Source of the DNA: an uncultured delta proteobacterium | Lineage (GTDB): Bacteria; Desulfobacterota; WTBG01; CAIYCZ01; CAIRTM01 | DNA: 64,000 bases | Assembly (NCBI GenBank): GCA_963804955.1 | Contig: CAWDSQ010000014.1 | Span: 211,672 to 275,671, forward strand | Reading direction: 5' to 3' | Shown: positions 1 to 64,000 of the stretch, piece after piece | Layout: the number at the start of each line of letters is the position of its first letter | Numbering within the stretch: the first letter of the stretch is position 1 | Program-made: the position numbers and the translations under genes | Notes under the pieces: generated by a model | What the model was told of the DNA's origin: nothing | The model's database searches: none | What the model saw: the letters and a program-made list of their open reading frames with translations, nothing else

Positions 1-8
1 CATTCAGC

Positions 9-1028
9 ATGCCTTTGCTCAATCCTCTTTATATTATTCTGGAGAGCGACGGGGGGGGATTTGATGATGAAAAAGGCGGCGGATTTGTTACACAGGCTTC
101 AACGCTCAGGGAGATGAACAGGTTTACACGGTATATGATGCAGCATGACCGCGTGATGTTTGGCATGTCAATAGTCAGTACTGTTCCAAGATATTTAATG
201 TCAACCTATGAGGATGATCCCCAGTGCTTTCATCTCCCCCGGGAAGATGAAGCCCTTCATTTTATTACCCGCCGTCTTCTGCACTCAGGTGAGCCCGGCA
301 CCTGGGATAAGTATGTGGACACGGAAGAAACCTATGCAAATATAGTAGTCTATTGCCGCGATAAAATGCCGAAAACCATTGAAAGCGTGTTTCAGCACAT
401 ACAGGACTATATAGCCAAAAATCCCGGTCCGCCGGGAGGAAAGTACCGGTTAGCCGGCGGCGCTGTCGGGGTACAGGCTGCAGTTCGCGAAGTCATTGCG
501 GATTCCCAGCTATTGATTCTCATTCTTGCATTGACAGGGGTGTGGCTGTTCAGTGCGCTTGAATTCAAGTCAATCACTGCAGGGCTTATACTTACCATAC
601 CTCTTGCCATTTCCAATGTCCTTACGTTTGCCCTCATGGCTGCCTACCAGATAGGTCTCACGGTTAATACCTTTCCGGTTGCTTCCGTAGGCATTGGGCT
701 GGGGGTGGATTATGGCATCTATTTTGTAGGCCGGCTGATAGAAGAGAAAGAAAAAGGAGGGACACTGACCGAAGCGATATACAGGGCAATAACCACCAAC
801 GGCAAATCTATTATTCAGATAGCAACAACTCTTACGCTCGGACTTGTTTTGTGGGCATTTTCACCTTTAAAATTCCAGGCAGAGATGGGCATTCTGCTGG
901 CTATTCTTTTATTCCTGAATATGCTCGGGGCTCTTTTTCTTGTGCCGGCGCTTATCTGCATTCTTAAACCAAAATTTCTAACTACTATTTATCCTCCTCC
1001 TCAGACGCAGGAAAAGCAATGTGCATAA
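9..1028 (+). CDS. RND/MMPL-family transporter, C-terminal part (gene starts before the window)
   Basis: Six hydrophobic helices with the GIGLGVDYGIY motif typical of MMPL/RND; frame open to the window edge; sits next to DUF1302/DUF1329/YCF48 genes. Confidence 0.9.
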   Translation: MPLLNPLYIILESDGGGFDDEKGGGFVTQASTLREMNRFTRYMMQHDRVMFGMSIVSTVPRYLMSTYEDDPQCFHLPREDEALHFITRRLLHSGEPGTWDKYVDTEETYANIVVYCRDKMPKTIESVFQHIQDYIAKNPGPPGGKYRLAGGAVGVQAAVREVIADSQLLILILALTGVWLFSALEFKSITAGLILTIPLAISNVLTFALMAAYQIGLTVNTFPVASVGIGLGVDYGIYFVGRLIEEKEKGGTLTEAIYRAITTNGKSIIQIATTLTLGLVLWAFSPLKFQAEMGILLAILLFLNMLGALFLVPALICILKPKFLTTIYPPPQTQEKQCA

Positions 1029-1101
1029 CAGGAGATATCGCTGAGCGACAGTTGATTTACCAGCATATGCAAAACAAACAATAAGGTAAGGGGGACTTCC
1101 T

Positions 1102-2715
1102 ATGAAAAAAAAAGTTTTTATTATGGGTGTCATCGCAGGGATGCTGGTAATCTTTTCTGTGCTGCCCCGGAGGTGCGCTGCTACTCTATTCTTTTTGAAT
1201 GAGGACCTCAGGGTAAAGGGGAGCCTGTATGAATTCATGATTTACCGAACAAAATTCAACCCGGATGAACACTACTACCGGGATACCAGATTTGGTCTTA
1301 TGCGTACTAAAGGCACCCTTGAGCTGTTGTATAAAGCGGTTGAGAATGACAAGCTTCAAGTAAATCTATTCGGGTTTTTTCAGTACTGGCGGGAAGCAGT
1401 ACCTGACTTTGATGATGAGTACCGTCACAGTATAGCATCGGATAGCAGAAAAGGATATCAGGGGCCTTTCTTTGATCAGGATGACTGGATCAATGAGGCT
1501 TATGCGGATATTTACTCTGGACCATGGAACATTCGCCTCGGGAAACAGATCGTGTTCTGGAGCGAGGTAGAGATGGTGCGAACCATTGATCGTATCAATC
1601 CCCTTGATTTGCGCTATACCACCCCCGGAATTGACCCGTGGGACGAAATGAAGCTTGGGCTGTGGATGATGCGTGGCTTCTATAATTCTACTCTGCCGGG
1701 TCAGCTTGTTTTCGAAGGGATATGGATTCCGGGTGATTTTGAGGCGGTCAGGACTCCCACCGACGGCACCAGCATGGCCGGTGGCGTTGTTAAACCTCAG
1801 GGGCCTAAGGGCAGCTGGCCCAGGCCATTCGGCCAGAAAGCATTATCCGACCTTTTGTTTGAGCGGTCAAAACCGGCTTGGACCCTCAGCAATTCATCCT
1901 GGGCTTTAAGAGTCAGGGGCAATTCACCGGTCAGCCTTTTCAGAGAGGATTATCTGCTTGACTGGACAGTGAGCTGGTTTCACGGTATGGACACCAGTCC
2001 CGTCGCCCGCACCAGCACCCTCGGTGAACCCAGCGTAACCAATCTAAACCCTAAAACCCTGAATGGCCTTATGGGCAGGAATGCGGTGAGCCGTGTCTTC
2101 GGTCTGAAGCTCCCGCAGGCGCCGCATTACAGGCTTTTCAACTACAAATTTTTTGATGCACTCGGGGCAAGCTGTCAAAGCTTCGTACCGGCATTAGATT
2201 CGGTTGTGCGCGGGGAGTTCTCTTATGAAATCGGCGTTCCCATCAACACAACATTTCCAAAGAGCGTTGAACCATCGGGCGACTTCATAACCGGCAACTC
2301 CGAACGTAACCAGGTGAATGTCGGTATTACTATTGATAAACCCGTTATCATCCCGTGGTTCCAGGAACGCGGGTGGGCCGCATTTGATTGTTCGTTCGGC
2401 TGGAGTGCGCAACGGCGGCTCGGCGATGTCAGTCGCAGATGGTCATCGTTTGGCTGGGGGGACCGGTCCCAGAACAATTTTTCGGTACTGATTAAAGGCA
2501 AATTTTATCATGAAGAGATGCGGCCGGTAATGCGTTTTTTTTACAATACCCGCAACTGGGGCTACGGCGTTCTAGCCTGTCAGTATGCGCCTGGAGAACA
2601 TATGCGCTATGAAGGAGGATATATGTGGCTTTTTGCCAAGGATCCGAGCGATTCAAGTGAAGCCTCAAGCGAAAACGGTGATTTGCTCTATTTACGTATC
2701 GGGTACGAGTTTTAA
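1102..2715 (+). CDS. DUF1302-family outer-membrane beta-barrel protein
   Basis: Signal peptide, EAYAD..IRLGKQIVFW and DRINPLD motifs, C-terminal YLRIGYEF barrel signature. Confidence 0.75.
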   Translation: MKKKVFIMGVIAGMLVIFSVLPRRCAATLFFLNEDLRVKGSLYEFMIYRTKFNPDEHYYRDTRFGLMRTKGTLELLYKAVENDKLQVNLFGFFQYWREAVPDFDDEYRHSIASDSRKGYQGPFFDQDDWINEAYADIYSGPWNIRLGKQIVFWSEVEMVRTIDRINPLDLRYTTPGIDPWDEMKLGLWMMRGFYNSTLPGQLVFEGIWIPGDFEAVRTPTDGTSMAGGVVKPQGPKGSWPRPFGQKALSDLLFERSKPAWTLSNSSWALRVRGNSPVSLFREDYLLDWTVSWFHGMDTSPVARTSTLGEPSVTNLNPKTLNGLMGRNAVSRVFGLKLPQAPHYRLFNYKFFDALGASCQSFVPALDSVVRGEFSYEIGVPINTTFPKSVEPSGDFITGNSERNQVNVGITIDKPVIIPWFQERGWAAFDCSFGWSAQRRLGDVSRRWSSFGWGDRSQNNFSVLIKGKFYHEEMRPVMRFFYNTRNWGYGVLACQYAPGEHMRYEGGYMWLFAKDPSDSSEASSENGDLLYLRIGYEF

Positions 2716-2750
2716 CCGCACACAACATATCCACAGCTAAGGAGGATAGT

Positions 2751-4016
2751 ATGAAAAAAGTTTTCACAGGAATGATTATTTTATTTCTATTCTGGTGTAT
2801 CAGTCTTACACCGGGTTTTGCCGGGGAAGTAAATTTTCCAACCCGCAGCTATGAAGGTGAAGAGCTTGCAAAAGTGCGCGAGTGGGAAAAGACCTGGGCC
2901 GGCAAAAAAGTATCTACTGAAAATATTGATCAGGTCAATGAATTTCTTCATGAAGCTGTAGTAAAAGTCCTCAAAAATCCTAAGGGGTTCGGTGCGGAGT
3001 CTTTGTGGTTCACTATTGCGCCGTATCGGCCATATGCAGTCTCCTCCGGCATGATTGCCGCCACAAAAAAATGTGCGCCTGCAAGCAAGCTTGATAACGA
3101 AGATATGCTGGCAGGGTATAGCGATGTTGCCGGAATCCCCTTTCCACAGCCAAAATCAGGCCTTGAGATGGCATGGAATTTTGCAGGCAATTCCAAAGGT
3201 GACAGTCACCGGGAAAAAAATATCGGAGATGTTGTTAACTGCGGGCAAAAAACCGAGCGGCATGCAGAAATGACCCGCTCGGAGCTGTACTGGATCGGAA
3301 GAGTAGATTCCGATCCGCGCCCCCGCATCCCTGCACAAGAAAACCCGAGGGGCATAGCACGATCATGGTTTCAGCGCAATCAAGCCCCGGTTGATTTTAT
3401 TGACATGTCAGTACTTGAACTTAAATATATTGACCATAAAAAGCAGGAAGATCTATGGGTCTACACACCGATGTTCAGAAGGATCAGGCGTTATACGGCA
3501 AGCCAGCGTACTGACTCAATTGATGGCACCGATATGATCTATGACGATCAGGACGGATGGTACACCCATCTTACCGGCAACACCTATGATTTTAAAGGCC
3601 GGGCGGATCTTCTTGTTGCACGGCATCAGGATGCCGGTCAACTCCAGAGGGTCAAAGGCCAGGCTTTCTGGAACGGTATACAGCGCGAACGGGTTAATCA
3701 CTGGGTCGTTGAAGTTAAAAGCAAGGAGCCGGGATATGTGTACAGCAGACAAATATGGTATCTGGACCCGGAGAACTGGCAGATGAACTTCAAGGTAATG
3801 TACAATCGCAAGGGTGAACTCTGGAAACTGTATGAACTGTTTTATGATGAGCATGCTACCGCATGTGGTGAAAAAACCTCGATATTTACTGCCGAGCAGT
3901 CGCTTGATGTGATTCGCCAACACGGCAGCCCCAATATCCGTGAAGTGACGGACGTGGGAGCATATATACGGCCTGATTTTTTTCAGACACAGAGCCTTAA
4001 CCAAAAATCGTATTAA
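2751..4016 (+). CDS. DUF1329-family periplasmic protein (LolA-like)
   Basis: Signal peptide; GIPFPQPKSGLEMAWN, DLWVYTPMFRRIRR, YNRKGELWK motifs. Confidence 0.85.
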   Translation: MKKVFTGMIILFLFWCISLTPGFAGEVNFPTRSYEGEELAKVREWEKTWAGKKVSTENIDQVNEFLHEAVVKVLKNPKGFGAESLWFTIAPYRPYAVSSGMIAATKKCAPASKLDNEDMLAGYSDVAGIPFPQPKSGLEMAWNFAGNSKGDSHREKNIGDVVNCGQKTERHAEMTRSELYWIGRVDSDPRPRIPAQENPRGIARSWFQRNQAPVDFIDMSVLELKYIDHKKQEDLWVYTPMFRRIRRYTASQRTDSIDGTDMIYDDQDGWYTHLTGNTYDFKGRADLLVARHQDAGQLQRVKGQAFWNGIQRERVNHWVVEVKSKEPGYVYSRQIWYLDPENWQMNFKVMYNRKGELWKLYELFYDEHATACGEKTSIFTAEQSLDVIRQHGSPNIREVTDVGAYIRPDFFQTQSLNQKSY

Positions 4017-4055
4017 ACAAACAATGAGCAGTCAAAGCTATTGTCGAAGGTTATC

Positions 4056-5114
4056 ATGGTGAGAAAAATACAAATAAAAATGTTTCTTATACCGACTGTG
4101 CTTGTCCTGGTTTTAGGCTGTGACAGGTTTGACCGTTCCAAGATACAAATGCCGGCCTTCAACTTTGTCACGAGGGAAAATCTGCACAGCATTGCCCGGG
4201 TTGATAAACAGCATATCTGGGTGAGCGGTAATTACGGGACTATACTGTACAGCGCCGATGGCGGAAAGACATGGGAAAAGCAGGTCAGCGGCATCGCCGA
4301 GGAGCTGCTGGGATGCATATCGTTTGTTAACCCTCAAGAGGGCTGGGCTGCCGGCGTCAGGGGAACAATTGTTCATACGGCTGACGGAGGAAAAACCTGG
4401 GCAGTGCAGCCAAGCGGTATTGAACAGGATATCCATGATATCTTTTTCCTGGACACGCACTATGGCTGGGCTGTTGGCGAGAGCGGAACAGTTTTGCATA
4501 CGGACGACGGGGGCAGGCGCTGGAAACGACAGAGAGAGCCTGAAGACAAATACTTTAATGATGTTTTTTTTGTTGATAGAAAAACGGGATGGATCGCCGG
4601 CGAATTCGGAACAATCCTGCATACTGCCGACGGGGGGTTAACATGGCAGCCACAAGAGTGTTCTGACCTTGCTGCTGTTTTCAAAGATGCCGAATGGGAT
4701 AGGCCGCTGCCGGCGTTGTACGGAATGTGTTTTATTGATGAAAACCGGGGATGGATCGTCGGGATGGATGGTGTCATCCTGAGGACGGAAAATGGCGGAA
4801 AGATATGGTCACTGGAAAAGCCTGTTTCCGACAAGCCCCTGTACTCTATTATAATGCGTGGCGCACAAGGATGGGCGGTTGGAAACGATGGTTTTTATTT
4901 GATGACCGAGAATGGCGGTGATACATGGTCGGTAAAAGACCAGGCTCTAAAAACCAGATTTTGGCTGCGGGCGGTGTCCTTTCAAGATGATAAGCGAGGG
5001 CTTATTGTGGGCGCCCAGGGAACCATTGCGCTTACTGATGATGGAGGCTTTTCCTGGAAGCTCATATCAGGCTACAGCTACGATATGAAAGAATTCGGGC
5101 TGGCCGATTTCTAA
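4056..5114 (+). CDS. YCF48/BNR-repeat beta-propeller lipoprotein
   Basis: Repeated GWAVG..GTILHT.DGG.TW units; lipobox LVLGC. Confidence 0.9.
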   Translation: MVRKIQIKMFLIPTVLVLVLGCDRFDRSKIQMPAFNFVTRENLHSIARVDKQHIWVSGNYGTILYSADGGKTWEKQVSGIAEELLGCISFVNPQEGWAAGVRGTIVHTADGGKTWAVQPSGIEQDIHDIFFLDTHYGWAVGESGTVLHTDDGGRRWKRQREPEDKYFNDVFFVDRKTGWIAGEFGTILHTADGGLTWQPQECSDLAAVFKDAEWDRPLPALYGMCFIDENRGWIVGMDGVILRTENGGKIWSLEKPVSDKPLYSIIMRGAQGWAVGNDGFYLMTENGGDTWSVKDQALKTRFWLRAVSFQDDKRGLIVGAQGTIALTDDGGFSWKLISGYSYDMKEFGLADF

Positions 5115-5146
5115 AGTTAATGTCCGTTATTTTGAAGGAGCATGTT

Positions 5147-6943
5147 ATGAACAGACTAAAGGTGAACAAGCTAATCTGTATTATTCCCTTGGCTGTTTTT
5201 CTTCTGCTGGGTTCATGGTCTTGCGGGTTTCGCAAGGAGAAAATCGGGGTACTGTATGTGCTCCACGGCGGCATGGAGACCAATAATTCTCAAGGCATGT
5301 GGGATGCCGTGGTGCAGCAGTTTTCCTATGACCATAATCATGCCATTTATCAATTCGTTATCTGGGATCCTGCACAGTGGCCAGCTGTTTTGGATCGTAC
5401 AGCAACCGATTTTGCAAGGCGGTTTCTGATAATGTATGAGTTTGGATATGAGCGCATGGGGGGCACCGATCCTTATCCTGACATCAGTGATAAGCAGTTG
5501 GCGCAATTGAAGGCTGAACTGAAAAAAAATACTTGCGGCCTGGACATAAAATTTGAAGTCGACTGGGTTGGTTATTTAAGCGCAGACGATGTTGCGCATT
5601 ACCCGTATCCCCGTTATATTTATAATATCCCCGATAATACTACCGGGTATCCGCCCGTCTCCGGAGTGTCCAAATGCACCTACTGCGGGGAGGGAGATCC
5701 GGACGGCCCCTGGAAGAAATGTGATCCTGAGCGCTACAATACAGACGGGCCGGTAGAGAGGCTGCTTAAAAAGGGGGTCACAAGTATCATTATGGTTGAT
5801 ACGACTACCGGCGGGGTTCGCTTTTCAAAAACCTTTGATGTGGTCCAAATGACCAAGCGGGCTCTCAATAAATGGAACCTGGAACACGATACCTCTATTC
5901 CCCTGATGTGGGTCAATGACCCCAATAATTTAATGGAGCGCTCATATCCAACAAAACCCGAAGGATGGACACGCAGCAAAAAAGCTCCTGAGGTAGACCC
6001 GAAGTTTTCTTTGGAGGGTAATCCCAATCCTGTTGTGGAAGATCCACTGCTGGCTCAATTGCACGTTGAAGGTATAGAAAAGGCCTTTTTCGATTCGGTT
6101 CCTGATAATGCTACCGGTGTCATTCTTTTTAACCATCCAATACACGATTATAATGAGTATTTTGACCCAAAAATTAATGATACCCTTATCGTAAATAAAA
6201 ATATTAAGGCCTTGCTTATTGAGCGGAATCCTGACCTTGAGCCCGCGCATATCATAGGAGCCTATGGAGGGATCCTGGAAATAAATCCGGTTACTGGCCG
6301 TGAGGAACGGACCCGGGAAATGCGCGGAGAAACCTATGGTGCTGCATGGCTTTACGAGAGCGGCAAGCAAATGCCTGGTGAAGAGTGGGGCTACCGGTAC
6401 TGGGATGCTTTAGAATATTTAAAGAACCGTGGTGTTAAGCACATTGTTATTGGGTTTCCTCAGATGATTACCGACAACAATTTAAACCTTATTGAAGTGC
6501 CGAATCAGTTTGCCAAGGAGATCGGTGTAAAAACATGGGCGAAATATAAACTGGGGGATTATACTTTGTACCCGGAAGTCGGTCATCCATTTGCAGACTA
6601 CTGGGGAGTCTGGGTTGATACACAGTGCGGGCAGGAGGAATGCTGCTTTGAAATGGGCGGCTGCAGCGATGGCCGGGCATACCCACCGCCACGACAGGCA
6701 CCAATCGATGCATCCCGCGGAGACTTGGACCCCTCCCTTGCCTTTGACGGGAGCGCCTACGGGCAGCTGGGGTTTGATGTAACCGGGGACAGCGGATTGC
6801 CGGATCCTGAAAAACCAGTACAAGATCAGTACACCGGCACCTGGGATTTATACAGAGCGGCAAATGCCGACCCCCGGCTGGCAAAGCTGCTGGCGCGCCA
6901 TGTATTGGATGCAGCTCTTAAAACGCTCCCACAGGAGGAGTAG
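5147..6943 (+). CDS. Putative lipoprotein with a divergent ferrochelatase (HemH/class II chelatase) fold
   Basis: Ordered HemH-like motifs KIGVLYVLHGG, YERMGGTDP, LKKGVTSIIMV, VILFNHP, LKNRGVKHIVIGFPQMITD..LIEV, NADPRLAKLLA; signal peptide ending SWSC; AAGGAG RBS at 5135. Confidence 0.65.
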   Translation: MNRLKVNKLICIIPLAVFLLLGSWSCGFRKEKIGVLYVLHGGMETNNSQGMWDAVVQQFSYDHNHAIYQFVIWDPAQWPAVLDRTATDFARRFLIMYEFGYERMGGTDPYPDISDKQLAQLKAELKKNTCGLDIKFEVDWVGYLSADDVAHYPYPRYIYNIPDNTTGYPPVSGVSKCTYCGEGDPDGPWKKCDPERYNTDGPVERLLKKGVTSIIMVDTTTGGVRFSKTFDVVQMTKRALNKWNLEHDTSIPLMWVNDPNNLMERSYPTKPEGWTRSKKAPEVDPKFSLEGNPNPVVEDPLLAQLHVEGIEKAFFDSVPDNATGVILFNHPIHDYNEYFDPKINDTLIVNKNIKALLIERNPDLEPAHIIGAYGGILEINPVTGREERTREMRGETYGAAWLYESGKQMPGEEWGYRYWDALEYLKNRGVKHIVIGFPQMITDNNLNLIEVPNQFAKEIGVKTWAKYKLGDYTLYPEVGHPFADYWGVWVDTQCGQEECCFEMGGCSDGRAYPPPRQAPIDASRGDLDPSLAFDGSAYGQLGFDVTGDSGLPDPEKPVQDQYTGTWDLYRAANADPRLAKLLARHVLDAALKTLPQEE

Positions 6944-6985
6944 AAAATACTATACACTATATAAAAACAAACAAAGGAGAGTCCT

Positions 6986-7693
6986 ATGCAAGCAATTCCC
7001 TATTATGAACGCATGATGGAACATCTGGCAAATTTTAATCTGTCTCCCATGAAAGAATATAACGGAGATGATATCACACAGTTTGAATACATTAAGACGG
7101 ACATGATGACGCAACATCTTCGGGCATATAAGGCCGACAAGTTGGACAAAATTGTCACGCTTACCACCGATATCATGGATGGTAAAATATTTGTTTATGG
7201 AACCACAATTGTTCCAACAGATGAATATCCTCTGCCTATTTTTACCTCTGAAATAGTTCCAGCGGTAAACCATCTCAGCTTGCGGGTTGATTTTATTCCC
7301 CTTGCAGATTGTGCACGTGACCTTGATTATATGGAAAAATACATGATGCCCATGGAAGACCTGTGGGAAAAACACAGACCGATAGAAGGCTCAGGCATTG
7401 AGCGCTATACCTGGCAGCGGGTTATGCTTTCGCCTTTTTATTCGTATGGAAAATATAAATATACTATTGAAAATATCGAGGAAACGGCAATGCAGATTAC
7501 TATTGACTATTTGAAACTCTATATAAAACTCTGGTCCGGAGTGCAAAAGGCGGATCCCGGCTATATGAAGTTGCTCAATGAAAGAAAGAGAGTAATGCTG
7601 AATACCATGATGGAGAATGACCCGGGTGAAGGACCTCTGACAAAAGGCTTTGGCAAAGAAACAGCTCACAAAATTCTTTCACTTCTTTTTTAA
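6986..7693 (+). CDS. Ferredoxin-dependent bilin reductase (FDBR) family protein, RCCR/HY2/PebB-like
   Basis: YPLPIFTSE..LRVDFIPL..DYMEKY, RVMLSPF and C-terminal ENDPGEGPLTKGFGKETAHKILSLLF match the FDBR motif order; 235 aa. Confidence 0.75.
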   Translation: MQAIPYYERMMEHLANFNLSPMKEYNGDDITQFEYIKTDMMTQHLRAYKADKLDKIVTLTTDIMDGKIFVYGTTIVPTDEYPLPIFTSEIVPAVNHLSLRVDFIPLADCARDLDYMEKYMMPMEDLWEKHRPIEGSGIERYTWQRVMLSPFYSYGKYKYTIENIEETAMQITIDYLKLYIKLWSGVQKADPGYMKLLNERKRVMLNTMMENDPGEGPLTKGFGKETAHKILSLLF

Positions 7694-7756
7694 ACAAACC
7701 ATATTGTTAAGACCATGCCAGGTGGTGTATAGGGCAAGGCCAGAAAGGGAAGTCAA

Positions 7757-8212
7757 ATGAAAAAAGTAATTTTGTTACTATCTTTCGTGCTCTTTCTTTA
7801 TGCATACCCCGGTTTTGCCGGCGAACAAACCCCAGCACGTGGGGTAGTTGAAGCAACCGGTGTTGACCTTAAACAACAGGTTGTCAGGATACGCGGATAT
7901 GAAGGTGTTTCACCCCTTAACCTTTTTATAGAACCGGGAACGGTGGTTATTTGGCTCAACCAGTATCAAGGGCCGATAAAAATAACCTTCCTTTCAAAAA
8001 AGGTAACACTTGCATGTAAGAGCCCGGTTAATTTCTTTATTAATGAGCAGGGAGTCTTTGAATCAAGCGTTGTCGGGTTTGGCGCGGTTGCCAGTCTTTG
8101 TATGGTTGAATGCGGATCATTTGACTATGTAATAGAGCGATCACCGGCTGATGCCTCTGCAAGATCAGAGGGTTTCAGGTTTGAAGGAAGGATTGTCGTT
8201 AAGAAAAAATAG
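7757..8212 (+). CDS. Exported cupredoxin-like protein lacking canonical type-1 Cu ligands
   Basis: Signal peptide; P..L.IEPGTVVIWLN and GSFDY...GRIVV cupredoxin pattern, with no C-x-x-H..M loop. Confidence 0.55.
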   Translation: MKKVILLLSFVLFLYAYPGFAGEQTPARGVVEATGVDLKQQVVRIRGYEGVSPLNLFIEPGTVVIWLNQYQGPIKITFLSKKVTLACKSPVNFFINEQGVFESSVVGFGAVASLCMVECGSFDYVIERSPADASARSEGFRFEGRIVVKKK

Positions 8213-8226
8213 ATGGAGAATCCTGT

Positions 8227-8769
8227 ATGACAACTCATGAAATAACACCGGAAGAAAGAAAAAAGATAGTGGATGAGGCGCTTATAAAGATGAAGATAAA
8301 AAGAAAAAACCTCTCCCGCGAAGAACTTGAAAAAGAAATCATTGATTATCTCAGTAAAAAACAGCCCTGCAGTTTGGCGACCTGCGGCAACGACTGCACC
8401 CCCCGCATATCGGTAGTAGACTACGTCAATGAGGGTCTTACCATCTATATTCTCAGCGAAGGCGGGGATAAATTCAAAAATCTTGCAGAGAACAAAAAAG
8501 TTGCCATTGGAATCGGTACCGGTGCCAAGGCTTTGAAAACAAGAGGTGTCAATATCCGGGGTATTGCCGAAGTCATTAGCGATGATGCACCCGGGTTTGC
8601 CCATGGTATAAAAGTCATGCAGCCTGTATTGGATGACATGGCAGAGGCATTGGGGTGCCCTTTTAAGTTACCCAAGGGAATACTCAGGCTGATCAAAGTC
8701 ACTCCAACTAAAATAGTTTACCATCATACAATGCGGGGGGTTAAGCATGCTGTTTGGGAAGCATACTAG
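8227..8769 (+). CDS. Pyridoxamine 5'-phosphate oxidase-like FMN-binding split-barrel protein
   Basis: CSLATC..PRIS, KFKNLAENKKVAI, GVNIRGIAE motifs. Confidence 0.85.
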   Translation: MTTHEITPEERKKIVDEALIKMKIKRKNLSREELEKEIIDYLSKKQPCSLATCGNDCTPRISVVDYVNEGLTIYILSEGGDKFKNLAENKKVAIGIGTGAKALKTRGVNIRGIAEVISDDAPGFAHGIKVMQPVLDDMAEALGCPFKLPKGILRLIKVTPTKIVYHHTMRGVKHAVWEAY

Positions 8770-8927
8770 TAAAAAAAAATTGATTTAAAAAAATGAGGGC
8801 TTGCTTCCTTGAGAAGCTTTAGGTTGAAGCCTGCTTAAAGGAAAACCTGGAATGCGGATAATTCCTTTTTCAGAGCTATAACAATAAAAAAATAAGCCCC
8901 GGAAGTATTTACAGTGAAGGAGCATTC

Positions 8928-9788
8928 ATGGCAGATAAGTTCGCTGACGTGCGTATTGTCGATAACTTTTACCAGACATCCAGTTTTTTCCCTATGCCGG
9001 TTGTTCTTGTGAGCACTCTGGCTGAATCAGGGCAAACCAACCTGGGACCCTACTCACTGTGTTTTCCTCATTATGTCACCGGAGGAAAAGATCATGCCAT
9101 GATGCTTATTGCCCGCGGCACAAGCAATACGGCCATGAATATAATACGCACCAGGGTATGTGCCCTTAATTTTATTCCGCATACAAAGAAATTCATGAAA
9201 AACTGCGTTATGCTGGGTTATCCGGGCGAAACCACTGAGGAAAAGATGAAAAACAGTATTTTTACCCTGATGCCATCTCTCAGACAAGAACAACAAAAAC
9301 CCGGGCACTGGCCTGATATTGTTAAGGAAGCTGTTCAAATCTTTGAATGCACCTGGGATGACAGCTATCCTTTAAAGCCGCGCGAGGATTTAGTAGAATC
9401 CCATTTCCTGCTTCGTATTGATAAAATTGTCATGAAGGAGAAATGGAAAGATTGCCTGCTTAAAGGTAAAGGTTTCCCCCGTTTGCCGATTGATTATGGA
9501 TACCGGGATAATGTTCGATTTTGGTTTGCTCGACAATCGAGGCCGTATGCGGTTCCCATTCCAAAAGAAAAAGGCAACAAAATTGAAACGGTGAAGTATG
9601 CCTGTGTCCGGTTTGACCCGAATATCGCCTGGCAGGATGAAGCCTGCGCAAAAATAGTGAAAGTGCCGAGCATATTTTTAAATAAAGTTATCAGTGGTGT
9701 TGTGAAAGCAGCAAAAGAGCAAGGGGTTACGGTTATTACCCCCGAGTTTATGGACAAAATTCGAGATAAGCGCTCAAATCAAAAATAG
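8928..9788 (+). CDS. Flavin reductase-like (split barrel) protein with C-terminal PCP_red domain
   Basis: PMPVVLVST..NLGPYS..NTAMNI..LNF; C-terminus IAWQDEACAKIVKVPSIFLNKV..AAKEQGVTVITPEFM resembles the BchB/ChlB C-terminal domain. Confidence 0.75.
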   Translation: MADKFADVRIVDNFYQTSSFFPMPVVLVSTLAESGQTNLGPYSLCFPHYVTGGKDHAMMLIARGTSNTAMNIIRTRVCALNFIPHTKKFMKNCVMLGYPGETTEEKMKNSIFTLMPSLRQEQQKPGHWPDIVKEAVQIFECTWDDSYPLKPREDLVESHFLLRIDKIVMKEKWKDCLLKGKGFPRLPIDYGYRDNVRFWFARQSRPYAVPIPKEKGNKIETVKYACVRFDPNIAWQDEACAKIVKVPSIFLNKVISGVVKAAKEQGVTVITPEFMDKIRDKRSNQK

Positions 9789-10028
9789 TGCAGTCCGCTC
9801 ACCTGCAGGAGACAGTAATAAAGATTTTTTGAAAAAATTCAGCAAACAAACGGGTGTGGAGTCGACAGGTTGTCTTAAATGCCGTAATTAAAAACTAGAC
9901 CTTTTAATTTGTTCCAGATGAGGATTTCCCCTTCGATAAGTGATATGTGTTGGCAGATAGAAAGTTTTGACTAATGTAATCTATTTAGCAGCGATTCCAT
10001 GACATGAATTTCAACATGAAGGAGTTTT

Positions 10029-11447
10029 ATGGAAGTCCAGAGTGAAATTAAAAAAGATGTAAAAAAGTTTGCAGGCATAGAAATTCCGCCGGATCTAACC
10101 AGGTCGAATTTTTTCTTTCTGTATGTAAACACCGTTCTCATGGGTTTGTTAATGGCTGTTTCTGCCATCATCCAGCCGGCATTTTTAAGTGATATTGTTA
10201 AAATTAAACAGGATTTCGCCGGCTCCATAAATGGACTGCTGCAGAATATGAGCCAGATTGCCACCTTTGCGTTTGTGGCCATCATCGGGGTTTTGTCAGA
10301 TAAACTGGGGCGAAAAATACTGGCATTTTCGGGATTCATAGTTGTTGCATTTTTTACCTTTCTCATGAGCCAGTCCAATAGCATTGCTTCGTTTCTGAAT
10401 ATTCCTGCCGAATTTTCCTCCCAGATATGCGCACTGCTCAGCTTTTTCCCGGGCAGGGCTGCTGAATTCACTGATTTCGCTCCCGGGTTGCTCTGCACCT
10501 ATATCACCCGTTTTGTAATCGGCATCGGTCTTGTCCTTGCCTATCCTCAGTTTATTACCATGGTGGCTGACTATACCTATGAGAAGGACCGCGGCAAAGG
10601 CATGGCAATGAACGGAGCCAGTATGGGCATTGCAGCGCTGCTGGTCTTTGTAATTCTCGCTCCAATCCAGAAAAAGGCTGGGGTTCTAAATCTCATGTAT
10701 ATTATTTCAGGAGTTGCAATTGCAGGTGCAATTTGCACGGGGGTATTTCTGAGAGATAGGATACAGGAATCAAAGCTAAAAAAAATCGGGTTTTTTAATA
10801 TAATTCCGATGGTACGAAAAAGCCTGCCGATTAAAACAAGTTATCTGTGTGCGCTGGTGACCAGGGCTGATATTATGGTTCTCACCGCATTTTTAGTGAC
10901 TTGGGCTGTTAAATATGGCCAGCAGGTCAAAATGGCTTCAAACGACGCAACTATGAAATCAGCTATTCCAATGATAATCATGGGTGTTTTTTCATTGATT
11001 GCTTTTCCAATAGTCGGCATCATGATTGACAAATGGGGCAGAATACAGATAATCATACTTGCTCTTTTTAGCAGCGCATTTGGGATGACTCTTCTCGCTT
11101 TGTCTCCTAATCCATTCAGTAGTGTCGTGTATTTTGCGGTCATATTTATTGCAATTGGCATGGCTGGATCTATAGCAGGAGCCAATGCTTTGGCAGCAGA
11201 TAATTCCCCCCCGGGTATGGTGGGATCAATTCTGGGAGGTCTTAATACCATGCAGCCAGTTGGAGTATTGTTTTTCCTTGGGCTTGGCGGATATTTATTT
11301 GACGTGTTTGGACCTGGATGGGCTTTTGGGCTGAAAGGTGCTGCAAGCTTGATGCTTGGCATATGGGTATTTGCTGTAAGGGGCAACCTTATGGGGGAGC
11401 TGCGGCAGGCACCCGGCCATTACCCCCCCCCCCCCCCGAGCAAATAG
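10029..11447 (+). CDS. MFS transporter
   Basis: About 12 TM helices; GVLSDKLGRK and GIMIDKWGR motif A repeats; 3' end runs into a poly-C tract. Confidence 0.9.
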   Translation: MEVQSEIKKDVKKFAGIEIPPDLTRSNFFFLYVNTVLMGLLMAVSAIIQPAFLSDIVKIKQDFAGSINGLLQNMSQIATFAFVAIIGVLSDKLGRKILAFSGFIVVAFFTFLMSQSNSIASFLNIPAEFSSQICALLSFFPGRAAEFTDFAPGLLCTYITRFVIGIGLVLAYPQFITMVADYTYEKDRGKGMAMNGASMGIAALLVFVILAPIQKKAGVLNLMYIISGVAIAGAICTGVFLRDRIQESKLKKIGFFNIIPMVRKSLPIKTSYLCALVTRADIMVLTAFLVTWAVKYGQQVKMASNDATMKSAIPMIIMGVFSLIAFPIVGIMIDKWGRIQIIILALFSSAFGMTLLALSPNPFSSVVYFAVIFIAIGMAGSIAGANALAADNSPPGMVGSILGGLNTMQPVGVLFFLGLGGYLFDVFGPGWAFGLKGAASLMLGIWVFAVRGNLMGELRQAPGHYPPPPPSK

Positions 11448-11565
11448 TGGCAACTGACAAAGGAATGTTATGAAGCCGTCTCAAATCGCTACAGATACGG
11501 CGATGCCCCAATTTTCTGGTTCGGCGAATATCAATAATGATATTTTCATCATAATTAGTGAGCAT
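11443..11565 (-). mobile_element. IS481-family transposase remnant
   Basis: Translates IIDIRRTRKLGHRRICSDLRRLHNIPLSVATI, like the IS481 HTH segment. Confidence 0.55.
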
Positions 11566-12070
11566 GAACAACCCCTTTTTATCAAAGCGTAAATGCGTGA
11601 CTGTCAATAAATTAGAAGCCCCACAGCTCTCTGGAGATACCTGGTGGTATATAAAAAGCAAAAAGTCTGACTCCTTGCGGAATAATATATAACTACCCAG
11701 CGCGCGGACTCGAACCACGGATACTGGGAGCTTACTATAAAGCTTTGATTGCTTTATGTCAGAAATTTTGTAATTTTTTTGAGGAGAGTGACAGGTGTGT
11801 GACACGGCTGGGATAGCCGTATAAGGGGTAAGGGAACCGGCTAATTTTGTGAAGAATCATACAGGCCTAACTACTAGATAGAGTGTTTGGGCCTTTTCTC
11901 TAAAAAGTCAACATTACGTGATAGAATGTGGATATGCGAGACATGCCATGTCTCTGTCATTTAAGGGGTGAAGTCGGAACACAAGACCTCATACTGACCT
12001 GCGCCCCCTAACGAAAAAGCCTGCAAAAATACGCCCCTCCATTCAAAATAAAGGCGGTCGGGGCGGCATA

Positions 12071-12415
12071 TCACATCGGGTTTTCATAAAAAACGTAGGT
12101 CGAAAAATCGCTGATCTCAAAATAAGTCTTTTTCTCACCCGGGTCCACCTGGTAGTTCAAATTCGCATCGATATGTCCGTAACCATAGCGGTATGAGCGT
12201 GCTTCAGGCTCGCCGGTACCGAGGGCCGTTGACATCTTATCGATTTTGATGAACCGCTTCACAAGCTTGTCGCCGGCATACACATCAACAACGCCGTTGG
12301 TGCCGGTCCAGTTTTGAATGCTGCGGCCCAGGCGGTTCTGCGACTCCTGCGTGCAGGCGGCACAGCAGACGACCAGGGCGCAGATTTCAACTGATAATAA
12401 AATTTTTTGCTTCAT
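12071..12415 (-). CDS. Hypothetical lipoprotein
   Basis: MKQK..CAAC lipobox-like signal, 114 aa, GGGAG RBS. Confidence 0.7.
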   Translation of the reverse strand: MKQKILLSVEICALVVCCAACTQESQNRLGRSIQNWTGTNGVVDVYAGDKLVKRFIKIDKMSTALGTGEPEARSYRYGYGHIDANLNYQVDPGEKKTYFEISDFSTYVFYENPM

Positions 12416-12497
12416 GATGGTGCTCCCTTTATAAAGTTTTCCCACAAACAAGAGAACAATATTAATAATTAAAACATTTCTATTCCCTCCCCCTTTG

Positions 12498-12638
12498 GAG
12501 ACTGTGTCGCAATTAACTTTGCTGTCATCTCGACCGAAGGGAGAGATCTTTGTAGTAAGTAAAATCAAGGGCTTAAGATTTCTCACCGCCTGCGGCGGAT
12601 TCGAAATGACATTAATAAATCAATTGCGACACAGGCTC
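12498..12638. mobile_element. MITE-like element, 17-bp TIRs, 3-bp TTG target duplication
   Basis: GAGACTGTGTCGCAATT (12498-12514) and AATTGCGACACAGGCTC (12622-12638) are 16/17 inverted; TTG on both flanks. Confidence 0.8.
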
Positions 12639-12687
12639 TTGCTAAAGGGGGAATTTTTCTCGCACCCTTTTTAGCAGAACGTTGTAC

Positions 12688-13732
12688 TTAATCGATTTGC
12701 GGCAGCGGCGTGTCCTTGGTCGGCACCGGCAGAATCGGGTACTCGACCTTTGGCTGCACGCCCGTGGTTGTTTTCAAAAAATCAGCAATTTTTTCAATCT
12801 CGTCCTTCGACAGCTTGATGCCGAGCTGAGCCGAACCCATGATACCGGTAGCCTCCTTCAGGCACCAGACTTTCCCTGAATGGAAATAGGGGGTCGTTAG
12901 CTCTATATTGCGAAGAGAAGGAGATTTGAACACATACTGATCCGACTGCGAGCCCGTGAGCTTGAAGCGGCCCGTATCGCCTGCGGTAATTTCCGTTTGT
13001 GGGTTTTTCCACAACACCGAAGGGGAAATAGCCCGTGCCGCCCATATTGATCCCGCCATGGCAGGACGCGCAGCCCTTGTTCATGAACAGCTGCAAGCCG
13101 TCTTTGTCGCGGGCCGTCAGGGCCTTTTCATCGCCCTTCAGATACTTGTCAAAGGGGGAATCGGGTGTGAGCAGCGTCGCCTCGAACGCCTCTATGGCCT
13201 TGGCCATGGTGTCAAACGTCAAGGGGGTTTTCTCGGCGCTGAAGGCTTTCTTGAAGGCAGCTACATACTCGGGCATGCTTTCAAGGGTCTTGACCACCTG
13301 CTCGGGGGTATTGCTCATCTCGACCGATGCCTGCACCGGCCCTTTGGCCTGCTGCATCAGGTCGGTGGCGCGGCCGTCCCAGAACTGGGCGATATTAAAC
13401 ACCGAGTTGAGCACGGTCGGAGAATTGCGGCCGCCCTTCTGCCACTTGTGCCCTATCGAGGTTTCCTGAAAATCGGCGCCGCCAAGGCCCAGATTATGGC
13501 AGGTATTGCAGCTGATAAGGCCGCTGCGGGAAAGCCGGGGGTCGAAGTACAGCATGGCGCCCAGGGCGATCTTCTCCGGCGTCACGGGATTGTGGCCGAT
13601 TGCCGGGGGAGTTGCGGGGATCGGTTTAAACAGGGCCTGCGCCTGCTGCATGACCGGATCGGCCGTTGCGGCAAAGGATGCAGAGACCCCTAAAAAAATA
13701 ATAGCAATGACAACAGTGACGACTTTTTTCAT
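12688..13732 (-). CDS. ccpA: Di-heme cytochrome c peroxidase (frameshift near 13000)
   Basis: Signal peptide, CNTCH and CASCH heme motifs, QFWDGRA; C-terminal FKSPSLRNIELTTPYFHSG lies in a second frame. Confidence 0.9.
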
Positions 13733-13791
13733 GGCATGACTCCTTTTAACGTTATGATTGCGTAATATTTGAACATCTGCCGCATATCTTG

Positions 13792-14748
13792 TCAAACAAA
13801 AATCAGGTCAAGCTGAGCAGCAGTCTCTATGGTAAGACCGCTGCCGGGAGCAGGCAAATCTTCGTAGAGTTCCCCGTCTGCCTGAAAGCAGGTCGTTCCT
13901 GAACAGTGTATTGTAAGGCTGCGTGCCTGAAACTGCATAAGCGATGGCAGAAGCCGCGGCAGCGGCAGCTTTACAAACCGGGTCATATGCAGCATGAACC
14001 ACTGCGGCAGCGTTGCAGCGATCGTAACCTCGAAAAGGCCGTCGTCAATGCGGCAGTGATCCGAAGGCCTGGCGCCTGCGGCATAGCTCGGTATGCTCGT
14101 CACCAACACCTGCCGCGCCCCCTGCCCTATCTGCAGCGTACGGGGCTGCTTGTCCGTATCGGCATACCGAAGTTCCAGGGCAAAGGGCATATGATACAGC
14201 AGATTCCGGCCTGCAAACCAGGCATAGGCAACTCTGCCGCCAAATACTGCGGCGGCTGCACGCATGAACGGCGAATGCCGCAGGCGGTTGTAATCATTTG
14301 AAATTTTCGCATCGAGGCCGATGCCGCAGTAGTTGGTGAAGAAAAGTTCGCCGTTGACGCTGAATATATCAAGCCGTCGCGTGCTTTCGGCAAGAAGGGC
14401 CTTCACAAGCGGCCTTAGACCATTTTGTTTATAGAGCCGATAGGAGCCTGATACGCGGGCAAGATCATTCCCGGTACCGATGGGGATGATGCCCAGGCGG
14501 GGCTTTTTCTCACGGCGCGCAAGCTCCTGCACAATACGGGCTGCGGTGCCGTCGCCGCCTGCGGCAATAATGCTGTCATAGGAGGCAAAATCGCCCTGGA
14601 AAATCGACGGCCCGCCGTCCTGAGTAAAAGCTGTGTCGCAGGCAGTCTGTGCTCCCAGATCGTGCAGTATAAATTCAAGGCTTTCCTTGAGGCTAGCGCC
14701 TGCGCGGCCACCGGATACGGGATTGATAAGAAAAAGGGTTTTTTTCAT
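13792..14748 (-). CDS. Diacylglycerol/lipid kinase family protein
   Basis: NPVSGG, AAGGDGT, GIIPIGTGNDLAR, QADGE motifs. Confidence 0.9.
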   Translation of the reverse strand: MKKTLFLINPVSGGRAGASLKESLEFILHDLGAQTACDTAFTQDGGPSIFQGDFASYDSIIAAGGDGTAARIVQELARREKKPRLGIIPIGTGNDLARVSGSYRLYKQNGLRPLVKALLAESTRRLDIFSVNGELFFTNYCGIGLDAKISNDYNRLRHSPFMRAAAAVFGGRVAYAWFAGRNLLYHMPFALELRYADTDKQPRTLQIGQGARQVLVTSIPSYAAGARPSDHCRIDDGLFEVTIAATLPQWFMLHMTRFVKLPLPRLLPSLMQFQARSLTIHCSGTTCFQADGELYEDLPAPGSGLTIETAAQLDLIFV

Positions 14749-14771
14749 ACAGGCTGATGCAACAAGGGCTG

Positions 14772-15242
14772 CTAGGCAACCGGTTTGCGGTTTTTTAAAT
14801 AAGCCGCCATTAATTCTTGAAAGGCCTGACGCACTTCAGGATCGCCGATATGGGCCGACTGGACCTGTGTTGACAGCTTTTCGTCATCGTCAAGCTCGGG
14901 CAGCGGGCTCTCTTCATCATGCTGGCGCCCCGGCGACGCAACCGGCCCCACCTTAAAACGGATATCGGTAATTTTTTGTCCGCTGAGCCCGGCATTGAGT
15001 TTTTCAAGCAGCATGTCGCGCAGAAAATGAAGCTCCTGCACCCATACCGAGCTTGTGACATTGACATGCAGTACGCCGCCGCGCACCAGCACCGGGTTTG
15101 CATTGCGTGCTATCTGGTCACCTACGGCTGCAGTCCAGAGCCGGTACAGCATGACCTGCTCCATTTTGTCCTCAATATTCAGCTCATGGGCAACGTCTCT
15201 GAGCACGCTGTCCAGCGTTGTCAGTTGAGATTTTTTTCTCAT
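14772..15242 (-). CDS. DUF721/DciA-family protein
   Basis: LW..AVG.QIA..P..GVLHV.V.SSVWVQEL motif. Confidence 0.85.
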   Translation of the reverse strand: MRKKSQLTTLDSVLRDVAHELNIEDKMEQVMLYRLWTAAVGDQIARNANPVLVRGGVLHVNVTSSVWVQELHFLRDMLLEKLNAGLSGQKITDIRFKVGPVASPGRQHDEESPLPELDDDEKLSTQVQSAHIGDPEVRQAFQELMAAYLKNRKPVA

Positions 15243-16192
15243 AAACGCAGCCCCTCCGCAAAACTCATTCCGGCTGCAAGGCGATATCCTTTTAAAAAAA
15301 CGCCTGCCGGCATGCGTTTTTTTCCCTCGAGCTGCACCTCCTGCACAAGAACCGATCCCCGGCCCGCGGCCACCTCGATGCCGCCGGACGCAGCAGCGAC
15401 GACAGTCCCTGGCCGGGTGGAGCAAGTTTTTTCCAGCGCCTCAGCGCGGTGCACTTTCAGCATTTTACCCTCAAGCCACGTGTAGCAGCCGGGCCAGGGC
15501 GTCATGCCGCGAACCTGATTGACAAGGCTTCGGGCATCTTTTTCCCAGTCTATAAGCCCGTCTTCTTTTTTCATCATGGCGGCATACGTTGCCCTGGCCT
15601 CATCCTGCGCCACTGGCTCCCATGCTCCGTCTCTCAGCTGGTCCAGTGCTTTCCCCAGAAGCTTAGCGCCCAGCACAGCAAGCCTGTCGTGCAGGGTTTG
15701 GGCCGTGTCTTCGGGCAGTATGGGCATGGGGTCCTGCAGAAGAATGGCCCCCGTATCCATGCCCGCATCAAGCTGCATGATGGTAACGCCGGTTTCCGTA
15801 TCGCCATTGATAATGGCCCACTGTATGGGTGCCGCTCCCCGGTATGCAGGCAGCAGCGATGAGTGCACATTGATAAACCCGTGCCGGGGGATATTCAGCA
15901 GCGCCTGCGGAAAAATCTGGCCGAAGGCCACCACCACGGCAAGATCAGGCTTCAACTGCCGGAATGTTTCCAGAAACTCCGGTGCGCGAACCCGTTCCGG
16001 CTGCAGCACCGGCAGATTGTGTTTGAACGCAAGCTCCTTGACAGGCGATGGCTTTACCTGCTGGCCGCGGCCCACGGGCCGGTCGGGCTGCGTTACCACA
16101 GCCGCGATCTGTTCGCCCCGGTCAATAAGCTCCTGCAGCGACGGCACGGCAAATTCAGGTGTTCCAAAAAAAACGATATGAAGGCTATTCAT
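15239..16192 (-). CDS. fmt: Methionyl-tRNA formyltransferase
   Basis: FFGTPEFA, VVTQPDRP, INVHSSLLPAYRGAAPIQ. Confidence 0.97.
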   Translation of the reverse strand: MNSLHIVFFGTPEFAVPSLQELIDRGEQIAAVVTQPDRPVGRGQQVKPSPVKELAFKHNLPVLQPERVRAPEFLETFRQLKPDLAVVVAFGQIFPQALLNIPRHGFINVHSSLLPAYRGAAPIQWAIINGDTETGVTIMQLDAGMDTGAILLQDPMPILPEDTAQTLHDRLAVLGAKLLGKALDQLRDGAWEPVAQDEARATYAAMMKKEDGLIDWEKDARSLVNQVRGMTPWPGCYTWLEGKMLKVHRAEALEKTCSTRPGTVVAAASGGIEVAAGRGSVLVQEVQLEGKKRMPAGVFLKGYRLAAGMSFAEGLRL

Positions 16193-16355
16193 TGAATCCT
16201 CATGGTGTAAAAAAATACGCGTCTCGTGTGTGATATACTGCAAGGCAGTGCCCTGTCAACAGCAATCATTTTTGATAACAATTAAAACACACTGTCGATT
16301 TGAATTCCCTTTAATTTATGCTATATAAATTTCGATACGCTATTTTTTGAAATAT

Positions 16356-16889
16356 ATGGACTACAGAGTAAACCATTCAGTTATCGAGCTTTTTCAAGGC
16401 GACATCACCAGGCTGCAGGTGGATGCCATTGTCAATGCGGCAAATTCCCGCCTGGCCGGCGGCGGCGGGGTCGACGGCGCCATTCACCGCGCAGGAGGGC
16501 CTGCCATTATGGCTGCATGCCGCAAAATCGGCGGCTGCCCCACGGGTGATGCGGTCATCACCACAGGGGGCGATCTTGCAGCAAAATATGTCATCCATAC
16601 TGTCGGGCCGGTCTACCGCGGCGGCAGCTCCGGAGAGCCGAAACTATTGCGGAATGCCTATGCCAACAGCCTGAATCTTGCTGAAAAAAACGGCCTGAAA
16701 TCACTGGCCTTTCCCTCAATTAGCACGGGCGTGTATGGCTACCCGATTGAGGAGGCCTCAAAAATAGCCATACGCGCCATCGTCGATCACTTAAAAGGGC
16801 AGACAATTATTAAAAAAGTGGTATTTGTGCTTTTCAGCTCCCCTGATTTAGAGGTATATACAAAGAACATGCAGCCGTTTTGTACCTAG
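16356..16889 (+). CDS. ymdB: Macro-domain O-acetyl-ADP-ribose deacetylase
   Basis: GDIT..DAIVNAAN..GGGGVDGAIH, AFPSISTGVYGYP. Confidence 0.93.
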   Translation: MDYRVNHSVIELFQGDITRLQVDAIVNAANSRLAGGGGVDGAIHRAGGPAIMAACRKIGGCPTGDAVITTGGDLAAKYVIHTVGPVYRGGSSGEPKLLRNAYANSLNLAEKNGLKSLAFPSISTGVYGYPIEEASKIAIRAIVDHLKGQTIIKKVVFVLFSSPDLEVYTKNMQPFCT

Positions 16890-17000
16890 CGCCAAAGTGC
16901 ACTGTATGGAATTTCCGCGGTAATCAGCAGCGGCGGGCTGCTGCAGGAAAATCAGCCAAAAAAATATCAGGTGTAATAAGAATTCAACAGGAGACACACA

Positions 17001-17849
17001 ATGTGGGACTACAATGAAAAAGTAAAAGAGCATTTTCTCAACCCGCGCAATGTCGGTGAGATAAAGGATGCTGATGCAGTAGGAGAGGCAGGCTCCCTTG
17101 CCTGCGGCGACCAGCTGAAACTTATGCTGAAGGTGAACGATAAAGGCATTATCACCGATGCCAAGTTCCAGACCTTCGGCTGCGGCAGCGCCATAGCCTC
17201 GGCCTCGGCGCTCACTGAGCTGATTATCGGCAAAAGCATGGACGATGTGGCAAAAATAACCAATAAGGACATCGTTGACTATCTGGGCGGGCTGCCGGTT
17301 GAAAAAATGCACTGCTCGGTCATGGGCCATGAGGCTCTGGAAGCGGCCGTGAGCAACTACTATGGCGAAAGCCCCGAAACGCTCGAGGCCAAAAAAAAGC
17401 ATGTCGTGTGCGAGTGCTTCGGCGTGACCGACCAGGAGATCATCAGCGTCGTGCGCGACAACAAACTCCTGACGGTGGAGGATGTGACCCACTATACCAA
17501 AGCGGGAGGAGGCTGCATGTCGTGCCACGATAAAATCCGGGCGCTCATCGAAAAAGTGGCCGGCGAGTCTGAAAAGGCCGCCCCGCCGAAACCGGAGGCA
17601 AAAAAGCTCACCAACCTGCAGAAGGTAAAGCTCATCGAAGAAACCTTCGAAAAAGAAATCCGGCCCATGCTGCGCGCCGACGGCGGCGACATTGAGCTGA
17701 TCGATATTGAGGGCAGCCGCGTGACCGTGTCGCTGCGGGGCATGTGCTCCTCCTGCACGAGCGCAAGCTTTACCCTTAAAAAATACATCGAGCCCAAGCT
17801 GCGCGAATTTGTCAGCGATGATATTACTGTAGAGGAGGTGAAGCCGTGA
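17001..17849 (+). CDS. nifU: Fe-S cluster scaffold NifU
   Basis: IscU domain (ACGD, FGCGSA, KMHC), BFD-like CEC..GGCMSC and Nfu GMCSSC domains. Confidence 0.95.
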   Translation: MWDYNEKVKEHFLNPRNVGEIKDADAVGEAGSLACGDQLKLMLKVNDKGIITDAKFQTFGCGSAIASASALTELIIGKSMDDVAKITNKDIVDYLGGLPVEKMHCSVMGHEALEAAVSNYYGESPETLEAKKKHVVCECFGVTDQEIISVVRDNKLLTVEDVTHYTKAGGGCMSCHDKIRALIEKVAGESEKAAPPKPEAKKLTNLQKVKLIEETFEKEIRPMLRADGGDIELIDIEGSRVTVSLRGMCSSCTSASFTLKKYIEPKLREFVSDDITVEEVKP

Positions 17850-19024
17850 GCCAGAACGTGGTCTACACAGACAACAATGCCACAACCATGGTCGCCCCGG
17901 AAGTTGTGGAGGCCATGACGCCGTTTTTCTCGCAGCTCTACGGCAATGCTTCAAGCATGCATTTTTTCGGGGGCCAGATAAAAAGGCCTGTTGATGAGGC
18001 CCGGGCGAAAGTGGCAGCGCTCATCAACGCCGACCCGGCTGAAATCATTTTTACCTCCTGCGGCACCGAAAGCGATAATTCAGCAATTCGCGGCATTCTG
18101 GCTGCGCAGCCTGAAAAGCGGCATATCATCACATCGCGGGTTGAGCACCCTGCGGTAAAAAATGTTTTTCAACACCTGGGGAAAAACGGCTACCGCGTGA
18201 GCGAAATATCGGTTGACCGGCTGGGCCGCATCGACCTGGACGAGCTGCGCGAAAAGCTCGACCATGAAACAGCGCTGGTGAGCATCATGTGGGCCAATAA
18301 CGAGACCGGCGTTATTTTCCCTGTTAAGGAAATCGCCGAGCTGGTCAAAAGCAGGGGCGCCGTCTTCCACACCGACGCGGTGCAGGCCGCCGGCAAGGTG
18401 GGTATCGATATGAAAAAGACGCCCGTTGATCTTTTGTCCATCTCCGGCCACAAGCTGCATGCGCCCAAGGGCATCGGAGTGCTGTACCTGCGCAAGGGCG
18501 TCCACTGCGTACCTTTCATGATGGGAGGGCACCAGGAAAACGGCCGCCGCGCAGGCACTGAAAATGTGCCCTATATTGTCGGCCTTGGCAGGGCATGCGA
18601 GCTCGCGCATCAGTTTATGAGCGTTGAGCAGCGGGAGGTGGCGCGCCTGCGGGATCTGCTGGAAAGCGAGCTTACGGAAAAGGCCATCGATGCAACCGTG
18701 AACGGCGATATCGAGCACCGGCTGCCCAATACGACCAATATCAGCTTCAAATATATCGAAGGCGAATCGATACTGATGCTGCTGAGCGAGGTTGGCATAG
18801 CGGCCTCATCAGGCTCGGCCTGCACCTCCGGCTCCCTTGAGCCGTCCCATGTACTGCGGGCAATGGGCATACCCTTCACCCGCGTTCACGGTTCGGTCCG
18901 CTTCAGCCTGAGCAGGTACAACACCGAGCAGGACATTCACTGCATCGTCCAGCATATGCTGCGCATTGAAAAGCGCCTGCGGGATATTTCCCCTTTCGGC
19001 AGGGACGAAATTCATGCACACTAA
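17846..19024 (+). CDS. nifS: Cysteine desulfurase NifS
   Basis: [32 protein letters not shown]. Confidence 0.96.
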
Positions 19025-19949
19025 ACTGCCCGATATCGTCGAAGGGATTCTGACCAGCTACAGCACGCACCGCGGCATCAATCATATGGAGGGCGCCCTG
19101 CTGCCCGCGCGCGTGGCTGTTGAGGAGCTGGTGGTGACCATCCTCAACGTGCTGTTTCCCGGCTACTATGAAAAGCAGGAACTGCGCTTAAGCGACGTGA
19201 GCCTGTTCGTGTGGGAGCGCATCGTCTCGATCTACCACGGTCTGTCAAACGAAATCGCAAAAAGCCTGCGCACCTCGGCAGATCTGGAGAGCCGGACCGA
19301 TCAGGACATATCGCGGCTTGCCGTTGACAAGGTCGTTATCCTGCTGTCGCGCCTGCCCCATGTTCGGGAAAAGCTAACCGGCGATGTGCGCGCGGCCTAT
19401 GAGGGCGACCCGGCCGCAAAAACCTTCGGGGAAATCATTCTGAGCTATCCGGGACTCTTCGCCATCGCCATCTACCGCGTGGCCCATGAGCTGTACCATC
19501 TGGAGGTGCCGCTGATTCCCCGCATCATGAGCGAATACGCCCACCGCTGCACCGGCATCGACATTCATCCCGGCGCACATATCGGCGACAACTTTTTTAT
19601 CGATCACGGTACGGGCGTCGTCATCGGCGAAACAACCGAAATTGGCGACAATGTCCGCCTCTATCAGGGCGTGACCCTGGGGGCGCTCACCTTCCGTAAA
19701 GACGCCAAGGGCCGCATCATGAAGGGTGGCAAGCGCCACCCGACCATTGAAGACAATGTGGTCATCTATGCCGGCGCCACCATACTCGGTGGAGATACGG
19801 TTGTCGGCAGAAACTCCATCGTCGGCGGCAATGTCTGGCTGCTCGAATCCGTGCCACCCAATACCACCGTCACCCACCAACCCCCGAAGCTCTTCTTCAA
19901 AGAGAAAGAGCCTTCGCCCCGCGATGATGTCTACATGTATTATATTTAG
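19014..19949 (+). CDS. cysE: Serine O-acetyltransferase
   Basis: [31 protein letters not shown]. Confidence 0.95.
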
Positions 19950-19961
19950 GATACTGTCAGT

Positions 19962-20040
19962 TGTGATTGGTTGAATCGGCTGAATTTATTAAACTGGGTT
20001 AATTGGCCGGGCTGGTTCTACTGGTTGAGTTGATTATTGG
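19962..20040. repeat. Degenerate ~9-nt tandem repeat (ATTGGTTGA-like) between convergent genes
   Basis: attggttga atcggctga ... actgggtta attggccgg gctggttct actggttga. Confidence 0.45.
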
Positions 20041-20062
20041 GCAGCCTACTACCATGAGCGGT

Positions 20063-21325
20063 TTATTTTGAATCAGTATCGGGCCGGGCAAGGGGCAGAT
20101 AGATGTCGAATACCACACCGCGGGGCAGGTGGCGCTGCAGTTTTATATGCCCGCCGTGTATTGCTATGATCTGATTGCACACGGCAAGCCCCAGTCCCGT
20201 GCTGCTGGGCTTACTGGTATAGAACGGATGGAACACCTTTTCCACATCCCCGTCATCGATTCCTTCGCCCGTATCTGCAATTGAAATTTTAACCTGCCCG
20301 TCTTCAAGAGCAGTCGAAATGTGCAGAACGCCTCCTTTGTGCATGGCGTCGATGGAGTTATGAAAAAGGTTCTGCAGCACATGACGGAACTGGCCCGTGT
20401 CGAGCTCCATTGCCGGAATGCCGGAATGAAAGCTCTCTTCAACCTGTATGCTGTGGCGGGCGAATTCCTGCGCAAATCCCTTGAGCGCATCCTCGATAAC
20501 GCTGCCCAGATACACGCTTGTGAGCTCCAGCTTTCTGGGCCGCACAAAATCCAGAAGCTCCGACAGAATCAGCTCCAGGCGATCTGTTTCATCAACGATG
20601 ATCTGGAGATACTTTGCGCTGGCCTCGTCGGCCTGCTCTTTTTTCAGAAGCCTTCTGGCAAAGCCGCCTATGGATACCAGGGGGTTTCGCAGCCCATGGG
20701 CGACGGTTGCCGACATTTCGCCCACGGCGGCAAGTTTTTCCGAGCGAATGAGGCGGTCGCGGTTCACTTTGAGCTCGCTGTTGACTGCATCAAGCTCGCT
20801 GATTTTCTGCTGCAGGGTCTGCTGGGAAGCGGTCAGCTCGGCGGTTCGCTCATGCACCTTCTCCTCAAGCCTGGCAGCATACTGCTGCATGGCCTCTTCG
20901 GCAAGGGCGTTTCCGGCTGTATCCTCGTAGGTTTCACAAACCCCGATCAGCGAGCCGTCGGCGCCGGTCAGCGGCGTGCATGAAACCCGGTAGAGGTCCT
21001 TGCCGCCGGAGCTCGCCAGGTCAAGCATCACCGTTTGTTTGCTGCCCGTCTCCATGCACCGCAGGGCAGGACAGGCAGGGCAGTTTGTATCAGAGCCGTC
21101 ATGCAGCACGCTGTGGCAGGGGGGGGGGCTGCCCGGCGCTGCAGCCAGGGGAAACCATTTCTGCAGCGTCGCATTCGCACAGACAATACGCCTGTCGGGG
21201 GTAAGAATGACGATGCCGCGGCCAGGGTCATCCATAAGCCCTGCAAGCAGGTTTGAGGACTGCTGCAGCCGCTCAAGCTCTTGAAGCAGTCTTTGATCGT
21301 CGCTTTTCAAGGACATGTAAAACAC
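20063..21325 (-). CDS. PAS-domain sensor histidine kinase (cytoplasmic)
   Basis: PAS with CPACP, coiled coil, H-box VAHGLRNPL, N/G/F boxes (DTGEGI, FYTSK, GLGL). Confidence 0.93.
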   Translation of the reverse strand: MFYMSLKSDDQRLLQELERLQQSSNLLAGLMDDPGRGIVILTPDRRIVCANATLQKWFPLAAAPGSPPPCHSVLHDGSDTNCPACPALRCMETGSKQTVMLDLASSGGKDLYRVSCTPLTGADGSLIGVCETYEDTAGNALAEEAMQQYAARLEEKVHERTAELTASQQTLQQKISELDAVNSELKVNRDRLIRSEKLAAVGEMSATVAHGLRNPLVSIGGFARRLLKKEQADEASAKYLQIIVDETDRLELILSELLDFVRPRKLELTSVYLGSVIEDALKGFAQEFARHSIQVEESFHSGIPAMELDTGQFRHVLQNLFHNSIDAMHKGGVLHISTALEDGQVKISIADTGEGIDDGDVEKVFHPFYTSKPSSTGLGLAVCNQIIAIHGGHIKLQRHLPRGVVFDIYLPLARPDTDSK

Positions 21326-21390
21326 CAGCAGAAAAACATGCGCTGCCCACAGCCAAAGACCGGCACCGCATGAAACAAAAACAACGCAGG

Positions 21391-22572
21391 TTACTTAAAA
21401 TACTTCTTTGCAACTTTGGCAAAGCCTTCAGCCGCGCCCTCGATCATGCGGTCATCAACGCAGTAGGCGATGCGGAAATAGCCCGGGCAGCCGAAGCCGC
21501 TGCCCGGCACCACCAGTATGCGCTCCTGCTGCAGTTCCATGACGAACTGCACATCATCGACCGGCGCCTTGGGGAAAAGGTAAAACGCTCCTTCCGGCTT
21601 GTGAAATTGATAACCCATCCCTCCAAGCAGGTCGCAGAGCCGGTCGCGCTTGCGCTTGTAAAATGAGAGGTCAACCGATACGCCCTGCAAATGCCGCACG
21701 ATGCGCTGCATGGTGGCCGGAGCGTTCACAAACCCCAGGGTGCGGTTGCAGAAAATAAGGCCGCCCATCATTTTGTCAAGCGGCGCAAGAGCAGGGTTCA
21801 CGGCGATGAACCCCAGGCGCTCGCCGGGCAGCGACAAATCCTTTGAATAGGATGTTACAATGAGGCTGTTGCGATAGGCCTGCAGGATGCTCGGGACCTT
21901 CACCCCGTCATAGACGATTTTCGAATATGGCTCATCGGAAATAAGATAGATATCGCGGCCTAGTTTCGAGCATGCGCGGTTGAGCATTTCGCCAAGGGAT
22001 ATGATGGTTTTTGCATCATAGACACGGCCCGTCGGGTTGTTGGGCGAATTGATGAGAACGGCCTTGGTGCGTTCGGTAATTACCGCCTCAATGGCTGCTA
22101 CGTCAAGGTTGAAATCTTCTGTTGTTTGTACCAGCTTCGATATGCCGCCGGCATTGTCGATATAGAAATTATACTCAACAAAATACGGCACCGGCACAAT
22201 GACTTCATCGCCCGGATCAAGAATGGTCTTCAGCACCACGTTGAGCGCCCCGCCTGCGCCGCAGGTCATGACGATGTGGTCGCCGAACATTTCAATGCCG
22301 TGTTCTTCGGACATGTATTCGGCAACGGCCTGCCGCGTCTCCATGTACCCGGCATTTGACATATAGCCGTGCTGCAGTGGCATGCGGTTACGGATCGCAT
22401 CTTCCAGCAGATCAAAAAATTTTTCCGGCGGCTCCACATTGGGGTTGCCAAGGCTGAAGTCATACACTTTGTCTTCGCCGTACTGCTTTTTAAGAATTGC
22501 GCCCTGCTCGAACATCTTGCGTATCCAGGATGCATTCTCCATGAAGTTCTGCACTTTTTTCGAAATTGCCAT
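21391..22572 (-). CDS. Class I/II PLP-dependent (aspartate) aminotransferase
   Basis: NSPNNPTG, SDEPY, SYSKDLSLPGERLG. Confidence 0.93.
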   Translation of the reverse strand: MAISKKVQNFMENASWIRKMFEQGAILKKQYGEDKVYDFSLGNPNVEPPEKFFDLLEDAIRNRMPLQHGYMSNAGYMETRQAVAEYMSEEHGIEMFGDHIVMTCGAGGALNVVLKTILDPGDEVIVPVPYFVEYNFYIDNAGGISKLVQTTEDFNLDVAAIEAVITERTKAVLINSPNNPTGRVYDAKTIISLGEMLNRACSKLGRDIYLISDEPYSKIVYDGVKVPSILQAYRNSLIVTSYSKDLSLPGERLGFIAVNPALAPLDKMMGGLIFCNRTLGFVNAPATMQRIVRHLQGVSVDLSFYKRKRDRLCDLLGGMGYQFHKPEGAFYLFPKAPVDDVQFVMELQQERILVVPGSGFGCPGYFRIAYCVDDRMIEGAAEGFAKVAKKYFK

Positions 22573-22702
22573 ACTGGTCTCCTGCGGTTAATCTGTGCTG
22601 TGTGTGGCTGGACTATGCTAGCCCAAAAAAAACCATAACGCAACAGCCGGGCACGAGGCGCTGCAGCGGCCTCATGGCGCATATAGGCTGCAGCTCACGA
22701 TA

Positions 22703-24403
22703 TTATGCCGGTGCCGACTCCGTCTCAAAGGGCCATGCCAGCATGCCGCCATCCATGAAGGCGACATGGGTACAGCCTGCAGCCTCAAGAATGCGCTGCG
22801 CTTCATAGGCCCGCAGACTTGTCTTGCAGCTGATGATTATCTCCTTCTGCTGCGGAAGAGAAGCTGCCTCGGCGCGCAGCTTTCCAAGGGGCATATGCCG
22901 CACTGCCGGATGCGCGATGCGCTGCTGCTGATACTCCTGGGGGCTGCGCACATCGAGAAAGAGAAAATCATCGCCCCTGTCGAATTTTTCCTTCACGACA
23001 AGCGGCGATATGCCCCGGGCAAGGCCCTGCAACTTGTTTTCCAGAACGCCCGCAGCGGTAATAAAATTGTCCATGGCAGGTGAAAACGGCGGGGCATAGG
23101 CAAGATCAAGCCGGGAGGCCTGCGTTGCCGTGGCAGCGAAGGTAAGGCATGATACGGCAATGTCGAGCCGCTTTGCCACATCGCCCGGCCCGAGCATCTG
23201 GGCTCCGAGCAGCCGGCCGGTCTGTTTCTCGGCAACAAGCTTGATGATAATGGGCTGCGCTCCGGCATAAAAATGCGGCTTGTCAGGGCCGGGCACAATA
23301 ACCGATTCAACATCATGGCCGAGCAGCCGTGCTGCGCGCTCGGTAAGCCCTGTGCAGCCCACGGTATAGGCGAACAGCTTGCACACGGCCGTTCCGAGAA
23401 CGCCCGGAAATGCCGCAAACATGCCTGCGATCGTGTCGGCAATAACCCGGCCATGTTTATTGGCCGTCGAGCCCAAGGGGGCAAAAACGGGGCTGCATGA
23501 GACAAGATGCCTGTTTTCAACACAGTCGCCGCCTGCGTAGATGTCGGGATCACTGGTCTGCAGTTGCTCGTTGACCATGATAGCCCCGGTCTGGCCCAGT
23601 TTCAGTCCGGCTTCCCGGGCAAGCGCGGTTTCCGGTCGCACGCCGACGGAGACAAGCACCATGTCTGCCGGCAAGCTTGCCTGTTCCGTGACAATGCCGG
23701 CAACCCTGCCCTCCCCATCGTCCTCAAAGCGCTGCACCACAGTGCCGGCGAGTATGGTGATGCCTTGGGAGCGGAGATACTTCTGCAGCAGCAGCGCCAT
23801 GTCCGTATCAAGCAGCGCAGGCAGCAGCGTCGGGAGCCGCTCGATGACGGTGACACCGATCCCGTGCTGCGCCAGTGATTCTGCAACCTCGAGGCCGATG
23901 AGGCCGCCGCCGATAATGACAGCGCGGCCGGGCTTGTTACGGCCGATACATTCTTTGATGGCAACAGCATCGGCCATAGTAGAAAGCGTAAAAACATTCT
24001 GAAGCTGTGCGCCCTCAAGGGAAGGAATAAACGGCGTAGCGCCCGTTGCAATGACAAGCCTGTCATAGGCAAAGTCGGCTGCAGTGCCGCTTTCGAGATC
24101 AACGGCTGCAACGATTTTAGCCTTGCGATCGATACGCCGGGCCTCGGTGCGCGTGAAAACCTTCACACCCTTGACTCCCTTGAAAAATGCCCCGTCGCGC
24201 ACAATGCCAAGGGGCGTATCCATAAGGTTTTTAGGCTCGGGCACCATGCCGGCGATATACATGGGAAAGCCGCATGCTGCATAGGACAGGTCTCTGCCCT
24301 TTTCAAGAACAGTTATTTCAGCCTGCGGGTCAATACGGCGCAGGCGGGCAGCTGTTTTCATGCCGCAGGCATTCCCGCCGACGATAACGACTTTTTGGAC
24401 CAT
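22703..24403 (-). CDS. CoA-disulfide reductase/NADH oxidase-like flavoprotein with rhodanese domain
   Basis: IVGGNACG, SYAACG, GGGLIGLE, YAPPFS, C-terminal LDVR..C rhodanese. Confidence 0.9.
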   Translation of the reverse strand: MVQKVVIVGGNACGMKTAARLRRIDPQAEITVLEKGRDLSYAACGFPMYIAGMVPEPKNLMDTPLGIVRDGAFFKGVKGVKVFTRTEARRIDRKAKIVAAVDLESGTAADFAYDRLVIATGATPFIPSLEGAQLQNVFTLSTMADAVAIKECIGRNKPGRAVIIGGGLIGLEVAESLAQHGIGVTVIERLPTLLPALLDTDMALLLQKYLRSQGITILAGTVVQRFEDDGEGRVAGIVTEQASLPADMVLVSVGVRPETALAREAGLKLGQTGAIMVNEQLQTSDPDIYAGGDCVENRHLVSCSPVFAPLGSTANKHGRVIADTIAGMFAAFPGVLGTAVCKLFAYTVGCTGLTERAARLLGHDVESVIVPGPDKPHFYAGAQPIIIKLVAEKQTGRLLGAQMLGPGDVAKRLDIAVSCLTFAATATQASRLDLAYAPPFSPAMDNFITAAGVLENKLQGLARGISPLVVKEKFDRGDDFLFLDVRSPQEYQQQRIAHPAVRHMPLGKLRAEAASLPQQKEIIISCKTSLRAYEAQRILEAAGCTHVAFMDGGMLAWPFETESAPA

Positions 24404-24450
24404 TGTGAGACTCCTTTCAAAAAAAGTCCTCTGCTGATGCACCTTCTGCG

Positions 24451-24696
24451 TTAAAAGGCTTTGGGGCAGCAACCGCCGGAAGCGCAGGGCGATGAGCCGC
24501 ACTGCGGCCCTGTCTGGCAGCCCAGCGACTGGCAGGCGCTGCTGGCCGCAGTGGTGTGAACATTAGGCGCCGACAGTATTTTTTCCAGTCCGGCGGCGCC
24601 GCAGGAGGTGCAGGCAAGGCCTTCAGCCTGACTGCCATAGACCAGAAACTCACTCACAGCGCCGCATTTTTTACACCGGTATTCATAGATGGGCAT
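24451..24696 (-). CDS. FmdB-family zinc-ribbon protein with Cys-rich tail
   Basis: MPIYEYRCKKCG..CTSCG. Confidence 0.9.
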   Translation of the reverse strand: MPIYEYRCKKCGAVSEFLVYGSQAEGLACTSCGAAGLEKILSAPNVHTTAASSACQSLGCQTGPQCGSSPCASGGCCPKAF

Positions 24697-24774
24697 ACGC
24701 AAACTCCCTGCTCAAGTCAAAAAATCAACATTTAAAGGACAAACTTCATGGAAGCTGGCGCCATGGAAAAAACA

Positions 24775-24810
24775 GCAGGGGATTTGTACGCCTGCGTACA
24801 AATCCCCTGC
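24775..24810 (-). terminator. Rho-independent terminator after ferredoxin
   Basis: Perfect 16-bp stem GCAGGGGATTTGTACG/CGTACAAATCCCCTGC followed by a T-run on the minus strand. Confidence 0.75.
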
Positions 24811-24837
24811 ATGATGGTCAACCAGTACCAGCTGCAC

Positions 24838-25011
24838 TCAGTCCATCGAAATAGCTTCGACCGGACACTCGTCAACGCAGGTACCGCAATCGACGCAGGT
24901 GTCGGCATCGATAACGGCCTTATCGTCTTTCAGCGCGATTGCCTCAACCGGGCATACTTCAACGCAGTTTCCACAGCCCGTGCATTTTGCCATATCAGTT
25001 TTTGCTGCCAT
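24838..25011 (-). CDS. 2[4Fe-4S] ferredoxin (57 aa; absent from ORF track)
   Basis: Manual translation MAAKTDMAKCTGCGNCVEVCPVEAI..CVDCGTCVDECPVEAISMD; AAGGAG RBS. Confidence 0.96.
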   Translation of the reverse strand: MAAKTDMAKCTGCGNCVEVCPVEAIALKDDKAVIDADTCVDCGTCVDECPVEAISMD

Positions 25012-25087
25012 AAACTATATCTCCTTTCTAAAATAAAAATATTTTACTATATACCATTGATTTTTCCCTGCTGCAAACACAAAAGCG

Positions 25088-26365
25088 CTACTGGGGGAAA
25101 TTCTCTTCGAGAGACCTCAGCAGGTTATAGAAATCACCCTGTGTGTCGATACTGCGATTTTTCACTTTCAGCGTTTCCGGATTGATGAGTGAGCTGAAGG
25201 CAATACCGTCGATCTCGAGGTTATCACACACCGTAACCATTTCACCCATCCTGCTCTGTTCAATCAGCCGATAGGCTCCCACACCGAGCTGCGATGTCAG
25301 CAGTGAATCATACAGCGACGGCGGAAGCTGCCTCGTTTCGTAGCCGGCTATCTGCGGCTTGAAGCTCTTCTTGGTGCCGGTTTTTCCACTATATATATTC
25401 TCAAGCTCTTTCGCCAGGTGCTCGCCGATTTTTGCCTCGGCAAGGCGCAGGTTGCCGAAGCGGTCCTTCTCCATTATGGCCTTTGCATCCTCGGTCAGCA
25501 TGTCTGCTATGCCCTCGGCAATGCAGAAGACGCCGTAGCCGCGGCCGCGCTGTTCGCGCCTGATGACTATATCGACCAGGTCCTGGGCAAGCTCCTCAAG
25601 GCTGAAAGGTTTATTTTCATAGTCCTCGGGAATGATTGCCTTGGTGCCGCGGCCGTAAATGCTGGCGGCTGCGGTGTACCAGCCGGCCTTGCGGCCCATC
25701 AGTTCAACCACATGATAGCAGTTGGTCGCCTTGGCGTCATCATACAGACCCCTGACAATACGGCCCGCAGCCTCGGCAGCGGTGAAGTAGCCGAATGTCC
25801 AGGGAATGCCGTAATAGTCATTATCGATGGTCTTTGGCACATGCACAACTCCCTGAAAGGGAAATGTTTCGTCCTGTGCAAGACGCCTGCGGGTCAGCTC
25901 ATGGATAAAATTGGCTGTTTTGAGCGTATCGTCACCGCCTATGGAAATAAGGGCGCCGACCTTAAGATATTTGAAAGTATCGATGATGCGGCTGAGCGAT
26001 TCTATTTTTTTCGGGTTATCAAGATCATGGAGGTTTTTGATATCCTTGCCGGGATTGGCCCGCGATGTGCGCAGGATGAAGCAGTTGGCTTCTATGGCAT
26101 CAGAGGCGACCGTCTGGTCGATATATACGAAATGCTTGCCCGGCTGCAAATCCTGAGGCGGGAGGTCCTGCAGAAACTCATAGCCATTATTAAAGCCTAT
26201 CACCTCTATGCCCCGGTCGAGAAACTGCTTGGCGCCGCCCGACAGCACGCGGTTGCCGCCGGGAGCCGGGCCGCCGGAATGCAGCAGGGCCACTTTGAGT
26301 TTCATGGATTTGAGCCGGGCAATAGCCGGTGTCAGCGACTCAAAATGAATATGTTTCACCCCCAT
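25088..26365 (-). CDS. 6-phosphofructokinase, probably PPi-dependent
   Basis: SGGPAPG, GGDDT, PKTIDND, MGR motifs. Confidence 0.9.
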   Translation of the reverse strand: MGVKHIHFESLTPAIARLKSMKLKVALLHSGGPAPGGNRVLSGGAKQFLDRGIEVIGFNNGYEFLQDLPPQDLQPGKHFVYIDQTVASDAIEANCFILRTSRANPGKDIKNLHDLDNPKKIESLSRIIDTFKYLKVGALISIGGDDTLKTANFIHELTRRRLAQDETFPFQGVVHVPKTIDNDYYGIPWTFGYFTAAEAAGRIVRGLYDDAKATNCYHVVELMGRKAGWYTAAASIYGRGTKAIIPEDYENKPFSLEELAQDLVDIVIRREQRGRGYGVFCIAEGIADMLTEDAKAIMEKDRFGNLRLAEAKIGEHLAKELENIYSGKTGTKKSFKPQIAGYETRQLPPSLYDSLLTSQLGVGAYRLIEQSRMGEMVTVCDNLEIDGIAFSSLINPETLKVKNRSIDTQGDFYNLLRSLEENFPQ

Positions 26366-26934
26366 GGGAAGCCCCCTTTGCAGTTTTTTGGTTGCGGTGC
26401 AGCAAAAGCTGAACGAATGTGCGCAATAGAACCATCTGCCCCCGGAGCATTTCCGGCATGCCGGAGAGCAATGCTGCTTATTTAAAGCTATACCTATAAC
26501 TATATACAGAGTAGTGATTCATTTCAAACATATTTCTTGCAGCAGCGGGCTGAAAAGTGCTGGAAAGAAACATCCGGGAGGGCGCTCGCCGGGTACGGTC
26601 TTTCGCCCAAAAAAGCAGCGGCAGATGAAAGAAATCTATATGGAGCATGTGCGGATCATCCGCCCGGCACAGCCAGAAATACGCTCGCCCGATTCCCGTG
26701 CCCGGAACTATCATGCACCATGGAAGGGCCGGGATATGATCCCTGCCTCCGGGGCGGGATGCTCCCGGTAAAAAATGCCCCCCGGCATACAAGGGTTCCG
26801 AGGGGCATTCATCAGATACGTCAAATTGTTACCGCCCATACATCGAGCTCTTGATAGCAGCAGCCGGATGTCGGCACACTCCGCCTGCTTGAGAATCTAC
26901 CCGGCACAGGCCGTACAGTGGTGTTTTTTACGCT

Positions 26935-27522
26935 TCACTTCTTCGGCTTGACGCCTGCTGCTGCAACGCCCTTAATCCACTCGATCTCAAGAGCAAAAGG
27001 TCCCTCCTGCTTGTCGGCGATAAGAAAGCCGAAGGAAGTAATGTCAGAGCTTTTCACCGGGGGCGCATTCGGCACCGGCTGGCCGCGGAATCGAGCGACA
27101 AAGTCCTTAAACGGAACCGTCACCGTCATCCACTGATCTTTTTTGGTTGCGAAGGAAAACTGATAGGCATAGCCGCTGAAGCTGGCGTCTGTTTTTACCG
27201 TGAGCATATATGTTTTTCCGTCTCCCTTGACGCGCACGCCCATGCCCTGAAAACCGCTGAGATCATATTTTTTATTCTCCCGGGAGCTGGTGGAGCAAAA
27301 GCCTCCATTATTCTTCAGCGACACCGTGCCCTTGAAAAGGGCCGTGCCCTTGCCGCCCGGCTGCAGGCTGCTTTCAGAAACGCCGCCCATAACCGTATCG
27401 TTCACGACCTGCCAGGGCTTGAAGCTCTCCGGATTTTTAAAATCAAAAATCATTATTTCCGTCAGTGGCGCACTCATTATAATTCCTCCAAGAAGCATAT
27501 ACGCAAGAATACATGATTTCAT
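26935..27522 (-). CDS. CIA30/NDUFAF1-family protein
   Basis: WQVVNDTVMGGVS, VSLKNNGGF, RVKGDGK, GPFALEI. Confidence 0.92.
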   Translation of the reverse strand: MKSCILAYMLLGGIIMSAPLTEIMIFDFKNPESFKPWQVVNDTVMGGVSESSLQPGGKGTALFKGTVSLKNNGGFCSTSSRENKKYDLSGFQGMGVRVKGDGKTYMLTVKTDASFSGYAYQFSFATKKDQWMTVTVPFKDFVARFRGQPVPNAPPVKSSDITSFGFLIADKQEGPFALEIEWIKGVAAAGVKPKK

Positions 27523-27766
27523 AAAACCCTCCTCATTTGCTTAAGTTATAAGACATGTCACAACCGATCTCCTGCGTCATCCTCGTTATGTGAATCCCGG
27601 GATATCGTCTTCTCCACCAAATGGCAATAGGTGCACCGGCAATGCGTATAAATATATCACAACCCCTTCAAAACATTTTCTTATATTTATATCATGTAAT
27701 TCCAAATACAAGCAATAGCAGGTCAAGTCAATAAGAATCATGTTACAAACAAAAACATGGGCGACA

Positions 27767-28135
27767 CCTAACCCTGTGTCCAAAAAGCTTGGGCAGGATC
27801 ATGTTGTTGCATTCTTATCAGGGAGGAGAGTATGCTTCAGGGGCTTATCAAGGGCAATTGCGCGAGTTAGACATCGTGAGCAGCATGAGCAGCATGAGCA
27901 GGAAAGGCACTTGCCGGGATAACGCGCCGATGGAGGGCTTTTCATTCGCTGAGAACGCGCATGGGTAAATTGTGAGGATTACAAGACTCGTGGTAAAGCT
28001 CGGAGCAGTGTTTTTAGCTACAGAGAGCTGTTTCGCAGCAGAAGGCATTCTTCGTTGCAGTTCAAGAGCCCTTTGGACTTTGAAATCACCATGAATGCCC
28101 CTTATCCAAGAGTACGGAAAACTGGGGGGGGATCA
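27767..28135 (+). mobile_element. Degenerate IS3-family remnant(s): integrase core 3' part and two right-end-like sequences
   Basis: From 27804 translates LLHSYQGGEYAS..SMSRKGTCRDNAPME..YKTR..RRHSSL..SP; ends GTCCAAAAAGCTTGGGCAGGATCA (27801) and GTACGGAAAACTGGGGGGGGATCA (28135). Confidence 0.8.
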
Positions 28136-28188
28136 AAATGAGCCAAAGCAAATTCAGCGCCGGGATGCCCAGCCTTAGTGGAGGGGCA

Positions 28189-29871
28189 TCACTTATACCG
28201 CAATTGTTCAATTTCTCCAGTGAGCATCTTTTGCAAATGGACCCCGTGAATCATTTTTTCTGCATTGTAAATATTCATGAAATGGGTGTCCAGAGGCGGC
28301 ACATAGAATTTCATGGCGTGATTGCGCGCAAGTTCACGGTAATTAACCGGAAATAAAGGACGCGGGTCTTTGCCCCTTATACTATACGATAAAGACATAC
28401 ATCCAAATGCGATCCTGGCATGCGCCCAAAATTCAAAAATAGTACCGATTGAAAAAATGAAACAAATGGGGAGCACAACGGCAACACGATTTATTCGTGT
28501 ATTACAGAGCTCATTGATCAGTTGACATCTGGGCACATATTTTGAAAACAGGACATAGAAGACAAAGGTTGGCAAAAACATGCCTCTCATCGAATAGTTA
28601 TTGTAGTTAGTATAAGCGATAATATATGTGGAGAGAAAACATAATAACGCAGCAACGAAATACTTCCTGTCTTTATTACTAAACCGAGGAAATAGAAAAA
28701 AGAGCACTACCGGTATGAAGCAAAATTCAACCAAAGTGACTAATAAAAACCAGACAGGTAACGATAATAATTTGTTGAGAAAAAAACTATCAGTGAAAGC
28801 AAGATGAAAACTGGCAGGAATAAAGCCCATCCCGTGGGGTCTGTTCAAAAAAAGCTGTATTGGCAGCAGTAATGTAATGATTAGAATCGGTAAAACACGA
28901 ATATTTAAAAATCGATTGATAATCAGTCTGTATTCAATGGCACAGAAGAGAGGCACAGCAAAAAAGGCAAACACACTGCTGTAAAACCCGGCTATCAATA
29001 ATAAGCCGACGACCAAGGCTTTAGTTGTTTTATGTACATAACTGGTTTTTGAAAGGAATATGAATGCCAGTACAGTTGCGTAAAAACCCAGTACGTGTGG
29101 CATGGTCCAGAATAATGCCGAAAAAAAAGACGAGATCTGGGCATTCCCATGCAAAAACAGTGCTCCTTGCCACCCATCGTGATGATTGACCAGCGGGGCC
29201 TTTAAAAAGACACTATCTGCAAGCCAGTCCAGACCACCAAAAGCAGTAAAAAGGAACACCATTATCCAAAGGGACCTGCGGTTTGGTGTTAACAGATTGA
29301 CAATCTCAAGTAAACTGCCAAATATAAGAGGATAATACAGTGCATTCCCCACGCAGATGGCATCCTTTAAAGTAATAAATGGCAGAGCCAGTTTCATGAC
29401 GGCAAAAGGAATCATTGAAGCGTAATAATACGAGTAATAATAATCCTGGTTGGCAAAATGCCTGAGAGGGAAAGAGTCCGACATCGTCATGGAAATCAGA
29501 CCGGATATTCGCTGTGTATCATCCCATTGTACTTGAACAATGTTACCCGGAAGCCATTCCAGCAAGTAAGGGACACGTAAAAAGGAGAGCAGAAGCCAAA
29601 AGCCAGCCAGCCAGCTGATCATCCCCCAAGAAATGCATAAGGTTGTTCGTTTGGCAGATGCCTGGAAAACAAGCCGACTGCCGGCCAGCAAGCATGCTGG
29701 GTAGATCACGAGAAGCCACCAGACCGGGGTTTTGAGAGTGTTGCACACTATCAACGTGAACAGATTGCTTATCAAGACGAGAGCAAGGGTCTTTGTGAAA
29801 AGTAAACGGGTTAAAGCGGTACCGAGAATGGTGTTTGGCAAGGATTTCATGCTTATCCGAAAAAACCTCAT
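28189..29871 (-). CDS. Polytopic membrane protein, putative GT-C glycosyltransferase
   Basis: Many TM helices, acidic WDD loop, YSYYY, GGLDW; adjacent to GT2. Confidence 0.55.
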   Translation of the reverse strand: MRFFRISMKSLPNTILGTALTRLLFTKTLALVLISNLFTLIVCNTLKTPVWWLLVIYPACLLAGSRLVFQASAKRTTLCISWGMISWLAGFWLLLSFLRVPYLLEWLPGNIVQVQWDDTQRISGLISMTMSDSFPLRHFANQDYYYSYYYASMIPFAVMKLALPFITLKDAICVGNALYYPLIFGSLLEIVNLLTPNRRSLWIMVFLFTAFGGLDWLADSVFLKAPLVNHHDGWQGALFLHGNAQISSFFSALFWTMPHVLGFYATVLAFIFLSKTSYVHKTTKALVVGLLLIAGFYSSVFAFFAVPLFCAIEYRLIINRFLNIRVLPILIITLLLPIQLFLNRPHGMGFIPASFHLAFTDSFFLNKLLSLPVWFLLVTLVEFCFIPVVLFFLFPRFSNKDRKYFVAALLCFLSTYIIAYTNYNNYSMRGMFLPTFVFYVLFSKYVPRCQLINELCNTRINRVAVVLPICFIFSIGTIFEFWAHARIAFGCMSLSYSIRGKDPRPLFPVNYRELARNHAMKFYVPPLDTHFMNIYNAEKMIHGVHLQKMLTGEIEQLRYK

Positions 29872-29879
29872 TTCAGGTT

Positions 29880-31208
29880 CTATATGAACTTCATCTTCCT
29901 GGCTGCAAACATGAGCATGCTCAAAAGCAGTACACCATGACGCCAGCGCTGAATATTGGTGGTCCCGTAGGTCCGCTCTTTGTACTGGACCGGCAGTTCG
30001 ACGATCTTCATACCCAAACTGCTTGCACCGAAAATAAGGTCGAAATCACCGAACGGGTCGAAATCACCGAAATATGACCGATGAGCAGCAATTTTCAGAT
30101 AGTTCTCCCGGGACAATACTTTGGTTCCGCACAGCGTGTCTTTGAAACGCTGTCCGATGACAAAGGAAAAAGCCATCGCAAAAAATTTGTTTCCCAGAAT
30201 ATTCCAGAACCTCATTGCCTTTGCATCCATCGGATACACAAGCCTGCTGCCATTGATGAATTCTCCCCTGTTCTCAACCAGCGCCCTATAAAATTTGGGC
30301 AGATCTTCGGGCATTACTGACAAATCGGCGTCAAGAATCATGAGTATCTCCCGGGAAGCCAGTTCGAAACCCGTTCGTACTGCGTCTCCCTTTCCGTGTC
30401 CGCCTTGCTGCGCTATGAGTATCTTTTTTACGGAGGAGTATTTTTCTGCCATGTCCCCGATCACCTTCCAGGTGTCGTCAGTTGAATGACCTTCAACAAA
30501 TATCAACTCGTCGTCGGGTCCCATGCGGGGAATTCTTTGAATAAGACTCTCGATAGTGCCCGCTTCGTTGCGGGCTGCAACAACAACGGAGACCGAGGGG
30601 GCCACAGGCGCCGTGTCTTTAATCAGAGGTCTGGCCACAAGGATGTTGACCATGGAAAAAAGCCGAAAAAAAGGCAATGGCGCAAGGTATCTGTTCAGAA
30701 GATTGCTCAGCAAGGGGACATACACGGGACAAAGTATGTGTTGCCCCCGCCGTACAGTTTCAAAACCGGTCAAAAAAAGCAGATTATCGATGTCGTCGTG
30801 TGCTATCCAGTTTTGTTCGGGAGTCCGGCAGCGCAGGCGCAATTTAGTAGCAAGCCGGATTATCGGTCTCCATAAGCTGCTGTAATAGGTAATGATCAGT
30901 CGCGTTTGAGCAGTGCAGACCGTGTGCAACTCCTGGAGCAAACATTGAATATCACTCTCATAATGCAGATTTCCATTTAAGAGCAAAAAATCGGGCTTGA
31001 ATTTTCCAATATCCGGCAGCGATGTTATACGTGCAACCGAATCCGGCAATTCCAGCGTCGAAGATTGCGGGGCATACACTGCCGCTAGCCGATCCGGGAA
31101 CAATTTCAGAAGATGTCCGTGCTGGGGTAAAATCTCCACAACTGAAGACTTATGCCTGATAAAAAGAGCTATATACTTGCAGAGCAGTGCGTAGAAATAA
31201 GTTTTCAT
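29880..31208 (-). CDS. GT2 glycosyltransferase with N-terminal methyltransferase-like domain
   Basis: VSVVVAARNE, GKGDAVR, ILDADL, DTLCGTK. Confidence 0.9.
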   Translation of the reverse strand: MKTYFYALLCKYIALFIRHKSSVVEILPQHGHLLKLFPDRLAAVYAPQSSTLELPDSVARITSLPDIGKFKPDFLLLNGNLHYESDIQCLLQELHTVCTAQTRLIITYYSSLWRPIIRLATKLRLRCRTPEQNWIAHDDIDNLLFLTGFETVRRGQHILCPVYVPLLSNLLNRYLAPLPFFRLFSMVNILVARPLIKDTAPVAPSVSVVVAARNEAGTIESLIQRIPRMGPDDELIFVEGHSTDDTWKVIGDMAEKYSSVKKILIAQQGGHGKGDAVRTGFELASREILMILDADLSVMPEDLPKFYRALVENRGEFINGSRLVYPMDAKAMRFWNILGNKFFAMAFSFVIGQRFKDTLCGTKVLSRENYLKIAAHRSYFGDFDPFGDFDLIFGASSLGMKIVELPVQYKERTYGTTNIQRWRHGVLLLSMLMFAARKMKFI

Positions 31209-31307
31209 ATCTTTTTAGAAGTCTCGAAAAAATTGTTTTAAAACCTTTTTAGTGGGCTGTGACATTTAAAATTAACAGTTAGTCTCCAGCCCCTTCATCC
31301 CCTTCAA

Positions 31308-32138
31308 TTAGGGAGATGAGAAAAAACAAGCCTCCCACTCCCCTTGGGGAGAGGGTTGGGGTGAGGGGCGCCAAAATAAATTGTCCCAGTCCACTAGTAG
31401 AAATGCGACCTGATTTTTTGTTGCAAGGAGCGTGTAGTAGTCTTTTTCTTTAAATCCGAGCAAGCTGTCGGAATATTCAACAAGCTTTCTTCCACTCACA
31501 ATATACAGAAAAAAATTATGGCCGCATAGCATATCGATTACTGCCTGATACGTTGTTCCCGCCTCGCGCAATCCATACGGCCATAATTCCATGAGTATGG
31601 TCAGTTGCGGATTGGCGCGCAGCGTTTGCTGCATTCCCATAAGCGCCTTATATTCATGACCCTGAATGTCCATTTTGATAAAATCGACCGGCTTTCCCTG
31701 TAAAAATGAATCCAGGGAAAAGCAGGCTACTTGTTGCTTTATTCTGTTTTCAGCCGTGGGATGGGTCCTGTGATCGACGTTCAAATCGGTGGAGATATAT
31801 AAATCAACAACTCCGGTTTTGTCGCTTATGGCGGCCTGGTGGGCTGTAACCATGGACAGGCGCCGGGTAAACTTCTGAAGAAACGCGAAGTTGCGGGGGT
31901 GAGGTTCGAACGCGTGTACTTCCCCGGCGGGGCCGGTGAGCTTTGCAAGCAGCCGTGTATAGACACCGATGTTTGCCCCTATGTCAACGACCCTGTCTCC
32001 CGCGTTGACGAATCGTCGTAAGAGCGACATGCTGCCGCTGTCGCTGATGCGCTTATAGAGCAGATACAATGGATAATACAGCCAGAAAGCATGGGTATAG
32101 GCCATATTGGCCAGGCGAAAAAGCGGATAGGTTTTCAT
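31308..32138 (-). CDS. FkbM-family methyltransferase
   Basis: DIGANIG, AFEP, IKMDIQGHE. Confidence 0.92.
   Translation of the reverse strand: MKTYPLFRLANMAYTHAFWLYYPLYLLYKRISDSGSMSLLRRFVNAGDRVVDIGANIGVYTRLLAKLTGPAGEVHAFEPHPRNFAFLQKFTRRLSMVTAHQAAISDKTGVVDLYISTDLNVDHRTHPTAENRIKQQVACFSLDSFLQGKPVDFIKMDIQGHEYKALMGMQQTLRANPQLTILMELWPYGLREAGTTYQAVIDMLCGHNFFLYIVSGRKLVEYSDSLLGFKEKDYYTLLATKNQVAFLLVDWDNLFWRPSPQPSPQGEWEACFFSSP
31331..31368 (-). repeat. REP-like element (CCCCTCACCCCAACCCTCTCCCC..) in the FkbM 3' end
   Basis: cctcccactccccttggggagagggttggggtgagggg; encodes PSPQPSPQGE. Confidence 0.65.
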
Positions 32139-32139
32139 G

Positions 32140-33753
32140 TTATTGGCAGAACCCCCACGGCCGTCTGCCGTATTCTTTCAAGAGAATTTTCATGTTTTGC
32201 GGAAGATGCGGCATGTAGAAACGCCAGTATATCCTGGAAGAAATACCCCTGGGATCATTAAGAACCGGGCCAAAAGTCACCGCTGAATTCCCTAAAACAG
32301 CTATCACCAGCAGGGCATTCAAAAACCATTTTCGATACTGCCTTGCTGGGGAGCTTTTAAGTTCCTGAAATACGCGGGTCAGGTAAAACAGCAAAACGAC
32401 GAATATGGGTTGATAAATGCGGGCGATCCAGTTTCCGCCCATCCACCATACACCGCGCGGTGGAGGGCAATTGATAAGCAGAAAGACTAAACCAATGCTG
32501 ACCAGCACGCATATTTCCGGGAGAGTTAAACGCACTTTAGCAATACAGGCGGCAATAATGAACAGTATCGGTAAAAAGAGAAAACAGGAAAAAAAGAAAT
32601 TGGCAATCAGGTTCTCAGGTAATTTTTTTATTGTTTCAACCCACTGCTCAAAGGGTGCAGGATTGAAATAGCTATCCGGAACATTGCCATACATGTCGGT
32701 ATTAATGCTTGCAAACGAACTGCCCAGGCAGTAGTGCAGCACAACCCACCACAGTGCAACAAAGAGCAGCATGCCGAACAGTGCTGCAGGGATCCGCCGG
32801 TACTGTTTTCTGACCAAAAGCATCATAACCGCAGCAGGACCAAAATAGGTCATAAAATCATATCCGGCAAACAGCAGTCCCATGCCTATCGAAACAATCC
32901 ACACGCTGCGGGCGCACATGTCTTTATCCAGTTTCCATAAAAGCATATACAACCACAAACAACCGGGAACTATCAGCGAGTATACGAAGGGTTGCCCTGC
33001 GTAATACGCAATTCCGGGGTATACCGCCAACAGCCATAAACCGGCTATTGCACCGGCTTCACCGCTCGTCCTGAGAGAGAACACTGCAAAGCTTGAAAAT
33101 GCAAGCACCGTGAGCAGAAAATTCGTTATGATGCCGCCCAGGTCATGTTCAAAAATTTTCATAAAGGGATAAGCAATAATATTATAGAGGATCCGGCGAA
33201 GTACTACACTGGACTCCCAGGTTTGTTTGGGCTTTCCATCCAGTAGAAAAAACAACGGGACAAAATACTTATAATCTCCGTTATACAAATAATGGCATTC
33301 TGGTTCGACAAACGGAAAATGGTATTCCGGTGGCAATATAAACGTGTTGGCATAGGGAGAAAGCGTTCCTGTTGACAGGTAGATCGCTGCACTGAGAACC
33401 GTTAGGGAGCAAAAAAAATGAACTTTAAACCGCAGGGACGTCTTTTGGAAATAAAAAAAAAGTCTTTCGGCTGTTTGAAACAGCGATTGGCGTACGGCAA
33501 CCTGCAGAAGACATAAGAACAATAAAAGCAGACACATCCACGAATTCAACCGAAAAACCGTTCTGCTTCTCTGGTAAATAGCCGATGGCTCGTTTGAACA
33601 AAACTGTATAAATCCAAACAACGCGATTTCAAGGGCGATAAAAAATACAAAGACCATTACTACAGTTCTTTCGGAACGGAAACCCCGTAGTGTATGGCTG
33701 CTTTGCAGCATTGGGTCATTTGTCGAAGCTGAAAAACCAGAGATCCAACGCAT
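32140..33753 (-). CDS. Polytopic membrane protein, putative GT-C glycosyltransferase
   Basis: Multiple TM segments, context of glycosylation genes. Confidence 0.5.
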   Translation of the reverse strand: MRWISGFSASTNDPMLQSSHTLRGFRSERTVVMVFVFFIALEIALFGFIQFCSNEPSAIYQRSRTVFRLNSWMCLLLLFLCLLQVAVRQSLFQTAERLFFYFQKTSLRFKVHFFCSLTVLSAAIYLSTGTLSPYANTFILPPEYHFPFVEPECHYLYNGDYKYFVPLFFLLDGKPKQTWESSVVLRRILYNIIAYPFMKIFEHDLGGIITNFLLTVLAFSSFAVFSLRTSGEAGAIAGLWLLAVYPGIAYYAGQPFVYSLIVPGCLWLYMLLWKLDKDMCARSVWIVSIGMGLLFAGYDFMTYFGPAAVMMLLVRKQYRRIPAALFGMLLFVALWWVVLHYCLGSSFASINTDMYGNVPDSYFNPAPFEQWVETIKKLPENLIANFFFSCFLFLPILFIIAACIAKVRLTLPEICVLVSIGLVFLLINCPPPRGVWWMGGNWIARIYQPIFVVLLFYLTRVFQELKSSPARQYRKWFLNALLVIAVLGNSAVTFGPVLNDPRGISSRIYWRFYMPHLPQNMKILLKEYGRRPWGFCQ

Positions 33754-33890
33754 GGGGCCCCATTTCCCGAAAAGAATAATTTTATTTTTACCGATTTATA
33801 ATGTATTATTCTGCTAAATGCAAGTGATACCATCTGTGATCAAGATGTTTCCACGTAAAACACAATTACTATTTATATAAAGTTCTTAAT

Positions 33891-34616
33891 ATGGATACCC
33901 GCTTACAGAATGAGATCGAGCATGGAAAGTACCTTGCAGGTGAAGGTGCAGGTGAAGTCTGGAACTGGGAATCACCGGCTGGCAAACTTCGCTGGCAGAG
34001 AAGAGTGAAGATGCTTACAGCGCATTTGAAATCATCGGATAAAGTATTGGAAATCGGATGCGGAACCGGATATTTCACGAAAGAAATTGTAAAAACAAGT
34101 GCCGAAGTTACAGCTATTGATATTTCTCCTGAGTTACTCGAAATCGCCAAACTCGAAATCACTGAAACCAATGTAAAATTCAGGCTTGATAATGCCTATG
34201 ATCTGAGTTTTGATGATTGCAGTTTTGATTCAATAGTAGGGAGTTCGGTGCTTCATCACCTGGAAATTGTAAAAGCGATCAGCGAAATGTTCCGGGTTCT
34301 GAAACCTGGTGGCAGCATGTTTTTCACCGAACCCAACATGATCAACCCACAAATCGCGCTTCAAAAGAATATTCCTGCGTTGAAACGCAAACTCGGCGAC
34401 TCGCCTGATGAAACGGCCTTTTTCCGCTGGTCATTGAAAAAACTCATGAATAAAACCGGGTTTACCGAAATCATCATCAAGCCTTTTGATTTTCTTCATC
34501 CTGCATTATTTCCTTCGCTCATACCATTTATTGCATCGCTGGGTGAAACTATAGAAAAAATTCCTTTACTGAAGGAAATCGCGGGGTCACTCTACATTAC
34601 TGCAAAGAAGCCTTAA
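33891..34616 (+). CDS. Class I SAM-dependent methyltransferase
   Basis: VLEIGCGTG, SVLHHL, RVLKPGG. Confidence 0.93.
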   Translation: MDTRLQNEIEHGKYLAGEGAGEVWNWESPAGKLRWQRRVKMLTAHLKSSDKVLEIGCGTGYFTKEIVKTSAEVTAIDISPELLEIAKLEITETNVKFRLDNAYDLSFDDCSFDSIVGSSVLHHLEIVKAISEMFRVLKPGGSMFFTEPNMINPQIALQKNIPALKRKLGDSPDETAFFRWSLKKLMNKTGFTEIIIKPFDFLHPALFPSLIPFIASLGETIEKIPLLKEIAGSLYITAKKP

Positions 34617-34831
34617 ACTGCTATTTTTCTTAAAATACCTGTAAATATATCGATATTCTTCTCCTTCACCTGTATATCGTTTTGCCGCCTTTTTTGAACA
34701 GTTTTTCAGATTTTTAGCGGGTATTTTTCGTATAATTTTTTTTGACTCTGAGGGGTATGATTGGTACGTGGATTCCCAACGAAAGGCAATTTAAGCCCCT
34801 TAATACTGTTACAGAACTGTTAAAGGAATTT

Positions 34832-34880
34832 ATAAAAAAACGAGCACATGGAAGGCTTTCCCATGTGCTCGTTTTTTTAT
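34832..34880. terminator. Bidirectional terminator downstream of tRNA-Arg
   Basis: ATAAAAAAACGAGCACATGG..CCATGTGCTCGTTTTTTTAT. Confidence 0.85.
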
Positions 34881-34886
34881 GTTAAA

Positions 34887-34963
34887 TGGCGGGCGATATG
34901 CGACTCGAACGCACGACCTTTGGCTTCGGAGGCCAACACTCTATCCAGCTGAGCTAATCGCCC
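34887..34963 (-). tRNA. tRNA-Arg(CCG)
   Basis: GGGCGAT-TAGCTCAGCTGGATAGAG..TTGGC-CTCCGAA-GCCAA..GTTCGAGT..ATCGCCC-G-CCA; 77 nt cloverleaf. Confidence 0.97.
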
Positions 34964-35063
34964 GTGTTATGTGATGCAACCGGCTGAAGTTATACTGTGT
35001 TAAGGGCCGGATGTCAACCCGTGTTGTGGAAGCGGGCTGCACCGGCGCGGTAACCATAAAGAG

Positions 35064-35096
35064 AAAAAGGGGGCTTGCTGTGCGCAACCCCCTTTT
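35064..35096. terminator. Terminator hairpin
   Basis: AAAAAGGGGGCTTGC..GCAACCCCCTTTT. Confidence 0.7.
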
Positions 35097-35114
35097 CAAA
35101 CAGTCGGAAAAAAC

Positions 35115-36289
35115 TTACTTCTTCATGCTGACAATGATCTCGGTCGTCTTGGCGCCCTTGGCGATATGCGACTTAATCTTGAAGGATGCCTTCTTGTCGG
35201 TCCTGGTTGCCTTCAGAACATTGGCAATAAAATCTTCGTCCATGGCGGCAAGGTCTGCCTTGTAGGCAGGGGGCGCCTGCAGCATGTCGCCGACCTGCAC
35301 AAAGGGGTCAGCCGCAGCGGTCAGGGTAACGGTGCCGTCGGCATTTTGGGTCTGCGTGAAGGCAATGTATTTCTTCTTTTCGCAGTACGCGATAATGGAA
35401 GCGATGTCTTCGGCGGTCTTGATCTTGCCGATTTCCAGATCAAGCTTGGCATCTTTCACCCACATCTTGGGGAAGGTCTGCCACAGCTTCAGATAGATTT
35501 CCTTTGCCTTGGGCTTTACGTTCAGGAACAGCTGCAGCCAGGCAAGAAAATCGACAGCGAAAAATCCAAGGAATGAGCCCGGGCCCTGCTCCTCGAAGGT
35601 GCGCTTCTGTTTTTTCAGAATATAGGCCACCGGCTCCTGATTGCCCATTTCAAGGTCGATGAACCTTCTTTCGACTTCAGGCAGGGGCAGATCGGGATTG
35701 GCGGCGCGGGTGCGCAGAATGATCTGACAGGCGCAGGCTGCGCCGTCGCGGCAGCGGCCGGAGGGCAGCTCGACAAGGATTTCTTCCTTGAGGCCGACCT
35801 TCTTGGCTTTCTCGATCAGCTCCCAGATATACACATAGGTCAGGTACACTTCCTGCCGGTAATAGTCATGGCGGCAATAGGTGCAGTCTGCCGGGCCGTA
35901 GGCCGGATTTGCGCACCACTGCACATGGCCCACATGCTCGGTTTCCGTATTGCGGCGGGTAATGTACAGCGCGGGCACGCCGATAAAGCAGTCTTCGACA
36001 ATGCGGCCAAGGGTGGGCAGGTCTTTTACTTCCTTGAGGCCGAACTTTGCCATGGCGCCGTCAAAGGACATGTCGGCCAGAGCGCTGCCCAGACATTGCC
36101 GTAATATTTCAGGCCGTCCTTCTCGCCCAGGGCGGGCTTGAAAGTGTTCCAGATATAGTAGACATGCCCGAACAGAGACTTGAGTGCCTCTACCGTCAGG
36201 TCCTTCAGGCTCATTTTCAGGGCCTTGGCATGGGCATCCATGAACGGAAGAAACGGTGAGGGTGCTGATTTTGCTGCTTTGGTTGCCAT
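35115..36289 (-). CDS. Hypothetical two-domain protein, V4R/ATC-hydrolase-like (frameshift near 36080)
   Basis: ORFs 36026-36289 and 35115-36071 join; helical N-part plus WCANP..C..GRC..CAC; repeated architecture; GGAG RBS. Confidence 0.5.
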
Positions 36290-36478
36290 GAAACTCTCCT
36301 TCAGTAAATAAGGTTTATAGGGTTATATGCTGTAGTACGCGTCCAGGAAAAAGCCTGTGCGGCACATATCTATTATATAAATCTCGGCTTGCCATTGTCA
36401 AACAAAAACGAGCTTCTATAGGCTTCCGAACCATTGCACGGGCGGGGGTTGCCGCATGCTGCAGTGCTGCCGCCGGCA

Positions 36479-36909
36479 TCAGCCCTGCTCGGTGATCACG
36501 ATGCCCTTTTCCTTCACGAAACACGCCGAATTTCTGGTCAATCTGCTGAATGTGCTTGATCAGCCAGTTGCCGAGAAACGTATTGACGGCAGTCTGCAAG
36601 AATCTGGGTGGGGCCGTCTTCTTCAAAATCCCGCACCAGGTCAGTGAGCGTGCCCCGCAACTCCTCGTGCTTCTGCAGGTGCTCTGCAAGCCCGGGATAG
36701 CTATGCGCGGTCATGTGCTTCTCTTCCGTGGCGAAGTGAAAATGCGTATAGTCGATCAGAAAGCCCAGCGTCATGGCGATCTGCCGCTGAGCCCCATGTT
36801 CGGCAATGGCAGCTGATAAAGCATTAAACCGGTCTATCCACGTTTTATGCTGCTCATCGATCAAGGCTATGCCGACGGACAAAGTTTCATTCCATACCAG
36901 TTTTTCCAT
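36479..36909 (-). CDS. Bacteriohemerythrin (two apparent +1 frameshifts near 36595 and 36520)
   Basis: W...SVG...IDEQH, HFATEE, HLQKH, WLIKHIQQID. Confidence 0.88.
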
Positions 36910-37115
36910 GACGTATTCCTCCCTAGTGCACAAGCATCGCAAAATGTCGTTTGGTTTTTACAAAAGCATCCCCGACTGCCTCTTAAAAGAAAGAAACCAC
37001 AAAACAACAAAAAAGAAAAGCATGAATTTTTAAGCCTGCGTGCTGAGCGGCCATGCCCCGGCAGGCAGGGGAAAAGCGCGGGTAAACCCCTGCCCTGTTT
37101 TTTTCATACACGGGC

Positions 37116-37170
37116 TTGACAGGACCGGCAGTTTCAGATATATTTTAGTTGTATATACAACTAAAATATA
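37116..37170 (+). promoter_or_regulatory. Sigma70-type promoter overlapped by a perfect 32-bp palindromic operator
   Basis: TTGACA (37116)-17 bp-TATATT (37139); palindrome TATATTTTAGTTGTATATACAACTAAAATATA 37139-37170. Confidence 0.8.
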
Positions 37171-37326
37171 CGGGCGCGCTCTGCCCCCGTGCCCTGAAAC
37201 GCAAAGCCGCTCCCTGCAGGGCATTGATCCGAAACAGGTGGATATCTGCAGGATACGTTCTTTTAAAAACACCGGGCAATGTCAACGGGCAATAAAAACT
37301 CTTTTACTCTACGTGAGGAGAAAGTC

Positions 37327-39269
37327 ATGGCACAAAGCGTTTACGGATGGCAGGGAAAAATACTGCGGGTTAATCTAACAACAAAACAGATCAGCGAAGA
37401 GCCCCTGTCCGAGGAGCTGCGGCGCGGCTATATCGGCGGCGCGGGCATCAATGCGCGGCTGCTCTACGAGAGCCTCAAGGACAAAATCAATACCGACCCG
37501 CTGTCGCCGGACAACCCGCTCATCTTCGGCTTCGGCATTCTTGCCGGCACCATCCTTTCCCTGCTGTTCCCGCTTTACCGTCACCGCCAAAAGTCCGGTC
37601 ACCGGCATTTTCGGCGATTCAAACGCCGGCGGCTTTTTCCCGGCCCGCGTGAAGCAGGCTGGCTATGACCATATCGTTATAACCGGCAAAGCAGAAAAGC
37701 CTTCGTCTTCTGCTCATTGAAAAAGGCAAAAAGCCTGAAATCGTCGATGCCGCAGACCTCTGGGGCCTTGATTCCTATGAAACCGATACGAAAATTCAGG
37801 AGCGCTTCGGCAAATGCGAATCCGCGCGCATCGGACCGGCAGGGGAACATCTCGTGCGGTATGCAAATATTTATTCCGGCACGAGCCGCATCAGCTGCAA
37901 TGGCAAGACGGGCATGGGCTGCGTCATGGGCTCAAAAAACTTGAAGGCCGTCATTGTCAAAGGCACGGGAGAGGTGCCGGTTGCCGATGAAAAAGCCTTT
38001 GAAGAGCTTGCAAAAACATACCGCGACCTGTGGGCCGGCCATGTGACCTATTCCCATAAAGAATACGGCTCCCTCATGCTCATCGCGCAAACCAGCGATC
38101 AGACGCGCATTAATAACCAGCAGGTTCGCATCACGCCCGAGCAGATTGAAAAATATGATATTCTTGCGCTGGTTGAGAAATACAAAAAAGGCCAAACAGC
38201 CTGCTACCGCTGCCCCGTGGCCTGCACCATAAAATGGGAGGTTGATGAGGGGCCCTATAAAGGGGAAAAATCCGATAAGCTCGAGTTCGGCCACTATACC
38301 AATATGGGGCCGCTGCTGGGCATATTCGACTTCCCCTCCCTTGTGCATATCTCCGACAAGCTTAACCGCCTGGGCATGGACTGCATCACCTTCGGCTGGA
38401 TCATGGCCATGGCCATGGAGTGCTGGCAGCGCGGCATACTGACGGCGGAAGAGACAGGCGGCATCGAATTCAACTGGGGCGATGTGGCAGTGGTGTCGAA
38501 AATGCTCGACATGATCAGCCGCCGCGAGGGCTTTGGCAATGTGCTGGCCGACAGCATGCCCATGATCCTCAAAAAACTGAAGCCCGAGGCCGCTGACTAC
38601 GGCTTTCACATCAAAGGTCTGTCATTCTCCTACAACTGCACCCAGGCCGTGGCAATGAGCCTTGCTTCATCGGTTGCCACCCGCGGCGCCGACCATCTCA
38701 AGGGCCATCCCTTCCCGGCCATGATCGGCATTGAAGAAATGCTTGAGCGGGCCCTGGGCAAAGACCTGCCGCCGGAAATTCTCGTGCATTCAAGCCCCGT
38801 TGCCAAGGGCCGCGTCGTGTGGTGGAGCGAAAACTACAAAATGCTCATGGACAGCCTCGGCATCTGCTTCATTCCCATCGTGGCATCGGATGTTTTCGGT
38901 GAACCGCTGGTGCTGTTTAAGGAATTAGGCGAAATGTATCAGGCTGCTACCGGCCTTGATCCCGCAGACCTTTTTGAAGCTTCCGAGCGCGCCTACCAGA
39001 TCGAGAAATGCTTTAATGCGCTTCTCGGGATTTCCCGTAAGGACGATTATCGCAGCGGCACGCGCCGGGGCGAGGAAGATCCGATTCATCACCCCGGCAT
39101 GCTGGCTGAATATTACCGGTACCGGGGCTGCTCGGAAGACGGCCTGCCTACGGACAAGCGTCTGCGCGAAGTGGGCCTTGCGGATGAGGCCGGATTTCTT
39201 GAGCAGCACGGCTGCCTGGGCAAAAGCGACTGCCCGAAAATTGAAGAGCTGGCGCCCCCGCAGGTTTAG
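37327..39269 (+). CDS. Aldehyde:ferredoxin oxidoreductase family (W/Mo-pterin); frameshifts near 37555 and 37710
   Basis: [46 protein letters not shown]. Confidence 0.9.
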
Positions 39270-39270
39270 A

Positions 39271-39327
39271 GACCAGGGGTCGAGATTCAGGAGTCAGGGA
39301 TCGAGTAGGGGCGCGGTACCCGCGCCC
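39271..39327 (+). repeat. Heptad repeats followed by a GTAG-REP hairpin
   Basis: gaccagg ggtcgag attcagg agtcagg gatcgag; GTAG-GGGCGCGG-TAC-CCGCGCCC (39305-39327). Confidence 0.65.
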
Positions 39328-39350
39328 GGCTCACTTAAGCAGGAGTTGTC

Positions 39351-39587
39351 ATGCGGATAACGATCAAGCTCTATTCAATGCTGCGCAGCTATCTTAAAGA
39401 TGGCGAAAACGGCGTGGGCATTCTGGAGGTTTCCGACGGAGCAAAAATAGCCGACGTGGCGGCATCGCTCGGCATTCCTGAAAAGATACCCAAAATTACA
39501 CTGGTAAACGGCGAGCAAAAAAGCCTGAGCGAACCCCTTGCCGAGGGCGACACCCTAAGCGTCTTTCCGCCCATGGCTGGAGGGTAA
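39351..39587 (+). CDS. MoaD/ThiS-family sulfur carrier
   Basis: Ubiquitin-like, ends FPPMAGG; follows AOR. Confidence 0.92.
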   Translation: MRITIKLYSMLRSYLKDGENGVGILEVSDGAKIADVAASLGIPEKIPKITLVNGEQKSLSEPLAEGDTLSVFPPMAGG

Positions 39588-39768
39588 TCGCTTCAGCCCG
39601 AGCATGAATCCAGACACGAAGATGATCTCTCCCGCATTGCCGGGTATGAGGCCGAAATAGTTGTGAGGGATGCCGGCGCTGATCAGCATAAGCATGCTTG
39701 TTATAAACAGGCCGGGCCACCCTGTTTTTCGCCAGATAAGGATTGCGGCGGCAATCGAAAAAAATCCG

Positions 39769-41437
39769 TTAGTCAGCAAAACTCTCCGGCACCCGGTACA
39801 GGCCGCCCGACTGCTCCACAAGCTCGCCAAGTGACTGTGCGGCAAGCCTGTCGCGCGTGGCATCTTTCACATTGACACCAATATCTTCAGGGTACTGCAC
39901 AAGGCCGAGCTCCCGCAGCTCGCCGATTTTGTTTGCGTCAACCAATTGGCCCAGCGGCGCATCACCCGCCACGGCGCAGATACAGGCGCTCCGCTCTTCA
40001 AGGTCTTTGCACCGGTAGAGATGGGCAATGCCGATATCCGTTACGATATGCGAAAGATCCTGCCCGTAGATCATCACCGGCGGCAGGGGCAGATGCGCTT
40101 TTTCGGCAAGCTCCCAGGCGCTCAGCTTTTCGACAAAGGTAGGCCTCTGCGGGTTGCGGCATGACTGTACAATCTGAACGATCAGGCGCTTGCCCACGGG
40201 CATGGGTCCGTTGAGCAGCGGATTTAATGCATACTTTCGGCCCATTTCAAGCCAGGCCTTTGTATGGTGTCTGCGGCCCGGCGCTTGTGCGCCCATATTG
40301 GGCGCGCCGCCGAAACCCACGATGCGGTCGGCGGTGGCAGTTGAGCTGTTGCCCCACTGGTCGATTTCAAGGGTTGAGCCGATGAACATGTCAACAGCAT
40401 AATGACCTGCAAGCTGGGCAAAAGCCCGGTTTGAGCGCAGTGAGCCGTCGGGGCCGATGGCGAAAACATCAGGCCGCGCCGCAACATAATCCTCCATGCC
40501 CTTCTCGGAGCCGAAGCAGTACACGGCCTGCACCCACCCGGCTTCAATGGCCGGTATCAGGGTAGGATGCGGGTTTAAAACCCAGTGCGTGCAGATTTTG
40601 CCTTTCAATCCCAGCTCTTTGCCATAGGTGGGCAGCAGCAGCTCGATAGCTGCCGTGTCAAACCCGATGCCGTGATTAAGCGACCGAACCCCGCAGGGCC
40701 CGTAAATGCCCTTAATAGCCATCATGGCCATAAGTATGCTCTTGTGCGTTATCTTCGCCGGATCACGCGTGAAAAGCGCCTCCTGGTAAAATGGCTCTGC
40801 GGTGGGCACGATATAGTCGACCCAGTCTGCAGGAATATCCACACGCGGAAGTTTTTCCATTGTTTCATTGACCTGAGCGATCACAATGCCCTGCTTGAAC
40901 TTCGTGGCCTCGGCGATGGCGGGCGTGTCTTCGGTATTGCCGCCGGTGAAGAGATTCCCGGCTGCATCTGCTGCATGGGCCGCAATGAGTGCTACGCGCG
41001 GCTGCAAATCAAGAAAGTAGCGCGAATACAGCTCCACATAGGTATGAATGGCCCCCAGCTCTATCTTGCCTTTGACCACCATATCGGCAAAACGTTTGCT
41101 CTGGCTGCCGGCATACGACAGATCGATTTTGCGGGCAATGCCTTTTTCGAAAATATCGAGATGCTCGGGCAGGCTCAGGGTGGACTGCAGGATATGCAGA
41201 TTATTTATTTTACGGGGATCAACGGCTGCAAGGGCTTGCGATAATACCTGCGCATGCTTCTGGTTGGTGCCCTCGATGCAGACCCTGTCGCCCGGCTCAA
41301 GCACAGCTTCAAAAAATTTGACCGCATCTTCCTCGCAGAACGATCTTGCCCGATACAGGCACCGATGCCGCTACGCGTTTATGCCGCGCCTGCGTGTTGT
41401 CGCCAATGGTGGTCCATGAATGCTGTTGTGGTTTCAC
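39769..41437 (-). CDS. mdcA: Malonate decarboxylase alpha subunit (frameshift near 41335)
   Basis: GDRVCIEGTNQK, IHTYVELY, TGGNTEDTP, LNHGIGF, LNPHP, GFGGAPNMG, PPVMIYG. Confidence 0.9.
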
Positions 41438-41502
41438 TGTAGGACTTTCCGGTTTTTGGTTTCTTCTGGCGTGTATGCCCCCAGCAGGTTTATGTTCCGC
41501 CA

Positions 41503-41530
41503 TAGGGGCGGGTTTGAAACCCGCCCCTAC
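41503..41530 (-). repeat. GTAG-type REP downstream of RAYT
   Basis: TAGGGGCGGGTTTGAAACCCGCCCCTAC hairpin. Confidence 0.85.
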
Positions 41531-41551
41531 AACCTTCACCAAAACACTTAA

Positions 41552-42125
41552 TCACCGGTTCTCTTCATCTTCCTGCCAGTTGGCAGGATTGTTGATAACA
41601 TATTCGCGGATGCGGCTCAAATCGTCATCATCCCGGATCACGTGTTCATAATAATTGCGCTGCCATACCGGCATGCCGGACGTTTGGCGGATTTCGTTAA
41701 CGCGTTTTGATGAAACCGTTTTGAATGCACCAATGGTCAACCGACCCGAAGAGGTTTTGCGAATTTCGCCTTCTAGGGGCACGATGCATCGTGCCTCTTG
41801 TTTTGTATCGGTTGTATTTCGGCACGAGCATCGGCCCCTACAATCCCGGATTTCCAAAATTCCATGAAAATGGTTCGGCATTACGACTACATTCATCCAA
41901 TGCAATATAATCATATTGCTCTGCCAGCCATGTCCACGCATTCCGCACAATCGTACCCGCATCATTCAACACCATTACGCCATCGACGATTTCCCCAAAC
42001 AGACATGCGTGCTCATGCGAGCATATCGTCAAAAAATACATGCCTGCCTGTGCATAATCATACCCATGCAGGCGAATGGACCGACGGTGATGGATTTCAG
42101 CATTATATGTCGCAGTATCGGGCAT
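41552..42125 (-). mobile_element. REP-associated tyrosine transposase (RAYT, Y1 HUH), frameshift near 41890
   Basis: RRSIRL.GYDY, YFLTIC, VVMPNHFHG (HUH), WQRNYYEHVIR..REYVINNP. Confidence 0.9.
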
Positions 42126-42159
42126 GTATCTGTATCGTACTATATTTTATTGTGCCGGG

Positions 42160-42257
42160 TTAAGCAAACGCTCATAGATAGCTGTGGCATTTTCGTGGTC
42201 GATTATTGAGTTTTTTAACAACAAATGCAATCTGCTTTTCTGTGAAAGTTTTAAAAA
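42160..42257 (-). mobile_element. IS30-family transposase C-terminal remnant
   Basis: Translates KQIAFVVKKLNNRPRKCHSY (IS30 LNNRPRK motif). Confidence 0.65.
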
Positions 42258-42366
42258 AGGCGCTTTTTGATCCCCCTCTGCAAGGGAGAATAAGCCCGCA
42301 GTCCGCAGTCACTGGCTTTTTAGGAACTTTGTGGTATGATTGCCGAACAAAAAGCACTAGAGAAAG

Positions 42367-43319
42367 ATGGTGGCTATGATCGACGAAATCCAATGGGCAG
42401 AGTTGTGCGTGACTGTCCGCAAACAGTATGCGGAGGCAGTGGCGGAGTTTCTGATCGAAGAGGGGTCCAGCAATGGCATCGTTGAGGAAAAATCTCCCGC
42501 CGACAAAGATACCGTCATTTTAAAAGCATATATAAAAAATGATGCCGAACGCGACGGCTATGTTAACCGCGTTGCCGACTTCGTGGCAGGACTCTTTGCC
42601 GCCGCGGGCGATGTTGAATCAGTGCCCGCCATCGCCGTGAACCTCATACCGGATGAAGATTGGAACAAGAAGTGGAAATCATTTTTTCAGCCCCTCAAAA
42701 TTACCGACCGGATCGTTATCAAGCCGTCATGGAAGAACTATCACCCCCTGGAGGGCGAGATCATCGTTGAGCTTGATCCGGGCATGGCCTTCGGAACAGG
42801 CACGCACCCCTCAACCAGCATGTGCCTGAAAGTGATCGACGAGCTTGAGGTCAAGCTTGCTCCACGGGCAGCCTGCGCATGCTCGATGTGGGCACGGGCT
42901 CGGGCATTCTTGCCATAGCAGCGGCAAAGCTCGGCTTTACCGAGGTGGTGGGCGTTGATGTCGACCAGGTTGCTGTTCGCGTGGCGCAGAAAAATGCAGA
43001 AATAAACGGCGTGGCTGATGAGGTGGCGTTCAGCAATACGCCCCTCAGGATGCTTGAAGGGCAGTATCCTGTGGTGGTGGCAAATATTCTGCCCCATGTT
43101 CTTATCTATCTGAAGGACCATCTGATGGCGCGGCTTGAGGCCCATGGCTTTCTCATTCTTTCCGGAATTCTGATTGAGAAGGCGCAGGAGGTTAAAAACG
43201 CCTTTGCCCTCGACCTGCATTTTTTCAAGGAACTGCACGAAGAGCAGTGGGCCTGCCTGGTGTTTCAGAAGATTAGATCAGAACGAAAATTGTTTTTTTG
43301 CAGGTGGGTTAAGCCCTGA
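42367..43319 (+). CDS. prmA: Ribosomal protein L11 methyltransferase (frameshift near 42870)
   Basis: EDWNKKWK, LDPGMAFGTGTHPST, LDVGTGSGILAI, VANIL. Confidence 0.92.
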
Positions 43320-43419
43320 AGAAACCGTTGGGTTTCGTGCCACAATCCAGTTTAAGCAAACTTAAATCCATGCAAAGAAGCACCTGCATAAGGGCAAACC
43401 CAACAAACCATGGCTTAGG
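43305..43419. repeat. Dispersed REP-like repeat, copy 1 (copy 2 at 49150-49296)
   Basis: TGGGTTAAGCCC..AGAAACCGTTGGGTTTCGT and GCATAAGGGC.AACCCAAC..CCATGG occur at both loci. Confidence 0.7.
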
Positions 43420-43466
43420 GGATGTGCAGGTTGTCGATAACGTTTCGACTCCCACGTCTTAAGCGG

Positions 43467-43877
43467 TCATGGTTCAAGGCGTTTTATTTTTCCGACCCGA
43501 GATATATGCTTTTTGTCAAAAGAATATATATCGGATATGTGCAGGGTGTCCATAAGAGCAGCAATATAGGCGTCAACAAAATCAATATTCAGCCCCGCAT
43601 ACATCGGCAGGGCTTTGGCTATGACAGCCTTATTGGTAACGTGAAGGCCCGGAGTGGCCAGGATGGCGCTTATCATAGGTGCGACCGAGGTGTTTTTTAG
43701 TCCATATGCTGATTCAAGCACCCAGACAACTTCGGCAATTACCATCTCAGCGGTCGTAAGCTTTAGTTTGCCCGCAGCCGCATCCTCCAGAAGCGCCTCC
43801 ACTTTGTCAGCCTTTTTAGGATCGTCGTTGGTGAGATACCGGATAAAAAGGTTCGTATCGATAAAACAGGTTTTCAT
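43467..43877 (-). CDS. vapC: PIN-domain toxin
   Basis: IDTN, AEVVWVL, DFVDAY, SFD acidic quartet. Confidence 0.92.
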   Translation of the reverse strand: MKTCFIDTNLFIRYLTNDDPKKADKVEALLEDAAAGKLKLTTAEMVIAEVVWVLESAYGLKNTSVAPMISAILATPGLHVTNKAVIAKALPMYAGLNIDFVDAYIAALMDTLHISDIYSFDKKHISRVGKIKRLEP

Positions 43878-44119
43878 CGCATCTCATCCATCACCCGTTG
43901 AGCCACGGCAGCCCTGGCGGATTTTTTCTCATCGGCAATAGACGTTTTTCGCTTCGGCTTTACCGCTCCACGCAGATCTTTCAAGGTTTTAAGGGGCATA
44001 AGCACAATTTTTTCCCCTTCCCGCTCAAAATCCACTTTATCATTGGGCCGTATGCCGAAGGCATCCCGGATGCCCTTGGGGATTGTCACCTGTCCCTTGG
44101 TGGTTACTTTTGCCAGCAT
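43874..44119 (-). CDS. AbrB/MazE/SpoVT-family antitoxin
   Basis: KVTTKGQVTIPK.IR; 4-bp overlap with vapC. Confidence 0.92.
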   Translation of the reverse strand: MLAKVTTKGQVTIPKGIRDAFGIRPNDKVDFEREGEKIVLMPLKTLKDLRGAVKPKRKTSIADEKKSARAAVAQRVMDEMR

Positions 44120-44137
44120 GGTCGTACCTCCATTATG

Positions 44138-44178
44138 TTTCTTACTTTAAGAATAGGTAAGAAATTATGAATTGTCAA
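44138..44178 (-). promoter_or_regulatory. TA promoter with inverted-repeat operator
   Basis: Minus-strand TTGACA (44178-44173)-17 bp-TATTCT; TTTCTTAC..GTAAGAAA inverted repeat flanks the -10. Confidence 0.65.
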
Positions 44179-44564
44179 TACTATTCCTTGCCGCTCTGTT
44201 TGGTTGAGAGCATTTAACATTTTTTTGTAGCCACGAAATAGAGACGTTCGTGGTGAGCCGCTCCCTACTACGTAAGCCAGAACTCAATCCCGCAATTTTA
44301 AAGTGAAAATTTACTTAATCTGACAGAGTCCTGATTTTTCTGATACTGTGAAATAATTACAGAACAGCTCACCGTCAATGTTAAAAGCCGCTATGTTGAT
44401 TTCTAAACAATATCCCGCAACCACTACCTATTGATGAGCGGCGCCCAATGCTCATTTCAAAGGTGACAACCCACTAGTCATGGCCCCTGTTTTTTATTTT
44501 TTTTCTATGCTATATTTTAACAATAAGGGAAAGCGCACATTAAACTCAAGAAAGGGGGCTTTTA

Positions 44565-45083
44565 ATGAGCAAAAAATTGCTGGGTGCATTGCTGTGTGCA
44601 ACTATTGTACTATGTATGTTTTCTAACGGAAGGGCAGACGAACAGTGCTGTTGCAGCATAACCTGTAACTACGAAACCATATTTGGCGGAGTTAAGAACA
44701 TACAGGTTGATCAATGTTTTGATCTTGGTTCTGGCGGAGGGAAGGTGCAAAGCTGCGATGAGGATGCCGCCTGTCTCAGTGTAAGACAGTTGGGGTGGGT
44801 CTATCTGAATGAGTGGACAGGTTCGGGATGCAACCTTCGTTCGACAGATCCTTGCCCTGCAAGCTTGTTACTGGGCAGTGAAAGCCCCAAGCTGGCTATG
44901 CTGAGACAATTTCGCGATGGCGTATTGAGCAAGACCTCGGGAGGAAGGGCGCTTATAAGGCTGTATTATCACGTGGGGCCGATGCTCATCCAGGCAATGG
45001 AAAAAAACGAGAAGTTAAAAAACTATATGCAAAAAATGCTCGATGGAGCTTTGATTGTATTGTCATATAGACAGAAAAAATAA
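44565..45083 (+). CDS. Secreted Cys-rich protein with CFI-box-CTERM-like C-terminal domain
   Basis: Signal peptide; CPASLLLG..LAMLRQFRD.VL..T.GGR.LI.LYY..GP. Confidence 0.7.
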   Translation: MSKKLLGALLCATIVLCMFSNGRADEQCCCSITCNYETIFGGVKNIQVDQCFDLGSGGGKVQSCDEDAACLSVRQLGWVYLNEWTGSGCNLRSTDPCPASLLLGSESPKLAMLRQFRDGVLSKTSGGRALIRLYYHVGPMLIQAMEKNEKLKNYMQKMLDGALIVLSYRQKK

Positions 45084-45274
45084 ATTTTTATGCCCCGACA
45101 AGCATGTGCACAAGATGTTGCTGTGAATAGCTTCCATTGACAGGAACTGCGTCTCCCAAATTGCAGCCTATATCTTGCGCCCTATTCACCTTGACGCACA
45201 ACCGTTTTTTCCCCATATCTTCATTTGGGGTACTCCAAAGAGAGTTCTTCTTATTTTATTGAAAAGGAGGCACT

Positions 45275-45991
45275 ATGAACAAAAACGATAAAATTAACTG
45301 TTTATCTCCTCTGAGCCGTCGCGATTTTCTGGTTTTGTCTTCCGGGGCTGCTGCTATCCTTGCTTCCGGCGGTTTATTAAGCAAGGCGAATGCGGCATCG
45401 CCCCATGTCCTTCCGGCCCTTCCCTATGCTGAAAACGCCCTGGAGCCCTATATATCAGCTAAAACAATCGGATTTCACTACGGTAAACATCATAAAGGAT
45501 ATATCGACAACTTGAACAAACTTATAGAAAAAACTGAATTTGCCGATCTTTCCCTGGAAAAGATAATCATAGGCACAGCGGGAAAGGCTGATAAAACCGC
45601 TATATTTAATAACGCCGCTCAAAGCTGGAATCATACCTTCTACTGGCAATGTCTCAAACCGAATGGTGGAGGCGAACCATCCGTCGCCTTTAAAAAACGT
45701 ATTGAAGCATCTTTCGGAAGCATGGATGCCTGCAGGAAGGAATTGACTGCGGCAGCAGTAACTCAGTTCGGAAGCGGATGGGCATGGCTTGTTCTTGATG
45801 GTGAGAAGCTCAAGGCAATAAAAACATCTAACGCTGAAACTCCCCTGGAAAAGGGCATGAAACCGTTATTGGTCATCGACGTGTGGGAACACGCGTATTA
45901 CCTTGATTACCAGAACAGACGTTCGGATTACGCTACCGCAGTTCTGGACAAAATTATAAACTGGAATTTTGCGGAAAAAAACCTGGGTTAG
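45275..45991 (+). CDS. sodB: Fe superoxide dismutase with Tat signal
   Basis: [29 protein letters not shown]. Confidence 0.95.
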
Positions 45992-46136
45992 CTGCAATAA
46001 AAGGGAGCCAATAAACAAACAAAAACCAGGGGGGCTGTTGTAGGCATATAAAACATATGCATTATGGGCAATAAACGCGTGATGGTGGGCAGGAAGGAAG
46101 AGGAAACCTGAGACAATATCTATCTGAAGTTCGTTG

Positions 46137-46175
46137 GGCCTGACTGCTGCATATGGTGGTCAGGCCTTTTTTTTT
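46137..46175 (+). terminator. Rho-independent terminator
   Basis: GGCCTGAC..GTCAGGCC followed by T9. Confidence 0.75.
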
Positions 46176-46277
46176 AAAAGCCCCTATCCCCTATTACCTG
46201 ACAAAAGATGGATTAACGGTCAGCACACATGCATCATAGCTTCGTTTTGTCGTATAGCTAACTACGCCCGCTGACAA

Positions 46278-47601
46278 TTATCCTTCCGCAGGAATATCCT
46301 CAACAATCCGTATCACCATCGTTTTCCCCTTGAGTATGGAGAGCTTTTCAAGCTGGCGTATGGCCTTTTGCAGGTCAGACTCCTTTGCCTCATGCGTGAG
46401 CATGAAAATGGACACGGCGGTATTGCTCGTGTCGCGGCCTTTCTGCACAACGGAATGGATGCTGATATTGCTGCGGCCGAGAACGCCGGAAATGGTCGAC
46501 AGCACGCCGGGCTTGTCCACAGCGGAAAAGCGCAGGTAGTAGCGGGTCTGGAGATCGCTCATGGGTTTGATGCGTACGGCCTGCGGCAGCTTGCTTCCGC
46601 AGGGCAGCAGCGGCACGCGGTTTGAAACACCCTTAACGATATTGCGGGCAAGGCTCATGATATCCGCCACAACCGCGCTGCCGGTGGGCATCATGCCGGC
46701 GCCCCGGCCGTAAAACATGGTGGGCCCCACATCCTGGCCCTGGACAAAGATGGCATTGAATGCCCCGCCTACCTGCGAGAGCATATGCTTTTCAGGAACA
46801 AGGCTCGGGTGCACGCGCGCATCAACTTCGCTGCCGTAGCCGCGGCAGATGGCCAGCAGCTTTATTTTGTAGCCCAGCTGACGGGCAAAGTCGATATCAA
46901 GGGGCGTGATGCGGGAAATGCCTTCGGTGTATATTTTTTTGGGGTCGGCTTTGCCGCCGAAGGCAAGGGAGAGCAGCACCGTGAGCTTGTGCGCCGTGTC
47001 GATGCCCTCTACGTCGAAGGTGGGATCTGCTTCGGCATAGCCCTTCGCCTGGGCATCTTTCAGCACGGCCTTAAAGTCGGCGCCTTCGTCGGTCATGCGG
47101 CTGAGTATATAGTTTGACGTGCCGTTGAGTATGCCGAGAAATCCGGCAATCCGGTCAGAAGCAAACCCTTCCTGCATGGTTCTGATGATGGGAATGCCGC
47201 CGCCGACGCTTGCTTCAAAAGCCACATCAACGCCTGCGCGCCGGGCTGCGCTGAATATCTCCCAGCCGTGCTTCGAGAGCAGCGCCTTGTTGGCCGTGAC
47301 GACATGCTTGCCGTTTTCAATGGCTTTCAGGATGAGCCTGCGCGCAGGCTCGATGCCGCCCATAAGCTCTACGACGATATCGATTGACGGATTGCTGACA
47401 ATCTCCTCTGCGCTGGTGGTGAGCGTACCCTTCTTCAGCGTCACGCCGCGGCTGCGCTTGATGTCGAGGTCGGCGATTTTTTTCAGTTCAATGTTCGCGC
47501 CAAGGCGCTGCTGCAGCAGGCCGGCGTTTTTCTGCAAGAATTTTTGCTACGCCCGTTCCCACGGTGCCAAAGCCGATCAGGCCGACGGATATCGTTTGCA
47601 T
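46278..47601 (-). CDS. hom: Homoserine dehydrogenase with ACT domain (frameshift near 47540)
   Basis: GLIGFGTVG, VTANKA, FEASVGGGIP, GILNGT, GYAEADP, C-terminal ACT. Confidence 0.95.
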
Positions 47602-47681
47602 GCGCTCTCCTTTGATGCGGGTGTGCTTGTGTGGCGCCTCACCATAACGCAAGAGCCGCTGGTTTGTCAAGAAGGCGGGGC

Positions 47682-49101
47682 CTACCTGCAGCTGCCGACA
47701 AAACTTTCCGCAAAGCCGTGATTTGAGGCGAAGTGCAGGTGCATATACCCCGCAAGCGTATTGTGAAGCCGAAAGCCCTCGGCGAATTCGGCCTTGTCTT
47801 TACGGCGCGTGACGCGGCAGGTACGCTGAATGCAGGCCGGCATGTCGCTGATGGCTGAGTAGTGAAATTCATGGCCGCGGATTTTTTCACCTTCCGCAAG
47901 AAACGGGTGGCCGGGCAGCGCCGCTGCCTCAACATAGCCCAGGCGCTGCAAGCGCGGCAGCATACGGGCCTGAGCAGGAAAAACGCCTGCCATGGCATAG
48001 CTGTTGCCGTCAAGACCGGTGAGGGCTTCAAGCAGATAGAGAAAGCCGCCGCATTCGGCGTAGACGGGGCGGCCGCCGGCGCAGAATGCGGCAATGGCAT
48101 TGCGCATTGCTGTATTGCGGCTGAGTGCTGCGGCATGCAGCTCAGGATAGCCGCCGGGCAGGTACAGGCCCTGCACATCGGGTAGTGCGTCATCATGGAT
48201 GGGGCTGAAGAAGACGATCTCCGCGCCGAACTGCTCCAGCAGGTCGATATTATCCTGATAGCAGAAGCAGAATGCCTCATCGCGGGCAATGCCGATTTTG
48301 GGGATCAGGGTTCGGGGATCAGGGTTCGGGAGTTTGAAGCATCTGCAGGTATGCCTGCAATTGCGGCTAGCGACTGATTTGGACTTTGAGGGGCAGACCC
48401 TGTCCCTGACCCCTGCCCCCGGCCCCAATTCCAATGATTTTTTCTACATCAACGGTTTCTTCAAGCTGCTGTGCAAGCTGTCCAATGATTTCCTGCAGAG
48501 CATCGCGCTCCGTTGCCATCACTAGGCCCAGATGCCGCTCGGGCGTATGCCATTTCTCATCGCGCGGTATATACCCCAGCACTTCTGCGCGACATTTCTC
48601 CTGCACGCCCGCTTTGAGCATTTCATAATGCGCAAGGCTGCCGACTTTGTTGAAAATGATCCCTGCAATGCGCACGTCGGGGTCAAACTGCTCAAATCCC
48701 AGCACAACCGCCCCTGCGGAACGTGCAAACGATGAGCCGTCTATGATAAGAAGTACCGGCAGACAAAGCATCTTTGCAATCTGAGCAGAGGACCCTTCAT
48801 CGCCTGCCCCGCTCAGACCGTCGAAAAGCCCCATGACGCCTTCGACCACACCGATATCGGCGCCTTCCATGGCGCGATGAAATGTCTGCAGGCAGCAGTC
48901 GCGTCCCATCATCCAGCCATCGAGATTGCGCGAGCCGCGGCCGGTCACTGCAGTGTGATAGCCGGGGTCTATAAAATCAGGCCCCACCTTGAAGCACTGC
49001 ACCGCAAGCCCGCGTTCCATAAGCGCCCGGGCAAGGGCTGCCGTGATCATGGTTTTTCCGGCGCCGCTGCGCTCTGCTGCGATGAGAAGACCCTGTGGCA
49101 T
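47682..49101 (-). CDS. cbiA: Cobyrinate a,c-diamide synthase (frameshift in repeat-filled linker near 48390)
   Basis: SGAGKT, FKVGPDFIDP, EGVMGLFDG, ERHLGL; then DEAFCF, GGYPE, AECGG, GHEFHYS. Confidence 0.92.
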
Positions 49102-49149
49102 AGCCAGTAAAATGAATGGGGTTATTGTTGGAAACAGTTTTTTAGAGGT

Positions 49150-49371
49150 TGGGTTAAGCCCGAAAGAAACCGTTGGGTTTCGTTCCTCAACCCAACCTTG
49201 TATGCATAGGTGAACGTAGTAGTAGGGGCTTAAAATTTTAAGCCCCTACAATAAAATATTGGCATAAGGGCGAACCCAACATATCCATGGTTCAGGATTT
49301 TATTCAGTAGGGGCACGATGCCTCGTGCCCCTACATTAGAATCCTGGATGCCGGCGTCCGCCGGCATGACG
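49150..49371. repeat. Cluster of REP elements between grpE and cbiA
   Basis: GTAGGGGCTTAAAATTTTAAGCCCCTAC (49222-49249), GTAGGGGCACGATGCCTCGTGCCCCTAC (49307-49334), GGATGCCGGC..GCCGGCATGAC, and the GTTGGGTT repeat. Confidence 0.85.
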
Positions 49372-49444
49372 AGAAAGAGACTTTGCCGGACTTTTTGTAT
49401 GCTCTATTTTTTTTGCAATGGTAAAAAAAATATGTCTGCAGCTT

Positions 49445-50098
49445 TTATTCTTCTTCCTCTTCGCACTTTTCCTCGTCGGCCCCCCGGGAAACCACCACGC
49501 GGGCCGGCCGCAGAAGTTTGTCGTTGAGGAAATACCCCTTCTGAAACTCCGCTATAACCGTATTTTCAGCATACTCCTCGTTCTCCTGATGAGCCATTGC
49601 TTCATGCTTTTCAGGATCAAAAGTCTGGCCGATGGAATCAAAGGGCTTGATATTGAATTTTTCGAGAGTGGCAATGAACTGCTTGAAAATCATTTCAACG
49701 CCTTCGACCACGGCGGCGGCATTTGCCGCGGTTTTTGCCTGCTCGAGCGCCCGTTCAAAATTATCCGCCACGGGCAGAATGTCCAGCGCCATCTTTTCAG
49801 CGCCGTATTTCAGAAGGTCGTCTTTTTCGCGGGCAACGCGCTTGCGGTAATTGTCGAACTCGGCCATGGTGCGCAGCAGCCGGTCGGAAAGCTCTTTATT
49901 CTCCTGTTCAAGCTTCTCGATTTGCCCAACAAGCTCTTCCCGTGCTGAAAGGATTATGTCCTGACCCGCAAGGTGCTCGTCTGCCGGGTTCGTTTCCAGA
50001 GTATCGCTGAGCATTTCATCGTCTGGCGTCTCTGTAATTTTTTGGCTTTTATGGCGGTTATGATCGTTTGCGGCCGGGTGTTTTTTGCTCGTAGACAC
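49445..50098 (-). CDS. grpE: Nucleotide exchange factor GrpE
   Basis: AEFDNYRKR, LPVADNFERAL, FDPEKHEA, GY..LLRPARV. Confidence 0.96.
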   Translation of the reverse strand: MSTSKKHPAANDHNRHKSQKITETPDDEMLSDTLETNPADEHLAGQDIILSAREELVGQIEKLEQENKELSDRLLRTMAEFDNYRKRVAREKDDLLKYGAEKMALDILPVADNFERALEQAKTAANAAAVVEGVEMIFKQFIATLEKFNIKPFDSIGQTFDPEKHEAMAHQENEEYAENTVIAEFQKGYFLNDKLLRPARVVVSRGADEEKCEEEEE

Positions 50099-50250
50099 AG
50101 TGTATCACGCTCCCCTATAGTTCTGGTTTCAGCAACAGCCTGATTCGTTTTTTAAAAGTAAGGATTAGAATGCTATTGTCAAGTTTTCGAGGAATTTTTT
50201 CAGGAAGATGCATGGCTGATTATTAGTTGCACAAGAGACGGCCGGACCGA

Positions 50251-51216
50251 TCAGTCTTTTGTATCGCTGTGGATTTTTTTTATAATGCCCTTGCGCCGCA
50301 GCCGGCTCCTGATGTCCTCATCTTTACGCCGTATGATAGTGTGCAGATAGGCCTTTTCATTGTCAATGGCAAGACGGTAGAGGTCGTCCTCTATACCCCA
50401 GCGCTGCATGAAATGCGCCGCCATAAACCGATCGGTATTTTCAAGCTTGTTTTTGAAGCGATCGTCTGCAATCGAATAAAAATCCATGGTCTTGCGCAGG
50501 AGGTCCTCTGCGCTGTCATAGCCGCTTACCAGTCCTTCCTGAAATTCCTGGTACAGGTAAAAAAGTTTTTCAAGATGCGCCCTGTCCGCCATTTGCGCAA
50601 GCAGATCGGCTGCGGCAAGCATTTTCCCCAGCAGCTCAACGTCGCGCGACGGCCAAACGATGGCGTCAAAGTCTGCGTCAAGGTCCGTGCAGCAGATCAT
50701 GGTCTGGCAGGCCGTGATCTCATCGGGAGCAAAGCCATGCTGACTGCCATAGTGAGAGGCAAAATTCATGCTGCGGCTCACATGAGTCGCCGTATGCCTG
50801 CCCCCTGCCCCGCTGGCCTCATTTTTTTCCGGTATATACCCCGTATCATGCAGCAGTGCTGCAATCAGGCCGAGCTTGACAGCCGGATTGGCCAGCCGCA
50901 GCCCTTCCGCTCCCGCTCCGTGTATCAGGCGGATCATGGCCAGCAGTGTTTCGGCGCAGTGCTGAAAATCATGGTAGCCGGTGCTGCATGCCTGATACCC
51001 GGGATATTTTCCGGCATACAGGCTCAGGGTATCATGAAAAACTTTTATGACCGGCCCTGCATCCACACCCGGATAGGCTATCTGCAGCACCGTCTCGGTC
51101 TCGTGCAGTATACCTTCGGCAGAATCCATGTTTATAAGATCATACAGGCGTTTAGAATTCATGCTGCATCTCTGGATGTATATATATACACCTGTATACG
51201 GTTCACTGTCAGCCAT
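50251..51216 (-). CDS. HD-domain metal-dependent phosphohydrolase
   Basis: YHDFQH, ALLHDTGY, H..RS, ADL motifs; start uncertain (51216 or 51162). Confidence 0.8.
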   Translation of the reverse strand: MADSEPYTGVYIYIQRCSMNSKRLYDLINMDSAEGILHETETVLQIAYPGVDAGPVIKVFHDTLSLYAGKYPGYQACSTGYHDFQHCAETLLAMIRLIHGAGAEGLRLANPAVKLGLIAALLHDTGYIPEKNEASGAGGRHTATHVSRSMNFASHYGSQHGFAPDEITACQTMICCTDLDADFDAIVWPSRDVELLGKMLAAADLLAQMADRAHLEKLFYLYQEFQEGLVSGYDSAEDLLRKTMDFYSIADDRFKNKLENTDRFMAAHFMQRWGIEDDLYRLAIDNEKAYLHTIIRRKDEDIRSRLRRKGIIKKIHSDTKD

Positions 51217-51220
51217 GTCT

Positions 51221-51865
51221 TTAGAAATTTTTGATAATGGGTATGTTGTGGCTGGTTGCACGATACACGCTATACTTGATTCCTTCAAGAATATAGGCCG
51301 ATATCCCCTTGTCGCTTGTCCACCAGGTGCTTTCACTGAAAAGTTCATTGGCAGCACCTGCCGCTTCCACGGCAATGCCTGTGCCGTTAAAAACCTTTGC
51401 GAAAGCGTGTAATGCCCTGCGCGTGTGGAAATCATCAGTTACGATAATGATGCGCTTATAGCTGTTTTTGCGCGCCCAGTCCTTCAGGTCCCATGCTTCA
51501 TCAAAGGTTGAGGTGGCGCCGCCCTTTTGCGACGGCACACGAGTCAGCTCGCAATCGGCGTGCAGCAGATTCATGATAGCCTCCGCCTTGTCTCTGTCTG
51601 TGCACGGCAGTTGTGCCGCCAGAGCATTGAACGGCCGTTCTTCTGTCATGAGAATGCGCGGCGCATAGCCATCCTTGCACAGGGCAATTGCCCGGGGAAG
51701 GCGTGTTTCAATTATGCCTGAAAGTACGACCAGGGCATCGGCCCCCTTCGTTGCAGTGTGTACGGTAAAAAATTCAGCATATGACGTCAGCAGGGGGGCA
51801 TGATAATACAAAACAAGAGCCATGCAGGCGCCGCACAGGAGAGCGCAGATACAGAGTTTATTCAT
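51221..51865 (-). CDS. YdcF/DUF218 (ElyC/SanA-like) protein
   Basis: N-terminal TM, ADALVVLSG..R, STFDEA, IVTDDFHTRRA. Confidence 0.88.
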   Translation of the reverse strand: MNKLCICALLCGACMALVLYYHAPLLTSYAEFFTVHTATKGADALVVLSGIIETRLPRAIALCKDGYAPRILMTEERPFNALAAQLPCTDRDKAEAIMNLLHADCELTRVPSQKGGATSTFDEAWDLKDWARKNSYKRIIIVTDDFHTRRALHAFAKVFNGTGIAVEAAGAANELFSESTWWTSDKGISAYILEGIKYSVYRATSHNIPIIKNF

Positions 51866-52680
51866 TGCTGCTGCATCCGGTCCGGCCGTCTCAGAGCATC
51901 GCAGTTGTGCATGCGGTGCCGCTCAACAAGGGTGGACAGTTCATGCTGGCTCAATAATTTTTGTCTCAAAAAATATTCCCCGATGCGGCGCTGCTGCCTG
52001 CTCTGCCTGCTGACCAGCGTTGTCTGCTCGATGGGTGTAATATAGCCGATGCGGACGGCGCACTCGCCGAACCGTTCTTCGAGACGGCGCTCGGTGAGGA
52101 TGCTTACCACATCGCGCTGCGTGAGAAGGCCCGATTGCATGGCTATCTGGCCGATGCACGGCCGCAGGGTGCGCTGCCAGGAGATCGCCTCTATGAGCAT
52201 GCGCCACGATATGCGCCCGGCATAATAGAGATACTGCCCCAGCATCAGATTGCGCAGGGGAATGGGTCCGTGGTAGAAATGGTCAACAGATGAGCGGCGG
52301 TGACGGTGCTGCTGAGACTGGTAGTGGCTCTGGTCGCATGAGGGCTGCTTGTGATGACGGCTGTGCTGATATGACCCGCGGGTGCGCCGGCCGGTAAAGC
52401 CGGGGTCTGACACAATGCGGCGCGCCTTGTTTTCCACATAGGAAAGCAGCAGTTCATAGGCCTGCTTGACGCTGCGGAACTCTTCCTGAAGCTTGCGGGG
52501 CGAACCGCCTATCTGTTTTGCCCGGTCAGGGTGGGTTTCAAGCGCACGTTTTTTATAGGCGGACTTGACGCCGATAGGCTGCAGATAGCGGAGAAACTCG
52601 ATTGATACATTCACCTGCGATCCGAAAATGGTGCGGCATGCAGCGAAGAGTTCAACGGATGATTCCTGTGCAGCGGACAT
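51862..52680 (-). CDS. J-domain protein with four MshEN-like repeats
   Basis: KSAYKKRALETHPD..AYELL; LGQYL/IGQIA/FGECA/RIGEYF repeats. Confidence 0.8.
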   Translation of the reverse strand: MSAAQESSVELFAACRTIFGSQVNVSIEFLRYLQPIGVKSAYKKRALETHPDRAKQIGGSPRKLQEEFRSVKQAYELLLSYVENKARRIVSDPGFTGRRTRGSYQHSRHHKQPSCDQSHYQSQQHRHRRSSVDHFYHGPIPLRNLMLGQYLYYAGRISWRMLIEAISWQRTLRPCIGQIAMQSGLLTQRDVVSILTERRLEERFGECAVRIGYITPIEQTTLVSRQSRQQRRIGEYFLRQKLLSQHELSTLVERHRMHNCDALRRPDRMQQQ

Positions 52681-52847
52681 AGGGTGTGGACCTTTTGTTT
52701 ATTGCAAAATTTTTCTAAAAATAACAATATATTGCACATTTCGCAAGAGAAAAAAGAAAAAGAGAAGACGCAGAAATCCTGCAATGAAAAAAGGGGGGCC
52801 ATAATCGGCTCCCCTTTTAATCCACTATAAAAATGGCAGACGGGATT

Positions 52848-53183
52848 TTATGCTGCTTTGTTTTCTGTTGTGCTTGCGGGCTTTTTGTCCGGTGTGCTCT
52901 CAGAGGCGCTGGCTGATTCACTGGATTCAGCTTTGGCGCTGGTTTCCGTTGCGCCCGAACCCGACTCTTTCTTTTTGCTTTTGCTCCCCGTGTTTTTGTC
53001 CTTGTTTGCGTAGTCGGTAGCGTACCAGCCGGTGCCCTTGAGCTGAAACGAGCAGTTGGATATGAGCTTCTGGATTTTTGTGCTGTTGCACAGCTCACAT
53101 TTCTTTACCGGCTTGTCTCTTGCGCTCAGGAATACTTCAAAAGTCTCTCCGCAGGATTTGCATTCATACTCATAAATCGGCAC
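52848..53183 (-). CDS. FmdB-family zinc-ribbon protein
   Basis: MPIYEYECKSCG..CELC..FQLKGTGWYATDY. Confidence 0.93.
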   Translation of the reverse strand: MPIYEYECKSCGETFEVFLSARDKPVKKCELCNSTKIQKLISNCSFQLKGTGWYATDYANKDKNTGSKSKKKESGSGATETSAKAESSESASASESTPDKKPASTTENKAA

Positions 53184-53284
53184 GGCTCATTCCTTTCTTG
53201 TGGCACATATATTCAAAAAACTGAAGTAAAATCAAATCTGTGTACTTTTATATAAGCATTTGAGCGGTCATTGTCAACCGCAGG

Positions 53285-54448
53285 TTAGGAAATTTTTCCA
53301 AACTGTTCCAGGTAGAGAGCTTCCTGATCGGCCACCATTTTCCATATATCGAATTCAGAGACAAGGGCTTGGGCCGCCTGGCCCATCCGGTGTGCTTGTG
53401 CAGGATTTTCAAGCAGATAGATCGTTTTTTCAGCAATACCGGCAATATCGCCCGGTTCCACGACAAAACCGGTCCGGCCCTGGCGTACAGCCTCCGGCGA
53501 CCCGTCGGCCCTGGTGACAACTACCGGCAGACCTGCGCTCATGGCCTGCGGAATTACCCGCGGCAGCCCCTCCCAGCGGGAGGTCAGCACGAGTATGTCG
53601 CTTGCATGCAGCAGGCTGGGGATATCCCGCTGCCAGCCGAGCATATGAAACCGGTCGGCAAACGAGGATGCAAGCAGTTCGGCTTCCAAAGCGCTGCGCA
53701 GTTCGCCGTCGCCCGCCAGCAAAAAATGGGCATCGGGCAGGCGCGCTGCAATGCGTGAGCATACCCGGACATAGTCAAGGGGGGCTTTCTGAGGCTTCAG
53801 GCAGGCTACCATAATGGCAACAGGGGCGTCCTGCGGAACGCCAAGCAGCCTGCGCATCTCGGGCCGGGCAACTGCCGGGTTTTTGAAGTGCCCGATATCT
53901 ATGCCGCTGCGGATGAGGCGCACCCTGTCAGGGGTAAAAAGCCCCAGGCTGAGGCCCCGGTCGATATTTGCCTGCGACACGGCGATGAAGAATGACGTGA
54001 CGCGGCTGCACAGGCGCTCCAGAAGTATATAGAGCCATCTCACCGGTGCAGGCTGGTAGTCGTTAAAACCGTAGCCGTGGATGGAGTGGATGATGACGGG
54101 GATGCCCGCGGCCCGTGCTGCAAGGCGGCCCAGTATGCCCGCTTTGGAGCTGTGCGTATGCACGATAACCGGCGCCGACGGCGGCCCGGCTTTGATTTCT
54201 TCAAGAATTTTTTTTATCTGCAGAAACGCTTTCAGGTCCCGCAGGGGCCGCACTTCGCGGATCAGATCGGGCACCAGGCGGAAGCGGCCGAATGCGGCCG
54301 CTTCATCAAAAAGATCGCCGCCGGGGCCGGCCAGCAGGTGCACCTGAAACCGTTCGGGGTCAAGGTTCGTTGCGGTAAAGAGCGTATTCTGCTGCGCGCC
54401 CCCCAGCTCCATTTTCGTAATAATGTGAACAACTTTTGCCTGTATCAT
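53285..54448 (-). CDS. GT4 glycosyltransferase
   Basis: GGAQ, HTHSSKAG, K..D, EGLPRVIPQAM. Confidence 0.93.
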   Translation of the reverse strand: MIQAKVVHIITKMELGGAQQNTLFTATNLDPERFQVHLLAGPGGDLFDEAAAFGRFRLVPDLIREVRPLRDLKAFLQIKKILEEIKAGPPSAPVIVHTHSSKAGILGRLAARAAGIPVIIHSIHGYGFNDYQPAPVRWLYILLERLCSRVTSFFIAVSQANIDRGLSLGLFTPDRVRLIRSGIDIGHFKNPAVARPEMRRLLGVPQDAPVAIMVACLKPQKAPLDYVRVCSRIAARLPDAHFLLAGDGELRSALEAELLASSFADRFHMLGWQRDIPSLLHASDILVLTSRWEGLPRVIPQAMSAGLPVVVTRADGSPEAVRQGRTGFVVEPGDIAGIAEKTIYLLENPAQAHRMGQAAQALVSEFDIWKMVADQEALYLEQFGKIS

Positions 54449-55729
54449 GCAAGGGCCTCTGCCAGGCTCCTGCCTTCAAGTATATTGTCTTCCATAGAGC
54501 AGTAGGTCCAGGCGCCGTAGCGGCCTGCGGAGATGATGCCGTGCTTTTTGAGCCAGGCAAGCAGCACCGGGCAGATTCTGCTGCCTGAAGCGGTCAAACA
54601 GCACATAGCCTGGGTCGATGCTGTTGTACTGCTCGGCAACAATGCGGTCCCCGCGCCGCACTATGCCGCAGCGCCGCAAGCCTTCAAGGGAGGCTTCGCG
54701 CAACTGCTGCGTAATCAGGGGCTAAATCCGGCCGGGCAGCTATTTCAATATACAGCGAGCTGGTCTTTTTTGGCGCCATGTTCGGCGTAAAGTTCGAATA
54801 GCAGCCGACGCGGTAAAAGGGGAACTCTGGCTCAGGGAAATATATCCAGTGATAGGGCATGACGCCGGGCCGGTTGATGCCGATATTGATATTATGGACC
54901 GCAGCGCTGGTGAGGCGCCGGCCGTAGCCGGTAAAACGCGGCGGCATGCCCTCTATCATGCTTACAAGCTTCGGCAGTGGCATGGTGGAGACAAGGGCTT
55001 CATACTGCAGCTGCGTGCCGTCGTGAAAGAGCAGGGTTCGCTCTTTCAGCCGCACCGCAACAAGGCGCCGGCCAAGCTCTATGTCTTTCACCTTGCGGCT
55101 GATGGCTTCGGGCAGTTTCTGTATGCCGCCGCTCTCCGGATACAAGAACGAGGCATTGTAGCCCATGCCCGTATTGGCGCTGCCAAGGGCGCCCTTCAAA
55201 ACCTCCCGAAGCGAGGGCTTCGGCACTGACCAGGAAACCCAGTCGCAGGTTATGCTGCGCAGACTTTTGCAAAACAGCTTTTCATTGTAGGGTATGAAAA
55301 AATGACGGGCTATGCCCCGGCCAAACGTGCCGGTCACCCAGCTGTGGAAGCTGTCGGGCTTGCGGCCGGTTGGCTTTCGGCCGGCGGCCGCAATAAACCC
55401 TTCGAGGCACTCAAGCCTTGCTTCGGGCGGCAGGCCGTACAGGTTTGCCTGAAACGGAAAGGGAAGATAGCGCTGCATGCAGTAGATTGCGGCATTGCGC
55501 TCTATTTCACGCAGATTGCCGTGCAGCAGGCGCCCGATCAGGCCGCGGGTATAGCCGTCGCGCAGGTGCAGAAGATGGCCGGTATAGTCGAAGGTGAAAC
55601 CGTCAACAACCGGCGAGCGGCACAGGCCGCCGATCTGGTCCTGAGCTCAAAGACCGTGCAGCGCCTGCCGGCGCCAAGATGCCATGCTGTGCTCAGTCCG
55701 GTGAGTCCGGCGCCGATAACCGCGATCAT
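54445..55729 (-). CDS. FAD-dependent oxidoreductase (protoporphyrinogen-oxidase/UDP-galactopyranose-mutase-like), several frameshifts
   Basis: IAVIGAGLTGLS, PFQANL, PYNEK, FLYPESGG, HWIYFPE, GRYGAWTY spread over several frames. Confidence 0.8.
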
Positions 55730-55937
55730 AGAGGCTCTTCCTGAAACTGTTTTTTGCAGCGCAGGACACCAGCAGCCCTGCGGCAGAAAAAATATTCTGA
55801 AATTAAAGAGGCATACTATCCATTGATGGTGTAGTATACCTGAAACAGCAAGAAAAAACAAAGAAATGCATACGGTTAAAATACTTGTCAGACTGCTTGA
55901 AATTAAGTAAATAATTAAATGGTGCGTTTGGGAGATT

Positions 55938-56960
55938 GTGGACATGTTTGTTGATTCAGCGAAAGTCTTTATAAAATCCGGAGACGGCGGGCCCGGCTGC
56001 GTCTCTTTTCGGCGCGAAAAATATATACCCAAGGGCGGTCCCGACGGCGGCGATGGCGGCTGGGGCGGCAATGTTATCTTCATAGGCGATGCCAGAATCG
56101 ACAGCCTTGTGGAGTTTCGGTACAAGTCAAAGCTTGTTGCCGAGCGGGGCCATCATGGCTCGGGCAATAACCGCTCGGGAAAACAGGGAAAAGACTTTGT
56201 GGCGCGCGTGCCCTGCGGCACCATACTGCGCAATGCAGATACCGGCGAAATAGTCTATGAGGTCACCGTGCCCGATGAGCCCGTGGTGATAGCCCTTGGA
56301 GGCATGGGCGGCAAGGGCAACCAGCACTTCGCCACCTCAACGCACCAGACCCCGCGCTTCTGCCAGCCGGGCCTGCCGGGCATTGAATTCAACGGCGTAC
56401 TGGAGCTGAAAGTCATGGCCGATGTGGGGCTGGTGGGGCTTCCCAATGCGGGCAAGTCATCTCTCATAACAGCTGTTTCAAAAGCACATCCCAAAATTGC
56501 CGACTATCCGTTCACCACGCTCAATCCCGTGGTGGGTGTGGTTGAGCTGTCCGACTTCCGCTCATTTGTGATGGCCGACATACCCGGCATCATTGAGGGG
56601 GCCTCTCAGGGAAAGGGCCTGGGGCTGCAGTTTCTCAAGCATGTTGAGCGCACGCGCCTGCTTCTGTATGTGCTTGATATTTCCGAGTTTGCCGACATGC
56701 CGCCGGAGCAGGCATTTGCCGTGCTGCAGCAGGAAGTAAAGGATTTCGGCCAGGGGCTTGAGCATAAAAATTTTCTGATAGCGGCAAACAAGATAGACAT
56801 TGATGCGGACAGGCAGGCTCTTGACCGCTTTTTGAAGGAGATGGGACCTGAGCTTGCAGCCCGTGTTTTCCCGATTTCAGCAGCCGCGCGGCAGGGGCTT
56901 GACGAGCTGGTGGCAGCCCTGTACAAAATGCTGCATGCAACGGATGAAGAGAAGTACTAG
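55938..56960 (+). CDS. obgE: GTPase ObgE/CgtA
   Basis: FRREKYIPKGGPDGGDGG, GLPNAGKS, DYPFTTL, DIPG, NKID. Confidence 0.97.
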   Translation: MDMFVDSAKVFIKSGDGGPGCVSFRREKYIPKGGPDGGDGGWGGNVIFIGDARIDSLVEFRYKSKLVAERGHHGSGNNRSGKQGKDFVARVPCGTILRNADTGEIVYEVTVPDEPVVIALGGMGGKGNQHFATSTHQTPRFCQPGLPGIEFNGVLELKVMADVGLVGLPNAGKSSLITAVSKAHPKIADYPFTTLNPVVGVVELSDFRSFVMADIPGIIEGASQGKGLGLQFLKHVERTRLLLYVLDISEFADMPPEQAFAVLQQEVKDFGQGLEHKNFLIAANKIDIDADRQALDRFLKEMGPELAARVFPISAAARQGLDELVAALYKMLHATDEEKY

Positions 56961-57024
56961 CCGCAAGATATCGGCCCCGATCGATACCGATATTTAACCA
57001 TACAACTTATCAGGAGGACGAGTT

Positions 57025-58310
57025 ATGGCAAACTATTCAAAGGATTTTCTCAAGGCGGTTGAAGTCGGCAGGCCGCCCAATATCGTGAAGCTTTTTCCCA
57101 ACTCAAAGGCGCTGATCGTGAGCGGCAAAGTGGTGGACCGCGCCATGATCGCCAAGGGCAAAGCCATTGCCATGGCCGCCAACGGCCGCAACAGCCTTGT
57201 CATCCGCGGCGCCCTGATGGCTGCACAGCGGGCCAATTCACCCCTGCTCATCGAGATCGCCAAATCGGAAGGCGGCACGGGCGCCTACTGCGCGGTGAAC
57301 TACTGGAATATGGCAAGCTATGTGGACGCCATCTGCAATGAGCTCGGCATTACGATTCCCGTTGCCATCCATGCCGACCATTACGGCATCAAAAACGACA
57401 AGGATATCAAGGCCGCCAAGGTCGAAATTCCATCCATGTTCGAAGCGGGCATGACCTCCATCGCAATCGATGCCTCCCATATGCCCGATGACCAGAACCT
57501 GCTGGCCAATATCGAGCTCAATCCGTTTATACCCGCCTGGGCAGGCCTTGAAACCGAAGTGGGAGAAATCAAGGGCAAGGAGGGCCTTTCAACCAGAGAA
57601 GAAGCGCTGTTTTTAATACAGGGCCTCAATGCCCGCGGTATTTTCCCCGACTGGATAGCCCTGAACAACGGCACCACCCACGGCATCGAAGCAAGCGACG
57701 CCGGCATTCAGGTGGAGCTGACCGCTCAAATTCACAAGGCCCTGGAGCCCTATAAAATGTCGGGCGCGCAGCACGGCACGTCGGGCAATAATTCCGACCG
57801 CCTGCGCGCCATTGCGGCCCAGACGCATACCACCAAGGCCAATGTGGCCACGGCGCTGCAGATGATTTCCTGGGGCCTTGAGGTCAATGACTATGGCAAT
57901 GCCATTCTGGATGCTGAAAAGCAGTTCAAGAAAGTGGCCGGCGCCGGCGTGACCGAGGAAATGTGGGCGCAGATGGTCGAGTACGCAAAGGGCAAGGAGT
58001 GGAAAAGCGGCGACTATAAAAAGCTCAACCTCCCGTTTGAAAACCGCCTGGTCAGCCAGCCCCGGGAAATTCGCGACCGCATGGCAAAGGCTGTCGAGGA
58101 CTTCGCCTACGGCATGATGGTCAATGTTTTCAACGGCAGGGATACGGCTGATTTTGCTCTTGAAGCCATACTGAAGGCAAACTCCTATGATCCTGGGCCC
58201 CAAGTCGGGGCGCATTGAGGATCCGGCTGAGTGGACCAATGAAAAAATCGCTGAAAAGGTCAAAACTCTTCACGGCAACAAGGGCCCGGCAGGGCAATTT
58301 CGACGACTGA
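57025..58310 (+). CDS. fba: Class II fructose-bisphosphate aldolase (frameshifts near 58200 and 58290)
   Basis: HADH, IDASH, ETEVGEI, NGTTHG, QHGTSG, KANVAT; C-terminus ..NFDD* in shifted frames. Confidence 0.88.
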
Positions 58311-58344
58311 TTGTTTCCGGTGCATCAGCCGGAATCGGCAGGAG

Positions 58345-58380
58345 TATAAAAAAGCCCCTTGCAAAAGGGGCTTTTTTATA
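58345..58380. terminator. Terminator after fba
   Basis: TATAAAAAAGCCCCTT-GCAA-AAGGGGCTTTTTTATA. Confidence 0.85.
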
Positions 58381-58469
58381 TTTGAATAGATATGGCGGAG
58401 TGTTGTTTTGTTCTGGAGTGCAGGATGCCGCCAGCTATTAACCGTTATCATACACAGGAGGATACTTGT

Positions 58470-58907
58470 ATGCAGATTACGATCAAGGATGTCCTGCAGG
58501 AAAAGGGGAGCGCGGTCTGGTCGGTTGCCTCAAGTGATATGGTGTATGCAGCGCTGAAAATATTTGCCGATAAAGATATCGGCGCGCTGCTGGTGATTGA
58601 TGACGGCAAGCTCGAGGGCATTTTTACCGAGCGGGACTATGCCCGCAAGGGTATACTCAAAGCAAAATCATCACTGGACACAAAAGTCGGTGAGCTGATG
58701 GAGCGGGAACTTTTTTACGTGACGCCGACAGATACGATTGAAAACTGTATGGCCATCATGACCGATAAGCATGTTCGCCATCTGCCGGTGATGGATGGCG
58801 GCAAGGTGGTGGGACTCATCAGCATCGGTGATGTGGTCAAGCAGACCATTTCAGCCCAGGAGTTCACCATTCAGCAGCTGAAAAAATATATCTCGGGAGA
58901 CATGTGA
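58470..58907 (+). CDS. CBS-domain protein
   Basis: IGALLV..GIFTERDY, RHLPV..GLISIGDVVK. Confidence 0.93.
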   Translation: MQITIKDVLQEKGSAVWSVASSDMVYAALKIFADKDIGALLVIDDGKLEGIFTERDYARKGILKAKSSLDTKVGELMERELFYVTPTDTIENCMAIMTDKHVRHLPVMDGGKVVGLISIGDVVKQTISAQEFTIQQLKKYISGDM

Positions 58908-58966
58908 AGCCTGCTGTAAAGGTGCCGGCTCGAAGCAGTGTCGACTGATTTTCCGGATAATTCCGT

Positions 58967-59353
58967 ATGCCGAGTTTTGCCGTTGAAATAATTTATTTCG
59001 GAGCCTTCGGCCTGTTTCTGCTGGGGTCGGCGCTCTCGTTTCGCGAAAACGGCTCGCATCGTGCCGTGGCGATTATGTCAGTCGGCGTGCTTGCCGATAT
59101 GGCCGTGCGCCTGCTGCCCCTGGCCGACAGCGGCTATGCCCCGGTGAGCGCGGCAGGCACCAACAGCTATATTTCTTTTGCCGTCGCCGCCGGCATGGTC
59201 ACAGTCTGGCCGGCCTATCTCCTTGCCCTGCTTTTCTGGAGGCGAAAAAACAAAAGCTTTTTTCACTGGATGATTGCCGGTATTGAAATCGTTTGGCTTG
59301 CGGACATCATACTGCTGCTCTATGGCCTGTACGGCTTTTCTCTTATACGGTAA
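58967..59353 (+). CDS. Small 4-TM membrane protein
   Basis: Four hydrophobic segments, two His. Confidence 0.6.
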   Translation: MPSFAVEIIYFGAFGLFLLGSALSFRENGSHRAVAIMSVGVLADMAVRLLPLADSGYAPVSAAGTNSYISFAVAAGMVTVWPAYLLALLFWRRKNKSFFHWMIAGIEIVWLADIILLLYGLYGFSLIR

Positions 59354-59380
59354 AATGTACCGGACGACTACAGTGATGCT

Positions 59381-59399
59381 CCCCGCTTACAAAGCGGGG
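59381..59399. repeat. Intergenic hairpin (REP-like)
   Basis: CCCCGCTT-ACA-AAGCGGGG. Confidence 0.45.
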
Positions 59400-59458
59400 C
59401 TTGCGCGGCACAATCCGGTCTGCAGCGGTCTTACTTGTATGTAGTAAGGTGGTGCGCT

Positions 59459-59833
59459 ATGGGAAGCTATGTAGACAATAATCTGATCAGCGGCGAGAAG
59501 GTTCTGTATGAAGCACGGCTTCATGGAATAATCTTTTTTTCCATCCGGGCATTCGTATCACTTTTCATCCTGCCGTTGATCGACAGGGCCACCAGCGAGT
59601 TCGTTATTACCAATAAGCGGGTAGTTGTGAAAATCGGCCTTATCTGGCGCAGAACGCTTGAAATGAACCTGTCGCGGGTTGAAACGGTCAATGTCGATCA
59701 GTCGATTCTCGGCCGGCTTCTTGATTATGGAACAATTACCATTATCGGCACGGGCGGCACGAGGGAATCGTTCCGCAGTATCTCAAAGCCCCTTGAATTC
59801 AGGCGGTTTTTTCAGGAAGCCGTTTCCTCGTAA
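59459..59833 (+). CDS. Bacterial PH-domain (bPH_2) membrane protein
   Basis: EFVITNKRV..G..R..E..VETVNVDQ..GRLLDYGTI. Confidence 0.88.
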   Translation: MGSYVDNNLISGEKVLYEARLHGIIFFSIRAFVSLFILPLIDRATSEFVITNKRVVVKIGLIWRRTLEMNLSRVETVNVDQSILGRLLDYGTITIIGTGGTRESFRSISKPLEFRRFFQEAVSS

Positions 59834-59848
59834 TATGGCTGCCGCGAA

Positions 59849-60991
59849 TTAGCCCAGCCAATACCAGTGAGTGAACATGATTGTGAACAGACCCATAAAC
59901 AGGGCGCTTGTGCACAGCACAAGCTCAAACTTCTTTCCGCCGAACAGCAGGACCACAGCGACATACAGCGGAAAGACGACTATAATGAATCGCCCCATGC
60001 TTCTCCAGAGGGAAAAGGAAGCCAGAATCGTTACGGCCGCCCATGTTGTGTAAGCAGGAGGCAGGCGCCATGCGGCTAGTGCCAAAATCATTAAAGAGAC
60101 TGCAAAGACAAGCAGATAAAGTATCTCCAGTGCCGGAATGTGCCCCGCTAAAATTGCCGCCGGGGGCCAGAAGCTTTTAACGGTTTCAATGGCGGATTGC
60201 AAGGTTACCCCTTTTCCCCACCCTGCAACGTCCTGGCTTCGTACAAACTGGAGCGGGTCATCGAACCGCATAGCCAGAAACAGCATATAGCCTCCAAGCC
60301 CTGCCAGTCCTGCCCCAGCCCAGGCAAGGTTCAAGCGGATTTTACGCCAGTCAAAATCGATCTGCTCCAAATAGAGAAGCAGCAGCGCTATGGTTGTCAG
60401 GAATCCCACAGCGCGGGTAGCGCCTGCAGCGGCAGCGCTGAGTCCGGCAAAAAACCATCGCTTGCGCTCACCGAAATAAAAAACGCACACTGAGGCCAGC
60501 AGAAACGTCGATTCGGAATACATGGCGCTGAAGAAAATAGAAAACGGATTAAAAGCAAGCAGTGCAACGGTTCTCCGTGCGGTTTCTTCGTCGTACTTGG
60601 CAAAAACAAGCTTGTACAGCACTACTACGGCAATGAAAAAAGAAATATTTGAAACTAAAATTCCGGCTAAATGAATATCGCCTACAAGCGTGTTCAGGAT
60701 GCGGATCAACAGAGGATACAGGGGAAAAAAGGCCGTATCCCGGTGCTCCCCCAACTGGGCGATATTGGTATAGCCGTTTTGCGCAATCGAGGCATACCAG
60801 GCAGAGTCCCACCGCGCCAGGCCGTCAAGCAGAAGGCAATCGGGGTAGGCCCGCCAGAAACCTTTCCCATCGGCAATGGGAATAAAAATAAGACTCAAAT
60901 ATGCCAGTATGCCAATTCCCGCCCGGCTGACAAGAAAAACAGTAAGAGGATAGGAGTTTTTTGAAAACCATTGCGAAGTCAGGTGGAGCAT
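59849..60991 (-). CDS. PIG-V-like (Mannosyl_trans2) GT-C mannosyltransferase
   Basis: RWDSAWY.SIA..GY, AFFPLYP, YSES motifs, polytopic. Confidence 0.88.
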   Translation of the reverse strand: MLHLTSQWFSKNSYPLTVFLVSRAGIGILAYLSLIFIPIADGKGFWRAYPDCLLLDGLARWDSAWYASIAQNGYTNIAQLGEHRDTAFFPLYPLLIRILNTLVGDIHLAGILVSNISFFIAVVVLYKLVFAKYDEETARRTVALLAFNPFSIFFSAMYSESTFLLASVCVFYFGERKRWFFAGLSAAAAGATRAVGFLTTIALLLLYLEQIDFDWRKIRLNLAWAGAGLAGLGGYMLFLAMRFDDPLQFVRSQDVAGWGKGVTLQSAIETVKSFWPPAAILAGHIPALEILYLLVFAVSLMILALAAWRLPPAYTTWAAVTILASFSLWRSMGRFIIVVFPLYVAVVLLFGGKKFELVLCTSALFMGLFTIMFTHWYWLG

Positions 60992-61320
60992 GTTTTCCCC
61001 CCATATGTGCCCCCGGGATATATACTTCCGTCTGTCGTGTGAAACTGGTTATTTACGGCGGGTCGGCACCTGCCCAACAAGCTTTCTCCGCATGTGCATG
61101 AGGTTCATAGAGTCAAAGAGTTGCAAGTATTTGCTTGCGGTTATACACCGGTTGCATGAAATACGGAAGCCGTTTCTCAAAAGCAGCAAAATCGGCTGGA
61201 GGCACAAAGTTCGTACGGATGCAGTCCGTTTCGGCGGACGGAGCCCGCCGATTATTTTATTCAATTTTAAAGATTGGTTGCACCCACACTGCCTTCACAC
61301 CCTGATGCGCCGCAGGGTGC

Positions 61321-61890
61321 TTACCTGCAGGAGTCTGTTAAAGCGGCGAAGGCTTCCCGGGACCCGGCCAGATGGAACTCCGACACTATCGTGCGCTGCG
61401 GTTTAGTAAACGAGTTTATGCGAATCCTGAGAAGCGTTCCTTCGCGGGCCAGCCGCTTAATAAGCTGTGACAGCGCTTTTGACTCTTTTGCACGGCCGCC
61501 TATCCCGAAGCCGAAGCCGCCTGCATGCTCGGCCGACATCCATCCGCTTGCATGGGCAAGCAGGGGCTGCGCGGGGCTGCCGCCTTCCAGCTCGATCGTT
61601 ACCAGTGCTTTGGCTTGCGCCGGTGCATAAGGGCCTTCGAAAGGCCTGAGGTCAAACACTTTCGTTACATTATCGGCATTGGCTATTGTGCAGTCAAGCC
61701 ATGCCATGGGCGCGCCCTGTTTATTGCACGAGAGACTCAGAAAGGCCTTCACGCTCAGGTCGCCCACTGCCGCCGTTCCGGTCGCATCAACGATCCGCTG
61801 GTCATTCTGCTGCCTCAGGCTCCAGGCGCCGGCATGTGCCGCCACCGCGAAAAAAACAGCGGCAAGAATTATAATAGTCCGTGGCAACAT
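61321..61890 (-). CDS. Hypothetical secreted protein
   Basis: Signal peptide ending AHA; GGGG RBS-like sequence. Confidence 0.6.
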   Translation of the reverse strand: MLPRTIIILAAVFFAVAAHAGAWSLRQQNDQRIVDATGTAAVGDLSVKAFLSLSCNKQGAPMAWLDCTIANADNVTKVFDLRPFEGPYAPAQAKALVTIELEGGSPAQPLLAHASGWMSAEHAGGFGFGIGGRAKESKALSQLIKRLAREGTLLRIRINSFTKPQRTIVSEFHLAGSREAFAALTDSCR

Positions 61891-61959
61891 TCTTACCCCC
61901 TTGAACCGTTATTGATGCGCGGTGTGCGCATGCTTTTACCCACCTTGCCCAAAAAAGGA

Positions 61960-61992
61960 ATGGCGGTTGAAGATTAAATCATCAACCGCCAT
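61960..61992. other. Intergenic hairpin (terminator or operator)
   Basis: ATGGCGGTTGA..TCAACCGCCAT 11-bp stem. Confidence 0.5.
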
Positions 61993-62161
61993 ACATGCAA
62001 TATTTAATTTTAAAAAATTAATTGAATTTTAAAGTTTGCTTAATCAATTATCAAGGGTAGCCGGCAAATACGCCTTGGCCATCAGGAGGCATTCAATTAT
62101 CCGTGGAGCGTGACTTAATCCAGCCTACAGGGCTTATCTATAATGCTTTTAATGCTTTTAA

Positions 62162-62190
62162 TTGACGCTCAGAGCTGCTTAGTGTACCAT
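62162..62190 (+). promoter_or_regulatory. Putative sigma70 promoter for second AOR
   Basis: TTGACG-17 bp-TACCAT. Confidence 0.45.
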
Positions 62191-62272
62191 CTATATGTTA
62201 GGTAAATTGTTTTTTTATGAAGCTTGAGGCTGGTGCAATGAGCATCCAGTAAAAAAGATAAAGGCAGTTGAC

Positions 62273-64000
62273 ATGCAAAAACTCTGCGGCTGGGTTGGCA
62301 AGATACTGAAGGTTGATCTGACGCATGAGCAGATCGAAATACTTGACACCATGGCCTATGCCGAAAAATTTCTGGGCGGCCTGGGGATCGGGCAGAAGCT
62401 GTACTGGGACCACGCTGCCTGGGGCGCTGATGCCTTTGACGAGCAGCAGCCCCTTATCTTCATGACCGGCCCGCTTGCGGCAACGCCTGCGCCCAGCGCG
62501 CCGCGGCTGTCCATCTGCGGCAAGTCGCCCTGCATCTATCCCGAAACATTCGTGAGTGCAAGCCTGGGCGGTTTTTTTGCCCCTGAGCTGAAGAAAGCCG
62601 GTTTTGACGGCATCATCGTTGTGGGCCGTGCAGACGGGGCCGTGCATATTCATATCGAGGACGGCGCTGTCGAGATACGGGAGGCGTCGCAGCTCTGGGG
62701 CCTGGGGAATCTTACAACCCACGAGCTTTTGAAAAATGAGTTCGGCAAAAATGTGCGCATTCTTTCCATCGGTCCGGGCGGGGAAAACCGCACACGCTAC
62801 GGCATTATCTATACGGATGTTGCGGGTGCGGCCTCCATGGGGTTCGGCTCGGTCATGGGCTCGAAAAATCTGAAGGCCATCACGGTGAAGGGCACGGGCT
62901 CCGTGGCGTTGCCGATCCCGGGGCGGTCAAGCAGATACGGAAGCGTTTTTCCGAGATGACCGGCACGGGGTTTTACAACCTGTTCGGCAACCCTATTATA
63001 CTGCCGGGCATGACGGTGGTGAAAAAGGCGCACTGCCACGGCTGCCCGCAGGGTTGCTGGCGCACCGTGCAGCAGAGCGCCTCGGGCGCGCAGGATATTC
63101 GCAAGTGCCAGACCAATCTTTTTTATGCCCTGTGGGACAGAAAACTGCACGGCCAGATCACCGAGGCGAGCTTTCAAGCCGCCACGCTTGCAAACGATTA
63201 CGGCCTGTGCGTGATCGATCTGGTGCAGCTCATGTTCTGGCTCGACAAATGTAATGAAGCAGGCGTTTTAACCGAAAAAGAAACGGGGCTGGCCATGGCG
63301 CAGATCGGCAGCATGGAGTTTTTGGAAGACGTGCATAAAAAAAATCTGTTCGCGCAGGGGATTCGGCAGCGTGCTTGCCGAGGGCGCTATTCGCGCGTCG
63401 GAAAATGTGGGCGGCGCGGCACGCGAGATCACGCTCAATATGTTCACGCAGACGGGCCGGGCCGTTGCCTACGGGCCCAAGGTGTTTGTGCTGTCGGCAC
63501 TTATTTACGCCCTTGAACCGCGGCCCTTCATTACCGAATTGCATGAGGTGTGCGAGCCCCTCACCAAATGGGGCAGGTGGTACACGAAAACTGATGAGAA
63601 GTCCTATATGTCAACCGAGGTTATCCGCCGGATCGGCAAAGCGTTCTGGGAGGGGGAAAAGGCGGTTGATTTTTCAACCTATGAAGGCAAGGCCCGCGCC
63701 TCGGCCCTTATCCAGAACCGGCAGTATATAAAGGAGTCGCTCGTCCTGTGCGATTTTGCCTGGCCGGTGTATGATGATGCTTCCACCGAGGACCATGTGG
63801 GCGACCCCGGGCTTGAAGGCAAGCTTCTGTCTGCGGTGACCGGCTGGAATATTGATGAGGCGGGGCTGAACCGGTTTGCCGAGCGTATCATTGCCCTGAA
63901 CCGGGCAATACTTCTGCGTGAGGGACGCCGGGGCAGTCAGGACGATATTTTGCCTGAGTTCTTCTTTATCGAGCGCGACGAGTTCATCGCCGATGTGTTC
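62273..64000 (+). CDS. Second aldehyde:ferredoxin oxidoreductase family protein (frameshifts near 62915 and 63340; runs off the window)
   Basis: [46 protein letters not shown]. Confidence 0.88.

Follow-up and report, generated by a model that had tools for sequence, protein, structure and literature searches.

The gene at positions 5147-6943 of the window (the whole stretch of DNA analyzed, 64,000 nucleotides from an uncultured deltaproteobacterium) encodes a protein with an export leader and a predicted ferrochelatase fold, in which the catalytic His is retained and the catalytic Glu position is occupied by Leu. We give about an even chance to the explanation that this protein, hereafter the target, is an extracytoplasmic HemH homologue that is no longer a haem-synthesis enzyme and binds a (metallo)tetrapyrrole in the retained cleft. 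Ferrochelatase is among the best-studied tetrapyrrole enzymes, and no description of a large, strongly conserved branch of it with an export leader, double size and no catalytic Glu was found in the literature searched.

Gene structure, leader and location

The features of the target gene are as follows.

5134..5140, + strand: Shine-Dalgarno-like GAAGGAG, 6 nt before the ATG at 5147 (read directly)
5147..6943, + strand: coding sequence of the exported ferrochelatase-fold protein, 598 aa (full-length homologues, AF2 model, Z 24.3 to CpfC)
5147..5224, + strand: signal peptide ending in Cys26, lipoprotein-like, with the non-canonical lipobox GSWS before the Cys (Cys at the same place in 105 of 170 family leaders)
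5264..5272, + strand: H40-G41-G42, aligned by hhalign to the M-G-G of HemH "NMGGP" (human M76 position)
5447..5473, + strand: YERMGGTDP (residues 101-109), counterpart of ferrochelatase YxxIGGxSP (hhalign, PDB profile matches)
5579..5746, + strand: insertion A (about residues 145-200), in which C180 and C192 are conserved (the HemH profile has a gap here; Cys conservation)
6125..6139, + strand: LFNHP (residues 327-331), aligned by hhalign to SAHSLP, with H330 as counterpart of the catalytic His (human H263)
6470..6496, + strand: TDNNLNLIE (residues 442-450), counterpart of the pi-helix SDHxETLxE (hhalign)
6530..6871, + strand: large C-terminal insertion (about residues 462-575) before the final helix (hhalign ends at 461, structural alignment runs to 594; DSSP; conservation)

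Full-length homologues (55-93% identity) begin at the same Met as the target, and the target leader, MNRLKVNKLICIIPLAVFLLLGSWSC, ends in Cys26. The preliminary description called this a lipoprotein-like signal, which is borne out with respect to the signal peptide and its terminal Cys; the lipobox, however, is not canonical because W occupies position -2, and S-W-S-C26 falls outside the strict pattern [LVI][ASTVI][GAS]C at the signal peptide end. All 170 family leaders of at least 15 aa resemble signal peptides; the Cys is at the lipobox place in 105 of them, only 22 follow the strict pattern, and the remainder are ordinary signal peptides. Every family member examined carries an export leader, and some bear TSP3 or other extracellular modules. 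Judging by its leader, the target is extracytoplasmic and probably lipid-anchored. Tat export was considered and rejected, as an RRx motif is found in only 19 of the 170 leaders, which are of the Sec or lipoprotein type.

A ferrochelatase fold with altered catalytic residues

The AF2 model of the target (pLDDT 87.8, pTM 0.88) superposes on both coproporphyrin and protoporphyrin ferrochelatases. In VIA-align, the best match was LmCpfC (8aw7; Z 24.3, rmsd 2.9 A, 304 of 309 residues), and Z was 23.8 for B. subtilis HemH, 22.2 for human FECH, 16.3 for SirB, 15.5 for periplasmic CbiK and 14.8 for FetB, with the matches to HemH, SirB, CbiK and FetB together spanning Z 13.5-24.3. A Foldseek search of the PDB with the model reached E 3e-8, and all 44 matches with E below 1e-5 were ferrochelatases. 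The structural matches following the chelatases were sugar-binding periplasmic proteins, the first binding protein having a Z of 9.9. The superposition proposed in the preliminary description did find a chelatase fold (Foldseek E 3e-8; Z 24.3), and the resemblance of the modelled fold to ferrochelatase is beyond chance. The two-domain class II chelatase fold of the ferrochelatase family, with its C-terminal helix, is present in the model at residues 31-594, over which the core is spread and broken by four insertions. The target has the shared fold and the conserved metal- and porphyrin-facing cleft His (H330) of the class II chelatase superfamily (HemH, CbiK, CbiX, SirB). In an ESM search for look-alikes, CbiK came only at rank 27 (0.75).

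At the sequence level, the canonical ferrochelatase signature is absent from the target: Pfam and NCBIfam scans gave no family at E up to 0.01, and a single-sequence phmmer search of the PDB gave no match at E up to 10. In a profile search of the PDB, the 10 best matches were all ferrochelatases, with E about 0.07. The comparison by hhalign of the target family profile with 14 canonical HemH sequences covered 280 columns with E 1.1e-5, and its probability, only 82%, counts against the tetrapyrrole-binding explanation.

Residue conservation was counted over 188 target-family sequences. YERMGGTDP (G106 in 187, P109 in 184), LFNHP and TDNNLNLIE align in the HemH order, which agrees with the preliminary description, as do the retained catalytic His and the Leu at the catalytic Glu position. 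H330, which hhalign aligns with H192 of SAHSLP, corresponds to the invariant catalytic His of ferrochelatases (human H263, B. subtilis H183) and is His in all 188 sequences. At the catalytic Glu position, L446 is Leu in 184 of 188 and D or E in none, while the pi-helix His position (N444) is S in 147 and N in 35 and never His; DHxET (human H341 and E343) is thus absent from the target and invariant in the 14 canonical HemH sequences. Other pi-helix residues persist, with E450 being E in 185 and D in 3 sequences and D443 being D in 144. In human ferrochelatase, E343 and H341 form a hydrogen-bond network for proton abstraction, and M76 is positioned opposite H263 (PMC9133952). As aligned, the Glu and His of this network are lost in the target family. 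The preliminary description did not mention His40, a residue shared by 182 of 188 sequences and replaced by a gap in the remaining 6. The alignment places this second conserved His at the position facing the opposite porphyrin side in human ferrochelatase. Going by the alignment, H40 and H330 would face each other across a cleft that the four insertions may leave open.

The C-terminal insertion contains a Cys cluster (C494, C499, C500 and C506) and a GHPF motif with H480. The Cys-rich inserts previously described are confirmed for six Cys, which are conserved in 175-184 of 188 sequences (C180 184, C192 183, C494 175, C499 177, C500 184, C506 183), but not for C177, which is found in only 86 of 188. 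An animal-ferrochelatase-like [2Fe-2S] site was rejected for this cluster, as the Cys are located in insertions without a HemH counterpart and the leader is of the Sec or lipoprotein type.

Relation to HemH and to exported chelatases

The target resembles HemH (PpfC/CpfC, PF00762) in its class II fold over the whole core, its motif order, YxxIGGxxP and the catalytic-site His. Unlike HemH (PF00762/TIGR00109), it has no Pfam or NCBIfam match, carries an export leader of lipoprotein-like type, has Leu for the catalytic Glu and Ser or Asn for the pi-helix His, and has His (182 of 188 family sequences) at the M76/Y13 position. It is also longer through its four insertions holding six conserved Cys, at 598 aa compared to 315-332 aa in the 14 HemH sequences aligned, much as the preliminary description had estimated (~600 versus ~320). 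While ferrochelatase acts in the last haem step at the cytoplasmic or matrix side, the target has a leader with Cys26, and such leaders occur family-wide. The premise of the preliminary description that heme-synthesis ferrochelatases are not exported lipoproteins needs some qualification: HemH-type enzymes are not known to be exported in this form, but the CbiK lineage includes exported class II chelatase-fold proteins (CbiK, FetB).

Periplasmic CbiK of D. vulgaris (2XVX/2XVZ) and FetB/IhtB of P. gingivalis (9B86), an outer-membrane haemin-binding protein whose chelatase activity is linked to Mn-protoporphyrin, are both described as binding metallated porphyrins and keeping chelatase activity (PMC13065792). 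Going by its leader, the target shares with these proteins a class II chelatase fold outside the cytoplasm, but they belong to another lineage, are about 260-290 aa and have no comparable insertions. No sequence match to the CbiK lineage was found, and the Z values (15.5 and 14.8) are clearly below the 24 of HemH. Functionally, the exported CbiK-type proteins are the closest analogy to the target.

It is conceivable, though unlikely, that the target works outside the cytoplasm as an active chelatase, dechelatase or transmetallase, stripping an imported metalloporphyrin of its Fe or Mg or swapping the metal. His330 and other conserved residues (His40, Glu450, Asp443) would then stand in for the lost Glu, and the released metal or porphyrin could be taken up, for example, by a MamH-like MFS transporter. 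Ferrochelatase shows reverse (iron-removing) activity in vitro, which counts in favor of such a role, as do the invariant catalytic His (188 of 188) and the partly kept acidic pi-helix (E450 in 185 and D443 in 144 of 188). An exported CbiK-type protein, FetB, combines haemin binding with chelatase activity (PMC13065792). However, the target has Leu in place of the Glu of all 14 canonical HemH sequences, the neighboring His position is taken by Ser or Asn, and the human E343K variant is inactive, yet co-purifies with protoporphyrin, with E343D being impaired (PMC9133952). The operon does include a gene for a MamH-like MFS transporter, but its match is below the cut-off. Metal removal by the target would thus be a possibility only.

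No canonical HemH was found in the host genome (87% complete; best score 32.7 bits) or in the three family relatives searched, and a whole-genome PF00762 scan reached a paralogue at only 20.6 bits (cut-off 27). ALAD is present in the host genome. Haem synthesis by the classical route in this host does not need the target gene, and the target is probably not a biosynthetic ferrochelatase.

The same genome and the same gene clusters also encode a second family of exported, ferrochelatase-like proteins, which are about 460-480 aa long. It is recognizable by PF00762 (E 1e-9 to 5e-6) and by hhalign to HemH (97.6%, E 3.8e-12), but apart from the common fold no relationship with the target family was detectable (hhalign probability 1%). 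At the catalytic Glu position, the second family has retained an acidic residue, Asp, whereas the target family has Leu.

Genomic neighborhood

The neighboring genes of the target are as follows.

9..1028, + strand: RND (HAE3/MMPL-type) transporter, C-terminal part, first gene of the upstream module (Pfam/NCBIfam scans)
1102..2715, + strand: DUF1302 protein, outer-membrane type (family scan; AmeA as described in PMC6394551)
2751..4016, + strand: DUF1329/LolA-like protein (family scan)
4041..5114, + strand: BNR/Ycf48-like beta-propeller protein, 32 nt upstream of the target (family scans)
6986..7693, + strand: protein of the FDBR family (bilin reductases that depend on ferredoxin), without a signal peptide (PF05996, PDB FDBRs, N-terminus)
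7757..8212, + strand: small exported protein, 151 aa, no named family (paralogues beside similar clusters in the same genome)
8227..8769, + strand: PNPOx-fold protein (family scan; HutZ/HugZ-like scores far below cut-off)
8928..9788, + strand: protein with a sub-threshold PCP_red-like C-terminal domain (24.7 bits, cut-off 32.5)
10029..11447, + strand: MFS transporter, MamH-like (219.8 bits, equivalog cut-off 300)

The four upstream genes match the families of the AmeABCD-type DUF1302/DUF1329/BNR/RND module, for which co-fitness of the four genes (bioRxiv 10.1101/072470) and a role in monoterpene tolerance (PMC6394551) have been described. Unlike in the modules described in the accessible portions of these sources, a chelatase-fold fifth gene is present here, 32 nt after the BNR gene. 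The order RND-DUF1302-DUF1329-BNR-target is wholly or partly kept in four orthologous loci (L001, L016, L017 and L076), in three of which FDBR and PNPOx genes then follow. The FDBR-family assignment is above the cut-off (PF05996 E 8.4e-15, 55.5 bits compared to 31; PDB FDBRs E 5.5e-6). Heme oxygenase, BBAG globins, V4R and Fe-S genes, which are carried by pre-PcyA clusters (PMC10151467, PMC13446030), were not found in the window's operon, and this context was rejected for the FDBR neighbor. HutZ/HugZ identity was likewise rejected for the PNPOx gene (22.5 and 18.2 bits, cut-offs 225 and 240). That the HutZ/HugZ and PCP_red matches fall under their cut-offs counts against the tetrapyrrole-binding explanation.

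Across the delta-type loci, the recurring neighbors are the DUF1302/DUF1329/BNR/RND hydrophobe transporter and bilin-reductase-like genes, and 10 of 33 delta-type loci have an FDBR-family gene at a distance of up to 7 kb, compared to 0 of 40 others (gamma- or alpha-type), an absence from gamma-type loci that also speaks against tetrapyrrole binding. Genes of generic anaerobic catabolism are frequent as well, namely geranylgeranyl-reductase-family flavoproteins, NuoEF-like modules, ETF, aldehyde:ferredoxin oxidoreductase, esterases and GlcD-like FAD enzymes, and the genome carries several such superclusters. Two further observations weigh against tetrapyrrole binding: many of these catabolic neighbors fit any hydrophobic substrate, and clusters for monoterpenes, aromatics and steroids are known to carry the RND module.

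These neighbors bear on whether the chelatase fold has been reused for a non-tetrapyrrole ligand, either the hydrophobic substrate of the module (isoprenoid, lipid or aromatic) or a free metal ion, with the tetrapyrrole flavor of the neighborhood being coincidental. Clusters for monoterpenes, phenanthrene, p-cresol and steroids have been described that contain the module (bioRxiv 10.1101/072470; PMC6394551), generic redox enzymes, including those of the geranylgeranyl-reductase family, abound in the superclusters, and sugar-binding periplasmic proteins are the next structural matches after the chelatases, all of which would fit this explanation. Nevertheless, we consider it improbable, as the conserved residues (H330, H40) are exactly the porphyrin-facing ones of ferrochelatase, FDBR-family genes, which are rare outside phototrophs, recur beside the target gene, a second ferrochelatase-like family shares the same clusters, and there is a large gap in Z between ferrochelatases (24) and the first binding protein (9.9).

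In gamma- and alpha-type loci, a Tat-signal DUF1838 gene adjoins the family gene in 12 of 40 cases. The DUF1838 model is a beta-barrel whose best matches include the bilin lyases CpeS and CpcT and haem-binding nitrobindins (Z 10.2-6.3). These matches are of no more than moderate quality (Z 10 or less), and barrels of this type have many lipids as ligands; both points count against the tetrapyrrole-binding explanation. Within 7 kb in the gamma-type loci, cytochrome c genes were found in 5 of 40, HiPIP genes in 3 of 40 and Tat-exported DUF1838 genes in 15 of 40. These periplasmic redox genes, together with two conserved His apparently on opposite pocket faces, would suit a periplasmic b-type haemoprotein in which haem is fixed by His40 and His330 and electrons are exchanged with periplasmic partners. 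Such a role appears very unlikely, considering that redox neighbors occur in a minority of loci, that the window's own operon has no such redox gene next to the target, and that the leaders are of the Sec or lipoprotein type rather than Tat (RRx in 19 of 170).

In hhalign comparisons, a 221-aa Tat-signal family (c7), likewise a neighbor of target-family genes, showed no relation to DUF1838, and only the FDBR pair c8/c44 exceeded 50% probability. In the ESM atlas, c7 fell with ATC_hydrolase-like clusters (0.91, low feature count), which serves as a lead only. Scans of positions 1-12700 showed no excess of promoters (19, shuffles 21.0 +/- 4.6) or terminators (16, shuffles 13.3 +/- 3.5) and were uninformative on operon limits.

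Potential function

Given the two facing conserved His, the target probably binds a porphyrin-type pigment outside the cytoplasm. The macrocycle would lie between His40 and His330, which could each coordinate a central metal from one side. From this two-His pocket we infer a role in capture and hand-over, in which the target would be a periplasmic or outer-membrane-anchored component for exogenous porphyrin-type pigments, working with the adjacent DUF1302/DUF1329/BNR/RND hydrophobe-transport module and the MFS transporter, and the captured pigment might feed cytoplasmic bilin-reductase-like and flavoprotein enzymes. The preliminary description had proposed that the fold is repurposed for periplasmic tetrapyrrole binding or metal removal, and this has become more plausible because of the second conserved His and the tetrapyrrole-linked neighbors.

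A wider and rather doubtful possibility is that the family carries out pigment capture or demetallation outside the cytoplasm in a so far undescribed anaerobic pathway, by which sediment bacteria would import and break down exogenous chlorophyll- or haem-type pigments. In such a pathway, the Ame-like outer-membrane and RND module would move the hydrophobic pigment, the two exported ferrochelatase-fold families would bind it or strip its metal, esterases would take off the ester-linked side chain, and in the cytoplasm the products would be reduced by reductases of the FDBR/RCCR-like kind and flavoproteins of the geranylgeranyl-reductase family, with NuoEF-like and ETF modules feeding them. If the two-His pocket binds metalloporphyrins, the family would represent a new class of receptor for haem or pigments in the cell envelope. 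Together with the bilin-reductase-family genes of non-phototrophic anaerobes, it offers a gene set for testing anoxic tetrapyrrole uptake, demetallation and degradation, and for structural biology the target is a natural "M76H, E343L" ferrochelatase.

Distribution and expression

The target family, which has no name, comprises 632 proteins from 195 genomic loci. A single order of Thermodesulfobacteriota carries it, in several copies per genome, and its occurrence in Gamma- and Alphaproteobacteria is patchy; its hosts are uncultured relatives of sediment sulfate reducers and marine and freshwater Gammaproteobacteria. When 1.84 billion representatives were searched with a profile, 190 matches were obtained, the best 150 of which appear to be family members or fragments (E 5e-12 or better). 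Short contigs 90-96% like parts of the target gene were present in metatranscriptomes from two sediment libraries, a weak hint that relatives of the target gene are expressed in sediment, given that the contigs derive from relatives, cover the gene patchily and come from libraries that may hold DNA. One library (X19) contributed 392 nt corresponding to positions 5549-5940 with 39 differences, and the other (X20) contributed 163 nt at 6445-6607 with 7 differences.

Gene, fold and active site

The preliminary description had proposed an exported ferrochelatase-fold lipoprotein with an altered active site, and its coordinates for the gene are exact: the open reading frame runs from the ATG at 5147 to the stop at 6943 on the + strand (598 aa). 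A GAAGGAG sequence lies 6 nt 5' of this ATG (5134-5140, +); an alternative in-frame ATG, at 5120, would lengthen the protein by nine residues, homologues starting instead at the 5147 Met. The protein had no Pfam or NCBIfam match at E up to 0.01, and a single-sequence search of PDB chains returned no match at E up to 10.

An AlphaFold2 model built on a 50-member family profile (mean pLDDT 87.8, pTM 0.88) was compared with the PDB by Foldseek, where all matches with E < 1e-5 (ranks 1-43; best E 3.1e-8) were ferrochelatases, including those of human, yeast, B. subtilis, B. anthracis and L. monocytogenes. With VIA-align, the model superposed best on L. monocytogenes CpfC (8aw7; Z 24.3, rmsd 2.9 Å over 304/309 residues, model residues 31-594), followed by B. 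subtilis HemH (Z about 23.7), human FECH (22.2), SirB (16.3), D. vulgaris periplasmic CbiK (15.5), P. gingivalis FetB (14.8), CbiK (13.5) and the first unrelated binding protein (9.9). The chelatase fold claimed earlier is thus recovered in the model, and this ranking, with ferrochelatases on top, assigns the predicted structure to the HemH lineage of the class II chelatase fold. ESM-atlas look-alikes (own cluster 0.95, then ferrochelatase clusters 0.84) agree with this assignment. Approximately 290 additional residues appear to fall in four insertions, at about 145-200, 256-300, 362-417 and 462-575, with bounds taken from profile-alignment gaps and the structure-alignment range. Exported CbiK-type proteins are already known; no description of an exported HemH-lineage family was found in the literature searched (subscription journals lay largely outside it).

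For the profile alignment, 25 canonical ferrochelatase loci were gathered from genomes of the same phylum and the 14 with clean open reading frames were kept, one being dropped for lack of a frame and ten for over-long frames in GC-rich DNA. The family profile aligned with these HemH sequences by hhalign at 82% probability (E 1.1e-5, 280 columns, target 28-461 versus HemH 1-290). Residues were then counted over 188 sequences: the target, 119 proteins from a word-indexed search and 68 locus frames of at least 520 aa.

Active-site positions of the target family and their HemH equivalents (counts over 188 sequences)
H40 in HGG: M of N-terminal NMGGP; His 182/188, the remaining 6 being N-terminal gaps
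101-109, YERMGGTDP: YxxIGGxSP; G106 187/188, P109 184/188
H330 in LFNHP: invariant His of SAHSLP; 188/188
339-342, FDPK: GDPY; D340 and K342 188/188
D443: D of SDHxETLxE; Asp 144/188
N444: H of SDHxETLxE; Ser 147/188, Asn 35/188, His 0
L446: first E of SDHxETLxE; Leu 184/188, Asp or Glu 0
E450: second E of SDHxETLxE; Glu 185/188, Asp 3/188

The HemH-like motifs (YERMGGTDP, LFNHP, then the TDNNLNLIE region) therefore stand in the right order, as the preliminary description said, the catalytic histidine is kept and leucine does occupy the catalytic glutamate position. According to a ferrochelatase review (PMC9133952), H263 of human ferrochelatase is the invariant catalytic histidine, E343 and H341 lie in a pi helix within a hydrogen-bond network for proton abstraction, the E343K variant is inactive and co-purifies with protoporphyrin, and M76, beside N75, stands opposite H263. 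The consensus "NM" of the canonical alignment probably corresponds to human N75 and M76. Since H330 is kept and positions 444 and 446 are changed, the porphyrin-facing histidine is retained and the proton-relay pair is lost. The second invariant histidine, H40, which was absent from the preliminary description, would by alignment take the M76 position and face H330 across the pocket. The comparison shows an exported HemH homologue unable to use the canonical proton-relay chemistry, and shows both porphyrin-facing positions of the family preserved as histidines.

The simplest reading is that the target may bind (metallo)porphyrins in the periplasm or at the cell surface. With a histidine on either face of the pocket, a fixed bis-His haem redox protein is possible. 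The main rival, by analogy, is that the target may remove or exchange metal, as is argued for FetB (PMC13065792).

Export and conserved cysteines

The target N-terminus, MNRLKVNKLICIIPLAVFLLLGSWSC, is a signal peptide with Cys26 at its end. Leaders of 15 aa or longer were compared in 170 family sequences: in 105 a cysteine falls among the 12 residues leading up to the conserved mature domain, no more than 22 match a strict lipobox pattern and 19 carry an RRx motif; those inspected that lack such a cysteine have ordinary cleavable-looking signal peptides. From this survey export looks universal in the family and lipid anchoring frequent, not universal. The cysteine-rich inserts of the preliminary description were borne out: C180, C192, C494, C499, C500 and C506 are each conserved in 175-184 of the 188 sequences, and C177 is not (86/188). 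The even number of cysteines in an exported protein suggests that three disulfides may form.

Family size and distribution

Across 5.8 billion proteins, the word-indexed search found 632 matches at E <= 1e-3; the 120 listed have identities of 49-87%, and almost all of them lack a name, with a single JGI record labelled "protoheme ferro-lyase". The 50-member profile found only 190 matches, many of them fragments, in 1.84 billion representatives, which marks the family as compact and clearly set apart from other families. Some members carry added modules, which points to cell-surface or extracellular forms. These modules are thrombospondin type 3 (TSP3) repeats (PF02412) or other precomputed domains (PF00404, PF18998, PF07495 and PF18203), and the members that bear one or another of them include P0046, P0052, P0082, P0088, P0105 and the protein at locus L120 (18173-19999, -).

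In GTDB (one genome per species), 195 stretches contained a relative, 80 of which were kept for locus analysis. These belong to Thermodesulfobacteriota/"delta proteobacterium" MAGs, many Gammaproteobacteria (labelled Woeseia, Chromatiaceae, Steroidobacteraceae and others), together with some Alphaproteobacteria and a single Spirochaetota SAG. Five of 151 sampled genomes of the window's phylum were positive, with 4-9 matching pieces each (the window's own, 3/3 of its family and 1/1 of its order), and the family was found in none of the other 146. The window's own genome (4.26 Mb in 36 contigs, 87% complete) has approximately four copies; besides the target there are two in tandem on contig C7 and a single one on C11. 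The three paralogues (C7:412901-416914 pair; C11:91931-93667) are broken by frame changes or TGA codons. The ALAD gene of this genome is likewise split between frames (C16:141172-142117), which suggests assembly indel errors rather than pseudogenes.

Genomic neighbourhood

Between 9 and 11447 every gene is on the + strand, and the gaps measure 14-240 nt.

Genes flanking the target in the window
9-1028, +: RND (HAE3/MMPL type)
1102-2715, +: DUF1302
2751-4016, +: DUF1329/LolA-like
4041-5114, +: BNR/Ycf48-like
5147-6943, +: target
6986-7693, +: FDBR-family protein (ferredoxin-dependent bilin reductase), without signal peptide (Pfam 55.5 bits, cut-off 31; PDB FDBRs E 5.5e-6)
7757-8212, +: exported 151-aa protein, no named family
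8227-8769, +: PNPOx-fold protein
8928-9788, +: protein whose end resembles PCP_red below the threshold
10029-11447, +: MamH-like MFS transporter

The RND/DUF1302/DUF1329/BNR module reportedly shows co-fitness in several bacteria, with export of an envelope component as its proposed role (bioRxiv 10.1101/072470), and in Castellaniella it is AmeABCD, linked to monoterpene metabolism (PMC6394551). The order RND-DUF1302-DUF1329-BNR-target recurs in part or whole in loci L016 and L076 and the cut loci L001 and L017 (tblastn, 62-93% identity), and FDBR and PNPOx genes come next after the target in L016, L017 and L076. G+C content falls from ~0.48 up to the target to ~0.42 from the FDBR to the MFS gene (window about 7000); nevertheless, gene order across this shift is kept in orthologous loci. 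The 151-aa protein has five further copies in the genome (C14:178.7 kb, C32:97 kb, C7:150 kb, C7:421.5 kb, C9:39 kb) and recurs by RND/DUF1302 or target clusters there and in L010, L016, L017 and L025. The di-haem cytochrome c peroxidase gene (12794-13795, -) and NifU/NifS pair (17001-19024, +) of the window are ordinary and unrelated to the target.

Open reading frames of all 80 loci were called and clustered and cluster representatives annotated; the 73 loci with the target frame in a cluster were divided by locus number into 33 delta-type (L001-L028, L056, L069, L076, L078 and L079, including one Spirochaetota and two "uncultured bacterium" records) and 40 gamma/alpha-type. Fold and neighbour claims were checked for the target family only.

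Neighbours within 7 kb of target homologues (lower bounds, as many loci end at contig edges)
FDBR family: delta 10/33 (6 directly adjoining, often a tandem pair); gamma/alpha 0/40
Any of DUF1302, DUF1329, BNR, RND: delta 7/33; gamma/alpha 0/40
221-aa cluster c7, twin-arginine leaders: delta 5/33 (4 adjoining); gamma/alpha 2/40
NuoE/NuoF-like: delta 5/33; gamma/alpha 0/40
Geranylgeranyl-reductase-family flavoproteins: delta 5/33; gamma/alpha 0/40
DUF1838, twin-arginine leader: delta 0/33; gamma/alpha 15/40 (12 adjoining)
Cytoplasmic GlcD-like FAD_binding_4: delta 3/33 (0 adjoining); gamma/alpha 13/40 (11 adjoining)
Cytochrome c: delta 0/33; gamma/alpha 5/40
HiPIP: delta 0/33; gamma/alpha 3/40

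DUF1838 proteins with Tat leaders stand beside gamma-type homologues at L052:9803-10666 and 17 other loci, and received only passing mentions, in two papers, in the literature searched. The DUF1838 model (pLDDT 81.5) is a beta-barrel whose best PDB-representative matches were led by BFA1 (Z 10.2), with CpeS, a bilin lyase, at 9.7 and DUF3598 at 9.4, followed by nitrobindin-like Rv2717c (8.9), nitrobindins (7.7, 7.3) and a haemophore (7.2); the bilin lyases CpeT and CpcT scored 7.1 and 6.3. Given these middling Z values and a barrel type that binds many hydrophobic ligands, the modelled resemblance is a lead only. Members of c7, which have conserved Cys and His and no named family, form tandem pairs directly downstream of target homologues (L002:11719-13099, L004:11844-13210, L007:2030-3412, L011:6865-8217, L006:1655-2299); their ESM look-alikes are ATC_hydrolase-like (0.91, low feature count).

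Paralogous clusters, a second ferrochelatase-like family and haem synthesis

Searches with the context proteins (tblastn) revealed several paralogous superclusters in the window's genome (C7:376-423 kb, C5:84-108 kb, C20:72-92 kb, C22:60-95 kb, C32:66-77 kb), combining DUF1302/DUF1329/BNR/RND and FDBR genes with NuoEF-like modules, PNPOx, esterases, GlcD-like enzymes and up to six geranylgeranyl-reductase-family genes in tandem. That on C7 (~376-423 kb) starts with PadR regulators, flavoproteins, PorB-like, NuoE/F-like and Fe-S proteins, PNPOx and two c7 genes; next come one FDBR gene, one gene of a second ferrochelatase-like family, an esterase, the DUF1329/DUF1302/RND/BNR set, a pair of FDBR genes and ETF, then GlcD-like and CCG proteins, an SDR and two paralogues of the target, one of them bearing TSP3 repeats. 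The cluster ends with an MFS transporter, then an aldehyde:ferredoxin oxidoreductase and another copy of the 151-aa exported protein. The genome has approximately nine FDBR-family copies, unusual for a non-phototroph, and among the papers listed by the literature search, with subscription journals largely outside it, none reported FDBR-family genes in Desulfobacter-named taxa.

The second ferrochelatase-like family (L081:1048-2436, +; L082:1333-2742, -; L083:1003-2430, +, all in this genome; also L002:14620-16065, +) comprises proteins of ~460-480 aa with a signal peptide and Pfam PF00762 matches (E 1e-9 to 5e-6). It aligns with canonical HemH (hhalign 97.6%, E 3.8e-12), retaining the catalytic His and having Asp at the Glu position, but not with the target family (hhalign probability 1%), though both occur in the same superclusters.

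Three independent tetrapyrrole-linked folds (FDBR, this second chelatase-like family and the nitrobindin-/bilin-lyase-like barrel) thus recur beside the target family, which in delta-type loci is also the last gene after a hydrophobe-transport module. On these grounds we favour capture and hand-over of exogenous pigments by the target, a role to which we give about an even chance. The main evidence against a narrow tetrapyrrole reading comes from the surrounding redox and isoprenoid-type enzymes, which are generic, and from the gamma-type loci without FDBR genes; a non-tetrapyrrole ligand is possible.

Canonical HemH was not found in this genome (87% complete), the best match (32.7 bits) being the second ferrochelatase-like family, nor in the 3 genomes of its family or the 1 of its order; it was found in 54 of the 151 sampled in the phylum. 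The siroheme-dependent haem route needs no HemH, and the presence of ALAD with a URO-D-like match of only 32 bits would fit such a route.

Occurrence in metagenomes

Sediment-labelled metagenome runs contain parts of the window, the four best with a share of 0.20-0.27. In run X1, 30 of 187 contigs matched at >= 99% identity, covering 30/30 bins, and in run X2 37 of 236 contigs covered 29/30 bins. Contigs from RNA libraries match parts of the target gene at only 90-96% identity, at most a hint of its expression.
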